Below the pieces are notes generated by a model, which saw only the letters and a program-made list of their open reading frames with translations, searched no databases and was not told the DNA's origin. A stretch of DNA of 64,000 nt from an uncultured Coriobacteriia bacterium (lineage in GTDB: Bacteria; Actinomycetota; Coriobacteriia; Coriobacteriales; QAMH01): the NCBI GenBank assembly GCA_902475535.1, contig CABRZR010000008.1:12217-76216 (forward strand), given 5' to 3'. Positions 1 through 64,000 of the stretch are shown one piece after another. Both the position numbers and the translations under genes were made by a program. Numbering within the stretch: position 1 is the first letter of the stretch; each line of letters opens with the position of its first letter.

Positions 1-932
1 TCCGGGTTTCGACCGGTTGTGATCGCGGATCCTCGCTGTTCTACGGCATGAACGCCCTCGAGCGCGTGAGCGTGGGCGATGGCTGGACCTTCCAGGGCAG
101 TGGCGGTTTGGGGACTTCGCTGCCCACGGCCACCTGGCTCTCCGGTGCCACCTCCAAGACCTTCACCGCCCGCCAGATTGCCGACGAGCGAAACAACATG
201 GCCGACGTGTATGTGAAGTATCGTCCCTCCACGCCGGGGCCCATCATCAGCTATGGTAATGGCCAGAACTGGGCGCATGGTTCCATGGGCGGCGCGGCGT
301 TTCGTTCGACGGGCAAGCTCGCCGATCTCTCGTGCGTGCGCGTGGACGGCAAGATCATCGCCCGCGGCAACTATGACCAGCGCGATGACGAGGGGTCGAC
401 GCTCGTCACGCTTAAGCCCGCATATCTGGAGACGATTGACAACGGGACGCACACGATCGATCTCGTGTTTGCCACGGGAACGGCGAGCGCCAGCTTTAGC
501 GTGAGCGGCAACACGTCGGGTACGGTTCTCGATCCTGTCACCATGTTCCGCTTGTACAACCCCAACAGCGGCGAGCACTTCTACACCTCGAGCACCGTCG
601 AGCGTGACAACTGCGTGAGCGTCGGTTGGAACGACGAGGGTGTGGGCTGGGTGGCGCCTGCCGCCGGAGACCCGGTCTACCGTCTCTATAACCAGTACGG
701 TGGCGAGCACCATTACACGACGAGCGTCGTGGAACGAGACAACCTCATCAGCGTGGGCTGGAACGACGAAGGCGTGGGCTGGTACTCGGGTGGATCCGTG
801 CGCCTGGACCGCCAGTACAACCCCAACGCCTATGCGAACAACCATAACTACACGTCAAGTACCGTCGAGAAGGAGAATCTCCTGAGCCTGGGCTGGCAGG
901 ACGAAGGCACCGCCTGGTACGGCGTGCAGTAG
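1..932 (+). CDS. 3' part of a secreted/cell-surface protein gene whose start lies upstream of the window. The C-terminus carries three DUF5648-like ~35-aa repeats.
   Basis: The frame of listed ORF 48..932 stays open back to base 3 (RVSTGCDRGSSLFYGMNALERVSV..), so the gene is 5'-truncated by the window. Three tandem repeats are present: FRLYNPNSGEHFYTSSTVERDNCVSVGWNDEGVGW, YRLYNQYGGEHHYTTSVVERDNLISVGWNDEGVGW and RQYNPNAYANNHNYTSSTVEKENLLSLGWQDEGTAW. The family name is from memory of this motif. Confidence 0.6.
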   Translation, partial: RVSTGCDRGSSLFYGMNALERVSVGDGWTFQGSGGLGTSLPTATWLSGATSKTFTARQIADERNNMADVYVKYRPSTPGPIISYGNGQNWAHGSMGGAAFRSTGKLADLSCVRVDGKIIARGNYDQRDDEGSTLVTLKPAYLETIDNGTHTIDLVFATGTASASFSVSGNTSGTVLDPVTMFRLYNPNSGEHFYTSSTVERDNCVSVGWNDEGVGWVAPAAGDPVYRLYNQYGGEHHYTTSVVERDNLISVGWNDEGVGWYSGGSVRLDRQYNPNAYANNHNYTSSTVEKENLLSLGWQDEGTAWYGVQ

Positions 933-948
933 GCTTGCAAGAGCGGCT

Positions 949-1233
949 CTACGCCGGATCGGCGGCGTTGAGCCGCAATGCGCAGGCCTGAAGCTCGTCG
1001 GCGAGTGCAGGTGTGATGGGTTCGGAGAGTTCCCCGCCCGATTGCAGGGCATCGTCGAGGGCGAGCATGCGACGCACGAAGGCCTCGTTATCGGCATCGA
1101 ACATGCGCAGGCGCCGTGCAGCGGCAAGACCGGCGTCGATGTCGTTTGACTGCGCGACACGGCGCAGGTGCAAGATCACCAGGTTGACCGAGCCGTGAAA
1201 GCGGCGCTCGATGGGGACTTCGGTCTGGGGCAT
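949..1233 (-). CDS. hypothetical small protein (94 aa)
   Basis: The ORF lies 15 bp downstream of the thiM / thiamine-binding gene pair on the same strand. It has no recognisable motif. Confidence 0.3.
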   Translation of the reverse strand: MPQTEVPIERRFHGSVNLVILHLRRVAQSNDIDAGLAAARRLRMFDADNEAFVRRMLALDDALQSGGELSEPITPALADELQACALRLNAADPA

Positions 1234-1248
1234 GCGTGCTCGCCTCCC

Positions 1249-1545
1249 TTAATCGAGGATAGCGTCGATTTTGGCGACCTTGCTCGTCATGGTATTTGTG
1301 TGACCAGGTCGGATGTCAGCCTTGAGGATGACCTCGGTGCGGATGCCGCGCTCCGCCAGGACGAAGGTCGCGTCCTTCACGACCCGCATGACCTCGTCAT
1401 ATTCGCCCTCTATCTCGGTAAACATCGAATTGGTGCGCGAGGGGAGTCCCGAATCGCGGATGACGCGGATGACCTCGGCCACGTATTCGGACAGCTCCTC
1501 GCCTTCGCCGAAGGGCGCGATGGCGATGGCAACAAGCGTGTTCAT
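1249..1545 (-). CDS. MTH1187/YkoF-family (DUF77) thiamine-binding protein
   Basis: The 98-aa product MNTLVAIAIAPFGEGEELSEYVAEVIRVIRDSGLPSRTNSMFTEIEGEYDEVMRVV.. has the size and pattern of this family. It sits 1 bp downstream of thiM. Confidence 0.7.
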   Translation of the reverse strand: MNTLVAIAIAPFGEGEELSEYVAEVIRVIRDSGLPSRTNSMFTEIEGEYDEVMRVVKDATFVLAERGIRTEVILKADIRPGHTNTMTSKVAKIDAILD

Positions 1546-1546
1546 G

Positions 1547-2398
1547 CTAGGCCTCCTCGAGCGTCAGGGGATTGGCGGCGATGTCTTCGGGTGTGGCGCG
1601 ATACAGCTCGTCGAGGAATGCGACCTTGAAGCTTGCGGGTGCGTCCGTGTGACTGGCTGCGCGGGTTGCGGCGAGGTTGAAGGCCGCACTCGCGGTGAGG
1701 GCAGCGGTGAAGGGGTCAGCGCAGGCGGCGTATACGGCGGCAACGCCTCCAAGTGCACAGCCGAAGCCGGTCACTTTCTCCATGAGAGGGGAGCCGCCTT
1801 GCGAATGGGCAACTAGCTTCCCATCGGTGATGAGATCGATGGGCCCGGATACGGCGACGGCACCTTTGATGTGGCGAGCGAGTGCGATGGCAGCGTCACG
1901 GGCACCATCGACGCTGTCGGTGGAGTCGACGCCCTTAACGCCACTGGTTGCATAGTTGCCTTCGAGCCCCCAGAACTTGGCGAGCGCGATGGCTTCGGAG
2001 GCGTTACAGCGGATGATGGTGGGCGTGTGTTCCTTCATATGTGCAAGGATGTGTCCGCGCACCTCACCCAGGCCAATGCCGACGGGATCGAGCACCCAGG
2101 GTGTTTCATGCTCGCAGAGGGCAGTTGCGGTACGGCACATTGCCTCCTCGTGGGAGGGCAGCAGCGTGCCCACGTTGATGTAGAATGCCCCGGATTGCGC
2201 ACCCAGGGCCTCGCCCTCGTCGGGCAGATAGACCATCGCGGCAGACCCACCAGCTGCAAGCTGAGCATTTGCGACAAAGTCGACGGTTACGTAATTGGTG
2301 ATGGAGCCCGCAAGCGGAGCGGTCTCTTTGACGGCGGATACGGTGGCGAGGATGCGTTCGCGGGTTTGGTCGAGAGATTGCATCGGGTTTATCTCCAT
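1547..2398 (-). CDS. thiM: hydroxyethylthiazole kinase
   Basis: The 283-aa product contains ..SITNYVTVDFVANAQLAAGGSAAMV.. and ..KVTGFGCALGGVAAVYAA.., which is a typical ThiM layout. Confidence 0.9.
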   Translation of the reverse strand: MEINPMQSLDQTRERILATVSAVKETAPLAGSITNYVTVDFVANAQLAAGGSAAMVYLPDEGEALGAQSGAFYINVGTLLPSHEEAMCRTATALCEHETPWVLDPVGIGLGEVRGHILAHMKEHTPTIIRCNASEAIALAKFWGLEGNYATSGVKGVDSTDSVDGARDAAIALARHIKGAVAVSGPIDLITDGKLVAHSQGGSPLMEKVTGFGCALGGVAAVYAACADPFTAALTASAAFNLAATRAASHTDAPASFKVAFLDELYRATPEDIAANPLTLEEA

Positions 2399-2575
2399 TC
2401 TAGGTGGGAATGCGAGCTCTCATTCTAGCGCACGGGGGAGATTTCTCCACTTCAGGGGAGCGTGTCCGGCACGCTGTCTCAAATCACGGTCAAACGGGAT
2501 GAATTGGCTCGTTTTTGAGACAGCATGCCAGGCACGCCGTCCGCCGTCTAAGCGTTGTCTGGTAGACTGCGACGC

Positions 2576-2848
2576 ATGGACGACAAGCCGGCATATGAGT
2601 ATCCGTTCTTCTCGCATGAGTCGTGCGAGTACTTTCCCTGTCACGAGGGCATCGCCCCGGACGAGTTCAATTGCCTGTTTTGCTACTGCCCTCTCTATGC
2701 GCTCGGACCGCGTTGCGGCGGGGATTTCACCTATACCGATGCCGGTGTCAAGGACTGTTCTGCGTGCGCGTTGCCGCATCGCGCAGATGCCGGCACGCGC
2801 TTGGTGATGGAACATTATGACGAGCTCAAGGCACTTTCGAAAAAGTGA
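2576..2848 (+). CDS. cysteine-rich small-domain protein (putative metal-binding)
   Basis: ATG at 2576 gives MDDKPAYEYPFFSHESCEYFPCHEGIAPDEFNCLFCYCPLYALGPRCGG..CSAC, the C..FPCH....F.C.FCYCP signature of the cysteine-rich small domain. The track start at 2555 is a TTG. Confidence 0.6.
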   Translation: MDDKPAYEYPFFSHESCEYFPCHEGIAPDEFNCLFCYCPLYALGPRCGGDFTYTDAGVKDCSACALPHRADAGTRLVMEHYDELKALSKK

Positions 2849-2947
2849 TAAAGGTTGCCTATGTCATTCATCGGAGAATAATACGCGTAAACCGATTTTT
2901 TGCATGTATTTGCCGCTGCTAACACACATATTATTAAACTAGATTAC

Positions 2948-3817
2948 ATGGAAGACGCGGGGAAGACAGACAAGGTGTTTCAATCGATCGAGTGCTCGGA
3001 TGCTCTCGAACGCTTTCTCTCTTCCGATGAAGGTGCTGGGTCGGGTTACGGTGTCGCCGCATACGTCGGCACGAGTTTTGTCATCTGCCGCATTTACGAT
3101 CTCCAGACAAACGAGTTGCTCGCCACGCTGCAAAAATCAGGTGACTTTGCCTCGCTTTCGGGCACGAAGCTCAAGAACACGCTGGCTGATGTGCTCGATG
3201 AGCTTGCCGAGCAAGCGCATGTCCCGCTTTCCAAGATTAACGTTGCCGTCGTGAGTGGCACGACGGCCATGGAAAGCAAGGTTGCCGGTCTCGAGCAGCC
3301 CGAGCTTCTGCATGACCTCGAGGAGGAGCTGGGGGAGTTCGGCCGCGATGTCGAGTACATGCTCGCCGGCTCAAACTCGATTGCCGTCGGACAAGCCTAC
3401 TTCGTGCCGTGTCTTGCCGCGGAGGTGGGCGGCGATGTCATCTGCAACTTGCTCGCCATCGACATACTCGGTGCCGATAAGCCACAGCTCATCGTCAACA
3501 CGGGCTCGCGCGGGACGTCCGGCATCGTGCTCGTGTACGGCAGCAAAGACAAGCTTTCGGTATGCGTCGTCCCCGACGGCGTCAGCACCAAGGACGCCAT
3601 GGGTCGCCTGCTTGACGTGTGCCAGGCCGAGCTTGGGCATATCGAGCGCATGCTCGTGTCGGGCGATGTCGATGTTGAGGTTCCGTCTGAGCTCAGCGAC
3701 AAGGCGCAGCGTGTGCCCGATGTTGCGATTGAGGGAACGAGTGCCGTGCTGCTGAGCGAGGCGGCCGAGGACGAACTCTGCCGCATCGTATCCTCGTGCA
3801 ATATCATCGAGGTATAA
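2948..3817 (+). CDS. hypothetical protein, possibly a degenerate ASKHA-fold (DUF4445/RACo-like) protein
   Basis: The motifs GVAAYVGTSFVICRIYDL, VAVVSGTTAMESKVAGL, FVPCLAAEVGGDVICNLLA and LIVNTGSRGTSGIVLV loosely parallel the phosphate/adenosine motifs of DUF4445 ATPases. The first motif lacks the usual Asp. The start could be ATG 2948 or TTG 2900. Confidence 0.4.
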   Translation: MEDAGKTDKVFQSIECSDALERFLSSDEGAGSGYGVAAYVGTSFVICRIYDLQTNELLATLQKSGDFASLSGTKLKNTLADVLDELAEQAHVPLSKINVAVVSGTTAMESKVAGLEQPELLHDLEEELGEFGRDVEYMLAGSNSIAVGQAYFVPCLAAEVGGDVICNLLAIDILGADKPQLIVNTGSRGTSGIVLVYGSKDKLSVCVVPDGVSTKDAMGRLLDVCQAELGHIERMLVSGDVDVEVPSELSDKAQRVPDVAIEGTSAVLLSEAAEDELCRIVSSCNIIEV

Positions 3818-3844
3818 CAAGCTGCAGAAATAATAGGTATACTC

Positions 3845-3870
3845 CATCACTCTACTGTGGTAGAGTGATG
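3845..3870. promoter_or_regulatory. 10-bp perfect inverted repeat (CATCACTCTA-N6-TAGAGTGATG) just upstream of a TATAGT box (3881-3886). Candidate operator/promoter of the his operon.
   Basis: Read directly from the sequence. It lies in the 101-bp gap before hisZ. Confidence 0.3.
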
Positions 3871-3918
3871 CATGTTGCGCTATAGTGTGCAATCACGCGA
3901 TTTGAAGGAGAACGCACG

Positions 3919-5037
3919 ATGATTCCCAAAACGCCGCGCGGCTTTCGCGACGTGCTGCCCACCGAAGCGGCATGGCGACGCTCGACGAGCGATGTCGTTT
4001 GCAGGCAGTTTGAGCTATGGGGCTATCAGCCCATCGAGACGCCGGCCGTGGAGCTTGCCGCCGTGCTCGACGATGCGCGTAGCCTCGATAACACGGCCGC
4101 ACAGTTTACGACGAGTGCCGAAGCGCCATTCCGCTTCTTCGACAGTGACAGCAACCTTGTCGTGTTGCGTCCGGATGTGACCATTCCCGTGGCACGCTTG
4201 GCCGCGACGCGCCTGCGCGAGAAACCCGGCCCGTTCCGCTTTTACTATAGCGAACCCGTCTTCACCGAGCGCGCGTCCACGTATGGCCAGGAGCGCCAGT
4301 TCACGCAACTGGGCATCGAGTTCATCGGGCGTGCGGGCTATATCGCCGATGCCGAGGTCTTGAGCGTGTGCATGGAGGCGCTCGCGGCAGCCGGCGTGCG
4401 CGACTTCACCGTGGCCATAGGCACGGTCGGCGTGCTCAACGCGCTCGTGCGCTCGGCATGCGACGATGATGCGTGGCGCGATCAGGTGCTGCGCGCCTTC
4501 CACAAGTCCGACATGGTCGCTGTGGATGCGCTCAGCTGCGCCGATGGGGTCAAGTCCGCGTATGGTCAGGCCATCGCCAAGCTCGCGCGCACGCGCGGCG
4601 GGGCAGAGGCGTTCGAGGCCTGCCGTGCGATTTGCGAGCCGCTCGGCTGCGTCGATGGACTCGACGAACTCGAGAAGACCTACGAGCTGGTCGTCGCCAA
4701 TACGCGGAGTGGCAAGCTCATCGTCGATTTTTCGATCGTCTCGTCCTTCGACTACTACACCGGTCTCGTCTTCAAGGCGTACGCGCCGCAAGTGCCGGCT
4801 TCGCTTGCAAGCGGCGGGCGCTACGACACCACGCTTGCGGCCTTTGGACGCAATGAGCCGGCTGCTGGCTTTGCCATCGGCCTGGAGCGCGTCTTGGCCG
4901 CCATCGAGGCCCAGGGTGCTACGCCACCGGATACACGCGCACAGGAAACGCTGCATGGCAATGATCCCTATGAACTCTTCGCGCAGGCGGCACGCTTGCG
5001 CGGGCAGGGCATTCGCGTCGAGTTGGGTGGTGAGTAG
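3919..5037 (+). CDS. hisZ: ATP phosphoribosyltransferase regulatory subunit (HisRS paralogue)
   Basis: MIPKTPRGFRDVLPTEAAWRR.. shows a HisS-like catalytic core at 372 aa with no anticodon-binding domain. A short-form hisG follows immediately. Confidence 0.85.
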   Translation: MIPKTPRGFRDVLPTEAAWRRSTSDVVCRQFELWGYQPIETPAVELAAVLDDARSLDNTAAQFTTSAEAPFRFFDSDSNLVVLRPDVTIPVARLAATRLREKPGPFRFYYSEPVFTERASTYGQERQFTQLGIEFIGRAGYIADAEVLSVCMEALAAAGVRDFTVAIGTVGVLNALVRSACDDDAWRDQVLRAFHKSDMVAVDALSCADGVKSAYGQAIAKLARTRGGAEAFEACRAICEPLGCVDGLDELEKTYELVVANTRSGKLIVDFSIVSSFDYYTGLVFKAYAPQVPASLASGGRYDTTLAAFGRNEPAAGFAIGLERVLAAIEAQGATPPDTRAQETLHGNDPYELFAQAARLRGQGIRVELGGE

Positions 5038-5038
5038 C

Positions 5039-5701
5039 ATGGAGCGGAGAAACTTGCGCATCGCCGTGTCGAAGGGCTCGTTGTTCGGCGACGCGGTGGA
5101 GCTGCTGACCGAGGCGGGACTCGATACCACGGGCCTGGCCGATCCGGGTAGGCGTCTCATCATCTCGAACCCCGGCGTCGATTTCATCATCGTGCGACCG
5201 ACGGATGCCCCGGTCTTCGTCACCTACGGCGGAGCCGACTGCGGCATTTGCGGCAAGGATACGCTTGTCGAAGCGGGGCTTTCGGTCATGGAGCTCGTGG
5301 ACCTCAAGTTCGGATACTGTCGCTTCATCGTGGCCGAGCCCGAGGAGCGCCGTGGCATTGCCGAGGAGAATTACGAGCGTCTCGGGGTGCTGCGCATCGC
5401 CACGAAGTACCCCAACATTACGCGCTCCTTCTTCGAGAAGAAGGGCGTGCAGGTCGATATCATCAAGATGCATGGCAACATCGAGCTCGCGCCGCTTGTG
5501 GGCATGGCCGACCGTATCGTCGACATCACGGCGACGGGTACGACGCTGCGTGAGAACAATCTGCGTATCGTTGACGAGGTGCTTTCGTCAACGGCGCGTT
5601 TCATCGCGAATTCCGCATCTGTGCGCACCGATGCGCGCGTGCGCGAACTGGCGACGCGACTCGAGGATCTGACGCGGGATCGTGACGTGAGCTTGAGTTG
5701 A
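5039..5701 (+). CDS. hisG: ATP phosphoribosyltransferase, short form
   Basis: ATG 5039 gives MERRNLRIAVSKGSLFGDAVELLTEAGLD..FIIVRPTDAPVFVTYGGADCGICGKD. The start is 1 bp after the hisZ TAG. The track ORF 4466..5701 is an upstream extension of the same frame. Confidence 0.9.
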   Translation: MERRNLRIAVSKGSLFGDAVELLTEAGLDTTGLADPGRRLIISNPGVDFIIVRPTDAPVFVTYGGADCGICGKDTLVEAGLSVMELVDLKFGYCRFIVAEPEERRGIAEENYERLGVLRIATKYPNITRSFFEKKGVQVDIIKMHGNIELAPLVGMADRIVDITATGTTLRENNLRIVDEVLSSTARFIANSASVRTDARVRELATRLEDLTRDRDVSLS

Positions 5702-5734
5702 GACAACGGGCAACGTGCCTGGCACGCTGTCTCA
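5699..5734. repeat. palindromic element, family P1 (TGAGACA...TGTCTCA)
   Basis: TGAGACAACGGGCAACGTGCCTGGCACGCTGTCTCA. Its first TGA is the hisG stop codon. Confidence 0.85.
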
Positions 5735-5778
5735 TATTGTGGACAAATGACTCGTTTTGACGAGGGAAGGGACGGAAG

Positions 5779-7140
5779 ATGAGGACGATCGTACTGGAAG
5801 AGGGGCAGAGCTTCGATGCGTCGTTGCTCGAGAGGGACAGCGCATTCGATGCCGAAGCGCTCAAGGCGGCCACCGACATCGTCGACACCGTGCGCCGCGA
5901 GGGCGATGCGGCCCTGCGCGCGTATTCGGAGCGCTTCGACGGCGTGACGCTCGGGGAGCTCGAGGTGAGCGACGAGGAAATCGACGCCGCGCTCGAGACG
6001 GTGGACGAGGAGTTCCTGCGCTCGATCGAGTATGCGGCCGACAACATCGCCGAGTTCCATCAGCGCCAGCTGCAGCAGTCGTGGTTCACGACGCGCGATG
6101 ACGGTGCCATCACCGGTCAGCGCTTCACGGCCCTCGAGCGTGCGGGCATCTACGTGCCCGGCGGGCGCGCCCAGTACCCTTCGACCGTGCTCATGAACGC
6201 GATTCCGGCATCTGTGGCCGGTGTGGACGAGATCATCATGTGCACGCCTCCGTCCAAGGATGGCACGGTCAATCCCTATACGCTCGCTGCCGCGTCCGTG
6301 GCCGGCGTGGATCGCATCTTCAAGGTGGGCGGAGCCCAGGCCGTCGCCGCCATGGCCTACGGCACCGACACGATTCCCAAGGTCGATAAGGTGACGGGGC
6401 CGGGCAATGCGTTCGTTGCGGCTGCCAAGAAGCTCGTCAACGGCGACGTTGGTATCGACATGATCGCCGGCCCCTCTGAGGTGTGCGTGGTGGCCGACGA
6501 GAGCGCCGTGCCCGAGTTCATCGCCATCGACCTCATGGCGCAGGCCGAGCATGATCCAAAGGCAACTTGTTACTTAATCACGACCGAGGAGGGCATGCTC
6601 GATGACATCGACGCCGCGCTCGAGACGCTGCTCGAGCAGTCTCCGCGCCGCGAGATCACCGAGGCATCGCTCGAACACGGACTCGTCGTCGTCTGCAAGA
6701 CGCTTACGCAGGTCTTCGAGACGGTCAACGTGATCGCGCCCGAGCACCTCGAGATCAACATGTCTGATCCATGGGAGCTTCTGGGGGCGGTGCGCAATGC
6801 CGGCGCCATCTTCCTCGGCTCCTGGACGCCCGAGGCCGTGGGCGATTACGCGGCTGGTCCCAACCACACGCTGCCGACCGGCGGCACCGCCGCGTTCTCG
6901 AGTCCGCTTTCGGTCGATGACTTCGTGAAGCGCTCCTCGGTGCTGAGCTATTCCTTCGATGCGCTCGAGGCCGATGCCGACGCCGTCATGACCATGGCAG
7001 CTCGCGAGGGACTCTGGGCGCACGGACGCTCGGTTGACCTGCGTCTCAAGTTCATGGAGTACGTGACCGAGCAGCTGGCTGGCGAGGACGAAGAGCACGA
7101 ATGCGGTTGCGGTTGCGACCATGACCACGGCAAGGAGTAG
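5779..7140 (+). CDS. hisD: histidinol dehydrogenase with a C-terminal His/Cys-rich tail
   Basis: The 453-aa product has typical HisD motifs (..[18 protein letters not shown].., ..QAEHDP.., ..[13 protein letters not shown]..). It ends in [16 protein letters not shown]. Confidence 0.9.
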
Positions 7141-7146
7141 ACGCGC

Positions 7147-8232
7147 ATGAGAGAGGTGCGGCGTAGCGCCGACGCGCTCGTGGGGATGCTTCCCTACGAT
7201 CCCAAGTACAAGAAAAGCAACACATTGCTTTCTGCAAACGAGAGCCCGCTCAACGTGCCCGATGAGGTGCTTGAGGCGGTTATCGAGCGCATGCGTACGC
7301 TCGATTTCAACCGCTACCCTGATCCGCTCGCCAATGCGCTGCGCGTTGCGATCGCCGAATGGCATGGCCTCAAGGCGGCTAACGTGCTCGTTGGCAATGG
7401 TGGTGACGAGCTGCTCTACGACATCTTCGCCGCCTGGGGAGGGCCGGACCGCGCGCTCTTGAACTTTCCGCCCACGTTCTCGGTGTACGAAACGAATGCC
7501 GTGCTCACGTCCACGCAGGTTGTCAACCTGCCGCGTAGCCAGGATGACTGGTCCATTGACGTGGATCGCGCATGTGAGCGCCTGGCCAAGGGCGACATCG
7601 ACATCGTCGTCATCACGAACCCGAACAACCCGACGGGCACGCTGACGCCGCTCGAGGACATTCGCCGCATTCTGGACGCGAGTGATGCGCTCGTGCTCGT
7701 GGACGAGGCATACGGCGAGTTTGCGGATGAGAGCGCGGCCAAGCTGCTCGACGAGTACGAGAACCTGCTCATCTTGCATACCTTCTCGAAAGCGTACCGC
7801 TGCGCAGGTATCCGCCTAGGGTATTTCCTCGGCAATCCGAGCGTGATCAACGAGTTCAAGAAGGTGCGCCAGCCTTATTCGGTCGATGCGATCAGCCAGA
7901 TCGTGGGCGAGGAGGTCGTGCGCCATCGCGAGCTGTTTGCAGAGGGTATTGCGCAGACACGCGTCGAGCGCGATCGCCTTATTGCGGCACTCTCGCAGCT
8001 CGACAAGGTCACGGTGTATCCGAGCGAGGCTAACTTCGTGATGCTCAAGCTCCCGTTTGCGGTGCGCACCTGGAACGACCTGGACGAGAAGCATTCGGTG
8101 CTCGTGCGCAACGTGTCGGGGGAGAATCACCTGGCTGGTTGCCTGCGCGTGACGGTGGGCACTCCCGAGGAAAACGATCGCTTCCTCGACGCGCTCAAGA
8201 CCGAGCTCGACGACCTGGCGAATCAACGATAG
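7147..8232 (+). CDS. hisC: histidinol-phosphate aminotransferase
   Basis: The product contains LSANESPLNVPDEVLEAV..YPDP..NPNNPTG..FSKAY, a class II aminotransferase pattern in his operon context. Confidence 0.9.
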   Translation: MREVRRSADALVGMLPYDPKYKKSNTLLSANESPLNVPDEVLEAVIERMRTLDFNRYPDPLANALRVAIAEWHGLKAANVLVGNGGDELLYDIFAAWGGPDRALLNFPPTFSVYETNAVLTSTQVVNLPRSQDDWSIDVDRACERLAKGDIDIVVITNPNNPTGTLTPLEDIRRILDASDALVLVDEAYGEFADESAAKLLDEYENLLILHTFSKAYRCAGIRLGYFLGNPSVINEFKKVRQPYSVDAISQIVGEEVVRHRELFAEGIAQTRVERDRLIAALSQLDKVTVYPSEANFVMLKLPFAVRTWNDLDEKHSVLVRNVSGENHLAGCLRVTVGTPEENDRFLDALKTELDDLANQR

Positions 8233-8253
8233 GGACGCAGGAGGGGTTCACAT

Positions 8254-8844
8254 ATGGGACGTTGCTCCGAGATTACGCGTACGACGCGCGAGACGGACAT
8301 CACGATACGACTTGACCTCGATGGCACGGGGGTTACCGATATCGACACTGGCGTGCCGTTCTTCGATCACATGCTCGACGCCTTCGGGCGTCACGGGCTC
8401 TTTGACCTTACCGTGCACGCTACGGGCGACGTGGATGTCGAGGCGCATCATACGGTCGAGGATTGCGGCATCGTGCTCGGGCAGTGCTTTGCGCAGGCGC
8501 TTGGCGATTGTCGCGGCATCGTGCGCTACGGTTCGATCATTCTGCCGATGGACGAGGCGCTCGTCATGGCGGCGGTCGACATTTCCGGCCGCGGCCAGTT
8601 GCACTACGACGTCGAGATGACCTGCCCGCTGCTCGGCAGCTTCGACGTGACGCTCGCGCAGGAGTTCTTCATCGCGCTGGCTGCCAATATGGGCGCTACG
8701 CTCAACATCCGCTCGGTGACCGGGCGCAACATGCATCACATTCTCGAGGCGGCCTTCAAGGCGGCAGCGCGTGCCATCAGCGCGGCCGTGGCCATCAACC
8801 CGCGCATCGCCAACGAGGTCCCCTCGACCAAGGGCGTGCTGTAA
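8254..8844 (+). CDS. hisB: imidazoleglycerol-phosphate dehydratase
   Basis: The product reads ..TRTTRETDITIRLDLDGTG..DTGVPFFDHML..HHTVED..HHILEAAFKA. Confidence 0.9.
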   Translation: MGRCSEITRTTRETDITIRLDLDGTGVTDIDTGVPFFDHMLDAFGRHGLFDLTVHATGDVDVEAHHTVEDCGIVLGQCFAQALGDCRGIVRYGSIILPMDEALVMAAVDISGRGQLHYDVEMTCPLLGSFDVTLAQEFFIALAANMGATLNIRSVTGRNMHHILEAAFKAAARAISAAVAINPRIANEVPSTKGVL

Positions 8845-9515
8845 TGGCCGCCACGATTGCCGTCGTCGACTACTGCAAGGGCAATTTGGCTAGCGTGCAG
8901 CGTGGCCTTGCCGATGCGGGTTACGATGCGCGTATCACCGACAGCCCCGCTGACATCCTGGCCGCCGATGGCGTGGTGCTGCCCGGTGTGGGCGCTTTCA
9001 CCGATGCGATGACGACAATGGAGGGGACGGGGCAGGCTGACGCATTGCGTACGGCCGTAGCCGATGGAGTGCCGTTTCTGGGGATTTGCCTCGGCATGCA
9101 TCTGCTCTTCGATTGGGGCGACGAGGGTCAGCCTGAGGGCGAGCGCCTGGCGGGATTGGGTGTATTGCCCGGCCATATCGAGCGCATGGCGGCGTTCGAC
9201 GCGACGGGGGTTAAGCACAAGATTCCGCACGTGGGCTGGAACTCGATCGAGTTCGTTGACGGTCTTGCAGGGCGTGCGGATGTCGCACGCCTCTTCGACG
9301 GCATCGAAGATGGCGAACACTTCTACTTCACGCATTCCTATTGCGCAGTTCCCGATGACCAGGGCGATTTGGTGGCGACGAGCGAACACGCGCGGCGTTT
9401 TGCCTGCGCCGTGGCGCGTGACAATGTCTTTGGCGTGCAATTCCATCCCGAGAAGTCCTCTCACCTGGGATTACGGCTGCTCGAGAACTTCGGCGGGATT
9501 GTCGAAAGCGCATAA
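8844..9515 (+). CDS. hisH: imidazole glycerol phosphate synthase, glutamine amidotransferase subunit
   Basis: ATG 8844 overlaps the hisB TAA (TAATG). The product reads MAATIAVVDYCKGNLASVQRGL..LPGVGAF..GICLGMHLLF..HSY. Confidence 0.9.
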   Translation: MAATIAVVDYCKGNLASVQRGLADAGYDARITDSPADILAADGVVLPGVGAFTDAMTTMEGTGQADALRTAVADGVPFLGICLGMHLLFDWGDEGQPEGERLAGLGVLPGHIERMAAFDATGVKHKIPHVGWNSIEFVDGLAGRADVARLFDGIEDGEHFYFTHSYCAVPDDQGDLVATSEHARRFACAVARDNVFGVQFHPEKSSHLGLRLLENFGGIVESA

Positions 9516-9589
9516 AGCTGCTCAGAATTAGATGTTTTGACTAAGAAAGTGCATTTGACCAAGATACGGGAAGAAACGGCAGGTAGATC

Positions 9590-10330
9590 ATGATTCTCGT
9601 CCCCGCAATCGACATTCTCGATGGACGTGCAGTGCGTCTGAGGAAAGGCGACTACGCGCAGGTGACCGTCTACAACGATGATGCCGTGGCGCAAGCGCAC
9701 CTCTTTGAGGAAGCGGGAGCGCAGCGCATCCATATCGTTGACCTCAATGGTGCCCGTGATGGAGCGCCCACTAATATGAACATCATCGCGCGCATCGCCC
9801 GCGAGACAAACGTCGAGATCGAGATCGGCGGCGGCATTCGCAGCATGGAGACGATCGAGCGCTATCTCGATGCAGGGGCGACGCGGCTCGTGCTCGGCAG
9901 TGCGCTCGTGCGCGATCCCGCGTTTTGCGAGGCGGCCGTTGCGGCGCACGCCGACAACATCGTCGCCGGCATTGACGCCAAGGATGGCATGGTGGCCATC
10001 GAGGGCTGGTGCGAGGGGACGAGCACGCCGGCGGCAGAGCTCGTGGCCGAGCTCAAGGACCGGGGCATTCACGAGCTCGTCTACACTGACATCGCGCGCG
10101 ATGGCATGCAGACGGGTATCGATGCAGCTGCCTATGGGCGGCTTGCGCAGGTCGCGGGTTTTCCGATCACGGCATCCGGTGGCGTGGCCACGCTTGCGGA
10201 CATCTACGCGCTCGGAGAGCTTCCCGCAGGTAGCATCGATGGTGTCATTACCGGTCGTGCCATCTATGAGGGCGCCTTCACCGTTGAAGAGGGTGTCGCG
10301 GCATGCAAGGAGGCGAGCGCACGATGCTGA
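9590..10330 (+). CDS. hisA: ProFAR isomerase
   Basis: The product begins [31 protein letters not shown].. and shows (beta/alpha)8 HisA motifs. Confidence 0.9.
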
Positions 10331-11088
10331 CGAAGCGCGTCATCCCATGCCTGGACGTGAAGGACGGGCGCGTCGTCAAGGGCGTGAACTTCGTCAACTT
10401 GCGCGATGCGGGCGATCCGGTAGATTTGGCAAATGCGTACGACGAACAAGGTGCCGACGAGGTCATCTTCCTCGATATCACGGCGACCCACGAAGGACGT
10501 AAGACGACCATCGCAATGGCATCGCGTGCGAGCGAGGAAGTGCACATTCCCTATGCCGTGGGCGGCGGTTTCAAGTGCGTCGATGATATGCGGCAGATGA
10601 TTGCCGCGGGCGCTGACAAGGTGTCGCTCAACTCGGCCGCGCTGGCCGACCCCTCGATTATCACCGCAGGGGCGCTTGCGTTTGGTAGCCAGGCGATTTT
10701 GGTCGCTATCGATGCCAAAAGGGCATCGGATGGCTCAGATAAGTGGACAGCGTATGTGCATGGGGGTCGTAAGGACACGGGTATCGACGCCATCGAATGG
10801 GCCCGCGAGGCGGCACGTCGCGGTGCCGGCGAGATCTTGCTTACGAGCATGGACTGCGACGGCTCCAAGGACGGTTTCGACATCGCGCTCACGCGCGCGG
10901 TCGCACGCGCAGTGGATATCCCGGTCATCGCGAGCGGTGGCGTGGGCAAGCTCGAGCACTTCGCCGAAGGCATCATCGAGGGCGAGGCCGATGCCGTGCT
11001 TGCGGCGAGCGTCTTTCACTTTGGCGAGCTCACGGTGCGCCAGGTGAAGGAGTACATGGCGAAGCAGGGGATACCCGTGCGGCTGTGA
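10324..11088 (+). CDS. hisF: imidazole glycerol phosphate synthase, cyclase subunit
   Basis: ATG 10324 gives [33 protein letters not shown].. and overlaps the hisA stop (ATGCTGA). Confidence 0.9.
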
Positions 11089-11193
11089 TGCGGATACGGG
11101 GTATCTGCTGAGGCTCGCGGTAAGCGTGACATCATCACCTCGAATATGCCATGTCATCCGCACGGGTACACTACTTTGCCATATAGGGTGAAT

Positions 11194-11226
11194 AATGAGA
11201 CAGTTGCTCAGAGACATTGTCTCATT
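11194..11226. repeat. palindromic element, family P1
   Basis: AATGAGACAGTTGCTCAGAGACATTGTCTCATT, between hisF and the SDR gene. Confidence 0.85.
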
Positions 11227-11347
11227 GAAGCGAAGAAATCTCCTTGCGCATCATTGTGTAAAGGATAAGGATGTGCACGTTGCTGCTTCGTCATGAGGAC
11301 ATGATGGGGTATTGTTCTTCTCATCGTATATATCGAAGGGGGTCAAC

Positions 11348-12103
11348 ATGAAGATTCTGGAAGGTAAGAATGCCGTTGTCACCGGCGGGACGCGTGGAAT
11401 CGGCCTGGCCATCGTGCGTACCATGCTCGACACGGGCGCGAACGTTGCCGTCGCCGGTTCGCGCATGGAGACGGCCGAGGTCGCGGTTGCCAAGCTCATC
11501 GAAGAGGATCCGGCGCTTGCCGACCGCCTGATCGCCATCGCTCCCAACCTCAACGACCCCGATGCCGTCGCGGCGGCATTTGACGAGGTCGTGAACGCTT
11601 TCGGGAGTCTCGATATCCTATGCAACAACGCGGGCGTGAGCTCACGCACGCCGCTCGTGGACTACACGGTCGAGGAGTTCGAGCGCATCGTGGACCTCAA
11701 CCTCAACGCGGTGTTCGTCTGCTCGCAGGCCGCGGCGCGCATCATGATCGAGCAAGGTGGTGGCGTCGTCATCAACACGAGCTCGATGGTTGGCCGTGAC
11801 GGACAGCCTGCCGGTTGCGCCTATCCGACGACGAAGTTCGCCGTCAACGGTCTTACGCTGTCGCTGGCGCGCGAGCTTGCCGGCAAGGGAATCCGCGTGA
11901 ATGCCGTCGCGCCGGGCGTCATCCACACCGACATGGTCGACGCGCTGCCCGACGAGGTCATCAAGCCGCTTATTGCGACGATTCCGCTTGGTCGCATGGG
12001 CGAGCCCGAGGACATCGCCGATGCCGTCGTGTTCCTGGCAAGTGACATGGCGAGTTATATCTCCGGCGTCGTGCTGCCCGTCGATGGTCTGGCGCGTACG
12101 TAG
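11348..12103 (+). CDS. SDR-family oxidoreductase (FabG-like)
   Basis: ATG 11348 follows GAAGGGGG. The product reads MKILEGKNAVVTGGTRGIGLAI.. (TGxxxGIG), with NNAG and a ..Y...K-type core. Confidence 0.8.
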   Translation: MKILEGKNAVVTGGTRGIGLAIVRTMLDTGANVAVAGSRMETAEVAVAKLIEEDPALADRLIAIAPNLNDPDAVAAAFDEVVNAFGSLDILCNNAGVSSRTPLVDYTVEEFERIVDLNLNAVFVCSQAAARIMIEQGGGVVINTSSMVGRDGQPAGCAYPTTKFAVNGLTLSLARELAGKGIRVNAVAPGVIHTDMVDALPDEVIKPLIATIPLGRMGEPEDIADAVVFLASDMASYISGVVLPVDGLART

Positions 12104-12135
12104 GGATAGCTCAGCGTAACGAACGATCCTCCCCT

Positions 12136-12262
12136 TGTCATTTCGACCGAAGCATGGGGTACCTCCCTCGTCATTTCGAGTGGAGCGAAGCGGAGTCGAG
12201 AAATCTCCCGCATCGAGATCTCTCCATTCCGCGGCTTTGCAGCCGCTCCAGTCGAGATGACA
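12136..12262. repeat. foldback repeat, family FB (GTCATTTCGA...GAGAAATCTC units)
   Basis: It contains TGTCATTTCGACCGAAGC, GTCATTTCGAGTGGAGCGAAGCGGAGTCGAGAAATCTC and the inverted GAGATCTCTCCATTCCGCGGCTTTGCAGCCGCTCCAGTCGAGATGACA. Confidence 0.85.
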
Positions 12263-12296
12263 GGGGACACCGTGTTCCGGATACCTTGTGACGGAG

Positions 12297-13103
12297 TTAC
12301 ACGGTGACGCCGGCGAAGCGTTCGGCATTGCGCCAGAGCATGGCGTCGAACTCTTCGTCGGTGAAATCGAGGGCGCGGAAGGCCTCGTATTCGCTGATGG
12401 GACTCCACATCGGGTGGTCGCTGCCCCACATGACGCGGTCAACACCCCACATGCGTACGAGTTCTGCCGTGTGACGGTCGCCCATGAGCGGCTGCGAGCT
12501 TGAGGTATCGATGAAGAGGCTGTCGTATTTCCCCAGGTAATCGTAGCCTTGGTCATAGATTGACCAGCCTCCGAAGTGTGCCGCATCCACGACAAGGTTC
12601 GGGAACGCGTCAAGCATGCGCGCGAGTCTGCGCGGATGCGAGAAGTCGTGGCGATAGTCGCCGGTGTGGATGGTGATGGGCAATCGGCCGGCGATGATCT
12701 CGTAGAACTCCATGAGACGCGGGTCATCCGTATCGACCATCTGCGTGTCGGGGTGGATCTTGAAGCCGTGCAGGCCAAGCTCTATTGCGCGTTCGACCTC
12801 GGCTTCCTTGTCCTCGAAATCGGGATGCATGGTGCCGAAGCCGATGAACTCGGGATGCGCGTGCGCTTGCTCGGCGATGAAATCGTTGATGCTCGTCACG
12901 GCATGGGGCGTCGTGGCAACCGAGTGGACGATGAAGTGCGTGATGGGGGAGGTATCCGCGCAGGCAAGCAGCGCCTCGGGTGTACCGGGGCTGCAGGTGC
13001 CCCCGTCGAACATCTCGACACCGTAAAATGCGCCGACTGCTTCGACGGCTCTCGTTGCTATTTTCTCTGGATAGATATGCGCGTGTGCATCGATAACTGC
13101 CAT
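12297..13103 (-). CDS. metal-dependent amidohydrolase (Amidohydro_2-type TIM barrel)
   Basis: ATG at 13103 is preceded by AAGGAGAAACC. The product begins MAVIDAHAHIYPEKIA.., an HxH metal motif. The track start at 13211 is an upstream extension. Confidence 0.75.
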   Translation of the reverse strand: MAVIDAHAHIYPEKIATRAVEAVGAFYGVEMFDGGTCSPGTPEALLACADTSPITHFIVHSVATTPHAVTSINDFIAEQAHAHPEFIGFGTMHPDFEDKEAEVERAIELGLHGFKIHPDTQMVDTDDPRLMEFYEIIAGRLPITIHTGDYRHDFSHPRRLARMLDAFPNLVVDAAHFGGWSIYDQGYDYLGKYDSLFIDTSSSQPLMGDRHTAELVRMWGVDRVMWGSDHPMWSPISEYEAFRALDFTDEEFDAMLWRNAERFAGVTV

Positions 13104-13228
13104 GGTTTCTCCTTCAACATGCAGCATCCTACCCCAATCATGAAGTTTGGGGAAGATAAAAGGCGAAAAGTCGGGTAATGGACGTTCTGGACGAGTGGCT
13201 ATTCTAGACATGGCGACCAGAATAGGAA

Positions 13229-13318
13229 GGGGACGGGATGAGACAGTTGCTCAGGGACGTTGTCTCATTCGTCAGAAAATGAGACAACGTCCCTGAGCAA
13301 CTGTCTCATCCCGTCCCC
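13229..13318. repeat. double P1 element forming a 40-bp-arm perfect inverted repeat
   Basis: GGGGACGGGATGAGACAGTTGCTCAGGGACGTTGTCTCAT - 10 nt - ATGAGACAACGTCCCTGAGCAACTGTCTCATCCCGTCCCC, in a divergent promoter region. Confidence 0.9.
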
Positions 13319-13327
13319 CGTGCCCTC

Positions 13328-13873
13328 ATGTACACTGGACCCATGGAATACACGCGACATATCCACGAGATCGAGCCGGTATTCGATGGGCGCTCACGTG
13401 TCTTGCTGCTTGGCAGCTTTCCCTCGCCCAAGTCGCGGGAGCTTGGCTTCTTCTATGGTCATCCGCAAAACCGCATGTGGAAGGTGCTTGCTGCGGTGAC
13501 GGGCGAAGACGTGCCACAGACTGTTGCCGAGCGCCGCGCTTTTCTGCTGCGCAACGGTATCGCGATGTGGGATGTGCTCGCCAGCTGTGCCATCAAGGGC
13601 GCATCGGATGCGAGCATCCAGGATGCCGTTCCCAACGATTTGTCGCGCGTCCTCGACACGGCGCCCATCGAGCGCGTCTACGCGACGGGCGCAAAGGCGC
13701 ATGAACTCTATCGGCGCTACTTGGAGCCCGTATATGGGCGAGAGTGCACGCGCCTGCCTTCGACGAGTCCGGCGAACGCGGCAATGGGACTCGACGAGCT
13801 TATCGAGGCGTACCGGGTGATTTGCGAAGTGAGAACGCCGCGGCTGCGACGCGCAAAAATGGCCAATGTCTAG
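13328..13873 (+). CDS. uracil-DNA-glycosylase-superfamily enzyme, DNA-deoxyinosine (hypoxanthine) glycosylase type
   Basis: The product contains ..VLLLGSFPSPKSRELGFFYGHPQNRMWKVLA..TSPANA, the family-6 UDG pattern. Confidence 0.7.
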   Translation: MYTGPMEYTRHIHEIEPVFDGRSRVLLLGSFPSPKSRELGFFYGHPQNRMWKVLAAVTGEDVPQTVAERRAFLLRNGIAMWDVLASCAIKGASDASIQDAVPNDLSRVLDTAPIERVYATGAKAHELYRRYLEPVYGRECTRLPSTSPANAAMGLDELIEAYRVICEVRTPRLRRAKMANV

Positions 13874-14062
13874 GGTCAGGGGCATGCAAACGCACAAAAA
13901 TAGCCGATGTCTAGGGCTGCTTGAGAGCAAAGGCTAGACATTCGAGATTATTGCGTATCAGAAGTGTTGAGACGCTAGACATTTGCCGTTTTTGCGCGGG
14001 AAGCGCCGAAAAAGCTTTGGCCAGGCCGCGCAAATCCTAGACACCTGCGGTTTCCGTGCACG
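13851..14062. repeat. cluster of five ~24-bp repeats (GCAAAAAyGGCnAATGTCTAGGG), two forward and three inverted
   Basis: The forward copies are at 13851-13875 and 13891-13916. The inverted copies are at 13932-13955, 13973-13998 and 14036-14062. The cluster lies between convergent genes, and copy 1 encodes the last codons and the TAG of the glycosylase gene. Confidence 0.75.
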
Positions 14063-14077
14063 TATGGTGTCGCTGGC

Positions 14078-15337
14078 CTATGCAGAGAGCATGTCGAGGG
14101 CCCATTGGGCGGCAATGGTCGCGCCAGGAGCCAGGACGCTCTCATCGATACGATACAGGCAGCTGTGCTGTGGATGGGTGGCGCCGATATCGGGATTGTT
14201 GATGCCGGTGAAGACGAAGACACCGGGTACGTATTGCAGATACTCGGCAAAATCCTCGCCTGACAGCGTGCCGTGATACGTCCCGACGGCTTCCTCGCCG
14301 AGCGTCTTCTCGATGGCCTGCGCCGCGACGCGGGTCACGGCCTCGTCGTTTACCACGGCAGGGTTGCCGGGCGTGTACTCGATGTTGATACTCGCACCGT
14401 ATGCGCTGCCAATGCGACCGCCCATCTGCGAGAGCCTCTCCGCGATGAAGTCACGCGTCTTCTTGTTCCACGTACGCACGGTGCCGGTGATGTAGGCGCT
14501 CCCGGCCATGATGTTGCGGGCCGTACCGCCGTGAATTTCGCCAACGGTGACGACGACGGGCTCGAAGGGCGACGATCGACGGCTCACGAGCAATTGCAGC
14601 GCGTCGACGATCTCGCAGGCGACGACGATGGCGTCCAGGCCCTTGTGGGGCATCGAGCCATGGGCGCTTACGCCTTCGATGTCGATGCGGAACCAGTCGG
14701 TGTTACCCATGCGGCTGCCCGGCTCGGCGGAAAACGTCCCCGCATCGACCTCGCTCCACACGTGCTGGCCAAAGATGGCGTCCACGCCGTCGAGCGCACC
14801 GGCAGCGATCATATCGCGTGCGCCGATGGAGATTTCCTCGGCAGGCTGGAAGATGAGGCGGACCTCGCCATGCAGCTGGTCGCGCATGTCCATGAGGATT
14901 CGCGCGGCACCGAGTTGCATGGCCATGTGGCAATCATGGCCGCAGGCATGCATGACCCCGTCGTTCTGTGACGCGAAGGGCAGGTCGGTCTTCTCGGTGA
15001 CAGGCAGCGCATCCATGTCGCAGCGCAGGGCGACGCGCTTGGCGGGATTGCCCTGGCTATCGTAGGCGTCCGGTGCCTCGCCGCGTATGGTCGCGATGAT
15101 GCCGGTGCCGATAAACTCGTCACGCTCCTCGCGCTTGTCTTCGGGGTGTGGCCCGGTAATGCGCTCGTAGGGGATGCCGAGCTCGTCGAGATACGCGCAT
15201 ATGTAGTCGCTCGTGGCATGCTCCTGGGCGGAGAGCTCGGGATGCTGGTGGAAGTGGCGCCGCAGGGCGATGATGTCATCGGCGTAGCGCTCGCCTAGCT
15301 TGCGGGTAACTTGTGCTGTATCGGCTGTGTCGGACAT
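14078..15337 (-). CDS. M20-family amidohydrolase (N-acyl-amino-acid / hippurate hydrolase-like)
   Basis: ATG 15337 follows GAAGGAG. The product contains ..RRHFHQHPELS..MHACGHDCHMA.. motifs. Confidence 0.8.
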   Translation of the reverse strand: MSDTADTAQVTRKLGERYADDIIALRRHFHQHPELSAQEHATSDYICAYLDELGIPYERITGPHPEDKREERDEFIGTGIIATIRGEAPDAYDSQGNPAKRVALRCDMDALPVTEKTDLPFASQNDGVMHACGHDCHMAMQLGAARILMDMRDQLHGEVRLIFQPAEEISIGARDMIAAGALDGVDAIFGQHVWSEVDAGTFSAEPGSRMGNTDWFRIDIEGVSAHGSMPHKGLDAIVVACEIVDALQLLVSRRSSPFEPVVVTVGEIHGGTARNIMAGSAYITGTVRTWNKKTRDFIAERLSQMGGRIGSAYGASINIEYTPGNPAVVNDEAVTRVAAQAIEKTLGEEAVGTYHGTLSGEDFAEYLQYVPGVFVFTGINNPDIGATHPQHSCLYRIDESVLAPGATIAAQWALDMLSA

Positions 15338-15417
15338 GCTCGGCTCCTTCATCGGAAATCGCAGCCCTATGATACAGCGATTGCGGGATACGGATGAATG
15401 AGACAAGTGACGCCCAT

Positions 15418-15530
15418 TGTCATTTCGAGCGAAGCGAACGAAGTGAGCGGAGTCGAGAAATCCCGATCTTTGGCAGCGACGGGTGAGATTTCTCCACTCC
15501 GGCGCTTGCGCGCCTCCGGTCGAAATGACA
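15418..15530. repeat. foldback repeat, family FB (complete A unit + spacer + B unit)
   Basis: TGTCATTTCGAGCGAAGCGAACGAAGTGAGCGGAGTCGAGAAATC ... GAGATTTCTCCACTCCGGCGCTTGCGCGCCTCCGGTCGAAATGACA. The terminal inverted repeats are TGTCATTTCGA/TCGAAATGACA. Confidence 0.9.
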
Positions 15531-15539
15531 GGGGGCGGC

Positions 15540-17642
15540 CTACCTCAGCAGCTTGGTGAGCTTTCCGTTGGCGACGAGCGTGACCTTCTTGGTTGCGCGT
15601 GATATCGCGGTGTAGAGGCGGTGACGCGCGAGTGTCTCGTCGGGGTAGGAGCGATTGCCCGCATCAGGCACAATGACCTGGTCGAACTCGAGGCCCTTGG
15701 CAAGCTTGATGTCGAGCAGCAGCACGCCGTGTTCGGGCATGGTCTCCTTGCCGGCGCCCGTGACGATGGGCAAGTCTTCGAGCAGCTGCTCGAGCTTGGC
15801 CAGACGGCGTGCATCGGGGGCGATGATGGCGGCCAGGCACCTGGCTTCGAGCGCCTCCTCGACTGCCGTCTTGAGCTGCACCTCATAGTCGAGGTCATCG
15901 GCGCATTCGATGATGACCGGCTCGATGCCTGCCGGCTGGACAGACTCGACGCGCACGCGCTCCTCGTTATCGAGCAGGCTCGTGAACAGGGCCGTAATCT
16001 CCGGTGACGAACGGTAGCTCGTCATGAGCTCGCAGTTGTCGACCGAGCCGCATGCACGCGTGAAGACCTCGCGAATCTCGTCGAAGCTCGCCGTGCCTTC
16101 CCGGATGGCCTGGTTCTCGTCGCCGAGCATCATGAAATGCGCCTTGCCGAAGTAACGTGCCAGGCACATGAGCTGCGCGGCGCTATAGTCCTGGACCTCG
16201 TCGATCATAACGTAACGCGCGTGGCGCATGCCGCCACCGACGAGCGCGAGCTTGAGGTAGAGCCACTCGATGGCGCTCAGGTTTTCCGAGCCGGTCAGGC
16301 GCATGCCAATGGCGTCGAGACGCAGCCAGCGGCCCTCCGCGATCTCGTGTTCGACATCTGCATAGCGCCAGCGTAGGAAACGTTCTGTATAGCTCACGAG
16401 TTCGGCTTCGTCCATGTCGCCGATGTAAACGTTCTCGCCAAAGCACTCGATTTGCTCGGCATCGGACATGTCGCTGATCATGTCCTGGTATTTCTCGGAC
16501 TTGGCCAGACGCTTGATGCGCTGCTCAAGACGATCGAGGAGGTCATCGATGACGAGCGCGCTGCGATGCGAGCCGGTGGGGAGGTTCTTGAGCTTGCTCC
16601 ACGCTCCGTGCGCCTGAGCTGCCGTGATGACGGGCTCGCCTTCAATGCGGATGTCGGTAAAGTCGCCCTGCTTGAGCTTGAAGTCGGGGAGTTTCTCGTC
16701 AATGGCGCGCAGCGCGTCGGCGCTTACCTCACGCCCGAGGTCGCGGCTACCGAGACCGAGACCGCACATGAGCGATTCGAAGGTAATCGACGAAGGGTTG
16801 CTCTCGCCCATCTCGGGCAAGACGTTCTCGATATAGCGTTGGAACACCGGGTTGGGCGTGATGAGGAAGACGTCCTCGGGCTTGAGCGTGTCGCGCTGCC
16901 GGTAGAAGAGATAGGCAATGCGTTGCAGAAGTACCGAGGTCTTGCCAGAACCCGCGATGCCGCTGACGAGCAGCGCCGGGACATCCTCATGGCGGATGAC
17001 CTCGTTTTGCTCCTTCTGGATAGTTGCCGTAATGGCCGACAGGCGCGAGGAACGGTTCTGCGCGAGCGCTGCAAGCAGCATTTCGTCCTGGATGGCGACG
17101 GTGGTGTCAAAGAGGGCCTTGAGCTGGTCGCGCTCGATGTCGAACTGGCGGCGCAGCTTGAGTTCGCAGTCGATGGTGCGACCGTTGGCTTCGTAGCTTG
17201 TCTTGCCGTTGTCCTGGTTGTAGTAGACCTCGGCGATGGGACTGCGCCAATCGACGATGAAGTGACGGTAGTCGTCGTCGGTCATGCCGACGTTGCCGAT
17301 GTAGACGTCCTTGGGCTCGCTGCCAGGCTTGAACTGGAGCGTGACCTTGGCGAAGTAGGGCTGCTTGAGGAGGAGCTGCGCGCGATGCAGGCGCTCGGTC
17401 GTGACGTCGGCCGCGATGTTGTAGGTGTCGATGATGCGGTTGACGGCCTCGAGCTCGGCCATGGTCTCGACGTGGATGTCTGCGTCGAAGTCGAAGTTGA
17501 GCTCGTCGGTGATGAGGTCCTTCTCGGAAGCGACCTCGCTGAAGATGCTCGCGAGCTGCTCTCGCAGGCTGCGCTCGATGCTCTGGAGCTTCGCGTATGT
17601 CGTGCTCAGGTGCTCTTGTTCGGCTTCGAATGTCTTGTCCAT
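15540..17642 (-). CDS. helD: UvrD-like helicase IV / HelD-type RNA-polymerase-associated ATPase
   Basis: The 700-aa product has an N-terminal coiled segment (MDKTFEAEQEHLSTTYAKLQSIE..), a Walker A motif (GIAGSGKTSVLLQRIAYL) and a C-terminal UvrD_C segment (..LYTAISRATKKVTLV). Confidence 0.75.
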   Translation of the reverse strand: MDKTFEAEQEHLSTTYAKLQSIERSLREQLASIFSEVASEKDLITDELNFDFDADIHVETMAELEAVNRIIDTYNIAADVTTERLHRAQLLLKQPYFAKVTLQFKPGSEPKDVYIGNVGMTDDDYRHFIVDWRSPIAEVYYNQDNGKTSYEANGRTIDCELKLRRQFDIERDQLKALFDTTVAIQDEMLLAALAQNRSSRLSAITATIQKEQNEVIRHEDVPALLVSGIAGSGKTSVLLQRIAYLFYRQRDTLKPEDVFLITPNPVFQRYIENVLPEMGESNPSSITFESLMCGLGLGSRDLGREVSADALRAIDEKLPDFKLKQGDFTDIRIEGEPVITAAQAHGAWSKLKNLPTGSHRSALVIDDLLDRLEQRIKRLAKSEKYQDMISDMSDAEQIECFGENVYIGDMDEAELVSYTERFLRWRYADVEHEIAEGRWLRLDAIGMRLTGSENLSAIEWLYLKLALVGGGMRHARYVMIDEVQDYSAAQLMCLARYFGKAHFMMLGDENQAIREGTASFDEIREVFTRACGSVDNCELMTSYRSSPEITALFTSLLDNEERVRVESVQPAGIEPVIIECADDLDYEVQLKTAVEEALEARCLAAIIAPDARRLAKLEQLLEDLPIVTGAGKETMPEHGVLLLDIKLAKGLEFDQVIVPDAGNRSYPDETLARHRLYTAISRATKKVTLVANGKLTKLLR

Positions 17643-17674
17643 GTTGCCCCTTTGGCGTTGGTGGTGTGTGCGGT

Positions 17675-17753
17675 GCCGGGATGAGACAGTTGCTCAGGGA
17701 CGTTGTCTCATCGGGAATGAGACAACGTCCCTGAGCAACTGTCTCATCCCGGC
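17675..17753. repeat. double P1 element forming a 37-bp-arm perfect inverted repeat
   Basis: GCCGGGATGAGACAGTTGCTCAGGGACGTTGTCTCAT - CGGGA - ATGAGACAACGTCCCTGAGCAACTGTCTCATCCCGGC, between divergent helD and the spermidine-synthase-like gene. Confidence 0.9.
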
Positions 17754-17849
17754 GGCACCCGTCTCGTCCTACCGTGGTCCAATCAAAACATGGCAATCAA
17801 TTGTACGCGAGTGCGATGAATGTGACCATGCCGCCCAGGGGATTTCTCA

Positions 17850-18776
17850 GTGAGCTATCATACGGACATGGATCCGATCTGGCTCATAGGTGGATGCGTG
17901 CTGGCGGTCGTGGCTGTTGCCGCGGTCGTGGCCGTCGTTCTCGTTCGCCGATATAGGCGTCAACGGGAGATCTTCATCAAGTTTGACACGATGGCGGGGC
18001 CGTGCCGTATCTTCACGATCGAGCGCAAGGATGGTTTGGTGCGCGTGATGAACGTGGCGGGTACCATGCAGTCTGCCACCTATCTCGATGATGACACGTA
18101 CTGCGATCTTCCCTATGCCTACACGCGCGACTACGACAGCATGTTCTTCGCCGGGGTTCCCGTGCGTGATGTGCTGGTTTTGGGTGGTGGCGGGTATTCG
18201 TATCCCAAGCACCTGATTGCGCATCATCCGGAGACATACGTGACGTGCGTTGAAATAGACCCGGTCATCACGGCGATTGCGTGTCGATACTTCTTCGTGG
18301 ATCGTCTTTTCGAGGAATATGACCTCGATGAAACGGGGCGCCTGCAGCTCGTCGAGGGCGATGCGCGGGAGTTTCTCGAAGAAACGGACGAGCGCTACGA
18401 TGCGATTGTAAACGACTGCTTCAGTGGCATGAGCCTCGTCGAGAGCCTCGTGACGCGAGAGGCCGTGCAGCTGTATCACGAACATCTGCGCGAGAATGGC
18501 GTCTATCTGGCCAACGTGATTGGCGCGATAGAAGGGCCGCGCTCACGCATGATGCGTCGCATCATGCGCACGCTTGCGAGCGAGTTCGCACATGTCTACG
18601 TGCTACCGGGACAACCCGATATTCTCTCGAATTGCGACAACAACGTTGTGATAGCGACAGACGGTCCATGGCGTTTCGCAGGTGCGATCGAGCTTGCGAC
18701 CTGGGAGCTTTCGGATGCCGAGTTGCTGCTCGACGCAAACACGGCCGAGGAGGATTGGACCGTGCTCAGGGCGTAG
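17850..18776 (+). CDS. membrane-anchored spermidine-synthase-like methyltransferase-fold protein
   Basis: It has an N-terminal TM helix (IWLIGGCVLAVVAVAAVVAVVLV), then VLVLGGGGYSYPKHLIAHHPETYVTCVEIDPVI and YDAIVNDCF motifs. The start is GTG 17850, with ATG 17868 as an alternative. Confidence 0.65.
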   Translation: MSYHTDMDPIWLIGGCVLAVVAVAAVVAVVLVRRYRRQREIFIKFDTMAGPCRIFTIERKDGLVRVMNVAGTMQSATYLDDDTYCDLPYAYTRDYDSMFFAGVPVRDVLVLGGGGYSYPKHLIAHHPETYVTCVEIDPVITAIACRYFFVDRLFEEYDLDETGRLQLVEGDAREFLEETDERYDAIVNDCFSGMSLVESLVTREAVQLYHEHLRENGVYLANVIGAIEGPRSRMMRRIMRTLASEFAHVYVLPGQPDILSNCDNNVVIATDGPWRFAGAIELATWELSDAELLLDANTAEEDWTVLRA

Positions 18777-19976
18777 TTACAGGCGTGCGGCCACCGCTTC
18801 GATAAAGCCCTCGGTGCTGAGCACGGTGGGGTTGGGTAGGGTCGTGATGCGCGCAAGATCGCCGGTCATCTGGCCATCCTCGATGCACGAGAGCGTTGCC
18901 TGCTCGAGTCTGTCTGCGAAGGCCATGAGCTCGGGTATGCCATCGAGCTCGCCGCGCTTGCGCAACGCGCCGCTCCACGCGAAGATCGTCGCGACGGAGT
19001 TGGTCGAGGTCTCCAGCCCCTTGAGATGCTTGTAGTAATGACGCTGCACCGTGCCATGGGCAGCCTCGTATTCGTAGTAACCGTGCGGGGAAACGAGCAC
19101 GCTCGTCATCATCGCGAGGCTACCGAAGGCGCTCGAGACCATGTCGCTCATGACGTCGCCATCGTAGTTCTTGCAAGCCCAGATAAAGCCGCCCTCGGAC
19201 TTCATCACGCGTGCGACCGCATCGTCGATGAGCGTGTAGAAATACTCGATGCCGGCCTGTTCGAAGCGCGCGCGGTACTCGGTCTCGAAGACCTCGGCGA
19301 AGATGTCCTTGAAACGGTGGTCGTAAATCTTCGAGATCGTGTCCTTGGTCGAAAACCACAGGTCCTGTCCGGTTTCGAGTGCGTACTCGAAGCAGCTTTT
19401 CGCGAAGCTCTCGATGGAGGCGTCGAGGTTATGCTGGCCTTGCACGACGCCAGGGCCGGTAAATGTATGCACCAGGGTGCGTACTTGCTCGCCACCATCG
19501 GCTGGCGTAAAGACGAGCTCGACGCTGCCGGGGGCTTCGATACGCATCTCGGCGTTCTTGTAGACGTCGCCGTAGGCATGGCGAGCGAGCGTGATGGGTT
19601 TCTTCCAGCAGCGCACGCAGGGCTCGATGCCCTTGACGACGATGGGCGCGCGAAAGACCGTGCCGTCGAGCAGGGCGCGGATGGTGCCGTTGGGGCTCTT
19701 CCACATCTGCTTGAGGTCATACTCCTCGACGCGTGCGGCATTAGGTGTAATGGTTGCGCATTTGACGGCAACGCCAAGGCGCTTGGTTGCCTCGGCGGCA
19801 TCGATGGTGACTTGGTCATCCGTAGCGTCGCGGTGCTCGAGGCCGAGGTCGTAGTATTCGGTCTTGAGGTCAATATGCGGAATGAGCAGCTCCGATTTGA
19901 TCAGCTGCCAGATGATGCGGGTCATCTCGTCGCCGTCCATCTCGACAAGCGGGGTCTTCATCTCGATTTTGCTCAT
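18777..19976 (-). CDS. icd: NADP-dependent isocitrate dehydrogenase (subfamily II, eukaryote-like ~400 aa)
   Basis: The product reads [51 protein letters not shown]. Confidence 0.9.
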
Positions 19977-20105
19977 GGCACTCTCCGGTATTCGCGTGGG
20001 TGATGCGTCAAGGGGTCAGGCCCTTTGGCACGTTTGCGTGTATTGGTTGGTCATTGTAGCGGTAATGGGCGCGGCGTGCGCGGCAGATGGGCTATAGTTA
20101 ATCGC

Positions 20106-22436
20106 ATGGAAATCTTCGGCGACACTCTCATGTTTGGCAGCGTGCGCTCTGTGCCCGAAGATCTTGACCTCAGCGAGCTCGAGGTCAAGACGGGGCAGGA
20201 CGCCATCGCGGTCATTACCGAGGTCATGGATCGTCAGCGTCGTGAGCTTGCGGAGCGTCGCGCACGCGAGGAGGAGCGTTGCTCCGAGCTGCGCCATGAG
20301 ACGATTGACGGCGTGACCTGGGAGTATGTTGTCGTTGATGGAGCATTCGCCCGCATCGTAGGCTGCGAGCTGCCGGATGCCAGCATGCGCGAGCTTACGG
20401 TGCCGAGTGAGTTAGACGGCCTTGTCGTGCTCGAGTTGGCGCCCGGCGCCTGCGAGCAGCTTGTGGGTGTGGAGCGCATCGTCTGCGCCGATTGCATCGA
20501 GGTAATCGGCCCGTCGGCGTTCAGGTCATGCCGCGACCTGCGCAGCCTCGTTCTGCCACGCATGACGGCAAGCTTCGATTCGAGTTGGGTCAACCAGTGC
20601 CGCAATCTCGAGGAGCTGACGTTACCGGGCATGCTCGAGCGCGTGGGGCTGGAAGTGCTGAGCGTGAATGGACTCAAGCGGCTTACGATAGGAATGGGGA
20701 CGCGCACGGCAGAGCCCGGTGCTTTCGTGAATAGCACGCTCGAGAAAATCCACGTTGACGACCACAATCCCTTTTTAGCAACAGATTGCATAAGTATTTT
20801 CGAACGCGCGTGCCCAGATGAAGATGATGCCGGGTTGCGGCTTGCGGCGGTTGCCGTGCCGGTCGAGGAGTACGAGGTACCGGCTCGTTGCATCGAAATC
20901 GGTGCCAAGGCGTTCGCATGCTGCCCGGAGCTGCACAAGGTAACATTTGCAGGTGGCGTCCAGTCGATTGGTGCCCATGCGTTTTCGCGCACTAGGTTGC
21001 GTAAGTTCACAGCTCCTCCGAGCTTGCGTCGCATCGAGAAGCGCGCGTTCTTCCGCTGTCGCGAGCTCGAGAGTGTCACACTCAACGAAGGGCTCGTCGA
21101 GATTGGCGAGGAGGCATTCGCCGAGAGCGGTGTCACCGGGCTACGTGTGCCCGCGAGCGTACGGCAGCTGGCCTGCGACTGCGTAGCACGCACGGGCGTA
21201 CGCTGCGTCATCGAGGATGGTGGGACGCTCCGACTTGACGAGCATGGTGTGCTGTACGCGAAAGACTGGGACAAATGGACAGGTCATTTGTCCCACTTGT
21301 TGCCGGCGTATGCCGATACTGGGACAAACGACCTGTCCATTTGTCCCACCCGCATCTTGGTGGGCGCGATGGAGCCCGAACTCGTGCAGTACGCCATTGC
21401 TCCCGGCTGCGAGATTGTCTGCGAGCGCGCGTTCGCGAACATGCCACGTCTGCAGCAGGTGACGCTTCCCGAGGGACTCGTCGAGATTGGCGATGCGGCC
21501 TTTCGCGGCTGTCGCAACTTGCGACGGGTGCGTTTTCCGGAGACCCTGCATTTCATCGGCGACGAGGCGTTCTTCGACACGGCGCTCGAGGGTATCTACT
21601 TGCCCGCGGATTTCGAGCATCTGGGCAAGCTCGCGCTCGTCACGGCTGGCGCGCGTGATATCGGTGGCAGACCTTCTCTCGTGAACGTGCAGGTCAATCC
21701 CAACTGCGAGCGTTTCTACCATACGGGTGGCTTGCTTTGCGAGCGCATGAATGATGGTGCGTCGCGCGTCGTGCTCTACGACGAGGGCAGGCCTGACGTC
21801 GCCATTCCGCGCGAGGTCGACACGCTCGCACCGTTCGCATTCGGCAACGCAACGATGCTTTCCTCGCTCACGATTGGGACAAACGTGCGGCACATTCAAG
21901 ACCGCGCCCTCAACGTGAACTGCCTCATCGAGCATATTCACGTTGATTTCGTCGAGCCCATCCAAGGACACGATTGCATTGACCTGCACTTTCCCGTCAC
22001 CTTTCGTAGCCTCAACGAGATCGTGCGCGGATTCAACTCGATGACCTACTTCAATGCCGAGGCGCTGCTCGCACGTTATGACGCGTGCGTGGTCAACATG
22101 CATGACTACGATGCGAAGAGCATGGCGCCCATCGATTTGTATGGCCAGCTTACGCGCATTATCGAGCGGTTGCGTGACCCGCTGTTCTTGAGCGAGAACA
22201 CGCGTCGCATGTACGGGCAGATCCTTCGCGACAATCTCGTGGACATGTGCGTTGCCGCTGCGCGTCACGATGACCGTGCGAGCGTCGATGCGCTTGTCGG
22301 GCTCGGCTACCTCGATCGCGAGACGCTGCTACCGGTTATCGAGGCGGTCACCAAACTGCAAGATGCTGCCATGACGGGATACCTGCTCGAGTTGCAGCGG
22401 CGGCTCACGGGCCGTGCGGTCGATTTCGAGCTGTAG
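20106..22436 (+). CDS. BspA/LRR_5-type leucine-rich-repeat protein with no signal peptide
   Basis: ATG 20106 gives MEIFGDTLMFG... It has repeated ..IG..AF..C..L..V.LP..L..I units, such as CIEIGAKAFACCPELHKVTFAGGVQSIGAHAFSRTRLRKFTAP. It carries an in-frame palindromic insertion at 21267-21348. Confidence 0.7.
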   Translation: MEIFGDTLMFGSVRSVPEDLDLSELEVKTGQDAIAVITEVMDRQRRELAERRAREEERCSELRHETIDGVTWEYVVVDGAFARIVGCELPDASMRELTVPSELDGLVVLELAPGACEQLVGVERIVCADCIEVIGPSAFRSCRDLRSLVLPRMTASFDSSWVNQCRNLEELTLPGMLERVGLEVLSVNGLKRLTIGMGTRTAEPGAFVNSTLEKIHVDDHNPFLATDCISIFERACPDEDDAGLRLAAVAVPVEEYEVPARCIEIGAKAFACCPELHKVTFAGGVQSIGAHAFSRTRLRKFTAPPSLRRIEKRAFFRCRELESVTLNEGLVEIGEEAFAESGVTGLRVPASVRQLACDCVARTGVRCVIEDGGTLRLDEHGVLYAKDWDKWTGHLSHLLPAYADTGTNDLSICPTRILVGAMEPELVQYAIAPGCEIVCERAFANMPRLQQVTLPEGLVEIGDAAFRGCRNLRRVRFPETLHFIGDEAFFDTALEGIYLPADFEHLGKLALVTAGARDIGGRPSLVNVQVNPNCERFYHTGGLLCERMNDGASRVVLYDEGRPDVAIPREVDTLAPFAFGNATMLSSLTIGTNVRHIQDRALNVNCLIEHIHVDFVEPIQGHDCIDLHFPVTFRSLNEIVRGFNSMTYFNAEALLARYDACVVNMHDYDAKSMAPIDLYGQLTRIIERLRDPLFLSENTRRMYGQILRDNLVDMCVAAARHDDRASVDALVGLGYLDRETLLPVIEAVTKLQDAAMTGYLLELQRRLTGRAVDFEL
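21267..21348. repeat. two inverted copies of palindromic family P2 (TGGGACAAATG...CATTTGTCCCA) inside the LRR gene
   Basis: TGGGACAAATGGACAGGTCATTTGTCCCA spans 21267-21295 and TGGGACAAACGACCTGTCCATTTGTCCCA spans 21320-21348. The region is translated as DWDKWTGHLSHLLPAYADTGTNDLSICPTR. Confidence 0.85.
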
Positions 22437-22503
22437 GGAGCGCTCGACGGCGGGGGTAGTACAATGGGGCGAACCGTGAACGCAAACACGAAACGCGAGA
22501 CAA

Positions 22504-23400
22504 GTGAGGAATCCCGTGTACGATAACTTGGAAAGCCCTGGCCGCAACGATGAGTGCTGGTGCGGCAGTGGCAAGAAGTACAAGAAGTGCCATCTCGACT
22601 TCGATCATCGCTTGCAGGAGCTATATGATGCGGGCGAGATCGTCCTCGGGCGCGACCTACTCAAAACGCCCGAGGAAATCGAGGGCATCAAGGCATCGGC
22701 CAAGGTCAACATTGGAGCACTCGATTACGTGGCCGAGCATATCGGCCCAGGCGTGAGCACCGAGGAGATCGACCGCTGGGTACACGACTACTGCATCGAG
22801 CATGGTGCCATTCCCGCTGACCTCAATTACGAGGGCTTTCCCAAGAGCGTATGCACCTCCATCAACGAGGTCGTCTGTCATGGCATTCCGAGCGAGGACG
22901 ATGTGCTCGCTAGTGGCGACATCGTCAATGTCGATATGTCGACAATACTCGACGGGTACTTCTCGGACTCGTCGCGCATGTTCTGCATTGGCGAGGTCGA
23001 CGAGGAGAAGCGTCGGCTGGTCGAGGTCACCCGTGAGGCCGTCGAGGCCGGTCTTGCGGCTGTGAAGCCATGGGCGCACCTCGGCGACGTGAGCGTGGCG
23101 GTCAACAAGGTCGCGACGGATGCGGGCTTCTCGGTCGTCGTCGAGTTCGGCGGGCATGGTATTGGCCTCGAGTTCCACGAGGATCCGTTCGTGAGCTTTG
23201 TGGCGGCTGCGGGGACGGGTCCCGTGCTCGTTCCCGGAATGTGCTTCACGATCGAGCCCATGGTCAACATGGGTGCGGCGAAAATTGACATGAACGACCC
23301 GAATGGCTGGACCGTGCGCACGGCCGATGGCTCGCCGTCGGCGCAGTGGGAGGTGCAGATCGTCGTCACCGAGGATGGCTACGAACTGCTGTGCTGGTAG
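22504..23400 (+). CDS. map: type I methionine aminopeptidase with N-terminal SEC-C zinc motif
   Basis: The product contains NDECWCGSGKKYKKCH, then a MetAP core (..VCHGIP..DIVNVD..GHGIG..FTIEP..WEVQIVVTE). It starts with GTG. Confidence 0.9.
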   Translation: MRNPVYDNLESPGRNDECWCGSGKKYKKCHLDFDHRLQELYDAGEIVLGRDLLKTPEEIEGIKASAKVNIGALDYVAEHIGPGVSTEEIDRWVHDYCIEHGAIPADLNYEGFPKSVCTSINEVVCHGIPSEDDVLASGDIVNVDMSTILDGYFSDSSRMFCIGEVDEEKRRLVEVTREAVEAGLAAVKPWAHLGDVSVAVNKVATDAGFSVVVEFGGHGIGLEFHEDPFVSFVAAAGTGPVLVPGMCFTIEPMVNMGAAKIDMNDPNGWTVRTADGSPSAQWEVQIVVTEDGYELLCW

Positions 23401-23420
23401 CCCCGTCGTTTCGGGCGCAG

Positions 23421-23511
23421 GAGATCTCTCCATTCCGCGGCCTTGCGGCCGCTCCGGTCGAGATGACAGGCATGTCATTTCGACCGGAGCGGAGCGAAGT
23501 CGAGAAATCTC
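23421..23511. repeat. foldback repeat, family FB (B unit then A unit)
   Basis: GAGATCTCTCCATTCCGCGGCCTTGCGGCCGCTCCGGTCGAGATGACA-GGCA-TGTCATTTCGACCGGAGCGGAGCGAAGTCGAGAAATCTC. Confidence 0.9.
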
Positions 23512-23535
23512 AGTTCTTGCACGTCGACACACGAA

Positions 23536-23559
23536 AAAGGGACCCCGAAGGGTCCCTTT
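23536..23559. terminator. bidirectional rho-independent terminator (AAAGGGACCC-CGAA-GGGTCCCTTT)
   Basis: It is a perfect 10-bp stem with a 4-nt loop. It is flanked by an A-run upstream and T-rich sequence downstream, between convergent map and the small membrane-protein gene. Confidence 0.75.
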
Positions 23560-23580
23560 CTTCATGCTATGTTGCCGCGC

Positions 23581-23757
23581 CTATGCGCCGATGGCGGCAA
23601 TTAGGAAGAAGCAGGCGATCACGGCGATCGAGGCGATGTAGCCAGCGGTCGTGGTGAGAATGATTTCCTTGAAGCCGCGCTTCTTGGGGGTGACGGGGGA
23701 ACCGTACTGAGCCTGCATGGCGGAGCGCTCCAGAGCCTTTTCGGGGTTGAGTATCAT
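23581..23757 (-). CDS. small tail-anchored membrane protein (58 aa)
   Basis: ATG 23757 follows GAAGGA. The product is MILNPEKALERSAMQAQYGSPVTPKKRGFKEIILTTTAGYIASIAVIACFFLIAAIGA, with one C-terminal TM helix. Confidence 0.45.
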   Translation of the reverse strand: MILNPEKALERSAMQAQYGSPVTPKKRGFKEIILTTTAGYIASIAVIACFFLIAAIGA

Positions 23758-23889
23758 TGTCTCATCCTTCTCTCTAGGCGGCACGCTGCCGCCGGATTTC
23801 ACACTTCATGCGATGATAAAGCTTCGCGAGAACCTGCGCAAGAGCGTGTCGGTGGGTGCGCTAAAGGACCTGACACCTTGGCGCGCAAC

Positions 23890-26484
23890 TCATCCATCGA
23901 GGACCTGCTGGGCGATACGAACGGAGGCTGCCGCGTCATCGGCGTAATAGTCTGCGCCGATGCGTTGCGCATAGTCCTCGGTGAGCACGGCACCGCCCAC
24001 CATGATGCGGGTTTGGGGCGACTGCTCGCGCAGCAGCGCGATGGTGCGCTCCATCGCGGGCAGTGTCGTGGTCATGAGAGCCGAAAGACCCACAAGAGGG
24101 GCGTTGGCATCGAGCGTCGCATCGACGATGGCTTGCGGAGCTGCATCACGACCGAGGTCGATGACCGTGTAACCGTAGTTCTCGAGCAGCATTTTGACGA
24201 TGTTCTTGCCGATATCGTGAATATCGCCCTCGACTGTAGCGAGGATGATTGGCAATGTATTGCGTTTTGCAGCGCCAGCCGAAGCGCTTGCTTCGCTGAG
24301 CACGTCGAAGGCCGATTTGGCGGCCTCGGCTGAGGCCATGAGCTGGGGAAGAAAGTATGTGCCCTCGTCATAACGCACCCCGACCTCGTCAAGGGCGGGT
24401 GCGAGGACGTCTCCTGCGATGGAAGCGACATCGCTGGTTGCGAGCATGGTGCGTGCGGCTTCGGCGGCGGCATCACGCTGACCGGTGAGAATCGCCTCGT
24501 GAAGGGTAGTAGCGCTGTCATTTCGACTGGAGTCGCCGTTAGGCGACGCAGTGGAGAAATCTTCTCCGTCGATGTCACCGGAATGCGAAAGGCGAGATTT
24601 CTCGACTTCGCTCGTTTCACTCGCTCCGCTCGAAATGACAGGTGGGGCGCTCGCTCCGCTCGAAATGACAGGTGGGGTGCCCGCTGCGTCCGCTTTGCTC
24701 GAAATGGCATGCTGCATCGCGTGCACGTATTCCAGGCAACCGGCATCCTGGCCGTTGATGATGCGGAAGGCCGCAACGGCCTCGCGGTAGCGCGGTTCGA
24801 GCGGGTTGATGATGGGCAGATCGAGCCCGCAGGCAAGCGCAGCCGTGAGGAAACTCGCGTTGAGGACGGGACGTGCGGGCAGTCCGAAGCTCACGTTGGA
24901 GATGCCGAGCACGGTGCGCACGCCGAGGCGCTCCTTGCAGAGTCGTACGGCTTCGAGGATCTCGGGGATTTCGGGCTGGTTGGTGGCTGCGGCCATGACG
25001 AGGCAATCGATTGCGATGTCCTCGAGCTGCAGACCAGCCGAAAGAGCGGCATTGATGATGCGCTCGGCAATGGCGAGGCGCCCCTCGGCAGACGGCGGGA
25101 TGCCGTCTTCGTCGAGCGTGAGGCCAACGATGGTCGCGCCGTAGCGTGCTGCAATGGGCAACACGGCGGCGAGGCTTTCGGCCTTGCCGTTGACTGAGTT
25201 GATGAGGGGACGTCCCGCATAGCCGCGGCAGGCAGCTTCGAGTGCGTGAGGGCTGGCGGAGTCGAGTTGCAGGGGCGCTGACACGGTAGCTTGCAGGCGC
25301 TCGCTAAGCTCACGCAGTGCGCGCGGCTCGTCAATGCCCGGCACCCCGACGTTGACGTCGAGTATGTCGGCCCCGGCCTCGATCTGCGCGACGGCTTCGG
25401 AGATGGCGAGGTCATAGGAACCGCTGGCAAGCGCCTCCTTGAGGCGCGGCTTTCCCGTGGGGTTGATACGCTCGCCGATGGTCGCGACCGTGGGTGCGCC
25501 TGGCACGAGTTCGATTAGCTCCTGGGCGCTTGTCACGACAAAGGAGGGCCGATAGTCGGAAACGCTGGCGTGCAACCAGTTGCCATCATCGATGAGCTGA
25601 CGCAAAGCGGCGATGTGCGCGGGCGTTGTGCCGCAACAACCGCCGACGATGTGAGCGCCGGCTTCCAGGATGGCACCCATGGCCTGCGCGAATCTTGCGG
25701 AATCGACATCGTAGACCGTAGAACCATCTTCGGTGATGCGCGGGAGCCCCGCATTGGGCTGCACCATGAGCGGGCAGCGGGCGTGTGGGGCCATCTGCGT
25801 GACGAGAGGCGTGATCTCGCTCGGGCCGAGCGAGCAGTTGATGCCAACGGCCGAGGCACCGAGTGCGGAGAGCGTGGCGGCGGCAACGGCGGGTGTCGTG
25901 CCCATGAAGGTGCGGCCATCCTCGCCGAAGGTCATCGTCACGAAGACCGGCAACGGCGTGTTGTCGAGGCAGGCGAGCAGCGCCGCCTTGGCTTCGAGCA
26001 GGTCGGCGAAGGTTTCGAGAAAGATGAGATCGCAGCCGGCTGCGCAGGCGGCGCGGGCTTGCTCGGCGAAGATATCGTAGGCCTCCTCGAAGCCGAGCTC
26101 CCCGAGCGGGGCAAGCAGCGACCCGGTAGGACCGATGTCACCGGCAACGAGCGGTGCTCCCGCATCACGTGCGATCTGGGCTGCGGCTGCGTAGAGCTCG
26201 TCGACGCTCGCGTCATGATTCGCGAGCTTGAGGCGGTTCGAGCTGAAGGTATTGGTGGCGATGCAATCGCTGCCCGCCTCGACATACCCGCGCTGCAAGG
26301 TGCATATGTCGCTTGCGTGCGTGAGGTTGAGGAGGTCCGGCACATCGTGGATTTGCGAGAGGCCCGCCTGCTGGATGAGGCTTCCCATGCCGCCATCGGC
26401 AAGCATGATCGCCTGACCGCACATGACCTGGTTGAGAAGCTCGGATGAAATCTTGGGCGTTCGCGGGGTTGCCACGTACATCAC
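23890..26484 (-). CDS. metH: cobalamin-dependent methionine synthase core (Hcy-binding + pterin-binding + B12-binding domains; no fused activation domain)
   Basis: The product has ADGGMGSLIQ.. (S-methyltransferase), ..INSVNGK.. (pterin binding) and EGDIHDIGKNIV (DxHxxG B12 motif). A ~64-codon repeat-derived insertion lies in the linker at 24516-24709. Confidence 0.85.
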   Translation of the reverse strand: MMYVATPRTPKISSELLNQVMCGQAIMLADGGMGSLIQQAGLSQIHDVPDLLNLTHASDICTLQRGYVEAGSDCIATNTFSSNRLKLANHDASVDELYAAAAQIARDAGAPLVAGDIGPTGSLLAPLGELGFEEAYDIFAEQARAACAAGCDLIFLETFADLLEAKAALLACLDNTPLPVFVTMTFGEDGRTFMGTTPAVAAATLSALGASAVGINCSLGPSEITPLVTQMAPHARCPLMVQPNAGLPRITEDGSTVYDVDSARFAQAMGAILEAGAHIVGGCCGTTPAHIAALRQLIDDGNWLHASVSDYRPSFVVTSAQELIELVPGAPTVATIGERINPTGKPRLKEALASGSYDLAISEAVAQIEAGADILDVNVGVPGIDEPRALRELSERLQATVSAPLQLDSASPHALEAACRGYAGRPLINSVNGKAESLAAVLPIAARYGATIVGLTLDEDGIPPSAEGRLAIAERIINAALSAGLQLEDIAIDCLVMAAATNQPEIPEILEAVRLCKERLGVRTVLGISNVSFGLPARPVLNASFLTAALACGLDLPIINPLEPRYREAVAAFRIINGQDAGCLEYVHAMQHAISSKADAAGTPPVISSGASAPPVISSGASETSEVEKSRLSHSGDIDGEDFSTASPNGDSSRNDSATTLHEAILTGQRDAAAEAARTMLATSDVASIAGDVLAPALDEVGVRYDEGTYFLPQLMASAEAAKSAFDVLSEASASAGAAKRNTLPIILATVEGDIHDIGKNIVKMLLENYGYTVIDLGRDAAPQAIVDATLDANAPLVGLSALMTTTLPAMERTIALLREQSPQTRIMVGGAVLTEDYAQRIGADYYADDAAASVRIAQQVLDG
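24516..24709. repeat. family FB composite inserted in-frame in metH
   Basis: TGTCATTTCGACTGGAGTCGCCGTTAGGCGACGCAGTGGAGAAATCT, then GAGATTTCTCGACTTCGCTCGTTTCACTCGCTCCGCTCGAAATGACA, then two further ..GCTCGAAATG(A/G)CA units. Confidence 0.85.
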
Positions 26485-26528
26485 CCTTTTCGCAGACGGA
26501 AACAGTACTGCACCTATTGTACGCGAAG

Positions 26529-27203
26529 CTATGGCGTAGTCGTTGCGCGTGAGTGCGTGGGCTTGAGGCCGACTATCGCGGTGACGCTCTTCATCGGCGT
26601 CATGAGGTGCGAGCTTGCGGTATGGATGCCGAGTAGCTTGCCGGCATCAATCGCCTGGAGGAAAGTGTCTTGCAGCTCGAGAGGCAGGTCACCAAAGCCG
26701 GGGCTAAAGCGTTTCGTGGGTACGAGGTCGACCTTATCGGCAAGTTCAGCGATGCGCCGAGACGCGGCCTGGGCGGCCTCCTCGGCCATTGACGAGGCGC
26801 ATGCATCGAAGAGTAGCGCGTCAAGCGGGTTCGTAGCCTGCAAGCGTGCGATCGTGCGCTCGCTTTCCATGCCGAGGGTGACCGCGAGCAGGCAGGCAAG
26901 CGTGCAACCATCGAGATGGCGGGCAATGTTGTGGCCGGTCAGGACGAGGCTGCTGCCCTCGAGCACGATGCCGTCGGGGTGTTCGCGGTCAATCGTGAAG
27001 CTGCGCGCGACGCCGCGCGGCTGGGCGACGCGTTCGCAAAGGCGGATGGCGTCCTGGAAGCGAGCTGCGAGCTCGTCGGTGAGCTCGTGGCCGCGCTGCC
27101 CGAGATACTTGAGGGCGCGGAACTCGTCAACGTGGCAGGAGAGCGCTTCGGGACCGAAGCGCACGACGCGCAATCCGCCTATGTCTCCCTCATCTGTGCT
27201 CAT
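26529..27203 (-). CDS. stand-alone methionine-synthase activation (reactivation) domain protein
   Basis: The 224-aa product reads ..DEFRALKYLGQRGHELTDE..RFSPGFGDLPLELQ... This pattern matches the separate Met_synt_B12 proteins found next to short metH genes. It lies directly upstream of metH. Confidence 0.7.
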   Translation of the reverse strand: MSTDEGDIGGLRVVRFGPEALSCHVDEFRALKYLGQRGHELTDELAARFQDAIRLCERVAQPRGVARSFTIDREHPDGIVLEGSSLVLTGHNIARHLDGCTLACLLAVTLGMESERTIARLQATNPLDALLFDACASSMAEEAAQAASRRIAELADKVDLVPTKRFSPGFGDLPLELQDTFLQAIDAGKLLGIHTASSHLMTPMKSVTAIVGLKPTHSRATTTP

Positions 27204-27232
27204 AAGCTACGGTTGGTCCCTTCACGACTCAT

Positions 27233-27265
27233 AATGAGACAGTTGCTCTGAGCAAGTGTCTCATT
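27233..27265. repeat. palindromic element, family P1
   Basis: AATGAGACAGTTGCTCTGAGCAAGTGTCTCATT. On the minus strand its TGA (27261-27263) is the pyrE stop codon. Confidence 0.85.
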
Positions 27266-27941
27266 TTTTGGCGCCGTATTGCTCGTAGTAGGCGTCGAGG
27301 GCGGCCTTGAGCGTGTCGTCGATGACCACGCGGCTACCGCACTCCTGGTTATGCAAGTAGCCGATGACCTCGTCCATCGTCACGATGGCGGCAGTGGGAA
27401 AGCCGTACTTCTCGCTTACCTCGTCAATGGCGCAAATCGTGCCGCTCGGGCCGACCTCCTGACGATTGAGCGAGACCATGAGCCCCACGACTTCGACATC
27501 GGCGATGCTCTTGAGCAGGGGATACGTCTCATCAATCGACTTGCCCGAGGTCGTAACGTCCTCGACCATGACCACGCGATCGCCGTCGTGCAACTCGGCA
27601 CCGAGCAGGATTCCCGCATCGCCGTGATCCTTGGCCTCCTTGCGGTTGGAGCAGTAACGCGCTTCCTTGCCGTAGAGCTCCTGCAGACCGATGCAGGTCA
27701 CGACCGAGAGCGGAATACCCTTGTAGGCGGGGCCGAAGACGATGTCGAAGTCCAGGCCGAAGGCGTCGTGGATGGCCTGTGCGTAGTAGAGACCAAGTTT
27801 ATGCAATTGATTGCCTGTTACGTAGGCGCCCGCGTTCATGAAGAACGGGGACTTACGCCCGCTCTTGAGCGTGAACTCCCCGAACTTGAGCACATCGGAA
27901 TCGACCATGAAGTCGATGAACTCCTGCTTGTAAGCTTCCAT
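27261..27941 (-). CDS. pyrE: orotate phosphoribosyltransferase
   Basis: ATG 27941 follows GAGGAGAATC. The product reads MEAYKQEFIDFMVDSDVLKFGEFTLKSGRKSPFFMNAG..VVMVEDVTTSGKS. Confidence 0.9.
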   Translation of the reverse strand: MEAYKQEFIDFMVDSDVLKFGEFTLKSGRKSPFFMNAGAYVTGNQLHKLGLYYAQAIHDAFGLDFDIVFGPAYKGIPLSVVTCIGLQELYGKEARYCSNRKEAKDHGDAGILLGAELHDGDRVVMVEDVTTSGKSIDETYPLLKSIADVEVVGLMVSLNRQEVGPSGTICAIDEVSEKYGFPTAAIVTMDEVIGYLHNQECGSRVVIDDTLKAALDAYYEQYGAKK

Positions 27942-28020
27942 GATTCTCCTCGTCTTCCCTGATAATGAGACACTTTCGTTTGTCCAATCTGTCCCATAAC
28001 TTCCTCCTCTGGCTAAGATA

Positions 28021-28049
28021 TGAGACAGCGTGCCAGGCACGTTGTCTCA
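28021..28049. repeat. palindromic element, family P1 (near-perfect 29-bp palindrome)
   Basis: TGAGACAGCGTGCCAGGCACGTTGTCTCA. On the minus strand its TGA (28047-28049) is the dapL stop codon. Confidence 0.9.
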
Positions 28050-29267
28050 GAAGGAGAGGTCCTCGATGCGGCGCATGGCTTCCTTGGTGGCCTCGGCATC
28101 GCCGAAGGCGGTGAAGCGGATGTAGCCCTCACCAGCCGGTCCGAAGCCCGCGCCTGGCGTGGTGATGACGCCGCAACGCTCGAGCAGGATATCGAAGAAC
28201 TCCCACGAGCTGATGCCTCCAGGGGTGCGACACCACACATACGGGCTGTTCACAGCACCGTACACTTCGTATCCGCAGGCTTCGAGTGCGTTCTTGATGA
28301 CGCGGGCGTTTTGCTGATAATAGGCAATCGTTTGCATGACCTGTTGCTTGCCCTCGGGCGTGTAGATGGCAGCCGCGCCTTTCTGGATGACGTAGCTCGC
28401 GCCGTTGAACTTGGTCGTCTGGCGGCGGTTCCACATGGCGTTGAGGCTCTGGCCATCGCGCTCGAGCGCCTTCGGCACCACGGTGTAGCCGCAGCGTGCG
28501 CCCGTGAAACCGGCTGTTTTGGAGAACGAGCGGAACTCGATGGCGCAGGTCTTGGCGCCCTCGACCTCGAAAATGGAGTGCGGCACGCCTTCCTCGACGA
28601 TGAAGCGCTCGTAGGCAGCATCGAAGAGGATGACGGAGTCATGCTCGTTGGCGTAATCGACCCAGGCCTTGAGTTGGTCGTAGCTGAGTACGGTGCCCGT
28701 GGGGTTATTGGGGGAGCACAGGTAGATGAGGTCGACCGGGGTTTCGGGCAGCGCTGGGCAGAAGTCGTTCTCCGCGGTCGTGGGCATGTAGACGATGTCG
28801 GTCCAGCCCTCCGTCGTCTCGTCATAGAAGCCTGCGCGGCCGGCCATAGCGTTGGTGTCGACGTAGACGGGGTAGACCGGGTCGCATACGGCAACGCGAT
28901 TGTCGATGGCGAAGATGTCACCGATGTTGCCGCAGTCGCTCTTGGCACCGTCGGAGACGAAGACCTCGTCGACGGCAATGTCCACGCCGCGGGCCGCGAA
29001 GTCGTGCTCGACGATGGCCTCGCGCAGGAAATCGTAGCCTTGTTCGGGGCCGTAGCCGTGGAAAGTGTCCACATGGGCGAGGTCGTCAACGGCGGCGTGC
29101 ATGGCCTCGACAACGGCAGGAGCGAGCGGACGCGTCACGTCGCCGATGCCCATCTTGATGAGCTTGATGTCCGGATGGGCCGCGGAGAAGTCGGCCGTAC
29201 GATGGGCAATCTCGCTGAAGAGGTAACTGCCGGGGAGTTTCTGATAGTTCTCGTTGACTGTGGCCAC
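28047..29267 (-). CDS. dapL: LL-diaminopimelate aminotransferase
   Basis: The product reads MATVNENYQKLPGSYLFSEIAHRTADF..IKMGIGDVTRPL..SFSKTAGFTG. Confidence 0.85.
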   Translation of the reverse strand: MATVNENYQKLPGSYLFSEIAHRTADFSAAHPDIKLIKMGIGDVTRPLAPAVVEAMHAAVDDLAHVDTFHGYGPEQGYDFLREAIVEHDFAARGVDIAVDEVFVSDGAKSDCGNIGDIFAIDNRVAVCDPVYPVYVDTNAMAGRAGFYDETTEGWTDIVYMPTTAENDFCPALPETPVDLIYLCSPNNPTGTVLSYDQLKAWVDYANEHDSVILFDAAYERFIVEEGVPHSIFEVEGAKTCAIEFRSFSKTAGFTGARCGYTVVPKALERDGQSLNAMWNRRQTTKFNGASYVIQKGAAAIYTPEGKQQVMQTIAYYQQNARVIKNALEACGYEVYGAVNSPYVWCRTPGGISSWEFFDILLERCGVITTPGAGFGPAGEGYIRFTAFGDAEATKEAMRRIEDLSF

Positions 29268-29348
29268 AACGGGTCCTTTCGTGTGGGAGTAAATCGTAAC
29301 CTGTAAGTGTACAACGAGAAGCGGCCGTGATTGTGGCAGAATAGCGCC

Positions 29349-30077
29349 ATGAAAAAACGCATCGCATATATGGCCATCGCCGTGCTCGTGGGCGCTTGTG
29401 CGCTTGCGGGCTGCACGTCGGGAGCCGAGACGTCCACCGTGTCATCGGCAACGGGTACCGCACCGGCGATGACCGGCAACAAGGCGGCGCAGGCAGCCGA
29501 CGTCGTCGAGGCGCAGCTCGAACGCCTGGATATCATGGAGGACATGCGCCCTGCGTTCGATCACGGCGAGAAGGGGCGGGAGTTTCAACGCTATGTCGTC
29601 TTGCATGACACCGAAAGCGAGGCCGATGCCGCGAGCATCGTCGAATACTGGGACCAGGCGGGCACGGGCGTGGCGGCGCACTTCATCGTCAACCGAGACG
29701 GCAGCATCGTGCAGTGCGTGCCGCTTGACCGCATCGCGCATCATGCCGGCTTCGGCGATACCGGTCACAACGAGCTCTACGGCGTTATGGACGAGTCGCG
29801 CGACGATAAGGTGGGGACGGTCCCCATTGGTGGCGATATGGCCGATTACGGGATGAACTCGTATTCGGTTGGCATCGAGATGGCGCATGTGGGCGGACAG
29901 GATTACCCCGAGGCGCAGCTCGAGGCCGTGGATGCGCTCATCGCCTACATCGATGGCTACTATGGCTTCGAGAGCCGCATCATCGACCACAAGGGCTGGC
30001 GCACGGGCAATTCGGACACGAGCCCGGAGTTTGCGGCATATCTGGCCAACTACCAGGCTAAGGGTACGCATTTGTAG
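29349..30077 (+). CDS. N-acetylmuramoyl-L-alanine amidase (Amidase_2) lipoprotein
   Basis: The product begins MKKRIAYMAIAVLVGACALAGCTSG (lipobox LAGC) and contains ..AAHFIVNRDGSIVQCVP..AHHAG..NSYSVGIEMAH. Confidence 0.8.
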   Translation: MKKRIAYMAIAVLVGACALAGCTSGAETSTVSSATGTAPAMTGNKAAQAADVVEAQLERLDIMEDMRPAFDHGEKGREFQRYVVLHDTESEADAASIVEYWDQAGTGVAAHFIVNRDGSIVQCVPLDRIAHHAGFGDTGHNELYGVMDESRDDKVGTVPIGGDMADYGMNSYSVGIEMAHVGGQDYPEAQLEAVDALIAYIDGYYGFESRIIDHKGWRTGNSDTSPEFAAYLANYQAKGTHL

Positions 30078-30094
30078 GGTGGCCTTCGCTGGTC

Positions 30095-31885
30095 TCATTT
30101 GCGAATGAGGCATTTGGGCCCGGAGCCGATGAGGTCGCTGCGCCCGGCCTTGAGAAGCGCTTCTTTCACAAGCTTGCGATTCTTGGGGTTGCGGTACTGG
30201 ATGAGCGCGCGTTGCATGGCCTTTTCGTGCGGCGTTTTTGCCACGTAGATAGGCTCCATCGTGCGCGGGTCAAGTCCCGTGTAGTACATGCAGGTCGAAA
30301 TCGTCGAGGGCGTGGGATAGAAATCCTGGACCTGCTCGGGGTTGTAGCCCATGTCGCGCACGAATTCGGCAAGCTCGACGGCATCGGCGAGCGTTGCACC
30401 GGGGTGCGATGACATAAGATAGGCAACCAGATACTGTTTGAGTCCGGCTTTCTTGGTTGCCCGCTTGAACGCGGCGGCGAAGCGCTTGAAAACGCTGATG
30501 GGCGGTTTGCCCATGGTCATGAGCACCGCATCCGATGCATGTTCGGGTGCGACGCGAAGCTGGCCGCTCACATGGTGCTCCACGAGCTCGCGCAGGAAGC
30601 TCGGGTCATCATCGAGCATCATGTAGTCGAAGCGCAACCCGCTGCGTATAAAGACCTTCTTGACATTGGGTAAGGCGCGAAGCTTGCGCAGCAGGGCGAG
30701 ATAATCCTCATGCGTGACGCGCAGGTTCTTGCATGGCTTTGGTGACAGGCAGCGCTTGCCCACGCAGGCACCGGTTTTGAGTTGCTTGTCGCAGGCGGGT
30801 ATGCGGAAGTTTGCCGTGGGGCCGCCGACGTCGTGAATGTAGCCCTTGAAGGCGGGGTCTTCGGTCATGAGTCGTGCCTCGTCGAGGATGGACTCATGGC
30901 TCCGGGCTTGGATAATGCGGCCTTGGTGGAAGTTGAGCGAGCAGAAGGAGCAATCGCCGAGACAGCCGCGATTGCTCGTGATCGAGAAGCGCACTTCGGC
31001 AAGGGCAGGGACGCCTGTCGTGTACGAGGGATGCACTTCACGGGCATAGGGCAGCGCGTAGATGGCATCCATCTCGGGCATGGAGAGCGGCTTTGACGGT
31101 GGGTTCTGCACGACGAAAACATTGTGCGGGTATTCCTCGGCAAGAATGTGCGCGGAGAAGGGATCGAGGTTTTCGTACTGCGTCGCGAAACTCGTTGCAT
31201 ATTTGCTCGGGTCCTGCTGCATCTCCTCGAAGCTTGGCAAAACGATGGCATCGTCGGGAAGGTGATCGAGCGAGCGCACTTTGTAGACGGTACCGTCAAT
31301 GAAACTCAGGTCATGTACCGAGAGGCCGCTGGCCAGGGCATCTGCTATCTCGATAATGGACCGCTCGCCCATGCCGTACGAGATGAGATCGGCCCCCGAA
31401 TCGAGCAGGATGGAGCGCTTGAGGCTATCCGACCAGTAATCGTAATGCGCGAGACGACGCAGACTCGCCTCGATACCGCCGAGGATGACGGGCGTCTTCT
31501 TATACGTGCGGCGAATGAGATTGCCGTAGACGACGCAGGCGCGATCGGGGCGCAGGCCAGCCGTGCCTCCAGGTGAGTATGCATCCGAATGGCGACGCTT
31601 CTTGGCGACTGTGTAGTGGTTGACCATCGAGTCCATGTTGCCCGCCGAGACGAGGAAGCCCAGCCGCGGCTCACCCAGAATGGTAACGGAGGATGGATCG
31701 CGCCAATCGGGCTGGGCGATAACGCCGACGCGATAGCCGTGGGATTCGAGCAGACGGGTGATGATTGCGGCCCCGAAGGAAGGATGGTCGACATAGGCGT
31801 CGCCGCTCACGTAGACGAAGTCAAGCTCATCCCAACCGCGCTCGCGCATATCGGCGCGGGTCATGGGTAAAAAGCCGCTTGTCAC
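30095..31885 (-). CDS. ygiQ: YgiQ-family (UPF0313) radical SAM protein
   Basis: The product reads MTSGFLPMTRADMRERGWDELDFVYVSGDAYVDHPSFGAAII..NRGCLGDCSFCSL. Confidence 0.85.
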   Translation of the reverse strand: MTSGFLPMTRADMRERGWDELDFVYVSGDAYVDHPSFGAAIITRLLESHGYRVGVIAQPDWRDPSSVTILGEPRLGFLVSAGNMDSMVNHYTVAKKRRHSDAYSPGGTAGLRPDRACVVYGNLIRRTYKKTPVILGGIEASLRRLAHYDYWSDSLKRSILLDSGADLISYGMGERSIIEIADALASGLSVHDLSFIDGTVYKVRSLDHLPDDAIVLPSFEEMQQDPSKYATSFATQYENLDPFSAHILAEEYPHNVFVVQNPPSKPLSMPEMDAIYALPYAREVHPSYTTGVPALAEVRFSITSNRGCLGDCSFCSLNFHQGRIIQARSHESILDEARLMTEDPAFKGYIHDVGGPTANFRIPACDKQLKTGACVGKRCLSPKPCKNLRVTHEDYLALLRKLRALPNVKKVFIRSGLRFDYMMLDDDPSFLRELVEHHVSGQLRVAPEHASDAVLMTMGKPPISVFKRFAAAFKRATKKAGLKQYLVAYLMSSHPGATLADAVELAEFVRDMGYNPEQVQDFYPTPSTISTCMYYTGLDPRTMEPIYVAKTPHEKAMQRALIQYRNPKNRKLVKEALLKAGRSDLIGSGPKCLIRK

Positions 31886-31890
31886 GGTGG

Positions 31891-32703
31891 CTACTCTTCG
31901 TCTTCGGGAAGCTCGAAGGCGATGAAGTCGATGAAATCGTACTGCTCGTAGCGCTTGTTGATCGCCTTGATCGCGTCGGCGCGCGTTGCGAGCTTGTCGA
32001 GTATCTCGCGGCGACGGCGAAACGCCAGGCGACCGAGCGTGCCGTATTCCTCGCGCAGCGCGTCGTATTCCTTGACGTAGGACATGACGTCGTCCTGGTA
32101 CTCGGCGATGATTTCGTCGTTCGTCTCCTCCTGATCGCCCGCCTTGGCGTCCTGAGCGGCTGCCATGAGCTCCGCATGCTGGCGCGTGAGGTAGTTGATA
32201 TCGGTGAGGCGCTGGCGCAGCTCGGTCTCGAACTTGTCGAGCTGAGCGGCCTTGGAGCGCGTGAAGGGCGTCATTGTGCTCGTGAAGCGTGCCCAGAACG
32301 ACTCCATGAGCTGCTGGAGGGCAGTGACCTTCTTCACGAAGTCCTTGCCGAGCAGGCCGACTTCACGGCGGATGTTCTCGTGTTTGACCTGGTCGAAGAC
32401 CTGGAGCGCCGTGAGCTCGCCGGCAAATTGGCGGCCAAGCAGCTCCTCGCGCTCGGTGACGTGCTCGGGGTCATACGTACCCGAACCTTCGGGCGCGTAG
32501 GGCTTGTTTCCGATGACGGAGATCTCGTCACCGACCTCCTTGACGAGGTCAAGGAACTCGAGGATGCGTACGACGGTATCGTCCACGCTCTCCTTGCGGC
32601 GACGGAGGGACTCGGGCAGCGACTTGTAGGCGTAGCGCTCGGCGGCCGTCATCTCGGGCCGGGGCGGGACGTACTTTCCACCTTTCCGCTGCTCTGCGGG
32701 CAT
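31891..32703 (-). CDS. hypothetical, predicted all-helical acidic protein
   Basis: ATG 32703 follows AAAGGAG. It ends 5 bp upstream of ygiQ, so it is probably co-transcribed. No motif was recognised. Confidence 0.5.
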   Translation of the reverse strand: MPAEQRKGGKYVPPRPEMTAAERYAYKSLPESLRRRKESVDDTVVRILEFLDLVKEVGDEISVIGNKPYAPEGSGTYDPEHVTEREELLGRQFAGELTALQVFDQVKHENIRREVGLLGKDFVKKVTALQQLMESFWARFTSTMTPFTRSKAAQLDKFETELRQRLTDINYLTRQHAELMAAAQDAKAGDQEETNDEIIAEYQDDVMSYVKEYDALREEYGTLGRLAFRRRREILDKLATRADAIKAINKRYEQYDFIDFIAFELPEDEE

Positions 32704-32830
32704 CTCATCTCCTTTGCACATAGGTTCAGTCTATTCTACGCCCCAAAATGGTCGTCGGTAAATGGGGTTTCGGACAAACGTGCCTGGCACGCTGTCTCAA
32801 AAATGAGTCAATTGACGGGATATGGCAGGC

Positions 32831-33379
32831 TTATGAGTCAGTGTGCCTGGCACGCTGACTCTTGTTCGAGGCGATGCGGTTGCTGAAATAGACGCCGAGT
32901 AGACCCGCGAGAGTACCGATGATCGCGCCGGCAAGCACGTCGGTGGGGAAGTGCACGAAGAGGTAGAGACGCGAGAACGCGATGGCAACGGCCATGACCC
33001 AGGCGGCAATCTTCCAACCACGGGCGACGGGCGCGCGCGTGATCACGGTGGCGGCGAGGAACGAGGAGAGCGCGTGGCCCGAGGGAAACGAGAAGCTGGC
33101 CGGAGCCGCGATGAGGAGCATATAGCTGGAATCGACGATGAAGGGGCGGGGACGGGCGACGAGGTTCTTGGCGCCAAACTCGCAGATGGCCCAGGTGATG
33201 GCAAGGGTCACGAGTAACGTGACGCCCCAACGGCGTGTCTTGGGAAAGATAAGCAACAAGATGCCTGCTATGATCCAAATCAGGCCGTGATCGCCACACG
33301 CGGTGACGACGGGCATGAGCGCATCGAGAAACGGGCAGCCGAGCAAGTCCTGGATACCGTAGAGTATGGCGAAGTCCAT
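32831..33379 (-). CDS. PAP2-family phosphatase (undecaprenyl-diphosphatase-like), membrane
   Basis: ATG 33379 gives MDFAILYGIQDLL... It has ..RPRP.., ..PSGHALSSF.. and ..SRLYLFVHFPTDV acid-phosphatase motifs. Confidence 0.8.
   Translation of the reverse strand: MDFAILYGIQDLLGCPFLDALMPVVTACGDHGLIWIIAGILLLIFPKTRRWGVTLLVTLAITWAICEFGAKNLVARPRPFIVDSSYMLLIAAPASFSFPSGHALSSFLAATVITRAPVARGWKIAAWVMAVAIAFSRLYLFVHFPTDVLAGAIIGTLAGLLGVYFSNRIASNKSQRARHTDS
32834..32861. repeat. P1 variant (TGAGTCAG...CTGACTC) inside the 3' end of the PAP2 gene
   Basis: TGAGTCAGTGTGCCTGGCACGCTGACTC. A further degenerate copy lies at 32772-32799, and degenerate halves lie at 2461-2541. Confidence 0.7.
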
Positions 33380-33526
33380 GCGGGTCCTTTCGGGATGATT
33401 GCTGGCATTGTGCCATATGGACACGGTGATTGAAACGGCATGGTGCGCATTCCGAAAGGACACGCGATGGGGGAGAGGGGGAGTGGTAGTATGTGCGGCA
33501 TCTATCGTCGCAGACTAGGAGCGCCC

Positions 33527-34372
33527 ATGTACATCTCCGATTCGTACCTCGAAGAACTCATCAGCGAGGATGTCCCGAGTGTCGACTTGACCACGCACGT
33601 GCTGGGCATCGGCGGGCGTCACGGCTGCATAGAATACTTCACGCGTGATGCTGGCGTGCTGTGCGGTACCGAGGAAGCCGAGCGCATCTATCACATGCTG
33701 GGTGTCGAGCGTGTCGAAATCCAGCCTTCGGGCACCCAACTTGCGCCCGGCGACGTCTTCATGCGCGTCTGGGGGCGAGCGGAAGTCCTGCACATGGGTT
33801 GGAAGTGCTGCCTTAACATCTTCGAGTACTACAGCGCGCTGGCGACCAAGACGCGTGCCATGGTCGATGCGGTGCATGCGGAGAACCCCCGTTGCGAGGT
33901 GCTGACGACGCGCAAACGCATGTCGGGTACCAAACCGCTCGATACGAAGGCAACGCTTGTGGGCGGCTCCTTCCCGCATCGCCTGGGACTTTCCGAGACC
34001 GTGCTCATATTTGCGCAGCATATTGCGTTTTATGAAGGTGGCGTTGATGCCCTCATCGCCGACATTCCCGAGCTTAAGGCACACTGTTGCGAGAAGAAGT
34101 TCTTTGTCGAGGCCGATGCCTCCGATGCGGTGCGCTTTGTCGAGGCGGGTGTTGACGGCATCCAGCTCGACAAGGTTCCCGTAGACGAACTCGCGCAGCT
34201 CGTGAGCACTCTCAAGGGCATCAATCCCCAGGTCACGGTTGTCGCAGCTGGCGGTGTCAACATGGAAAACGCCCGCGCGTACGCGGCGAGCGGCGTCGAT
34301 GGCATTGCGACAACCTGCCTGCACTTCGCCAAGCCGCTTGATATGAGCGCCCGCATGGTGGCGGATGTCTGA
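33527..34372 (+). CDS. modD: ModD-type quinolinate-phosphoribosyltransferase-family protein
   Basis: ATG 33527 gives MYISDSYLEELISEDVPSVDLTTHVLGI... The TIM-barrel C-terminal half fits the QPRTase fold. Confidence 0.65.
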   Translation: MYISDSYLEELISEDVPSVDLTTHVLGIGGRHGCIEYFTRDAGVLCGTEEAERIYHMLGVERVEIQPSGTQLAPGDVFMRVWGRAEVLHMGWKCCLNIFEYYSALATKTRAMVDAVHAENPRCEVLTTRKRMSGTKPLDTKATLVGGSFPHRLGLSETVLIFAQHIAFYEGGVDALIADIPELKAHCCEKKFFVEADASDAVRFVEAGVDGIQLDKVPVDELAQLVSTLKGINPQVTVVAAGGVNMENARAYAASGVDGIATTCLHFAKPLDMSARMVADV

Positions 34373-34898
34373 CATGTCGATGGATGCCGCGGTTTCCGAG
34401 AGGGCGCACGAGGCGCTCGAGCGCCTGCTTGCCGCGCATGAGGCGTACTTTGACGTCGAACGCGACTATTCGTTTGCGGGACGCGATTTTGCGGGGTATG
34501 CCGAGCTGCATTCGAGCGCGTCGCAATACGTGCTGGTAAAACGCGCCAAGCTCTGGGAGACCACTTCCCATGAGTATCTGTTCTTCAAGCTTGCGCCTCA
34601 TTTGGATACCGCAACGTTCGATGAGCTCGTGACGTTCATGAAAGAGGAGGCCATTGCCAAAGTCTCGCTTGGGCCTGATCACATGAACTCGTTTCTCTCG
34701 CTCGTCATCATCGCCGATTCCATGGATGCGGACCTTGCACGGCATGTGCGAAGGACGCATTTTCGAAAGAGCTTCATGCTTGGCCTCAAGGGTTGGGCTG
34801 ACCTGCGTGCATGCGTTGTCTGCTTGGACGAGAATACGGTATATGCCAACGCGATGGGAGCCGATATGGTGCCCACGCTCGAGGCGAACGCATTCTAG
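34365..34898 (+). CDS. hypothetical protein (177 aa)
   Basis: It overlaps the modD stop by 8 nt, which suggests translational coupling. No motif was recognised. Confidence 0.45.
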   Translation: MSDMSMDAAVSERAHEALERLLAAHEAYFDVERDYSFAGRDFAGYAELHSSASQYVLVKRAKLWETTSHEYLFFKLAPHLDTATFDELVTFMKEEAIAKVSLGPDHMNSFLSLVIIADSMDADLARHVRRTHFRKSFMLGLKGWADLRACVVCLDENTVYANAMGADMVPTLEANAF

Positions 34899-35017
34899 GC
34901 GTATCCCCCGCTTCCATTGGTTCTCATAAGAATTAGCAGTGGTTAAATTTTTTCTTCCATCTGCTGCCAAAAGTACTAAAATCCCTGCATTATCGAATGG
35001 ACGAGAGGTGAGTTTCG

Positions 35018-36868
35018 ATGAATGCAATGCTGATTCTGCTGGTCTCCATAGTGGTCCTGGTTTTGGGCTACATCTTCTATGGCGGGTGGCTCGCCAAGCA
35101 ATGGGGTGTCAAGGCCGAACGTGTCACGCCTGCTCACGAGTTTGAGGATGGCCGTGACTACGTTCCCGCGCCGCCGTACGTCGTGCTCGGCCACCATTTC
35201 TCGTCGATTGCCGGCGCCGGTCCCATCAACGGTCCCATCCAGGCTGCCATCTTTGGCTGGGTGCCCGTACTGCTGTGGGTGCTCATCGGCGGCATCTTCA
35301 TTGGCGCCATGCATGATTTTGGCGCGCTGTTTGCATCGCTCAGGCACAAGGGCCAGACGCTTGCGACCGTCATCCAGGAAAACGTCGACGGCATGGCCAA
35401 GAAGCTCTTCTGCATCTTCGCATACCTCACGCTCATCCTCGTGGTCGCGGCTTTCGCATCTATCGTTGCCAGCACGTTTGCCGTCACTCCGGTCCCGGCC
35501 GATGCCGCCAAGGCGGCTACCGTCGAGATGACGAACCTCGCCAATACGCGCACCGCCATGATTTCGATGCTGTTCATCGTCGTCGCGGTCATCTTTGGCC
35601 TGGCCACGCGCGGGCGCAAAATTCCCACGGCCATAAACGTTGTCTCGGCGCTTATCATCATCGTCCTCGTCGTTGCGTTGGGCTTTCTCTTCCCGGTTAT
35701 CGCGCTCGATAACACCACGTGGATGATCATCATCGGCGTCTACATCCTGCTTGCCTCGGTCGCACCCGTCTGGATTTTGCTGCAGCCGCGCGATTACCTT
35801 TCGAGCTACCTGCTCTATGGCATGATCGTGCTTGCGCTCATCGGCATCGTGGGGTCGGGCATCATGGGAGGCTCGACCGACCTGTCGATTCCCGCGTTCA
35901 CCGGCTTCACCGCCACTGCCGGCACCTCGAAGGTCGCGACGAGCGGCTTCCTCTTTCCCGCGCTGTTCATCACCATCGCCTGTGGTGCCATTTCGGGCTT
36001 CCATAGTCTCGTGGCCTCGGGTACGACTTCCAAGCAGCTTGATCGCGAGAGCGAAGCGCAACCCATTGCGTACGGTGGCATGCTGCTCGAGTGCCTGGTC
36101 GCCGTCATTTCGCTATGCGCCGTGGCGTTTGTGTTCTCGGGCTACATGGATGGCACCTATACCTCGCCCACGCAGGTCTTTGCCGCGGGCCTTTCGCAAA
36201 TGCTTGGCATGATTCCGGGGCTTGCCGGTGCCACCGACATCGCATACGCGCTGCTCATCCTTGCCGTTTCGGTGTTTTGCCTGACCTCGCTTGACACGGC
36301 GACTCGCCTGGCGCGCTATATGTTCCAGGAGCTCTTCACGCCGCAAGGCGTCGAAATCAAGGACCTGACCGGATGGCGTCGCGTCGTGACCAATCCCTGG
36401 TTCGCGACGATCGTCACCGTCGTCCTGGGCGTGTGGCTCGGCATGACGGGCTATCAGCTCGTATGGCCGCTGTTCGGCGCCGCAAATCAGCTTCTCGCCG
36501 CCCTGGGCCTGCTCGCCGTGTGCGCATGGCTCGGCAATGCGGGACGCAACAACAAGATGTTCTACGTGCCCATGGCGTTCATGCTCGTCGTGACGCTGAC
36601 GTCCCTCGTCATGACGCTGTACGCCAAATGCATGGCGCTTGCCGGTGGCGCATTGGATGCGGCGACCATTCTGCAGCTCCTCATTGCGCTGCTGCTCATC
36701 ATCTTGGCCATCATCCTGGCCGTGAAGGGACTCAGGACGATCTTCGGCGCTCGCAAGGGCGGATCGGGGACGTCGGGTGGCGACTCAGCGAATGCGGACG
36801 TGAAGGCGAATCCGGCTGACGAGCCTTTCGAGCATGCTGACCTGGGGTTTGATGATTTGAACATATAG
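35018..36868 (+). CDS. cstA: carbon starvation protein A (peptide/pyruvate transporter family)
   Basis: The 616-aa polytopic membrane protein reads MNAMLILLVSIVVLVLGYIFYGGWLAKQWGV..HHFSSIAGAGPINGPI. Confidence 0.9.
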   Translation: MNAMLILLVSIVVLVLGYIFYGGWLAKQWGVKAERVTPAHEFEDGRDYVPAPPYVVLGHHFSSIAGAGPINGPIQAAIFGWVPVLLWVLIGGIFIGAMHDFGALFASLRHKGQTLATVIQENVDGMAKKLFCIFAYLTLILVVAAFASIVASTFAVTPVPADAAKAATVEMTNLANTRTAMISMLFIVVAVIFGLATRGRKIPTAINVVSALIIIVLVVALGFLFPVIALDNTTWMIIIGVYILLASVAPVWILLQPRDYLSSYLLYGMIVLALIGIVGSGIMGGSTDLSIPAFTGFTATAGTSKVATSGFLFPALFITIACGAISGFHSLVASGTTSKQLDRESEAQPIAYGGMLLECLVAVISLCAVAFVFSGYMDGTYTSPTQVFAAGLSQMLGMIPGLAGATDIAYALLILAVSVFCLTSLDTATRLARYMFQELFTPQGVEIKDLTGWRRVVTNPWFATIVTVVLGVWLGMTGYQLVWPLFGAANQLLAALGLLAVCAWLGNAGRNNKMFYVPMAFMLVVTLTSLVMTLYAKCMALAGGALDAATILQLLIALLLIILAIILAVKGLRTIFGARKGGSGTSGGDSANADVKANPADEPFEHADLGFDDLNI

Positions 36869-36878
36869 ATGGGAGCGG

Positions 36879-36976
36879 GAGATTTCTCGACTGCGCTCAC
36901 TGCGTTCGCTCCGCTCGAAATGACAGGAGTGGGAGCGAGAGATTTCTCGACTGCGCTCGCTCCGCTCGAAATGACA
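36879..36976. repeat. family FB, two tandem units
   Basis: GAGATTTCTCGACTGCGCTCACTGCGTTCGCTCCGCTCGAAATGACA and GAGATTTCTCGACTGCGCTCGCTCCGCTCGAAATGACA, immediately after the cstA stop. Confidence 0.9.
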
Positions 36977-36991
36977 GGAATGGGAGCGGAA

Positions 36992-37022
36992 GTGGGACAA
37001 ATGACCTGTCCATTTGTCCCAC
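36992..37022. repeat. palindromic element, family P2
   Basis: GTGGGACAAATGACCTGTCCATTTGTCCCAC, adjacent to the FB units downstream of cstA. Confidence 0.85.
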
Positions 37023-37117
37023 TAGGGGAATCGTGATAGAATAACCGCAATAAGTTGCACAAGATGTGTTAGGGGCCTGATTCCCTGGCACGGAACTTAT
37101 CCAGGAGGACGATTATC

Positions 37118-37570
37118 ATGCAGCGCAGCGAACGGGGACAGTACGAGCAATTCGTCATCGGTGCCATCTCGATTCTGTCGAATCGCTTCAATCGCTTTGC
37201 CGACTCGTTGCATTCGGATATCACCTTCAAGCAGTGGTACCTCATGATGATGATTTCGCGCATGGAGGACGAACCCAAGAACGTGCGTGATATTGCCGAG
37301 TTTACCGGCACCACGCGTCAGAACGTCAAGAAGATGCTCGCGGCGCTCGAGGAGAAGGGCTATGTCACGTGTAGCCGTTCGAGTGCCGATGGCCGCGCCC
37401 TGGATGTCGAGCTTACGCGCAAGGCGTACACGTACTTCTCCGATAACGGAGCCGCCGCAGAGCGCAAGATCGACGAGCTCTTCGCAAATGTGTCGGATGC
37501 CGAGCTCATGTCCATCGTAAAGGGAATCCAGAAGCTCACCGAGTGCCTGGACGAGCTCGAAGAAGAGTAA
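37118..37570 (+). CDS. MarR-family transcriptional regulator
   Basis: The 150-aa product has a winged-helix segment: ..VRDIAEFTGTTRQNVKKMLAALEEKGYVTCSRSSADGRALDVELT. Confidence 0.8.
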   Translation: MQRSERGQYEQFVIGAISILSNRFNRFADSLHSDITFKQWYLMMMISRMEDEPKNVRDIAEFTGTTRQNVKKMLAALEEKGYVTCSRSSADGRALDVELTRKAYTYFSDNGAAAERKIDELFANVSDAELMSIVKGIQKLTECLDELEEE

Positions 37571-38854
37571 CTAGAGAACTTCAAGCCCCACTTCACGCAG
37601 GTAACGGCCCTGATCGTCACGTTCAAGCACGTTATAGGAGACGACGGGCGTGCAACGCGTGCCCGCGAGCGCGTCCACAAAGCCTAGCGGAAAAGCAAGC
37701 GAATGCTCGTGCGTGCTCTCGATGTAATCGGTGCATCCGGCAGCTTGAAGGCGCTTGAGGGCTACCTCGACGTCCTTGCCGAAGACCTTGCCCGACTTGA
37801 GGAAGAAGTCCTCTTCGTCGAAGCTGAAGCAGGGATGCATATCGCGCCCGACCTCGTTCATCTGGCGCATCTCGCTGCGGTGCTTGTTGTCGAGCGAGCA
37901 ATAATGCATGCCGAAGGAAAGCCCCTCGTCCATCGCCCAGAGCATGAGCTCGAGTGCAAGTTGCTCGCTACCATCGATGGCCAGCCCGCCGGAGTAGTTG
38001 TAGTCGTACATGACGTCAAAGGGAGGATTGCGCAGCTCGAAGCCACGCTTGGCGAACTCCTCCCAGCTGTGGAAGGGGAAGCAGAACTCGAGGAGGTTCA
38101 TGCCATCGATGCCCGCCTCGTCAAAGCGTCGCATCCAATCGCGCATCGCATCGTCTGTACCGGGGATGATGGGCATCTCGACCATGACCGATGGAATGTA
38201 TTCGGTGGCCATCTGCATGTTGGCGAGCACGCACTCGCGCTGCTCGTCGGTGTCGTCCTGTTTGATCGAGAAGCGAATCTCGTCAAGACCGGCATCACGC
38301 AGCTGCCCGGCCATCTCACGCGTGAGCAGATCTCCCGAGGTATACATGCGCTTGTGGGCGTCACCGAAGAGCTCATGGGCGCGGGCGAGGAAGGCGAGCG
38401 TATCGTCGAAGTTGAGCAGCGGCTCCCCGCCGGTCAGGCCAACGACGGCCATCTTTCCGCCGGTTGATTGCGCAGCCTGTTGCATAACTTCTTCCCATGG
38501 GCAGCCTTCCTCGACGAACTTGTCGTAATCGGCGAGGTTGTAGTTGAAGCAGAAGTAGCAATCGCGGTGGCATTTGAAGGTGGTCGAGAAGGTCTCGCTG
38601 CCGTTTGCGCCGGTACATTCGACGCAGGCGGGAGAGAGCCAACCCACGCGAATGCTCGCGCCGCCGTTGCGCATCTCGGCGCCCCGATTGGCCAGTTGCC
38701 TGCGCAACTCGTCGATCGCATCATGACGTGCGTTTGCATCGGCAAAGGTCAGGCCCTTTTCACGCAGGGCCTCGATGTAGTTTTCCTCGGTGCGCTCGAA
38801 AACACGCAGGGCGTTGCGCAATGACTGGTTGTTCATAAGGTTCCATATCCACAT
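37571..38854 (-). CDS. radical SAM enzyme (PFL-activase-related, uncharacterised subgroup)
   Basis: The product has a CHRDCYFC (CxxxCxxC) cluster motif followed by VGLTGGEPLL. The start could be 38854 or 38836. Confidence 0.75.
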   Translation of the reverse strand: MWIWNLMNNQSLRNALRVFERTEENYIEALREKGLTFADANARHDAIDELRRQLANRGAEMRNGGASIRVGWLSPACVECTGANGSETFSTTFKCHRDCYFCFNYNLADYDKFVEEGCPWEEVMQQAAQSTGGKMAVVGLTGGEPLLNFDDTLAFLARAHELFGDAHKRMYTSGDLLTREMAGQLRDAGLDEIRFSIKQDDTDEQRECVLANMQMATEYIPSVMVEMPIIPGTDDAMRDWMRRFDEAGIDGMNLLEFCFPFHSWEEFAKRGFELRNPPFDVMYDYNYSGGLAIDGSEQLALELMLWAMDEGLSFGMHYCSLDNKHRSEMRQMNEVGRDMHPCFSFDEEDFFLKSGKVFGKDVEVALKRLQAAGCTDYIESTHEHSLAFPLGFVDALAGTRCTPVVSYNVLERDDQGRYLREVGLEVL

Positions 38855-39064
38855 AGACGGCTTTCCACTGGCGATTATAGAGCCACCGAAGGGTGGCGTG
38901 GTGTGGGAAGTGCCGATATACTGTACGAGTTCGCGCCTGGGAGGGATGCGAAGACGCCTGCCATGCTCATGGCAGGCGCGGAAAGCCGCGCGAGCGCTAC
39001 GCGGCTTTTCTCGTATAGGCGCGGGTCTGCAGGAGGGCCGACCCGCACGAACAGGGGGAATTAC

Positions 39065-40081
39065 ATGAAACCTTATAAGACCGTGTTCTACAGCTTCTGC
39101 GTGGGCGGCGTTCTCGCCCTTATCGCGCAGGCCATCTTGTCATTCTGGCAGTTTGCGCTGACCGGTACGCCGATGGAATTCTTCACGGGTGGTGCCACTC
39201 TGGTGAGCATGGGCCTCATCGGCTGCGTGCTCGGTGGTTTTGCGTGCTACCAGTACGTCGAGGAATGGGCTACGTTTGGTGCCTTGCTGCCGTTCTCCGG
39301 TTTCGCGATGGCCGTCGGCATGAAGGGCGTTGGTCCGTGGACCAAGGAAAACGCCTCGATGGGCAAATGCGTCTGGAACTGCGTCTGGTTCGTCATCTGG
39401 TTTAACGTCGTGTTCATGCTCGTGTGCGTCGTGATTGGTTACGTGTGCGGCATGATGGGCGTCCAGCCTGGTCAGAACCTGGGTGTGGCGAAGACCGAGG
39501 GCGGCATGCTCTTCTTCAACGCACTGTGGGTGGGCGGCTTGCTCGCCGCGTTCTTCCAGATTCTGTTCCTGGTCTGCAAGTCCATCACTTCCAAGACGAC
39601 GCCGCTCCACATCCTGATGACGGCATGGATGCTGGGTGCGATCCTCGCGCCCTTCGGCATTTCCGGTGCGCTTGCGAACTTCGCCGGTCAGGGTTTTTCG
39701 GTCATGATCACCGTTGGTGGCTACAACACCTACAACATCGGCATGGACCTGTTCCTCGGTGGCGAGCATGCCATCGCCGGTCTGGTTCACCTGGGTTCCT
39801 TTGCGCTGGCCGTGTGTGGCCTGGCGCTCACGGCGCTGTTTACCTTCTGGATCTACAACGCCATCTTTGGCCGCAAGCCCATCAACGAGGTGCATGCCGA
39901 GAAGGCGCTGCATTCGCTCGAGGAGCTTGGTTATGACGCCTCCATGGTCAAGGTTGCCAAGGTCGAGGAGCAGGAGGGCTTCGATGAGGGGGCCGATGGC
40001 ACGCCCATGGGCACGGGTGGTGCAGTCGATGCCAATGACGATGGCATCGTTGATGTGACCGGAGATGTCATCGATAAATAA
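39065..40081 (+). CDS. polytopic membrane protein resembling a tandem SpoVAC/SpoVAEb-family duplication, with an acidic C-terminal tail
   Basis: ATG 39065 follows GGGGGA. FCVGGVLALIAQ...FGALLPFSGFA in the first half is echoed by LWVGGLLAAFFQ...FAGQGFSVMITVGG in the second. The family assignment is from motif memory only. Confidence 0.5.
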   Translation: MKPYKTVFYSFCVGGVLALIAQAILSFWQFALTGTPMEFFTGGATLVSMGLIGCVLGGFACYQYVEEWATFGALLPFSGFAMAVGMKGVGPWTKENASMGKCVWNCVWFVIWFNVVFMLVCVVIGYVCGMMGVQPGQNLGVAKTEGGMLFFNALWVGGLLAAFFQILFLVCKSITSKTTPLHILMTAWMLGAILAPFGISGALANFAGQGFSVMITVGGYNTYNIGMDLFLGGEHAIAGLVHLGSFALAVCGLALTALFTFWIYNAIFGRKPINEVHAEKALHSLEELGYDASMVKVAKVEEQEGFDEGADGTPMGTGGAVDANDDGIVDVTGDVIDK

Positions 40082-40108
40082 CAGGTTGCGTAAAGGCAAC
40101 TGGTTTTG

Positions 40109-40171
40109 GCGTCGAGGCGTCCGCAATTCCTCAGAAACCCATTCGGAATTGTCGGGCCCCTCGACGCTTTT
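40109..40171 (+). terminator. long imperfect hairpin (GCGTCGAGG...CCTCGACGC) followed by TTTT
   Basis: The outer stem is 9 bp and the inner stem is 7 bp (CAATTCC/GGAATTG), followed by a T-run at 40168-40171. It lies downstream of the SpoVA-like gene. Confidence 0.55.
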
Positions 40172-40250
40172 GCGTAGCCGCAGGTAGTTGACGCAGAATG
40201 AATCCAGTGTAATAATGCAATAGGTAGCGTATGGTGGTTAGCGATGATAG

Positions 40251-41741
40251 TTAGCGATGGTAGTACGCGCGGCGCTCGAAGACGGGCTCGCAGCAGACGT
40301 TGATGCCGAGATTTGCGTAGGTTTTCTCATCTGTCGAGGAGATGATGACCGAGAAATAGGCATCGCAGCCGCGTAGGGCCTCGGTTGCATCGATTGCCCT
40401 CTGGGCGAGAGGGTCGGTGGCCGAGCTAATGGAAAGGGCAATAAGTGTCTCATCTGAGTGAAGACGCGGGTTAATGCTGTGCAGATGCTCGGTCTTGAGA
40501 TGGCAGATGGGCTCGAGGGCCGCATCACTCACGATATAGGTGCTGTCATCGATGCCGGCCACAACCTTGAGGGCGTTGAGCAGGAGCGATGAGGCAGCGC
40601 CAAGGAGCTCCGAAGTCTTGCCGGTGACGAGCGACCCATCGGGAAGTACCAGGGCGCCAGCGGGTAGGCCCGAGACTTCAGCTTTGGCGAGTGCGGCCTG
40701 GTGAGCGGGGGAAAGGTCGACATCGACACCCGCGTCCTTCATGAGAAGTTCGAGCTTGCCGACCTCCTCTTTGCCGGTGCCGACGCGTGCGAGCTGCTCG
40801 CGGGCACGGAAGTAGCGGCGTACGACCTCGTTGCGGGCTGCATCGCTGCAGACCTCATCGTCACAGATGCAATTGCCTACCATATTAACGCCCATATCGG
40901 TGGGGGATTGGTAGGGGCTTTCTCCCAGGATGCTCTCCATCATGGCCTTGAGCACGGGAAATGTCTCGACATCACGGTTGTAGTTGACGGCGATGCTCCC
41001 GTAGGCCTCGAGATGGAACGGATCGATGATGTTGTTGTCCTCAAGATCTGCCGTGGCGGCCTCATAGGCAATGTTGACCGGGTGCTTGAGCGGGAGGTTC
41101 CAGACCGGGAAGGTCTCGAACTTGGCATATCCGCAGGTGACGCCATGCTTGTTCTCGTGATAGAGCTGGGAGAGGCACGTTGCCAGCTTGCCGGAGCCCG
41201 GACCAGGGGCCGTGACGACGACAAGCGGGCGTTCCGTCACGATGTAATCGTTTTTGCCAAAGCCTTCATCGCTCACGATATGCTCGATATCTGACGGATA
41301 GCGGTCAATGACATAGTGACGGTAGCATTTGATGCCCATGGACTCCAGGCGGCGTTGATATGCCTCTGCATGGGGCTGGCCGGTGAATTGCGTGATAACG
41401 ACGCCGCCGACGAGCAGGCCCATCTCGCGATATACATCCATGAGACGCAGAACATCCTCGGAGTAGGCAATGCCGATATCTGAGCGATGCTTATTGCCCT
41501 CTATATGATTAGCGTTGATCGCAATGACGACCTCTGCATCATCGGCCAGGGTCATGAGCATGCGGACCTTGGAATCAGGCTCGAAACCAGGAAGCACGCG
41601 TGAGGCGTGGTAATCGTCGAAAAGCTTGCCACCGAATTCGAGATACAACTTGCCACCAAATTGCGCAATACGCTCCCTGATGCGAGCGGCCTGCATTTCG
41701 ATATACATGTCGTTGTCGAATCCGATGTGCATGCCATACAA
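40251..41741 (-). CDS. DUF1846 / UPF0371-family protein
   Basis: The 496-aa product reads ..MHIGFDNDMYIEMQAARIRERIAQFGGKLYLEFGGKLFDDYHASRVLPGFEPDSK.., matching the conserved N-terminus of this family. Confidence 0.8.
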   Translation of the reverse strand: MYGMHIGFDNDMYIEMQAARIRERIAQFGGKLYLEFGGKLFDDYHASRVLPGFEPDSKVRMLMTLADDAEVVIAINANHIEGNKHRSDIGIAYSEDVLRLMDVYREMGLLVGGVVITQFTGQPHAEAYQRRLESMGIKCYRHYVIDRYPSDIEHIVSDEGFGKNDYIVTERPLVVVTAPGPGSGKLATCLSQLYHENKHGVTCGYAKFETFPVWNLPLKHPVNIAYEAATADLEDNNIIDPFHLEAYGSIAVNYNRDVETFPVLKAMMESILGESPYQSPTDMGVNMVGNCICDDEVCSDAARNEVVRRYFRAREQLARVGTGKEEVGKLELLMKDAGVDVDLSPAHQAALAKAEVSGLPAGALVLPDGSLVTGKTSELLGAASSLLLNALKVVAGIDDSTYIVSDAALEPICHLKTEHLHSINPRLHSDETLIALSISSATDPLAQRAIDATEALRGCDAYFSVIISSTDEKTYANLGINVCCEPVFERRAYYHR

Positions 41742-42228
41742 CCTTCCACTCGAAATTTTTCATCATCATACACGACAGCCGAGACACGAAAAGCAGAGCG
41801 ATGCATTGAATCGGTTGGCGCGTCTCCACAAGAATCCACAAGAAAAGTGACCAAGATATTTTGGCAGAAATTTGGGTCTAACAGAGTGCCAAACGAAGGA
41901 AGATTTCCGGCCCCAAAAAACGAGGCTTCAGAATCGCGCCTGTGGCACTTTTAGAGACTGATTAGCATCGAAACACAGAGAGCAGTCAGAGGGGCTGAGA
42001 AGGCAGTATTTTGCACGAGAGAGCGAATTCAAAATCTGGAAGCAATAAGAGAGAATTTGAAAGCAAAATATTTAGCCCGTACCAGTTGAAGATATGTTAT
42101 TAAGTTGCATAAATAAGGAAATTTGAGAGTGACAGAAAGATCCATGTGGAAAAAGACGGGAGGCCCGAATTATCTGATTTGGAAATAAAAAATTATCAAT
42201 AAATAGATAATCAATATATCCGAATTTG

Positions 42229-43090
42229 AGATAAAGAACTATCTGAGAACAGAATAATAGAGCATATGAAGCCTCGTATTATTAACTGGCACCAGTTAAT
42301 AATACGAGGCTTCTGTTCATTATTTCGTATCAAGAATATATAATTATCAAAATTAAGATAAAGAAAATTAAATCGAGCAAAATTTGTGTTGAAGCAAAAC
42401 TATCCAAATATGAGATAAAACATTATCTAAACAATGAATAGATTAATTCTGATTGGCAAAATATTGATTCTCAGGTGAATTAACTATTAATCAGATAAAG
42501 ATTTATCAGAAGAAGGAATAATAAGATCGGACGAGAAATCAAAATCGGAAAGAGAAGAATCAGCGGGTACCAATAAAAAATATGCATTGTTTTAATCTAG
42601 ATTAGAGATAAAAGAGTTATCTAAAAATCAGTTAATGTTATATCTACAAATAAGATAAAGAATCCTCAGTTGATGATTTTCGCGAGTTCGAAAATACAAA
42701 CGGGAACAAATTGGAATCCTGTTGAAAAAGTCTGGAGGCTCTCTGAGGCACGAGAATCAATTTTGAGCCGTTTTAGTCTCTGCGAAGTCTGTGAGTCCGA
42801 GATGGTTTTCCAGAACGTCTTGAGGCCCAAAATAATCGCTCAAATTTTCAATGCCCAAGATCGAAATTATTATCTGTATTGTGAATAAAGATTTTCAGAA
42901 AATGATTGGATCTGATTTTTCGTTCCTCCTTCGAAACTTTATTATATAAACAGATAAAGATGGCCTGAATCAAAAGTATGGCAAATTAACTCAAATTTAG
43001 ATAAAGATTTCTCTTCAAACAAGCTTTAATAATTCTGCATTGAGAATAATAAAGGAACTCTATCTTAATCTTATTTAATGATAAAGTCTA
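42229..43090 (+). repeat. iteron-like array of nine same-strand AGATAAAGA-type motifs
   Basis: Exact AGATAAAGA occurs at 42229, 42356, 42493, 42653, 42952 and 42999. Variants occur at 42413 (AGATAAAAC), 42606 (AGATAAAAG) and 43079 (TGATAAAGT). One more exact copy lies at 46338. Several extend to AGATAA-N4-5-TTATCT palindromes. Confidence 0.75.
42268..42313. repeat. perfect 22-bp inverted repeat with a 2-nt loop
   Basis: GAAGCCTCGTATTATTAACTGG-CA-CCAGTTAATAATACGAGGCTTC, verified base by base. Confidence 0.9.
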
Positions 43091-43511
43091 ACAGGGTTGT
43101 CCGAAAAATCAGGAATCGAGTTGTGATCGAATCATGAATCGGCTGTTACCCAAACTCTCCATTCACGATAAAAAATCTTTGCGGAAATCTGCTAGAAACA
43201 CTCAAAAAATTAGGATAGCTATCGCGGGATTCAGCCCCCAAAACAAAGGCCTTAGAAGGGCTTAGAATCGCTTGTAGATATACCGTGAAAGCAAGCATCG
43301 ATTTTGTATAGAAAAATGTATATATTGCCTGATAAATCGCTGATATCATCAATTTGCTAACCAGGAGATAACACAGCTAAATCAGGCGTTAGCGCGGCTA
43401 CTGAATCACCTTCGCTATGCGTCTTGGAAATTGGGCCGTGAGAACCACTCAGAAGCCACAGAAAGCGTCAAGCTATCAATTTGTATTTTTTATAGATTTG
43501 CGTATATCACT

Positions 43512-43522
43512 TGGTATATAAT
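43512..43522 (+). promoter_or_regulatory. candidate extended -10 promoter (TGgTATATAAT) for the RHH gene
   Basis: Read from the sequence about 70-85 nt upstream of the RHH ORF. No good -35 box was found. Confidence 0.25.
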
Positions 43523-43590
43523 CTCAAAGACTTTAGATGAGTCAGATCGTCTAGTTACTCGCCAAGAATGTTCTCAAAAATGTAGGTTAG

Positions 43591-43845
43591 GTGGTTGAGT
43601 TGAGTTCAAAAGTCAAACAGGCGAACTTCCGTTTACCCCTCGAGTACATGTCGATGATTGATGATTTCGCGCATCGCGAAAACATCACCAAGGCGGCTGT
43701 CATCACCCGCGCCCTGGATTGCATGCAGGCATCGTACGACTCGGGTAACAACGGAATGCCCGTCACTGATTCCGGTTCGGGTATTTCCGAGCAGGAATTC
43801 AACGATCTTAAGAATCAGCTGAAGCAGGCGGAGGAGCGCGCGTAG
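43591..43845 (+). CDS. ribbon-helix-helix (CopG/Arc/ParG-like) DNA-binding domain protein, terminated by TAG 43843-43845
   Basis: The product reads ..KVKQANFRLPLEYMSMIDDFAHRENITKAAVITRALDCM.., a beta-strand/helix/helix RHH pattern. The start is GTG 43591 or TTG 43600 (after AGGTGG). Confidence 0.6.
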   Translation: MVELSSKVKQANFRLPLEYMSMIDDFAHRENITKAAVITRALDCMQASYDSGNNGMPVTDSGSGISEQEFNDLKNQLKQAEERA

Positions 43846-44508
43846 GCCGCAGAGCAGCGTGCGAACGACGCCGTTTTGGCTCGCGATGCCGCCGAGGCGA
43901 AGGCTCGCGAAGCGGTGGCGGATGCAAGCGTCGCAGCCCCCATCGTTGCCGCAGTCAACTCCGTTTCGGACGACGAGATCGAGCGCCTCAAGGCACTGGT
44001 TGCCAAGCAGGAGGCAAGCCTCGAAGAGAAGACAAAGGCACTTGCCGCCAAGGAAGCCGAGGTTGCAGCAAAGGAGGCGCAGATTGCCGAGCGCGACGCT
44101 CGCATCACGTCTCTGAGCGAGCAGCTCGGTGCGGCAAATGCCAAGGCTCAGCTGGCCGCCACCGCTCAGACCGTGAGCGTCGCACCCATAGATGGTGGTG
44201 GTTCACCCGGAGAAGATTCAACCCGTGCGCTGACCATGCTTAACATGCTTGGCGGTGTCATGGGTGCATTCCAGCAGCAGGTCGACGACGCTCGCCAGGT
44301 GGGTGAGCAAGAAGGCCGCTCGGCTGTTCAGAAAGAGCTCGAGGATATGATCAATAGGGCTCGCAACGATGGTTATCGTGACGCAATGACATATCTCGAT
44401 GACCGTGTCACAACCGCACGTGAGTCTGGGGCCAAGGAGGAAAGAGCACGTATCGCCAACATGGGATTCTTCGAACGCCGCCGTTACCTCAAGATTCACT
44501 TAGCCTAA
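43846..44508 (+). CDS. Ala/Glu-rich coiled-coil protein in the same frame as the RHH ORF, directly after its TAG (possible second half of one gene)
   Basis: The frame is identical to 43591 (43876-43591 = 285). The sequence across the stop reads AEERA*AAEQRANDAVLARDAAEAKAREAV..AKEAEVAAKEAQIAERDARITSLSEQL. No ATG occurs near the 5' end, and the track uses TTG 43876. Confidence 0.5.
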   Translation, partial: AAEQRANDAVLARDAAEAKAREAVADASVAAPIVAAVNSVSDDEIERLKALVAKQEASLEEKTKALAAKEAEVAAKEAQIAERDARITSLSEQLGAANAKAQLAATAQTVSVAPIDGGGSPGEDSTRALTMLNMLGGVMGAFQQQVDDARQVGEQEGRSAVQKELEDMINRARNDGYRDAMTYLDDRVTTARESGAKEERARIANMGFFERRRYLKIHLA

Positions 44509-44575
44509 AGGAAGCATCAAACACACACCAGGTTTCACCACTTACCACGACTTCCGCACTTCCCTTACAACCCTC

Positions 44576-44613
44576 CAGCGACTCCGGATCCACCTACCGG
44601 GGTCGCTGTTTTT
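44576..44613 (+). terminator. rho-independent terminator (CAGCGACTCCGG...CCGGGGTCGCTG + TTTTT)
   Basis: It has a stem of about 11 bp, a 9-nt loop and a T-run at 44609-44613, about 70 nt after the coiled-coil ORF stop. A second hairpin ATGCCTGC-N14-GCAGGCAT + TTTT follows at 44614-44647. Confidence 0.6.
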
Positions 44614-44695
44614 ATGCCTGCAAACGCTCAAGGCGGCAGGCATTTTTGCTGTCAAAATCCTGCGCTGCTCGGGTCGCCGTGGGTGCTCGGGGCAT

Positions 44696-45019
44696 GAGAT
44701 TTCTCCACTTCGGCGCTGCGCGCCTCCGGTCGAAATGACAAGGGGGCGGGCTGCGTCCCGTGCTCGAAATGACGGGGAAGCGGGTCCCGCTCGTGCTCGA
44801 AATGACAGGGGAATGGGCTGCGTCCCGTGCTCGAAATGACGGGGAAGCGGGCCCCGCCCGTGCTCGGAATGGCAGGGGAGCGAGTCCCGCCCGTGCTCGA
44901 AATGGCAGTGCGGCGGGATCATTTTGATTGCTTGCGAAACGCGGATTGATGGCGAAATGGAGGGGCGGTTTTTGTCATTTCGACCGAAGCGAGCGTAGCG
45001 AGCGGAGTGGAGAAATCTC
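44696..45019. repeat. family FB composite: B unit + five tandem 33-34-bp units + inverted A unit
   Basis: GAGATTTCTCCACTT..GGTCGAAATGACA spans 44696-44740. The tandem units span 44741-44773, 44774-44806, 44807-44840, 44841-44873 and 44874-44906, each ending GTGCTCG(A/G)AATG(A/G)C. TGTCATTTCGACCGAAGCGAGCGTAGCGAGCGGAGTGGAGAAATCTC spans 44973-45019. Confidence 0.9.
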
Positions 45020-46656
45020 TCACGCCGCGCATCCGAAAGGGTTCTCGAAGCGTTTGGGAACACCACTTTTTGGTTCGCGTCGGTGACTCGATACGATAAT
45101 TGACTGGTACCAGTGATAGCGAAACGAGACGTTCTGGGCGGAAGGAAAATGAGAGTCGAAACGGTGATAGTGATAGGTCGATTTTAGGGTTTGCGAGTGC
45201 CTGATTTTGCTACTCACGAGAGGGCTGGGAAGCTGATATTTCGATGAGAATGTCGGTCAGTTGAGGCGTGCGAATGGGGCCGTGGCTTCTGTATCGGGAG
45301 CCGATTTTGAATCTAGGATTATGATGCGACGCCGCCAAAATCAGCTCATTATTTGAGCGATTCATGATGGAGAGCTGAAGCAAAATTGGCGGCGCGGGAG
45401 AATCGTGGAAGTCTGCCGAGGCTCCCGCGATTTCGTCTCAGGTTCCGCGCCAGCAAGTTTATGAACCGATTTTATTGGAGCGGGGGTTCCGCGCCTTGGC
45501 GCGGAGATGCGCGCTAAATTGCCGCGCGATGCCGTGGTCGTTTTTTGGAGCGCGGCGAGGCATACGGAGGATGGATTAGGGCGTGTGGTTGGTTGGTGGT
45601 TTTCGGGGGTGTGTTGGTCGTTGACGCGTGGAGAATATGGCTGTTGGGCACCATTGTCTTAGGGGTGGCTGCTGAACCGAAATGACCAAGATACTTGAAG
45701 TGAATAGGGAGGGGTAACGCGAGGCGCTATCTTGGTCTGGTGATGAGGATCCAAGGGGATTGCGATAGGTCGGTTGGTGCGTCTGGAGAAGCCCGAATTG
45801 AGTTGAATCGCTATAACGAATTGCCTCAAATGAGGAGAGGGTTGGGCGATTTCAGCCGAATCGCTATATGCAGAACGCGGTTTGGGAATGCGTGATTGGA
45901 TTTTTGGGAACGTGTGGAGGGATGGATGGGTCGCGTAGGTGTCTCCTAGAGCTGTTTTTGGCTCTGCAGCGAACGGCTTGGCTTCCTTGCGCAGCGAGGA
46001 CGAAAAACGATGCGTCAGAATCGATTCTAAGGCGTTTTGCCCGTATGGCAGGTATCCGAATGTGCCAGAAGAACATAAAAGGGCTTAAAACGCCTTAAAA
46101 TGCGCCAAATGTCTCCCAGGCTTGATTTGGAAGCCTTGGATGAGAATTGAGCGGCGCGAAAGGGGTTTCGAGCCCAATCTGGACCCCGATTCTCCTTCAG
46201 GGGAATCCAAATCGGACCGAAATCACGAAAAAGGGCCTCGATGCATAGTAGCGTCAGAATTGTCAATCATTTTTTCGCAAAGAGAGACGAGCAACTCAGA
46301 GAAGATAAGAAAATCCGTGCGAATATATCTAGAAATAAGATAAAGAATTTGAATGTTTGGCTGGTGAGGGCGCGAAAAATGCGCAATTGGTTTCGTGAAG
46401 AACTTGCCAACCAAATGTGGAGGAATTGTGAAGACGAAAAATAGTTTTGAGCTTGGGTTTTGCTTGCAAATGGCTAGAAATGGCCAAAATTCAACCCTTG
46501 CTGCTACCAAAATGCCTTAGCAGTCTAATTTACGTGTTTATCCAGGAGTTCTATAGACACTCTATACAAATGTAGCGCAAAAGCTATGTAATGCTTGCAG
46601 GGTGGTAGAAGCTGCTAAACCCGCAGGTAGATGGCACAATTGCCAAAGTTTCTCGC

Positions 46657-46685
46657 TTGCAAGGCAAAACGCGATTTTGTACATT
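46657..46685 (+). promoter_or_regulatory. candidate sigma-70-type promoter of the giant gene (TTGCAA-17 nt-TACATT)
   Basis: The hexamers lie at 46657-46662 and 46680-46685 with a 17-nt spacer, 32 nt upstream of ATG 46718. Confidence 0.35.
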
Positions 46686-46717
46686 GCGCATGCCGGTGAG
46701 TGAGGAAAGTAATACGA

Positions 46718-49700
46718 ATGATCCAAAGCAACGAAAATATCTTTCGCGATGCACGTGCGTTACGCGCGCGTGCGCGCGTTATATATATGGTCGTTGCAGC
46801 GATCTTCCTCAGTCTCACCATTTCGGCAATTTCCGCCACGGTTTTCACCCCCGCCGCTTTTGCAGACGATACGCTCCTGGTTGCCCAAAGCGCCACGAGC
46901 GATGATGCTGTAAACGCGGGCGCGGATGATTCCGCCGGCACTCCTGTTGACCAGGCGATTCCTGGCGCGGAAGGTGGAGATTTCTCGACTCCGCTCACCG
47001 CGTTCGCTTCGCCCGAAATGGCAGGGGAGGGCGCTGTTGCCGAAAATGGCGCGGAAGACTTCTCCGAAGATGCTTCTGACCAGCAGATTTCTGGCGCGGA
47101 AGATCAGTCCGGGGAGCCGCTGAACGGCGAGGGCCAGCCTACCGAGAATTCGGCCGAGGAGACGGCCGACGAAGATCCCGCCGTCACGGAGAACGTCGAG
47201 AATCCCACCCCCGAAGAAACCACTACCGTTGAGGAGGAGACCACTCCCGACCAGGTCGACGTGCCTGGCGTCGAGGAGCCCGAGGAACCGAACGCCGGGG
47301 TCTATGGCCCGGTGCGTTATCTGGCCGCTGCATCTGCCCCGGTCATTGCGCCTGCTGCAGGCACCAATGCATTCTCGGACAACGCAAACATCACCTGGGA
47401 GTACAAGAATCATGTGCTGACGATCACCGCCGGTGGCAGTGACAAGCAGCTCACGACTTCCCTGACCGGATCGAACCTGCCCTGGCTTACCTCGACGACG
47501 AGCGCTGTCAGCCGTGCCGACATCCATAGTATTAAGTTCGTGGCCAATGGCTCGGGTGGCAAGGTCGCCCCGCTGGACCTGACGAGCTGGTTTGCTGATT
47601 ACACGGCACTCACCACCATCGACGTGACCAATCTGGACGTCTCCAAGGCCGTGAGCTTCGACAAGATGTTCCAGAACGCGAAGGTGCTCACCACCATTAC
47701 GGGTATGGAGACCTGGAAGACCGACAGCGGCATCTCGTTCCAGGACATGTTTGCCAACGTCGAGAAGCTCGAGACCCTCGACCTTTCGGGAGTCTATACT
47801 GCGACAGGTTCCGGCAGCAATGTTGCTGACGGTACCGAGAAGAATAGGCTCGACATGTTGGCCGGCATGAAGTCCTTGCGCACCATTACATTGCATCCTG
47901 ACACCGCGCTGACCGATACGGGCATCGAACGCATCTCCTCGCGCAATGACGACCTCGGTTACTGGATGGCCACGCGCGTCGTCCAGGGCGAGATCAACGT
48001 CTGGCAGGGCAAGCCCTCCGAGCTGATCCAGCGCTGGGGTACCAACGGTGCGGCGGACAACGGCCTCAAGGCGAACTTCACCCTCAACTTCTTCCCCGAG
48101 GGTTACTTCACTAGTAATAGTGCAATCAAGTGGTCCTACAACTGGAATCGCAAGACGCTCGAGATCGAGCTTGATCCGAGCATCGCTCATACGGACTTCG
48201 CCGTCACCGAGACCGCCAGCCAGCTGCCCTGGCTGCGTGCCGTTCCGAGCGACCTCATCAACATCATCACCTTCCACGAGACGATCGACGGCACTAATAC
48301 ATATAAGATGGTTGCACCCGCATCGATTGCGAACTGGTTTGCCGACTACGTCAACCTGAGCGTCTTCAGGGGTTCCGGCCTCGATGTCAGCAACGTCACG
48401 GACTTCAGCGGTCTGTTCAAGGGCTGCATCAACGCCGCGAACATCGACATGACGGGTTGGGTCATGGGCGCGTCGGCAAACATCTCCGAGATGCTCGGGG
48501 ACTGCCGCTCGCTCAAGACCATCACCGTCTCGGATACCACGCGCATTGCCGGTGCCGGCCTGCTCAACATCTCGTCGATGAACAAGGCCAACGGCGTCTG
48601 GGAGCGCTACGACGACAAGGGCAAGGTCAAGGATCCCTGGTTTGGCACGACCGACAACCTCGAGCGTCGTTACAACGGCACCATCCTGGGCGCTGCCCAC
48701 GGCGATGCCACCTATCGTTTCAACACCATCCTGCGTGGCGGTCGTTTTGACAACGACAACACCTGGTGGAAGTTCGACAACGTCAACAACATCCTTTCCA
48801 TCGGTGCCGACGATGATGAGGATGGCGAGACTCTGGGCAAGCTCATCAGCGAGACCGCCAGCGCCAACGGCACCCGTTACATGCCGTGGCTCGAGCAGGT
48901 CGATGGTCAGCCCATCGTCACGATACGCAACGTGGAGCTGATCAAGACCTATAACGGTGCCCAGCCTGCTGACATGTCCTATTGGTTCAAGGACTTCGTG
49001 AAGCTCTTCGACTTTGACGGTACCAGTCTGGACACGAGCCAGTGCGTTGGGTTCACGGGCCTGTTCATGAACGATGTCAATCTTGGTGGCATCAACAATG
49101 GCGTTCTCGACATCAGCTCCTTTGACATGAGCCACAGCATGAGCGCCAATCGCGCCGACATGTTCAAGGGTGTCAACAAGTTGCTTAATATCAAGCTGGG
49201 CCCCAAGGTGCAGCTCATCGGCTCCGGTCTGGACAAGCTCGACCTCCATGACCAGACGAGTGGTACCTGGGTGCGCAAGGGCTCCGATACCGACTACTGG
49301 ATCGGCACCTCCGCCAGCTTGCTGAATCGCTACGGCAACGCCGCTTCCGAGGGCGCCGCCCTGGGCGAGGCCGCACTCTACTTCTGGGATGTCACGTTGC
49401 TGCGCAACGTCTTCCAGTCCAATGGCAACATCTGGTGGGAGTATGACTCCGATGCCGCAATGCTGCGCATCGGTGCCACCAACCCGAGTGGCAACGTCAC
49501 CATCACCGAGCGCCCCGACCCCGTCAACGTGCAGAACGACCAGCCTTGGCTGCTCGTCATCGGCAAGGCCGCCGGTAGCGGCGAGCCCGCCCGTGCCCTG
49601 GGCCGCTCCTCGATTCGCTATATCGTCTTCGAGGACAAGCTCCACATGCTGTATCCGGCCGACTGGTTCAAGGACTACGTCAATCTCGAGAACCTGCGCT

Positions 49701-52700
49701 TTGCCAAGGGCATGGACTTCACGGGTGCCACGAGCCTCGCGAACTTCTGCGCCAATTGCACGGCAATGCACACCATCTCGGGTATGGGCAACTTCACTAA
49801 TACTACGGGGATCACCTCCGTGGCCCATATGTTCGATGGCACGAGGTTTGCCACCTTGGCCGGCGTCGATGTCTTCGACACTTCCAACGTGACGGACTTC
49901 AGCTACTTCCTCGCCAACAACACGGTACTGCGCACCTTCGACAAGGCCGCAGCCTGGAACACCTCCAAGGGCACCAACTTCAGCTACTTCTTCTACAACA
50001 ACCGCTCCCTGTCCACGCTCGACATCTCCGGTTGGGACATGAGCAAGGCGACGACCGCGAGCTCGCGCGAGAACTTCCTCGCAGGTCTCAATTCGCTCGA
50101 GATGCTGTTCCTGGGCGACAAGATCATCCTGACCAATTCTGGTCTGGGCGACGCCACGCTCGCCCCGGATCGTGCCCAGGACAAGGGCAGCTTCCAAGCC
50201 AGCACCTTCGATCCCTCGACGGCCACCAATGCCAGCGTGACCCACAAGTGGCTTGGCCCCTCGGCCGACCTCGAGCGCCGCTATCCGGTCACCAGCCGCA
50301 ACTACGGGAGCAACTTCCTCTACGAGTGGAGGGCCCGTAACTACTCCGGCCGCTTCAGCGATGCCAACGGCGGTGACATGGCCTGGTGGAAGTACGATGC
50401 CGTCACGGGCATGCTGACCGTGGGCACCGACACCACCAATCCCATCCAGCTCGCCCTTGACCCGACCGAGGCCGAGGCCGCCTGGATTCCCGTCATCGAC
50501 GCCATCTACGAGGCCGAGAACCAGTACGACGGCCTGGCCAACGTCAAGTCCTTCGTCGCCGAGGCCCTCAACGGTAACCCGACCATCCGCCTGTCGGCCT
50601 GGAGTCTCGCGAACCTCTTCGCCACCTATTACACCGGGCTCACGAGCTTCAACGGCGCGGGTCTGGCAACGGACCTCGTGATCAGCCTCGCCTCCATGTT
50701 CGAGGGCTGCGACTCGCTCGTCAGCTTCACCGGCGTGGAGAACTGGGACACGGGCAAGGTCACCACCGTAAACTCCATGTTCAAGGACACCAAGAGCGCC
50801 ATCCAGATCGAGGGCACCCAGAACTGGAACACTTCGGCGGTCACCGACTTCTCCTCGATGTTCGAGAACGCCACCGGTGTCGAGAGCATCCTCAACATCG
50901 GCACCTGGGACGTCTCGGCGGGCACGACCTTCGAGAACATGTTCAATGGTGCCACGAGCCTCAAGTACCTCAACATTGCCTTTACCCCGGCTGCCGGTGG
51001 TCACATGAACGTCGCGGCCAACCGCAACGGCATGCTCGCCAACGCACCGGCCATCCTCGAGCTCACGGTCGGCAACAACTCCTACCTGGCCGACACGGGC
51101 ATCGATGACAACCACAAGTCGTCGCGCGGCTCCTGGGAGCGTCGCGACGAGTCGTTCACCATCGTGTGGTTTGGCACGACGAAGAACCTCATGGTGCGCT
51201 ATCCGGTGTCTGACCCGGCAAGCGACCTGGGCGTCGTCAAGTACACCTGGGAAGAGGGCACGCTGCGCGGTCGCTTCACCAACGAGAACGCCTGGTGGCA
51301 GTTCACCTACACCGATGACGAGAAGACCCATGGTGACCTCATAATCGGCCTCATCGACACGAGCACCGGTGCCGACCACGTCATTACCGAGACGGCTGCC
51401 GAGCTGCCCTGGGCCGACGCCTTTGGCGACAACAGGGTTTCGGCCATCACGATGCAAAACGGCGTCACCTTCGTGGGCAACAACCTCGAGGGTTGGTTCG
51501 AGAACTACACCGCGCTCGAGCACTTCGATGGCACCAGCATGAACGTCAGCGGCGCCACGAGTCTCGCCAACCTCTTCAAGGGCGATGACAAGCTCATCGT
51601 CGTCGAGGGCCTCTCCAACTGGAGCGTCCACAACGTGCTCAGCTATGACTCGATGTTCGAGGGCTGCGCATCGGTCACCTCCATCGACGTCCACGGCTGG
51701 GAAATGAACGTCAACGCCACGCGCGTCAACATGTTCAAGGGCCTCGATTCCATCATCTCGCTGTACCTCGGCCAGTACATCAGCCTCGAGGGCACCGCGC
51801 TGTTCGATTCCGACACGCGCAACGCCACCATGGGCTCCTGGATGCGCGCCACCAAGGACGCGGACGCCGTGCTCTATGCCGATGATCCCTGGTTTGGCAG
51901 CTCCGATGACCTCGTACGCCGTTACGAGAACCCTGCCGGCAACGACCACGGCTGGAAGAACACCGACACCTATGGTGCCTACTATTACTGGCAGACCGGC
52001 GTGTTCCGCGGCCGCTTTGGCGAGAACGACAACGCCTGGTGGTCCTATGACCGCGGCACGCTGACCTTTGGCATGGACCTGCCCGAGGTGTGGTCGAGCG
52101 AGAACACCGTCGAGCCCGTCGTGACCGACCGCTCCATCTACGAGGCCGACACCATCGACCATGAGACCGGCAAGGTCGTCAAGGGCGAGCACAGCTCGCA
52201 GCTGCCTTGGGAAAAGGCCTCGAGCGTGGACGGCATGTTCAACGCCTGGACCGACGTGGTCTCCGTCACGGCGCAAACCACCGAGTACAACGGTGTCACC
52301 TACAAGATCAACCCGCGCAACCTCTCCTTCTGGTTCAAGGACTACAAGGGCCTCAAGAGCTTTGATGGCGTCAACATCAACATGAAGTCCGACGAGCAGT
52401 CCTTCGAGTCGCTGTTCGAGGGCTGCACGAGCCTCGCCGTCCTCAACTTCTCCGGTTGGGAATGGGATGGCGACATGGAGCGCACCAACATGCTCGCCAA
52501 CCTGCCGGCGCTCTCCAGCCTCACCATCAAGCGCGTCGTGCTCGAGGGCACGGGCCTGGGCCTCGATGTGAACGGCAAGGAGCTTGCCGCCCGCGCCGCC
52601 AACGTGGGCCGTTGGGTCATGGACAACAACATCGTCCATGACGTGCCGTGGTTTGGCCCCACCGCCAAGCTCGTGAGCCGCTACGACGTGATCCTGTCCG

Positions 52701-55700
52701 TCGCCATCGACGACGAGCACCTGTACACCTGGGACTCCAAGTACGCCGGTAGCCGCGTGGACAACAACCCCAATGCCTGGTGGATCTTCTCGCTGGTCGA
52801 TGACGAGGAGAACGACGTCAAGAAGGGCACGCTCATCATGGGGTCGGATGCCAGCGAGGATCGCGACATCCACAAGTCCGGTACGGCCACCTTGGTGGAC
52901 GGCAAGATGGAGTACAGCGGCTCCACCCTGCAGTGGGCGCTGTCGCCGGGCACCACGGTCGTCAAGACCGGCACCCTCGACAACATCGTCGAGATCACCG
53001 AGGACCTCATTGCCGGCATCCCCAACATTGCGGCTGTCAAGCATGTCAGCACCTTCTCGACTCTGGTTCCGCAGGACACGATGCTCGGCTGGTTTGCCAA
53101 CATGGTGAACCTCGAGAGCTTCGACGGCACCTTCCTGGACGTCTCCCATGTCACCAACTTCAACGGCCTGTTTGCCGGCTGCAAGAAGCTCGCCTACGTC
53201 AAGATCGGCAACTGGATCATGCATGATGCCGGCCGCGATGCCGACGTCACCGACATGTTCCGTGACTGCCAGTCGCTCTACAAGCTCACCGTGGGCAAGG
53301 GCGTCGTGCTCTCGCAGGCTTCCGGCCTCAGCGAGACGCTGACGAATCGCGAGCCCGACAAGGGCACCTGGATCTACAACCTGTGGTTTGGCTCCTCGAG
53401 CGACCTGGCCGACGACTACACCAACGCCGGTGTCTCGAGCGCGGCCGACGCCCTCTACACCAGCGGCTCGGTCGTCTCGACCGAGATCACCTACACCTGG
53501 GACGAGGGTAACCTGGGTGGCCGCTTCCCGAGCAACCCCAACGTCTGGTGGCGCTACACGGGCGTCGTGCGCGACGGCATGGTCGGCCTGCGCGTGGGCC
53601 TGCTGCGCATCGGCAGTGACTCCGAGGACAACAACGCCATCACCGAGACCTCCGTGCAGCTGCCCTGGCGCAAGCTGCTCAAGAACGTGAACACCATCAC
53701 CGAGGTGCGCACTGCCGCCGACGGCAGCTATCCCGTCTCGGTCAAGGACCTCTCCGGTTGGTTTGGCACCTACCTGGCCGCCGACAACTCGACCCGCGCC
53801 CATACGGGCCTGGACACCTTCAAGGGCGAGGGCTTCATCCTGGACAAGCCCGGTAACGAGTGCATCAGCCTCGAGAGCATGTTCGATGGCGCGAACAAGC
53901 TTGCCAAGGCCACGGGTATGGAGCACTGGAAGACCTCGACCGTGCGCAGCTACGTGCGCATGTTCTATGCCTGCTACGTGCTCTACGACCTGGACATCCA
54001 GGATTGGGACATGACCACGGCGCACATCCAGAACACGCCCACCACTCAGGACATGTTCCATGGCATGGGAACCTACCAGATGAAGCTCAACAGCTTGACG
54101 CTTGGTCCCAATGCCGTGCTCGAAGGCACCAACCTGTGCAAGCTCGTCGATTCCCAGCAGGGTGGTCGCACCTTCCACAACACCGGTGACGGCGTGTGGG
54201 TCATGGGCGATGCCCTCAATTCCGATGCCATCACCGGCGATACCGACACGCCGTGGTGGGACACCACCGAAGCTTTCATCGCCCGTTATGCTCTCGACAA
54301 GACCGCTCAGAGGACCGCGGCTTCTATTGCATCGCCCACCGTGGCCGCTACCGTGGCTCCGCCTGCTGATCTCATCCACAAGTACGTCTGGAATGCAGGC
54401 ATGCTTGGCGGCAATTTTGAGAGCAACGCCAACGTGTGGTGGAAGATTGACCAGGAAACGCGTGATCTCACCATTGGCGTGCACAACAAGGACCTTTGCA
54501 ACGTGGTGACTGAGTACAACCACCTCGTCGATGGCAAGGTTGTCGACGGCTATAAACAGTACATGACTCCGTGGTACAAGATCGGCGCCGCCATCTCCAG
54601 CTTCAAGGTCGATACGAAGAACGGCAAGGTCGCTCCGCTCTCGCTCGAGGGCTGGTTCGACGAGGATTGCCTCTTCCAGGAAGGTGGTCTGGGGGGCCTG
54701 CTCGGCACTCATGCCTGGAACGCCAACAACGTCATGGACGAGTGGCAGCGCTACGTAAACGAGATGTGGATTGACCTCGATTACGAGTCCACTGCTCAGG
54801 GCGTCAAGCCGTCCGATGGCTACAACATGACCGATTCCGTGCGTCCCTACTGGGAGAGCTGGAAGTGCTTCATCGCTGCCTGGGAGTATGGTGGAAATCG
54901 CTGGGAGGGCGATGCATATAACCCCTGCGTCGAGAAGATCTTCACGCCCGTGTACCTCGAGGCCGGCGAGACTTACTATCTCTCGCTCGACTACACCATG
55001 ACCTACTATTACTGGGGCGCGGGCAACTTCGGTTTCGAGATCTACGATAACGTCGTTCCGCGTACGGGCTCGAGCCGCCTTGCCGGTGTCGTGTTCCCCA
55101 ACTACGAGTACATGAACAATACCGAGCTCAGGCACGGTTACGTCACCTACACGGCTCGCAGGACCGGCATCCACTACGTGGGCTTCAACGGCCAGAACTT
55201 CCATTGCTACAATGGTGATTGGACCTTCACCTTCAAGGACCTCTCCCTGGCCAAGTACACGAAGTTCACCTATTTCGATGGCTCGGGCCTGGACACGACC
55301 AACACCACGTCCACGGAACGCATGTTCAACAACGCCGTGTTCCTGCGTGACATCATCGGCGTCGACGATTGGGACACCACGCGCGTCACCACCATGCAGT
55401 CCACCTTCCGCAACACCAAGGTGCTCACGACGCTCGACTCCATCAAGGAGTGGAATGTCTCCAACGTCGTCAACTTCAGCCGTATGTTCGAGGGCATGCA
55501 GTCCATGGACGCTACGCTCAACCTCGACTGGGTCACCACCTCGGCCGAGGACCTGAGCTACATGTTCCTTAACAACACCTTCGTCCCCAACACCAACTAC
55601 CTCAAGCTGTGGGACGTCTCCAAGGTCACCAATTACACGGGCATGTTCAAGAACGCTTCGGCGCTCGAGGACGCGGCCGCCATCTCCGACTGGCGTCTGG

Positions 55701-58700
55701 GCATCGACGTCACGAGCGACCTCACCGAGATGTTCATGAACACGCCGGCGCTCGTCGCCATCGACACACGCGGCTGGAACCTGGGCAGCCCCACCATCAT
55801 CGACCGCATGCTCTGCAACGCCACGGCCCTGCGCTCCATGGCCTTTGGCGTCACCACCTCGCTCAAGGGCGCTTACCTGGGCCTCAACGAGGAAGGCAAG
55901 CAGTTCCCCTCGCGCAATGCCCGCGCCGGTGGTTGGATACGCCTCAACGCCTCCAAGGATTGGTTCGGCTCCACGGCCGACGTCGCGGCCCTGTACCCGA
56001 CGCTCAACTGGGGCGACACGGTCGAAGGCCCCTACACCTACATCTGGACCGACGAGCAGACCGGCGGCAACTCCTTCCCCAGCAACGAGTACGCCTGGTG
56101 GAAGTACATGAAGGACTCCAAGACCCTCATCATCGGCATCGACGAGGAGAAGGCCAATAACCCCGACTTCGTCAACTACCACACCTGGGTCACCGAGACC
56201 TTCGAGGAGCTGCCCTGGTTCGTCTCCGAGGACGGCACCGAGAACCTCATCTACACCCCCGAGGAGATCGAGAACGTGCAGTTCGTCTCCAACGTGCACG
56301 TGATCAACCCCTCGCGCTGGTTTGCCGGCTACGTGAACCTGCACTCGGCCGACCTCTCCGGCATGCGCATCGACCTGGCCGGTGACATCTCCGGCCTGTT
56401 CGATGGCGACGTCAAGCTCCAGAGCGTCATCGGCTTGGACGACTGGTACAACGAGATCGGTGCTGCCACGGATGCCGCCATCGACGAGGCCAACCTCACG
56501 CTGCCCACCGACAAGCAGCTCGTGAAGGACGACACGATCATCACGTCCTTCGAGAACCTCTTCAAGGACAATACGCTGCTGCGCGAGCTCGAGACGCTCG
56601 AGAACTGGGACGTCTCCACGGTCACCAACATGGCCGGCATGTTCTGGGGTGCCGCCACGCTCAACGACATCTCGCAGCTCAACAACTGGACGACCGCGCA
56701 GGTCACGACCATGGAGAACATGTTCCGCGGCATGCTCAAGCTGCGCAAGGTCGATGCCGTCGTCAACTGGGACACCTCGTCGTGCGCCAACTTCGACGGT
56801 ATGTTCCAGGATTGCAAGACCGTCGTCTCGGTGGACCTCACGAGCCCCAACTGGAACACGGACGCGGCCATCTTCCCCAACGGCGACGGCACCAACCGCC
56901 TGCAGGCCATCAACATGCTCGCGGGCATGGATGCCCTCAAGTTCCTCTACGTGAAGCCCACGACCATCCTCACGGGCACGGGCTTGGAGAAGTCCGACAC
57001 GCATGAGGGCCGCGATGGCCGTTGGACCCTGCAGACCATCAATGGCTACGTGCCGTGGTGGGGTAGCGCCACCGACCTCGTGGAGCGCTATCCGATGGAG
57101 TACAACCCCGAGCTCGACCCGTTTGGCGGCCCCGACGGCATGAACCTCACCTACCGCTTCGAGTTTGGCAAGCCGGGCGGCCGCTTCGAGAGCAACAAGT
57201 TCGGCTGGTGGTACTTCGACAACGATCCCGAGTCCGAAACCTACAAGACGCTCGTCATCGGCGTTGACACCGAGTGGGTGCAGGTCACGGTCACCAAGGA
57301 TGGCTCCGGCAACAAGAGCTTCAGCTACACGAAGGTGCCCGTCGATAACTTCGTCGTGACCGAGACCGCCGACTATCTGCCGTGGCTCACGCCGGCATCC
57401 GGCGCCATCGAGCTCACGCCCGAGGCGGCCCGTCCGCTCATCGAGCATATCTCCTTCAACAACAACGGCATCACGCCGACGGACATCTCGCGTTGGTTCT
57501 ACGGGCTCACAAACCTCAAGGACGCCGACCTAGCCGGTGTCGAGATGAGCCAGACGCGCTCTATCGCCGGCCTCTTCGAAGGCGACGCCAAGCTCGAGAC
57601 GCTCAACACGGGCAATAAGGGCCAGCGCTGGGCCGCCATGCCCAATGTCACGACTGCCGCCTCCATGTTCAAGGGCTGCGCGATGCTCGGTGCCGTCACG
57701 GGCATGGAATACTGGGATATGGCCCAGGTGCTCAACTTCTCGTCCATGTTCCAGGGCTGCACCGTGTTGCCCAACCGCATGATCGAGCAGGCGGGCAAGT
57801 GGCAACTCAACACCGATACCGCCACCACTGTGAGCATGGCCAACATGTTCCAGAGCTGTGCCACCATCACCACCCTCGACGGCCTGCTCGACTGGAACAC
57901 GAGCCGCGTCAACACCTTTGCCTACATGTTCGAGAACTGCGCCTCGCTGCTCTATGCCAACGGCGTGCGCAATTGGACCACCGACATCTGCATGGACTAC
58001 ACGGCCATGTTCCAGGGCGACCGCGCCCTCAAGGAGTTCAACGCCAAGAACTGGGTCGTGGACCGTGGCTGCGCCTACGAGAACACCTTCTACCTGTGTA
58101 TGGATCTCAACCGCTGCGTGCTGGGTGAGGGGTGGTCCACCATCAAGGAACCGACCCGCGTCGATCCGTTCCAGAACATCGTCAATGTCACGCTCGATCC
58201 CGGTCAGTCCTACAGCTGGAAGTTCACCGCCCCGCAGTGGGCCGACGGCTTCTACGTCGAGATCTTCAACTACATCTTCGACAGCCACTATCCGAGCTGC
58301 CCGGCTACTCACGGCTACATCTACGGTGCCGAGAAAGAGGGCATGCCCCTGACGATGTTCTGGACCGACTACAGGCATGGTTCCACGAGCGCTCTTATCG
58401 ATGGCCGCTTCTGCCAGATCGATATCGTCGTGCCCGGTGGCTGCGCTGCTAAGTCCTACATCAACTTCCAGGTGCACTACGTCTATCCCGAGAAGATGAT
58501 CTGGGAGTGCGAGGAGGACCATTGGACCGGCACCTGGGATAACATCAACGAGGGCTTTGACAAGTACCAGGCAACCATGGCCGGCACCTACGTGTGGGGC
58601 GACTTCAAGGCCGGCGCGCGCTTTGACTCCAACGACCGTGCCTGGTGGACCCTCGAGATTCGCGACGACAGCTACGAGCTTGTCATCAGCCTCGACGAGG

Positions 58701-61700
58701 GCGACAGCACCCGCGGCAAGGTCAACACCGACCCGGCCAAGGGCCTGACCGTCACCGAGACCCGTTTCTACGTGGATGAGGCGCTCAAGTCCCAGCTCGG
58801 CTGGTCGCCCTGCAGCCGCTTCAAGGATTACGCGCGTTACGTCAAGAAGGTTAGCACCTATAACGGTGTTAACGTGCTATATCCCAATAGCTGGTTCGAG
58901 AACAACGTCAAGCTCGAGAGCTTCGACGGCTCGGGCCTGACCGTGGGCGATGCCACGGATATGAATCGCATGTTCAATAACGACGGCAAGCTCTCGAGCT
59001 TCACGGGTGCCGAGAACTGGGATGTCTCGCACGTTCTCGACTTCAGCTACATGTTCAACATGTGCGCCTCGCTCGGGGACATCAGCCCGCTTGTCGGCTG
59101 GCATCTCAATACCGATACGGGTAATACCATCAACATGACCCACATGTTCTATGGCACGCGCATCGTGGACCTCAACCCGCTGGCCGCGCCGCAGCCCGGC
59201 CAACCCACCGGTTGGGACATGTCGCACGTCCTGGACACGAGCTACATGTTTGCCGAGAACAAGTTCCTCGTGGACCAGACGCCCATTGCCCATTGGGATA
59301 TGTCCACCAATGTCAACTTCAGCTTCATGTTTGCCAATGACAGCGCGCTTGCCACGATGGATCTCTCACGCTGGCAGATGCGTCGCGTCGTGAGCACGAG
59401 TCCGTACTATGCCGTCAACCTCGAGAACATGCTCGTCGGGCTTTCGAGCCTCGGTCAGCTCACGGTGGGCGAGTCGTCCCTGCTGCAGGGCACGGCGTTC
59501 AACAATAGCCTGTCCAATCACGGCCCAACAGACGGCATGTGGCAACTCACGTCTACGCGCGACGGCATCGAGGATGGCCTGCTCTTTGCCGACGGACGTA
59601 GCCCCTGGTTTGGCGACACCTCCAAGCTCGCCGCACGCTACACCAACGACCCCTATTCGGCCGACGCCCTCGTCTTCAAGTGGGTTCCCAAGCAGCTGGG
59701 CGGCCGCTTTGACAGCAATCCGTACGCCTGGTGGCGCTACGACAAGGACCCGGAGTCGGATACCTACGGCACGCTCACCCTGGGCGTGGACGACCACGAC
59801 AGCACCACCAAGTACGTGGCTGCCGATGACGACACGACCGTTTACGGCAAGAACGTGACCGAGCTTTCCGGCACCGTCGATGGCATCGAGTACGTCCTTC
59901 CCTGGTTGCAGGTCACCGACGACGAGGCCACCATCACCGACACCTCGCTTCCCACCACCCCCAATCTCGTCACCAAGACGATCATGGCCGTGACCGACGT
60001 CAAGAACGTCGTCAGCTTCAACGGTCTACTCATCGACAATCCCGCCAACTGGTTTGCCGGCTACTCCGCCATGGAGAGCTTCGACGGCACCCAGATGGAC
60101 GTCATCAACGCCACGGACATCTCCCACATGCTGCAGGGGACGAGCTCGCTCACCTCGCTCACGGGCAACTGGAACGTCTCCAACGTGACCGACATGTCCT
60201 ACTTCCTGAATGGCGCGAGCTCGCTCGAGTCGATCGCGGCGCTCACCAACTGGGACGTGACCAAGGTCACCACCATGGCCCACAGCTTCGACGGCATGAA
60301 GAGCCTGCCCAATCTCGACGAGATCGGCTCCTGGCAGATCAACAGCCTCGAGGATGCCTCCTACGCCTTTGCCAACACGGGCATCACCAACCAGCTCGCC
60401 ACCATGCACTGGCCTATTCTGGGCACCATGAACCTCACGGGCATGTTCGCCGGCAGCCATGAGCTCGCCACCGTGGACATCTCCTACTGGGATACGACCA
60501 ACTGCACCGTGACCGACATGTTCAAGGAGCTGCGCAGCCTCGGTGCCGATACCGGCTACCTCAAGGTCTCCGGCTTCAGCACCCTGATGGGCACGAGCCT
60601 TGACGGTATCTCGACGCGCCTTGCCAACCAGGGCATGTGGGTGCGCCAGGAGACCACGCCCATCGAGTGGTTTGGCAACGGCAACTCGCTCATCAAGCTG
60701 TATCCGGCCACGGGCAAGGGCGTCAACGAGGATACCAACGTCTTCACCTACAGCTGGGACCCGACCCGTCTGGGTGGCCGCTTCGAGAGCAACCCGTACG
60801 TCTGGTGGATCTTCTATCCCAACGCCCTGGGCGACCATGCGGCCAAGACCCTGACCATCGGCTCCGACCCCGGTTGCCCGAGCACCGAGGTGACCGAGAC
60901 CAACACCGGCACCACCGATGAAGCCGGTAACGTGACTAACTTGCTGCCCTGGCTCGTCTACAACGAGCACATCGATGGCCCCATCGTGCCCAAGGGCAAC
61001 GTCGTGCATTTCGCCGCCGAGAGCGAGGTCACGCCGGTGGACGCCGCAGGACTGGCGGCCGAGAGCCGCGGCAAGAGCTTTGAGGGCTGGTTCAGCGGCT
61101 ACAGCGTGCTCAAGGACTTCGATGGCAAGGGTCTCGTGATTGGCAATAGCATCACGTCTTTCAAGGACCTGTGGAACGGGGACTCGAGCCTTACCAGCAT
61201 CAGGAACATCTCGCACTGGGATGTCTCCAACATCACCAATATGGCCAACTTGCTCAAGGACAACAGCTCGCTCGAGACCTACGGCGAGTTTGGCACCTGG
61301 GCTGCTGGTCTGGGCACGGGCAAGCTCGTCAACATCTCCGGCCTGCTCTACAACAACGACAAGCTCACCAACGACGACCTGGCCTACTTTGGCAGCTGGG
61401 ATGTCACGGGTGTCACCGACATGAGCTACCTGCTCTACGATACCGATGCCATCACGACGCTCGTCAACCTCGAGAACTGGCGCGCGAGCAGCCTGCAGAC
61501 CATCAACTACGCCTTCGCCGAGATGGAGGAGCTCACCACGCTCGACGGCCTGGCGGATTGGGCACCGGGTCGCGGCGGTGCCGTCTCGCTGTTCACCATG
61601 GCCCACATGCTCGAGAACGACCTCAAGCTCTCCGACGTGACGGCCATCACCGGTTCTGCGGCCGGCGGATCGTTCTGGGACGTCTCCAACGTCACGGACT

Positions 61701-64000
61701 TCAGCGCGCTCTTCAAGAACATGGGCCGTAACGTCTGGGCCCAGAAGGTCACCAAGCTCGACCTATCGCGATGGGACATGCGTAGCATGACCCATCGCTC
61801 GGTGCTGCCGACCGTCACCGATATGATGCTCCTGGGCACCATCACCGCCGAGGATATGGACTTCTCGAACTTCGTCGAGCTCACGCTCGGACCCAACGTC
61901 ATCCTGGAGGGCACTGGCCTTGACAAGAGCGGTTGCCAGGCTGGCGACTACGGCGTGTGGGTCAAGAACGATACGAGCATCGGCAGCAGCGTGCCCGTGG
62001 GCAACACCAGCGACCTGGTGCGCATGTATCCGGCCTCCACTTCGGCGACCGGTCCTGTCGACGTCACCGTCTACACCTGGGACACCACGCACCTGGGCGG
62101 CACCTTCGACTCCAATCACAACATCTGGTGGACCTATGCCAAGGAGAACTTCTCCAACGGCGAGAAGACCGGCACCATCACGCTGGGCGCCATCGACCGC
62201 TCCAAGCCCCTCTACACCTTCGAGGTGGCCGCGGACGTGCCCTGGAAGCGCCTGCAGGAGACTGTGAGCGCCTTCACCGTCAACGACGTGAACGGCAAGG
62301 TCGCCCCCGTCAGCCTGGCCGAGTGGTTTGCCGAGTACCCGGCACTCGAGGACTTTGACGGAAGCAAGCTCGATGTCAAGGACGTCAACAGCTTCTACCA
62401 CATGTTCTACAAGACGCCGTCCCTGCTCACCTTCAGCGGCACCGAGAACTGGAACACGAGCAGCGCGGCCACCTTCGAGGGCATGTTCCAGGAATCTCCG
62501 CAGGTTATCGAGATCCACATGGAGAGCTGGGCCATGCGCTACAACCACGCCAAGGTCACGACCCTGCAGCCCGACGGCTCCACGAGGACCGAGTACACCT
62601 GGGTCGTGCCGAAGCTCACCAACATGTTCCTGGGCACCGAGCATCTGCGCGTGCTGGGCCTGGGCGAGAGCTCCGTGCTCGAGGGCAGCGGCATGACCGA
62701 CATCGTGGCCGTGGGCCCGACGCGCCGCGGCTTCTGGTACCAGGACACCGATGACGTGGATGCGCCCGGTGTCAACAAGTACCTGACGAGCGAACTTGCC
62801 AACCACTATCGCGCCGGCCTCACCGACATTCCCGGCACCCACGTGTACTACTGGGTGTACAACTCTGCGTTCAAGAACGAGAACGTGTGGTGGCGCTACG
62901 ACAACAAGACCTACACCCTGGTCATGGGCGTCTACGACCCGCTGGGCAATTGCGTGGTCGAGGAGTTTGGCGATGACCTGCCCTGGAAGGGCTCCATCGA
63001 CACCGAGGCCTCCAACCGCGTCGAGAACGTCGTGACCTACAACGTCAACGGCGGCCGCATCGCGCCCAAGTCCCTCGAGGGCTGGTTCGATAACTACAAG
63101 AGCCTCATCACCTTTGACGGCACGGGCCTGCGTGTCGATGACACGGGCAGCTTCGAGCGTCTGTTCAAGGGTGACGACAAGCTCGAGACCGTCGACATCT
63201 CCAACTGGGTCATGGTCACCGGCCCGCGCTTTGCGCAGGCCACTGATGCCACGCTCACCACGCTCGACCCGAGCGTCACCGACATGTTCACCAACTGCAC
63301 CTCCATCCGCGAGCTCTCGACGCGCTACACCGTCAAGCTCGACGGCAGCGGTCTGAACCGCAAGGACGGCATGTGGGCAACGGGCAACTTCACCGACAAC
63401 CACACGCCGGACGACACCCTGTGGTTCCTCACCTCCGAGCGCCTGCGCAAGAACTATCCGAGCGCCACCATCGAAGAGGCGAGCAATGCCAAGACCGGAT
63501 CCATCCGCTTCAACGAGCACGCGGTGTACTACTTCGTCAAGGGCTCCGGCAACATGCTGCACGACAACCAGGATGCTGCCTGGGCCGTGGTGCTCGAGGA
63601 CACCGTCGTGGGCAACACGACGCTGCATGCCAACGAGATGTACATCGGCGTGCGCCCCGAGGCCGAGAACAAGGAAATCAGCGGCATGCGCTGGAGGCCC
63701 TGGGGCCCCTACACCGAGAAGGTCACGGACATCAAGACCTATGGCTTGCTGTCGCCCGACTACATGTACGACTGGTTCAACAACTCGCGCTACGCCTACA
63801 CGCAGCCCCTCGAGGAGGGCACGTACCTCATCCATGCCGAGAATCCCCAGTACAACGGATATCTGTACTATGCCTTTGAGTCGGGCCATAGCTACGGTGG
63901 TGGCTATTGGGAATATTGGTATGGTGGCTTGGGCAGCCGCAACCAGGGCTGGTACATCAAGTACATGGGTACCGACCCGACCTACGGCCACTACTACGAG
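46718..64000 (+). CDS. giant secreted modular surface protein (DUF285/BspA-type LRR modules), 3'-truncated by the window with more than 5,760 codons visible
   Basis: ATG 46718 follows GAGGAAAG and an in-frame TGA at 46697. The N-terminus MIQSNENIFRDARALRARARVIYMVVAAIFLSLTISAISATVFTPAAFADD is signal-peptide-like. No listed + ORF between 46.7 and 64 kb lies in this frame (codon starts = 2 mod 3), as expected for an ORF with no stop. Spot translations at 47381, 50702, 54941, 57422, 58082, 60767, 61562 and 63842 all give open, protein-like sequence with W(D/N)(T/V)S.VT.(M/F)..MF repeats. Confidence 0.9.
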   Translation, partial: MIQSNENIFRDARALRARARVIYMVVAAIFLSLTISAISATVFTPAAFADDTLLVAQSATSDDAVNAGADDSAGTPVDQAIPGAEGGDFSTPLTAFASPEMAGEGAVAENGAEDFSEDASDQQISGAEDQSGEPLNGEGQPTENSAEETADEDPAVTENVENPTPEETTTVEEETTPDQVDVPGVEEPEEPNAGVYGPVRYLAAASAPVIAPAAGTNAFSDNANITWEYKNHVLTITAGGSDKQLTTSLTGSNLPWLTSTTSAVSRADIHSIKFVANGSGGKVAPLDLTSWFADYTALTTIDVTNLDVSKAVSFDKMFQNAKVLTTITGMETWKTDSGISFQDMFANVEKLETLDLSGVYTATGSGSNVADGTEKNRLDMLAGMKSLRTITLHPDTALTDTGIERISSRNDDLGYWMATRVVQGEINVWQGKPSELIQRWGTNGAADNGLKANFTLNFFPEGYFTSNSAIKWSYNWNRKTLEIELDPSIAHTDFAVTETASQLPWLRAVPSDLINIITFHETIDGTNTYKMVAPASIANWFADYVNLSVFRGSGLDVSNVTDFSGLFKGCINAANIDMTGWVMGASANISEMLGDCRSLKTITVSDTTRIAGAGLLNISSMNKANGVWERYDDKGKVKDPWFGTTDNLERRYNGTILGAAHGDATYRFNTILRGGRFDNDNTWWKFDNVNNILSIGADDDEDGETLGKLISETASANGTRYMPWLEQVDGQPIVTIRNVELIKTYNGAQPADMSYWFKDFVKLFDFDGTSLDTSQCVGFTGLFMNDVNLGGINNGVLDISSFDMSHSMSANRADMFKGVNKLLNIKLGPKVQLIGSGLDKLDLHDQTSGTWVRKGSDTDYWIGTSASLLNRYGNAASEGAALGEAALYFWDVTLLRNVFQSNGNIWWEYDSDAAMLRIGATNPSGNVTITERPDPVNVQNDQPWLLVIGKAAGSGEPARALGRSSIRYIVFEDKLHMLYPADWFKDYVNLENLRFAKGMDFTGATSLANFCANCTAMHTISGMGNFTNTTGITSVAHMFDGTRFATLAGVDVFDTSNVTDFSYFLANNTVLRTFDKAAAWNTSKGTNFSYFFYNNRSLSTLDISGWDMSKATTASSRENFLAGLNSLEMLFLGDKIILTNSGLGDATLAPDRAQDKGSFQASTFDPSTATNASVTHKWLGPSADLERRYPVTSRNYGSNFLYEWRARNYSGRFSDANGGDMAWWKYDAVTGMLTVGTDTTNPIQLALDPTEAEAAWIPVIDAIYEAENQYDGLANVKSFVAEALNGNPTIRLSAWSLANLFATYYTGLTSFNGAGLATDLVISLASMFEGCDSLVSFTGVENWDTGKVTTVNSMFKDTKSAIQIEGTQNWNTSAVTDFSSMFENATGVESILNIGTWDVSAGTTFENMFNGATSLKYLNIAFTPAAGGHMNVAANRNGMLANAPAILELTVGNNSYLADTGIDDNHKSSRGSWERRDESFTIVWFGTTKNLMVRYPVSDPASDLGVVKYTWEEGTLRGRFTNENAWWQFTYTDDEKTHGDLIIGLIDTSTGADHVITETAAELPWADAFGDNRVSAITMQNGVTFVGNNLEGWFENYTALEHFDGTSMNVSGATSLANLFKGDDKLIVVEGLSNWSVHNVLSYDSMFEGCASVTSIDVHGWEMNVNATRVNMFKGLDSIISLYLGQYISLEGTALFDSDTRNATMGSWMRATKDADAVLYADDPWFGSSDDLVRRYENPAGNDHGWKNTDTYGAYYYWQTGVFRGRFGENDNAWWSYDRGTLTFGMDLPEVWSSENTVEPVVTDRSIYEADTIDHETGKVVKGEHSSQLPWEKASSVDGMFNAWTDVVSVTAQTTEYNGVTYKINPRNLSFWFKDYKGLKSFDGVNINMKSDEQSFESLFEGCTSLAVLNFSGWEWDGDMERTNMLANLPALSSLTIKRVVLEGTGLGLDVNGKELAARAANVGRWVMDNNIVHDVPWFGPTAKLVSRYDVILSVAIDDEHLYTWDSKYAGSRVDNNPNAWWIFSLVDDEENDVKKGTLIMGSDASEDRDIHKSGTATLVDGKMEYSGSTLQWALSPGTTVVKTGTLDNIVEITEDLIAGIPNIAAVKHVSTFSTLVPQDTMLGWFANMVNLESFDGTFLDVSHVTNFNGLFAGCKKLAYVKIGNWIMHDAGRDADVTDMFRDCQSLYKLTVGKGVVLSQASGLSETLTNREPDKGTWIYNLWFGSSSDLADDYTNAGVSSAADALYTSGSVVSTEITYTWDEGNLGGRFPSNPNVWWRYTGVVRDGMVGLRVGLLRIGSDSEDNNAITETSVQLPWRKLLKNVNTITEVRTAADGSYPVSVKDLSGWFGTYLAADNSTRAHTGLDTFKGEGFILDKPGNECISLESMFDGANKLAKATGMEHWKTSTVRSYVRMFYACYVLYDLDIQDWDMTTAHIQNTPTTQDMFHGMGTYQMKLNSLTLGPNAVLEGTNLCKLVDSQQGGRTFHNTGDGVWVMGDALNSDAITGDTDTPWWDTTEAFIARYALDKTAQRTAASIASPTVAATVAPPADLIHKYVWNAGMLGGNFESNANVWWKIDQETRDLTIGVHNKDLCNVVTEYNHLVDGKVVDGYKQYMTPWYKIGAAISSFKVDTKNGKVAPLSLEGWFDEDCLFQEGGLGGLLGTHAWNANNVMDEWQRYVNEMWIDLDYESTAQGVKPSDGYNMTDSVRPYWESWKCFIAAWEYGGNRWEGDAYNPCVEKIFTPVYLEAGETYYLSLDYTMTYYYWGAGNFGFEIYDNVVPRTGSSRLAGVVFPNYEYMNNTELRHGYVTYTARRTGIHYVGFNGQNFHCYNGDWTFTFKDLSLAKYTKFTYFDGSGLDTTNTTSTERMFNNAVFLRDIIGVDDWDTTRVTTMQSTFRNTKVLTTLDSIKEWNVSNVVNFSRMFEGMQSMDATLNLDWVTTSAEDLSYMFLNNTFVPNTNYLKLWDVSKVTNYTGMFKNASALEDAAAISDWRLGIDVTSDLTEMFMNTPALVAIDTRGWNLGSPTIIDRMLCNATALRSMAFGVTTSLKGAYLGLNEEGKQFPSRNARAGGWIRLNASKDWFGSTADVAALYPTLNWGDTVEGPYTYIWTDEQTGGNSFPSNEYAWWKYMKDSKTLIIGIDEEKANNPDFVNYHTWVTETFEELPWFVSEDGTENLIYTPEEIENVQFVSNVHVINPSRWFAGYVNLHSADLSGMRIDLAGDISGLFDGDVKLQSVIGLDDWYNEIGAATDAAIDEANLTLPTDKQLVKDDTIITSFENLFKDNTLLRELETLENWDVSTVTNMAGMFWGAATLNDISQLNNWTTAQVTTMENMFRGMLKLRKVDAVVNWDTSSCANFDGMFQDCKTVVSVDLTSPNWNTDAAIFPNGDGTNRLQAINMLAGMDALKFLYVKPTTILTGTGLEKSDTHEGRDGRWTLQTINGYVPWWGSATDLVERYPMEYNPELDPFGGPDGMNLTYRFEFGKPGGRFESNKFGWWYFDNDPESETYKTLVIGVDTEWVQVTVTKDGSGNKSFSYTKVPVDNFVVTETADYLPWLTPASGAIELTPEAARPLIEHISFNNNGITPTDISRWFYGLTNLKDADLAGVEMSQTRSIAGLFEGDAKLETLNTGNKGQRWAAMPNVTTAASMFKGCAMLGAVTGMEYWDMAQVLNFSSMFQGCTVLPNRMIEQAGKWQLNTDTATTVSMANMFQSCATITTLDGLLDWNTSRVNTFAYMFENCASLLYANGVRNWTTDICMDYTAMFQGDRALKEFNAKNWVVDRGCAYENTFYLCMDLNRCVLGEGWSTIKEPTRVDPFQNIVNVTLDPGQSYSWKFTAPQWADGFYVEIFNYIFDSHYPSCPATHGYIYGAEKEGMPLTMFWTDYRHGSTSALIDGRFCQIDIVVPGGCAAKSYINFQVHYVYPEKMIWECEEDHWTGTWDNINEGFDKYQATMAGTYVWGDFKAGARFDSNDRAWWTLEIRDDSYELVISLDEGDSTRGKVNTDPAKGLTVTETRFYVDEALKSQLGWSPCSRFKDYARYVKKVSTYNGVNVLYPNSWFENNVKLESFDGSGLTVGDATDMNRMFNNDGKLSSFTGAENWDVSHVLDFSYMFNMCASLGDISPLVGWHLNTDTGNTINMTHMFYGTRIVDLNPLAAPQPGQPTGWDMSHVLDTSYMFAENKFLVDQTPIAHWDMSTNVNFSFMFANDSALATMDLSRWQMRRVVSTSPYYAVNLENMLVGLSSLGQLTVGESSLLQGTAFNNSLSNHGPTDGMWQLTSTRDGIEDGLLFADGRSPWFGDTSKLAARYTNDPYSADALVFKWVPKQLGGRFDSNPYAWWRYDKDPESDTYGTLTLGVDDHDSTTKYVAADDDTTVYGKNVTELSGTVDGIEYVLPWLQVTDDEATITDTSLPTTPNLVTKTIMAVTDVKNVVSFNGLLIDNPANWFAGYSAMESFDGTQMDVINATDISHMLQGTSSLTSLTGNWNVSNVTDMSYFLNGASSLESIAALTNWDVTKVTTMAHSFDGMKSLPNLDEIGSWQINSLEDASYAFANTGITNQLATMHWPILGTMNLTGMFAGSHELATVDISYWDTTNCTVTDMFKELRSLGADTGYLKVSGFSTLMGTSLDGISTRLANQGMWVRQETTPIEWFGNGNSLIKLYPATGKGVNEDTNVFTYSWDPTRLGGRFESNPYVWWIFYPNALGDHAAKTLTIGSDPGCPSTEVTETNTGTTDEAGNVTNLLPWLVYNEHIDGPIVPKGNVVHFAAESEVTPVDAAGLAAESRGKSFEGWFSGYSVLKDFDGKGLVIGNSITSFKDLWNGDSSLTSIRNISHWDVSNITNMANLLKDNSSLETYGEFGTWAAGLGTGKLVNISGLLYNNDKLTNDDLAYFGSWDVTGVTDMSYLLYDTDAITTLVNLENWRASSLQTINYAFAEMEELTTLDGLADWAPGRGGAVSLFTMAHMLENDLKLSDVTAITGSAAGGSFWDVSNVTDFSALFKNMGRNVWAQKVTKLDLSRWDMRSMTHRSVLPTVTDMMLLGTITAEDMDFSNFVELTLGPNVILEGTGLDKSGCQAGDYGVWVKNDTSIGSSVPVGNTSDLVRMYPASTSATGPVDVTVYTWDTTHLGGTFDSNHNIWWTYAKENFSNGEKTGTITLGAIDRSKPLYTFEVAADVPWKRLQETVSAFTVNDVNGKVAPVSLAEWFAEYPALEDFDGSKLDVKDVNSFYHMFYKTPSLLTFSGTENWNTSSAATFEGMFQESPQVIEIHMESWAMRYNHAKVTTLQPDGSTRTEYTWVVPKLTNMFLGTEHLRVLGLGESSVLEGSGMTDIVAVGPTRRGFWYQDTDDVDAPGVNKYLTSELANHYRAGLTDIPGTHVYYWVYNSAFKNENVWWRYDNKTYTLVMGVYDPLGNCVVEEFGDDLPWKGSIDTEASNRVENVVTYNVNGGRIAPKSLEGWFDNYKSLITFDGTGLRVDDTGSFERLFKGDDKLETVDISNWVMVTGPRFAQATDATLTTLDPSVTDMFTNCTSIRELSTRYTVKLDGSGLNRKDGMWATGNFTDNHTPDDTLWFLTSERLRKNYPSATIEEASNAKTGSIRFNEHAVYYFVKGSGNMLHDNQDAAWAVVLEDTVVGNTTLHANEMYIGVRPEAENKEISGMRWRPWGPYTEKVTDIKTYGLLSPDYMYDWFNNSRYAYTQPLEEGTYLIHAENPQYNGYLYYAFESGHSYGGGYWEYWYGGLGSRNQGWYIKYMGTDPTYGHYYE
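46977..47023. repeat. family FB single unit inside the giant gene (in-frame)
   Basis: GAGATTTCTCGACTCCGCTCACCGCGTTCGCTTCGCCCGAAATGGCA is translated as ..GDFSTPLTAFASPEMA.. in the N-terminal linker. Confidence 0.8.
48737..62893 (+). repeat. intragenic module array with 15 in-frame TGGTGG (Trp-Trp) module-start motifs in conserved G-G-R-F-x-S-N-x-x-x-W-W context
   Basis: TGGTGG occurs at 48764, 49433, 50384, 51293, 52037, 52778, 53546, 54437, 56096, 57206, 58643, 59729, 60803, 62126 and 62888, all with codon starts = 2 mod 3. Examples are GGRFDNDNTWWKFDN and LGGRFESNPYVWWIFYP. Two degenerate earlier copies lie near 47390 (NITWEYKNH) and 48130. Confidence 0.85.

Follow-up and report, generated by a model that had tools for sequence, protein, structure and literature searches.

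A conserved, phased array of near-palindromic sites in AT-rich intergenic DNA upstream of a giant adhesin gene of a Coriobacteriia bacterium

What a densely repeated short motif is doing in an AT-rich gap between chromosomal genes is the question raised by this locus, part of a 64,000-nucleotide stretch of DNA (hereafter the window). The initial annotation had noted six exact copies of AGATAAAGA in the gap and one more at 46338, together with three close variants and several short palindromes, and had taken them for repeated protein-binding sites of the type found in iterons, partition centromeres or multi-site operators. We recovered all these elements where they had been reported (Table 1): the window contains seven exact copies, all on the plus strand and none on the minus strand. 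The rough expectation of well below one chance copy is likewise borne out by computation, with 0.16 copies expected from dinucleotide shuffles of the window and 0.058 under a first-order Markov model fitted only to the AT-rich segment; under the latter null, none of 2000 simulations yielded more than two copies.

Structure, extent and surroundings of the array

The repeated 9-mer is the right, stronger half of a ~25-bp near-palindrome, aTTATCt-N7-AGATAAAG (in full ATTATCT-N7-AGATAAAGA, i.e. TATC-N9-GATA), in which the position frequencies place TTATC at -14..-10 relative to GATAA; a further TATC often follows 6-7 nt past it. Searches not anchored on the motif recover the same architecture: TATC-N9-GATA occurs 14 times against 0.2 expected, GATA-N6/7-TATC also 14 times (0.2 expected per spacing), and TATC-N19-TATC 10 times, the array consisting of alternating half-sites 13 and 10-11 bp apart. 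Dyad symmetry with a fixed distance between the half-sites is the arrangement seen in operators. The description of the copies as lying on one strand holds for the extended right half (GATAAA, 10:1) and fails for the core, with 11 occurrences of GATAA and seven of TTATC on the plus strand.

A position matrix trained on other species only and then run over the window (null, 0.3 matches per strand at a score of at least 10) identifies 14 sites within 42168-43175, a larger set than had been listed earlier, and one at 46323. Three sites, centred at 42432, 42626 and 42879, score higher on the minus strand. The rest of the window (62 kb, only ~360 nt of it AT-rich) gives a single weak match, and ~1.6 Mb of unrelated loci give only 10 matches scoring at least 14, mostly at 38-47% GC; within the sequence examined, the array is thus confined to this locus.

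Table 1. Array sites and flanking genes in the window (scores are those of the position matrix)
Feature	Coordinates	Strand	Remarks
ORF-free AT-rich intergenic region with the array	41742..43590	.	From DUF1846 gene (-) to RHH-like gene (+)
Site 1, variant right half GAAATAAAA	42168..42192	+	Score 16.9; orthologous site in L002, L083
Site 2, exact AGATAAAGA at 42229	42214..42238	+	Score 21.5; TATCC-N8-AGATAAAGA-AC-TATCT
Site 3, left half weaker; exact AGATAAAGA at 42356	42341..42365	+	Score 10.8; ortholog in L002 only; missing from same-species contig L108
Site 4, variant AGATAAAAC at 42413	42398..42422	+	Score 18.5; in all three lineages
Site 5, 23 bp from site 4	42419..42443	-	Score 11.6 on -; in all three lineages
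Site 6, exact AGATAAAGA at 42493	42478..42502	+	Score 18.7
Site 7, variant AGATAAAAG at 42606; leftmost member of a triple (spacings 24 and 23 bp)	42591..42615	+	Score 17.6; within block 42566-42643, matched in L003/L083 at 78-79% (blastn); common to all lineages
Site 8, middle of the triple	42613..42637	-	Score 14.2 on -, 11.7 on +; common to all lineages
Site 9, exact AGATAAAGA at 42653	42638..42662	+	Score 16.4; repeat family D4
Site 10, reversed, TTATCTGTATTGTGAATAAAGA	42866..42890	-	Score 16.5 on -, 11.8 on +; ortholog in L083
Site 11, exact AGATAAAGA at 42952	42937..42961	+	Score 18.5; common to all lineages
Site 12, exact AGATAAAGA at 42999	42984..43008	+	Score 21.2
Site 13, variant TGATAAAGT at 43079	43064..43088	+	Score 14.7; ATCTTAATC-N9-GATAAAG kept in L002, L083, L092
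Site 14, weak	43151..43175	+	Score 10.7; window lineage only
Isolated distal site	46323..46347	+	Score 19.4; 380 nt upstream of the giant gene start codon
DUF1846 gene, divergent from the array	40251..41741	-	Pfam PF08903 + PF20921, E = 4e-175
RHH-like / coiled-coil / conserved C-terminal-domain gene	43591..44508	+	In-frame TAG at 43843-43845
Giant secreted protein gene, continues past window end	46718..64000	+	Signal peptide, DUF285/BspA-like repeats

The gap spans 1.85 kb, and its GC content is 27-36%, with values of 24-40% in individual 200-nt windows, as against ~60% for the window and the genome. It contains no conserved small ORF, no tRNA and no match to an Rfam family even at E-values up to 1. 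Hidden small genes were rejected: translated matches fall in several frames on both strands of the same blocks, which indicates non-coding conservation. Matches to the sigma-70 promoter consensus are at chance level (5 against 6.7 expected), and GATAAA is unsuitable as a -10 box. The neighborhood shows conserved chromosomal synteny, with DUF1846, SpoVAC-like, radical SAM, MarR and CstA genes and housekeeping operons; housekeeping genes such as the his operon, metH and peptidases fill the left 41 kb, and the giant gene takes up the right side.

The giant gene is open in the plus frame from 46700 to 64000 (>5767 codons) with a GC3 of 0.87, and a 3562-aa minus-strand ORF across it was dismissed as a shadow ORF on these grounds. 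Gene calling gives its L083 ortholog, on the same strand, a length of 15,435 aa, and weak homologs of the protein carry PF03382/PF13306. A conserved region precedes this gene, and the distal site is located at the 5' edge of that region. A search next to orthologous giant genes, which the initial annotation had suggested, was productive: L083-L091, L110 and L117 have equivalent sites equally far from the gene, and L002 has a degenerate one. Looking further afield for the array beside homologs of the giant gene, a query with the N-terminal 500 aa gave just six weak matches.

Conservation and helical register

The array is kept in at least three related species, with the same gap position and composition in L002, L003/L083-L091, L004 and L086/L108. 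Between lineages, identity is ~85% in the flanking genes but falls to 56-65% in the AT-rich region. Within it, half-site columns are 76% invariant as against 31% in the spacers and 34% outside the sites, in an alignment possibly drawn together by the motif itself; sites kept while their flanks diverge are the pattern of operators. Eight orthologous sites are common to all three full lineages. Turnover is visible within the species, where one copy has been gained and one lost between contig L108 and the window. Twelve assemblies from two lineages are all colinear, without inversions or rearrangements, and an invertible (phase-variable) segment was rejected.

Spacings between sites range from 23 to 300 bp and are irregular yet multiples of 11.5 bp. 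The Rayleigh R at this period is 0.76, 0.90 and 0.84 in the three lineages, which share ancestry, so that these statistics are not independent; the register holds with one site per cluster and with raw pentamer positions, and tests on the cluster leaders alone, again in lineages related by descent, give p~0.03, 0.0002 and 0.03. Two indels, each specific to a lineage, altered the distances between sites by ~35 bp (three 11.5-bp units) and ~115 bp (10 units). Only the doublets and triplets are contiguous, at 23-24 bp, a geometry matching that of cooperative operators; the remaining sites are dispersed. At the level of bases the array has no tandem periodicity or autocorrelation, and TRF found no array, which eliminates a degenerate satellite. 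Thus, dyad symmetry, cross-species conservation against diverged surroundings and the kept register together argue that these are putative protein-binding sites.

Candidate binding proteins and alternative explanations

The only candidate regulators encoded in the window are the RHH-like protein and a MarR-family protein, and the promoters of both genes lack a site. The MarR-family gene (37118-37570) is 4.6 kb away, and this site-free upstream region led us to set its product aside as the binder. That the RHH-like coiled-coil protein binds the array is possible, not favored, and we hold it with considerable doubt. It would be a special case of the regulatory explanation developed below; similarly doubtful are its two parts, namely that one dimer sits on each GATAA/TTATC half-site (~11.5 bp) and that the coiled coil and C-terminal domain link neighboring dimers into a filament or bridge. 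In its favor, the gene is directly downstream and oriented like the sites, and this synteny is preserved in every array-bearing lineage. The AF2 model shows two N-terminal helices followed by long helices; the N-terminus is of strand-helix-helix form, and the top Foldseek matches (Arc, CopG, CdbA, AmrZ and MatP) are all RHH proteins. With its long coiled coil and strongly conserved C-terminal domain, the protein looks suited to higher-order assembly, and the alternating subsites about one turn apart recall those on which RHH dimers sit in Arc, CopG, omega and ParR sites. However, all these Foldseek matches have E>1, no Pfam family is detected even at E up to 10, and a sequence search of solved structures with the family (194 unnamed homologs) returned coiled-coil noise only. 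The 400 nt proximal to its start are strongly conserved, including a 119-nt stretch that is 92% invariant, and carry other repeated boxes (TAGAT, GTATA/TATAC) but no array site in either clade; TAGAT/GTATA boxes are located at 43270-43560 and again at 46550-46570. In the distant clade the proteins are 51-60% identical and the N-terminal strand KVKQANFRLPLEYM is identical, yet no site scoring at least 14 lies in the flanking sequence retrieved, which extends to 6-10 kb on contigs that are long enough; thus the sites do not accompany the gene wherever its DNA-reading strand is conserved, as autoregulation would have it. Moreover, the TAG allele (codon 85, predicted product 84 aa) is present in the window and in the independent contig L116 with the array intact, as against CAG in L086 and L108 and an intact gene in L002 (312 aa, with Q at the TAG codon).

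Comparison with known systems yields partial precedents. The RHH arrays (the 11-bp repeats of R1 parC, pSK41 parC, omega heptads, and the CopG and Arc operators) share the short subsites about one turn apart and an adjacent gene, here an RHH-like one, and in them one dimer per subsite builds a continuous protein-DNA superstructure. Unlike the present sites, which are dispersed, chromosomal, without an NTPase gene and absent from the RHH-like promoter, those arrays are contiguous tandem repeats, located either at a single promoter or beside the gene for a partition NTPase. The lambda OR/OL operators (TATC-N9-GATA, spaced 23-24 bp, with long-range looping) have the same outer bases and the same centre-to-centre spacing, and a cluster similarly has a lone partner site some kb away, with a regulator-like gene between; HipB operators have the form TATCC-N8-GGATA. 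Lambda, however, has three to four sites over 80 bp, as against 14 spread over 1 kb here; in the present locus the inner operator bases are not conserved, the 11.5-bp register is long-range, and there is no nearby cI/Cro/Xre gene and no prophage context. The core ATC-N9-GAT exactly matches the LysR-type box T-N11-A / ATC-N9-GAT, and paired dyads about two turns apart fit tetramer binding, OxyR/LysR-type sites being two dyads 22 bp apart. LysR regulators are normally encoded divergently beside their target and their sites come in twos or threes, whereas here there are 14 and no LysR-family gene (HTH_1/LysR_substrate) among the scanned ORFs of the 64-kb window. A literature search on the site pattern gave only this LysR-type TATC-N9-GATA lead, and nothing on Collinsella AT-rich intergenic DNA.

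Replication or segregation, whether as an iteron origin, an integrated plasmid-type centromere or a chromosomal origin or terminus site, is a highly improbable function of the array. It would suit repeated sites in very AT-rich DNA, the adjacent RHH-like gene, a cumulative GC skew peaking near 46 kb, and the unit lengths: 23 bp is close to the ~22 bp at which iterons are spaced, and 11-12 bp to the parC/tubC repeats. The iterons of RK2, P1, F and pSC101 are likewise repeated ~20-bp sites in AT-rich DNA with a unit of ~22-23 bp; but those are tandem direct repeats (17-22 bp, at ~22 bp) beside a rep gene on the replicon, whereas the present near-palindromes are dispersed, irregularly spaced, chromosomal and without a rep gene. 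Neither a Rep-initiator gene nor a partition NTPase accompanies them: scans around the array detected no rep, parA/parM/tubZ, integrase or relaxase gene, and there was no ParA, ParM or TubZ gene among the ORFs of the left 41 kb or the called genes of L083-L085. With housekeeping genes to the left and the giant gene to the right, the context is chromosomal. A plasmid or phage origin is further opposed by the failure of tblastn with the RHH-like protein, and of blastn with the array, to turn up any plasmid or phage relatives, and by a pattern scan of viral contigs, which gave 21 isolated single matches, at chance level. The features of an oriC are likewise missing: DnaA boxes with up to one mismatch are at chance (6 in the window against 6.8 expected, two of them in the array region), neither dnaA nor dnaN is among the scanned window ORFs, and GC skew is positive throughout 1-46 kb, which over the left 41 kb excludes an origin here. 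As the skew changes sign exactly at the giant gene start, this change is a feature of that gene, and a replication terminus was rejected along with the origin. Thus, given a housekeeping chromosome, no rep, par or integrase genes, and no plasmid or phage homology, the array, as judged from sequence, does not qualify as an iteron origin or a plasmid centromere; what survives of the first interpretation is the repeated sites of a protein-binding type, for which a multi-site operator appears to fit best.

Equally hard to sustain is the notion that the repeats are now functionless relics of a local duplication or a decayed mobile element, which we regard as most improbable. Some copies do have shared flanks (site 9 and the distal site agree at 24 of 25 bases, 42639-42663 against 46324-46348), the stretches 41880-42330 and 45970-46420 match each other more closely than shuffled controls do (z~3.7), and copies have come and gone within the species. 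Against this stand the invariance of the half-sites across three lineages, a register that survives independent indels, the lack of base-level tandem periodicity, the absence of terminal repeats and a transposase, and the colinearity of the 12 assemblies. That the motif acts via transcription, as oriented roadblocks or as RNA or non-template-strand signals in a long leader directed at the RHH-like and giant genes, is very unlikely too. Oriented roadblock sites do exist, as in the "stoperators" of mycobacteriophage L5, and very long genes often require anti-termination or roadblock control; the extended half-site GATAAAG is 10:1 strand-biased and co-directional with both downstream genes, and the distal copy is within what may be the leader or promoter region of the giant gene. 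However, the constant 9-nt separation from a partner half-site and the register of 11.5 bp indicate recognition of duplex DNA, three sites are reversed, no upstream plus-strand gene would feed transcription into the array, and the possible RNA stems have 5-6 A-U pairs with uncompensated left-arm variants and, as noted, no Rfam match.

A nucleation zone for a nucleoid-associated silencer (an H-NS, Lsr2 or Rok analog) coating the AT-rich DNA is also unlikely, as is the attendant idea that the GATAAA-type sites are high-affinity entry points in helical register. The locus resembles H-NS/Lsr2-type regions as an AT-rich island (down to 24-36% GC) in a genome of 60% GC next to a giant, probably costly surface-protein gene of a kind often silenced. 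Its sites are scattered over 1 kb rather than placed at one promoter and their long-range register survives indels; GATAAA also occurs within the high-affinity H-NS motif, tCGATAAATT, and there are descriptions of secondary H-NS sites that are phased. Yet a defined dyad with invariant G and C positions suggests a dimer reading specific bases and not a protein that senses AT-richness through the minor groove. The giant and RHH-like genes are themselves GC-rich, so that the AT-rich DNA is intergenic and not a foreign gene in need of silencing. In addition, the AT-rich stretches 43200-43670 and 46350-46620 nearby contain no sites, no silencer family was found for the taxon, and we know of no H-NS/Lsr2-type silencer in Coriobacteriia.

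A possible multi-operator control region

The explanation that we prefer, and to which we assign about an even chance, is that the array is a cis-regulatory multi-operator platform for an oligomerizing DNA-binding protein that controls the RHH-like and giant adhesin genes. A putative dimeric, sequence-specific protein would bind the ~14 oriented near-palindromic operators, and the bound dimers would oligomerize along or across the 1-kb AT-rich spacer; as the sites share an 11.5-bp register, the dimers could contact each other and form one extended nucleoprotein complex. Such a complex might silence or gate promoters in or beside the AT-rich DNA, i.e. that of the RHH-like gene and possibly that of the divergent DUF1846 gene, and could reach the distal operator by looping over ~3.3 kb, with switch-like control of the very costly giant adhesin gene as the predicted outcome. 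We infer the binding, oligomerization, looping and choice of controlled genes from sequence, and it is by position that the array would be linked to any promoter. The register poses a difficulty for this proposal in that 11.5 bp mismatches the 10.5 bp of relaxed B-DNA and requires a protein-imposed or underwound geometry.

More tentatively, and with the balance of probability clearly against it, the sites could be registration marks for a chromatin-like filament with one subunit per ~11.5 bp (~90-100 subunits over 1.1 kb), formed by the RHH-like protein or by an undescribed Coriobacteriia nucleoid protein. If true, the array would represent a new, dedicated type of silencer or insulator, registered by sequence, with which an abundant lineage of the human gut turns a giant adhesin gene (17 to 46 kb) on and off.

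Should the sites prove common in all AT-rich DNA of these genomes, they would amount to the signature of a global regulator. As it stands, the locus offers a defined, conserved and testable control region, with 14 sites, a sequence rule and a spacing rule that survives indels, paired with a matching single site before the giant gene and available in natural alleles with and without an intact RHH-like gene. Giant surface proteins are among the costliest genes of a gut bacterium, and Coriobacteriaceae (Collinsella-like) are common in humans. If one protein covers the whole array, the resulting nucleoprotein complex, registered by sequence, would be unusually large by the standards of bacterial chromosomes.

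The repeated unit and its distribution

The 9-mer AGATAAAGA occurs exactly seven times in the window, always on the + strand, with six copies within 42229-43007 and one at 46338. By dinucleotide shuffling of the window, 0.16 copies are expected on average; a first-order Markov model restricted to the AT-rich segment puts the figure at 0.058, with more than two copies in none of 2000 simulations. These counts agree with the initial annotation, which had reported six exact copies plus a further one and, roughly and for an 8-mer, a chance expectation well below one; the three variants and short palindromes that it described are likewise present in the window.

The 9-mer is the right, better conserved half of a larger site. 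Repeat finding recovered longer families (e.g. TATCCGAATTTGAGATAAAGAACTATCT), and in a profile built from all 41 + strand GATAA occurrences, with four lineages aligned, TTATC lies at -14 to -10 in 63-76%, A precedes the G and AG follows GATAA. An unanchored spacing analysis found TATC-N9-GATA 14 times against 0.2 expected, together with GATA-N6/7-TATC (14), TATC-N19-TATC (10) and GATA-N19/20-GATA (7). On the basis of this alignment and these spacings, the repeat unit is a near-palindrome, ATTATCT-N7-AGATAAAGA. Units frequently abut; successive half-sites are then 13 and 10-11 bp apart in turn, which gives a period of 23-24 bp. The strand bias of the 9-mer arises from the bases flanking the core (GATAAAG on the right versus GATAAT for the left half read on the other strand): the proposal of a same-strand array thus holds for the exact 9-mers but not for the full sites, three of 14 of which score better on the - strand. 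As the giant surface-protein (adhesin) gene is on the + strand, the exact copies are co-oriented with both it and the gene for a ribbon-helix-helix (RHH)-like protein.

A site matrix trained on other species only, when run on the window, detected the 14 array sites and the distal site; the other 62 kb yielded one weak match (score 10.2) within a coding region, against a local null of 0.3 per strand. About 1.6 Mb of unrelated fetched loci (mostly 38-47% GC) contained 10 matches scoring at least 14, whereas each array alone has 10-13 sites at that score.

Genomic setting

The window has a GC content of about 60%, falling to 24-36% in the ORF-free stretch that bears the motif. This stretch is flanked by the DUF1846 and RHH-like genes, the latter a 305-codon ORF whose product shows a strand-helix-helix pattern at the N-terminus, a long coiled coil and a C-terminal domain that is conserved. 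The 2.2 kb between it and the giant gene contain no convincing gene. The giant gene has a ribosome-binding site, an ATG at 46718, a signal peptide and DUF285/BspA-like repeats; its frame is open from 46700 to 64000 (more than 5767 codons, GC3 0.87), and gene calling in the related locus L083 gives its orthologue a length of 15,435 aa. A 3562-aa - strand ORF was rejected as the giant gene, being a shadow of the + strand frame, as are the other long - strand ORFs to 64 kb. The left 41 kb are of housekeeping character (histidine biosynthesis, methionine synthase, peptidases, helicase), with a MarR-family gene as the only encoded regulator and no genes found for replication, partition, integration or transfer.

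Features of the locus (window positions)
Feature	Position	Strand	Remarks
REP-like hairpins	11194-11227, 17681-17719, 27230-27267		AATGAGACAGTTGCTC...GACATTGTCTCATT
MarR-family gene	37118-37570		
DUF1846 gene	left of AT-rich stretch	-	
ORF-free AT-rich stretch	41742-43590		
Tandem TCCACAAGAA	41825-41844		two copies
First resembling stretch	41916-42240		AT-rich region start
GnACCAGTTRA words	42081, 42571		
TTTTCCACA	42145-42153		conserved
Array	42168-43175		14 sites
Perfect hairpin	42268-42313		22-nt arms
Array site closest to distal site	42639-42663		
GTATA/TATAC + CTATAGA/CTATACA boxes	43279-43514		upstream of RHH-like gene
Invariant segment	43472-43590		119 nt
RHH-like gene	43591-44508	+	
In-frame TAG	43843-43845	+	
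Poorly conserved gap	44625-46413		
Tandem GC-rich unit	44723-44917		CCCGTGCTCGAAATGACGGGGAAGCGGG...
G-skewed DNA	45000-46100		non-coding
Second resembling stretch	46003-46347		upstream of giant gene
Distal site	46323-46347		
Box pair	46550-46570		upstream of giant gene
Giant gene	46718 to window end	+	
Shadow ORF	46760-57448	-	

Several further elements are found in the non-coding DNA. The hairpin inside the array (-33.5 kcal/mol as RNA) retains only its core, CTGG-N2-CCAG, in other lineages, with a symmetric change to CCGG-N2-CCGG in L004; the GnACCAGTTRA words are related to it. The TCCACAAGAA tandem, whose TCCACA core has been kept in four lineages (ATATCCACA in L004, ATGTCCACA in L083), and TTTTCCACA are DnaA-box-like at 7-8 of 9 bases; DnaA boxes show no overall enrichment in the window. 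The gap between the RHH-like and giant genes has almost no blastn similarity to L002 and none to the L083 lineage, and includes 5-6 tandem copies of a 33-34-nt unit; L002 has other GC-rich palindromic repeats there (GTGACAGGGGCC...). Within the gap, G-over-C skew is unusually strong (0.23-0.42 in 200-nt windows) with no detectable gene. The dispersed REP-like hairpins (about -14 to -20 kcal/mol) are intergenic, with a T run after some copies, and are common to related species (L083 at 6485, 11002, 12377 and 12605).

Conservation, register and the distal site

Searches with the DUF1846 protein retrieved uncultured Coriobacteriaceae/Coriobacteriia gut genomes (94-96% protein identity), in which the order DUF1846, AT-rich gap, RHH-like gene, gap and giant gene is kept. 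A metagenome scan with the RHH-like family alignment added human-gut contigs, including L086 and L108, both of the same species as the window, and numerous contigs from a second lineage (L087-L091, L110, L117). The full region is available in three lineages (window/L086/L108; L002; L083 and relatives) and partially in L004 and L092. No inversion variants were seen among contigs spanning the AT-rich region. Many metagenome and MAG contigs of the clade end inside or beside it (L001, L003, L004, L092, L110, L112, L115, L116), which points to low coverage or to problems in assembling it.

Between lineages, the flanking genes share about 85% DNA identity and the AT-rich region only 56-65%. Across 42150-43180, 76% of half-site columns (10 positions per site) are identical in three lineages, versus 31% of in-site spacers and 34% of the remainder, a result favored by the aligner lining up similar words. 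All three lineages share eight orthologous sites, the remaining ones being lineage-specific; even between the window and the same-species L108 one copy was lost and another gained.

Site centers keep an 11.5-bp phase over more than 1 kb, with Rayleigh R of 0.76 (window), 0.90 (L002) and 0.84 (L083), equaled by random positions in 2, 0 and 0 of 2000 trials (periods of 9-13 bp scanned), though the statistics of these related lineages are not independent. With one site per cluster the best period is still 11.5 bp in all three (p about 0.03, 0.0002 and 0.03), and raw GATAA/TTATC positions peak there in five of six sets. More telling than these phase tests are the indels: altered distances between orthologous sites (230/232 versus 195 bp; 299 versus 413/414 bp) differ by whole register units. 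Repeat analysis ruled out that the AT-rich DNA as a whole is a degenerate tandem repeat.

The distal site lies at the 5' edge of a conserved region of about 370 nt upstream of the giant gene, with its 9-mer 380 nt from the ATG; the L083 group has equivalents at this same distance, L002 a degenerate version. It matches one array site at 24 of 25 bases, spacer included. The two stretches of about 330 nt that end at array-type sites are themselves alike (alignment z about 3.7), sharing a layout of AAAAACGAnGCnTCAGAATCG..., GGGCT.A.AA.GC and the site last, with the first element conserved in four lineages.

Candidate binder and interpretation

The obvious candidate for binding the array is the RHH-like protein. 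In its structural model the N-terminal part consists of an unstructured stretch and two helices, which is what a monomeric RHH should show, and its top structural neighbors are all RHH proteins, though with E-values above 1 and no Pfam match. RHH arrays typically comprise short subsites that alternate in orientation and follow one another at about one turn, which is how the half-sites are arranged. Against this candidate, the 400 nt 5' of its start codon, including the invariant segment, lack array sites and instead carry different repeated boxes (TAGAT, GTATA/TATAC), the like of which also occur upstream of the giant gene and of the RHH-like gene of a distant clade. In that clade the protein is 51-60% identical, with an identical N-terminal strand, and its gene lies between Zip and 5-formyl-THF cyclo-ligase genes, yet there is neither an AT-rich array nor a site in the fetched flanks. 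Further, the window gene carries an in-frame TAG where relatives (L086, L108, L112, L115) have CAG, and the array is intact despite the interruption. L116, an independent contig, has this allele too, and the 210-aa fragment downstream of the stop makes up a protein cluster of 16 members (P0017); hence some strains with an intact array can do without the full-length protein, and the allele resembles a natural knock-out or split form that circulates within the species.

The GTATA/TATAC and CTATAGA/CTATACA boxes are candidate operator elements for the RHH-like protein itself: five lie upstream of its gene against 1.2 expected, a pair precedes the giant gene by about 160 nt, they recur upstream of the distant-clade gene (L081, L093-L127), and the array has none against 4.5 expected. 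The invariant segment directly before the RHH-like start codon (92% invariant in four lineages, where coding DNA differs by 15-20% and AT-rich DNA by about 40%) has a TATAAT box and an inverted TAGA...TCTA element (TTTAGATGAGTCAGATCGTCTAG) and no Rfam match; possible readings are a promoter plus operator under tight constraint, or a leader RNA. By matrix scan, no array site lies at the promoter of the MarR-family gene.

Among the iterons, partition centromere and multi-site operator initially offered, the dyads, conservation and register speak for the operator; a replication or segregation element runs against those membership tests that could be run, and the array does not belong to the iteron or plasmid-centromere families. 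The other rival readings are an RHH filament, a nucleation zone for a nucleoid silencer, a signal at the RNA or transcription level, and non-functional relics. Operators of phage lambda have TATC-N9-GATA sites 23-24 bp apart with OL-OR looping, and LysR/OxyR-type sites, a lead from literature search, have ATC-N9-GAT with two dyads about 22 bp apart. The array equals both in geometry but is much larger in scale, with 14 sites over 1 kb.

The array is thus a real, conserved and unusually large set of operator-like sites with preserved register, chromosomal and adjoining a giant adhesin gene, and appears to work like a multi-site operator. Its dyads, its doublets and triplets at 23-24 bp, the register kept between lineages and the matching site at a distance would fit a dimeric DNA-binding protein that binds cooperatively; bound dimers would then assemble into a higher-order complex that perhaps loops to the distal site. 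The 11.5-bp register, unlike relaxed B-DNA, would imply a protein-imposed or underwound path. Binding, assembly, looping and targets are what we infer beyond the sequence facts; the probable targets would be the RHH-like and giant adhesin genes, and possibly also the divergent DUF1846 gene.
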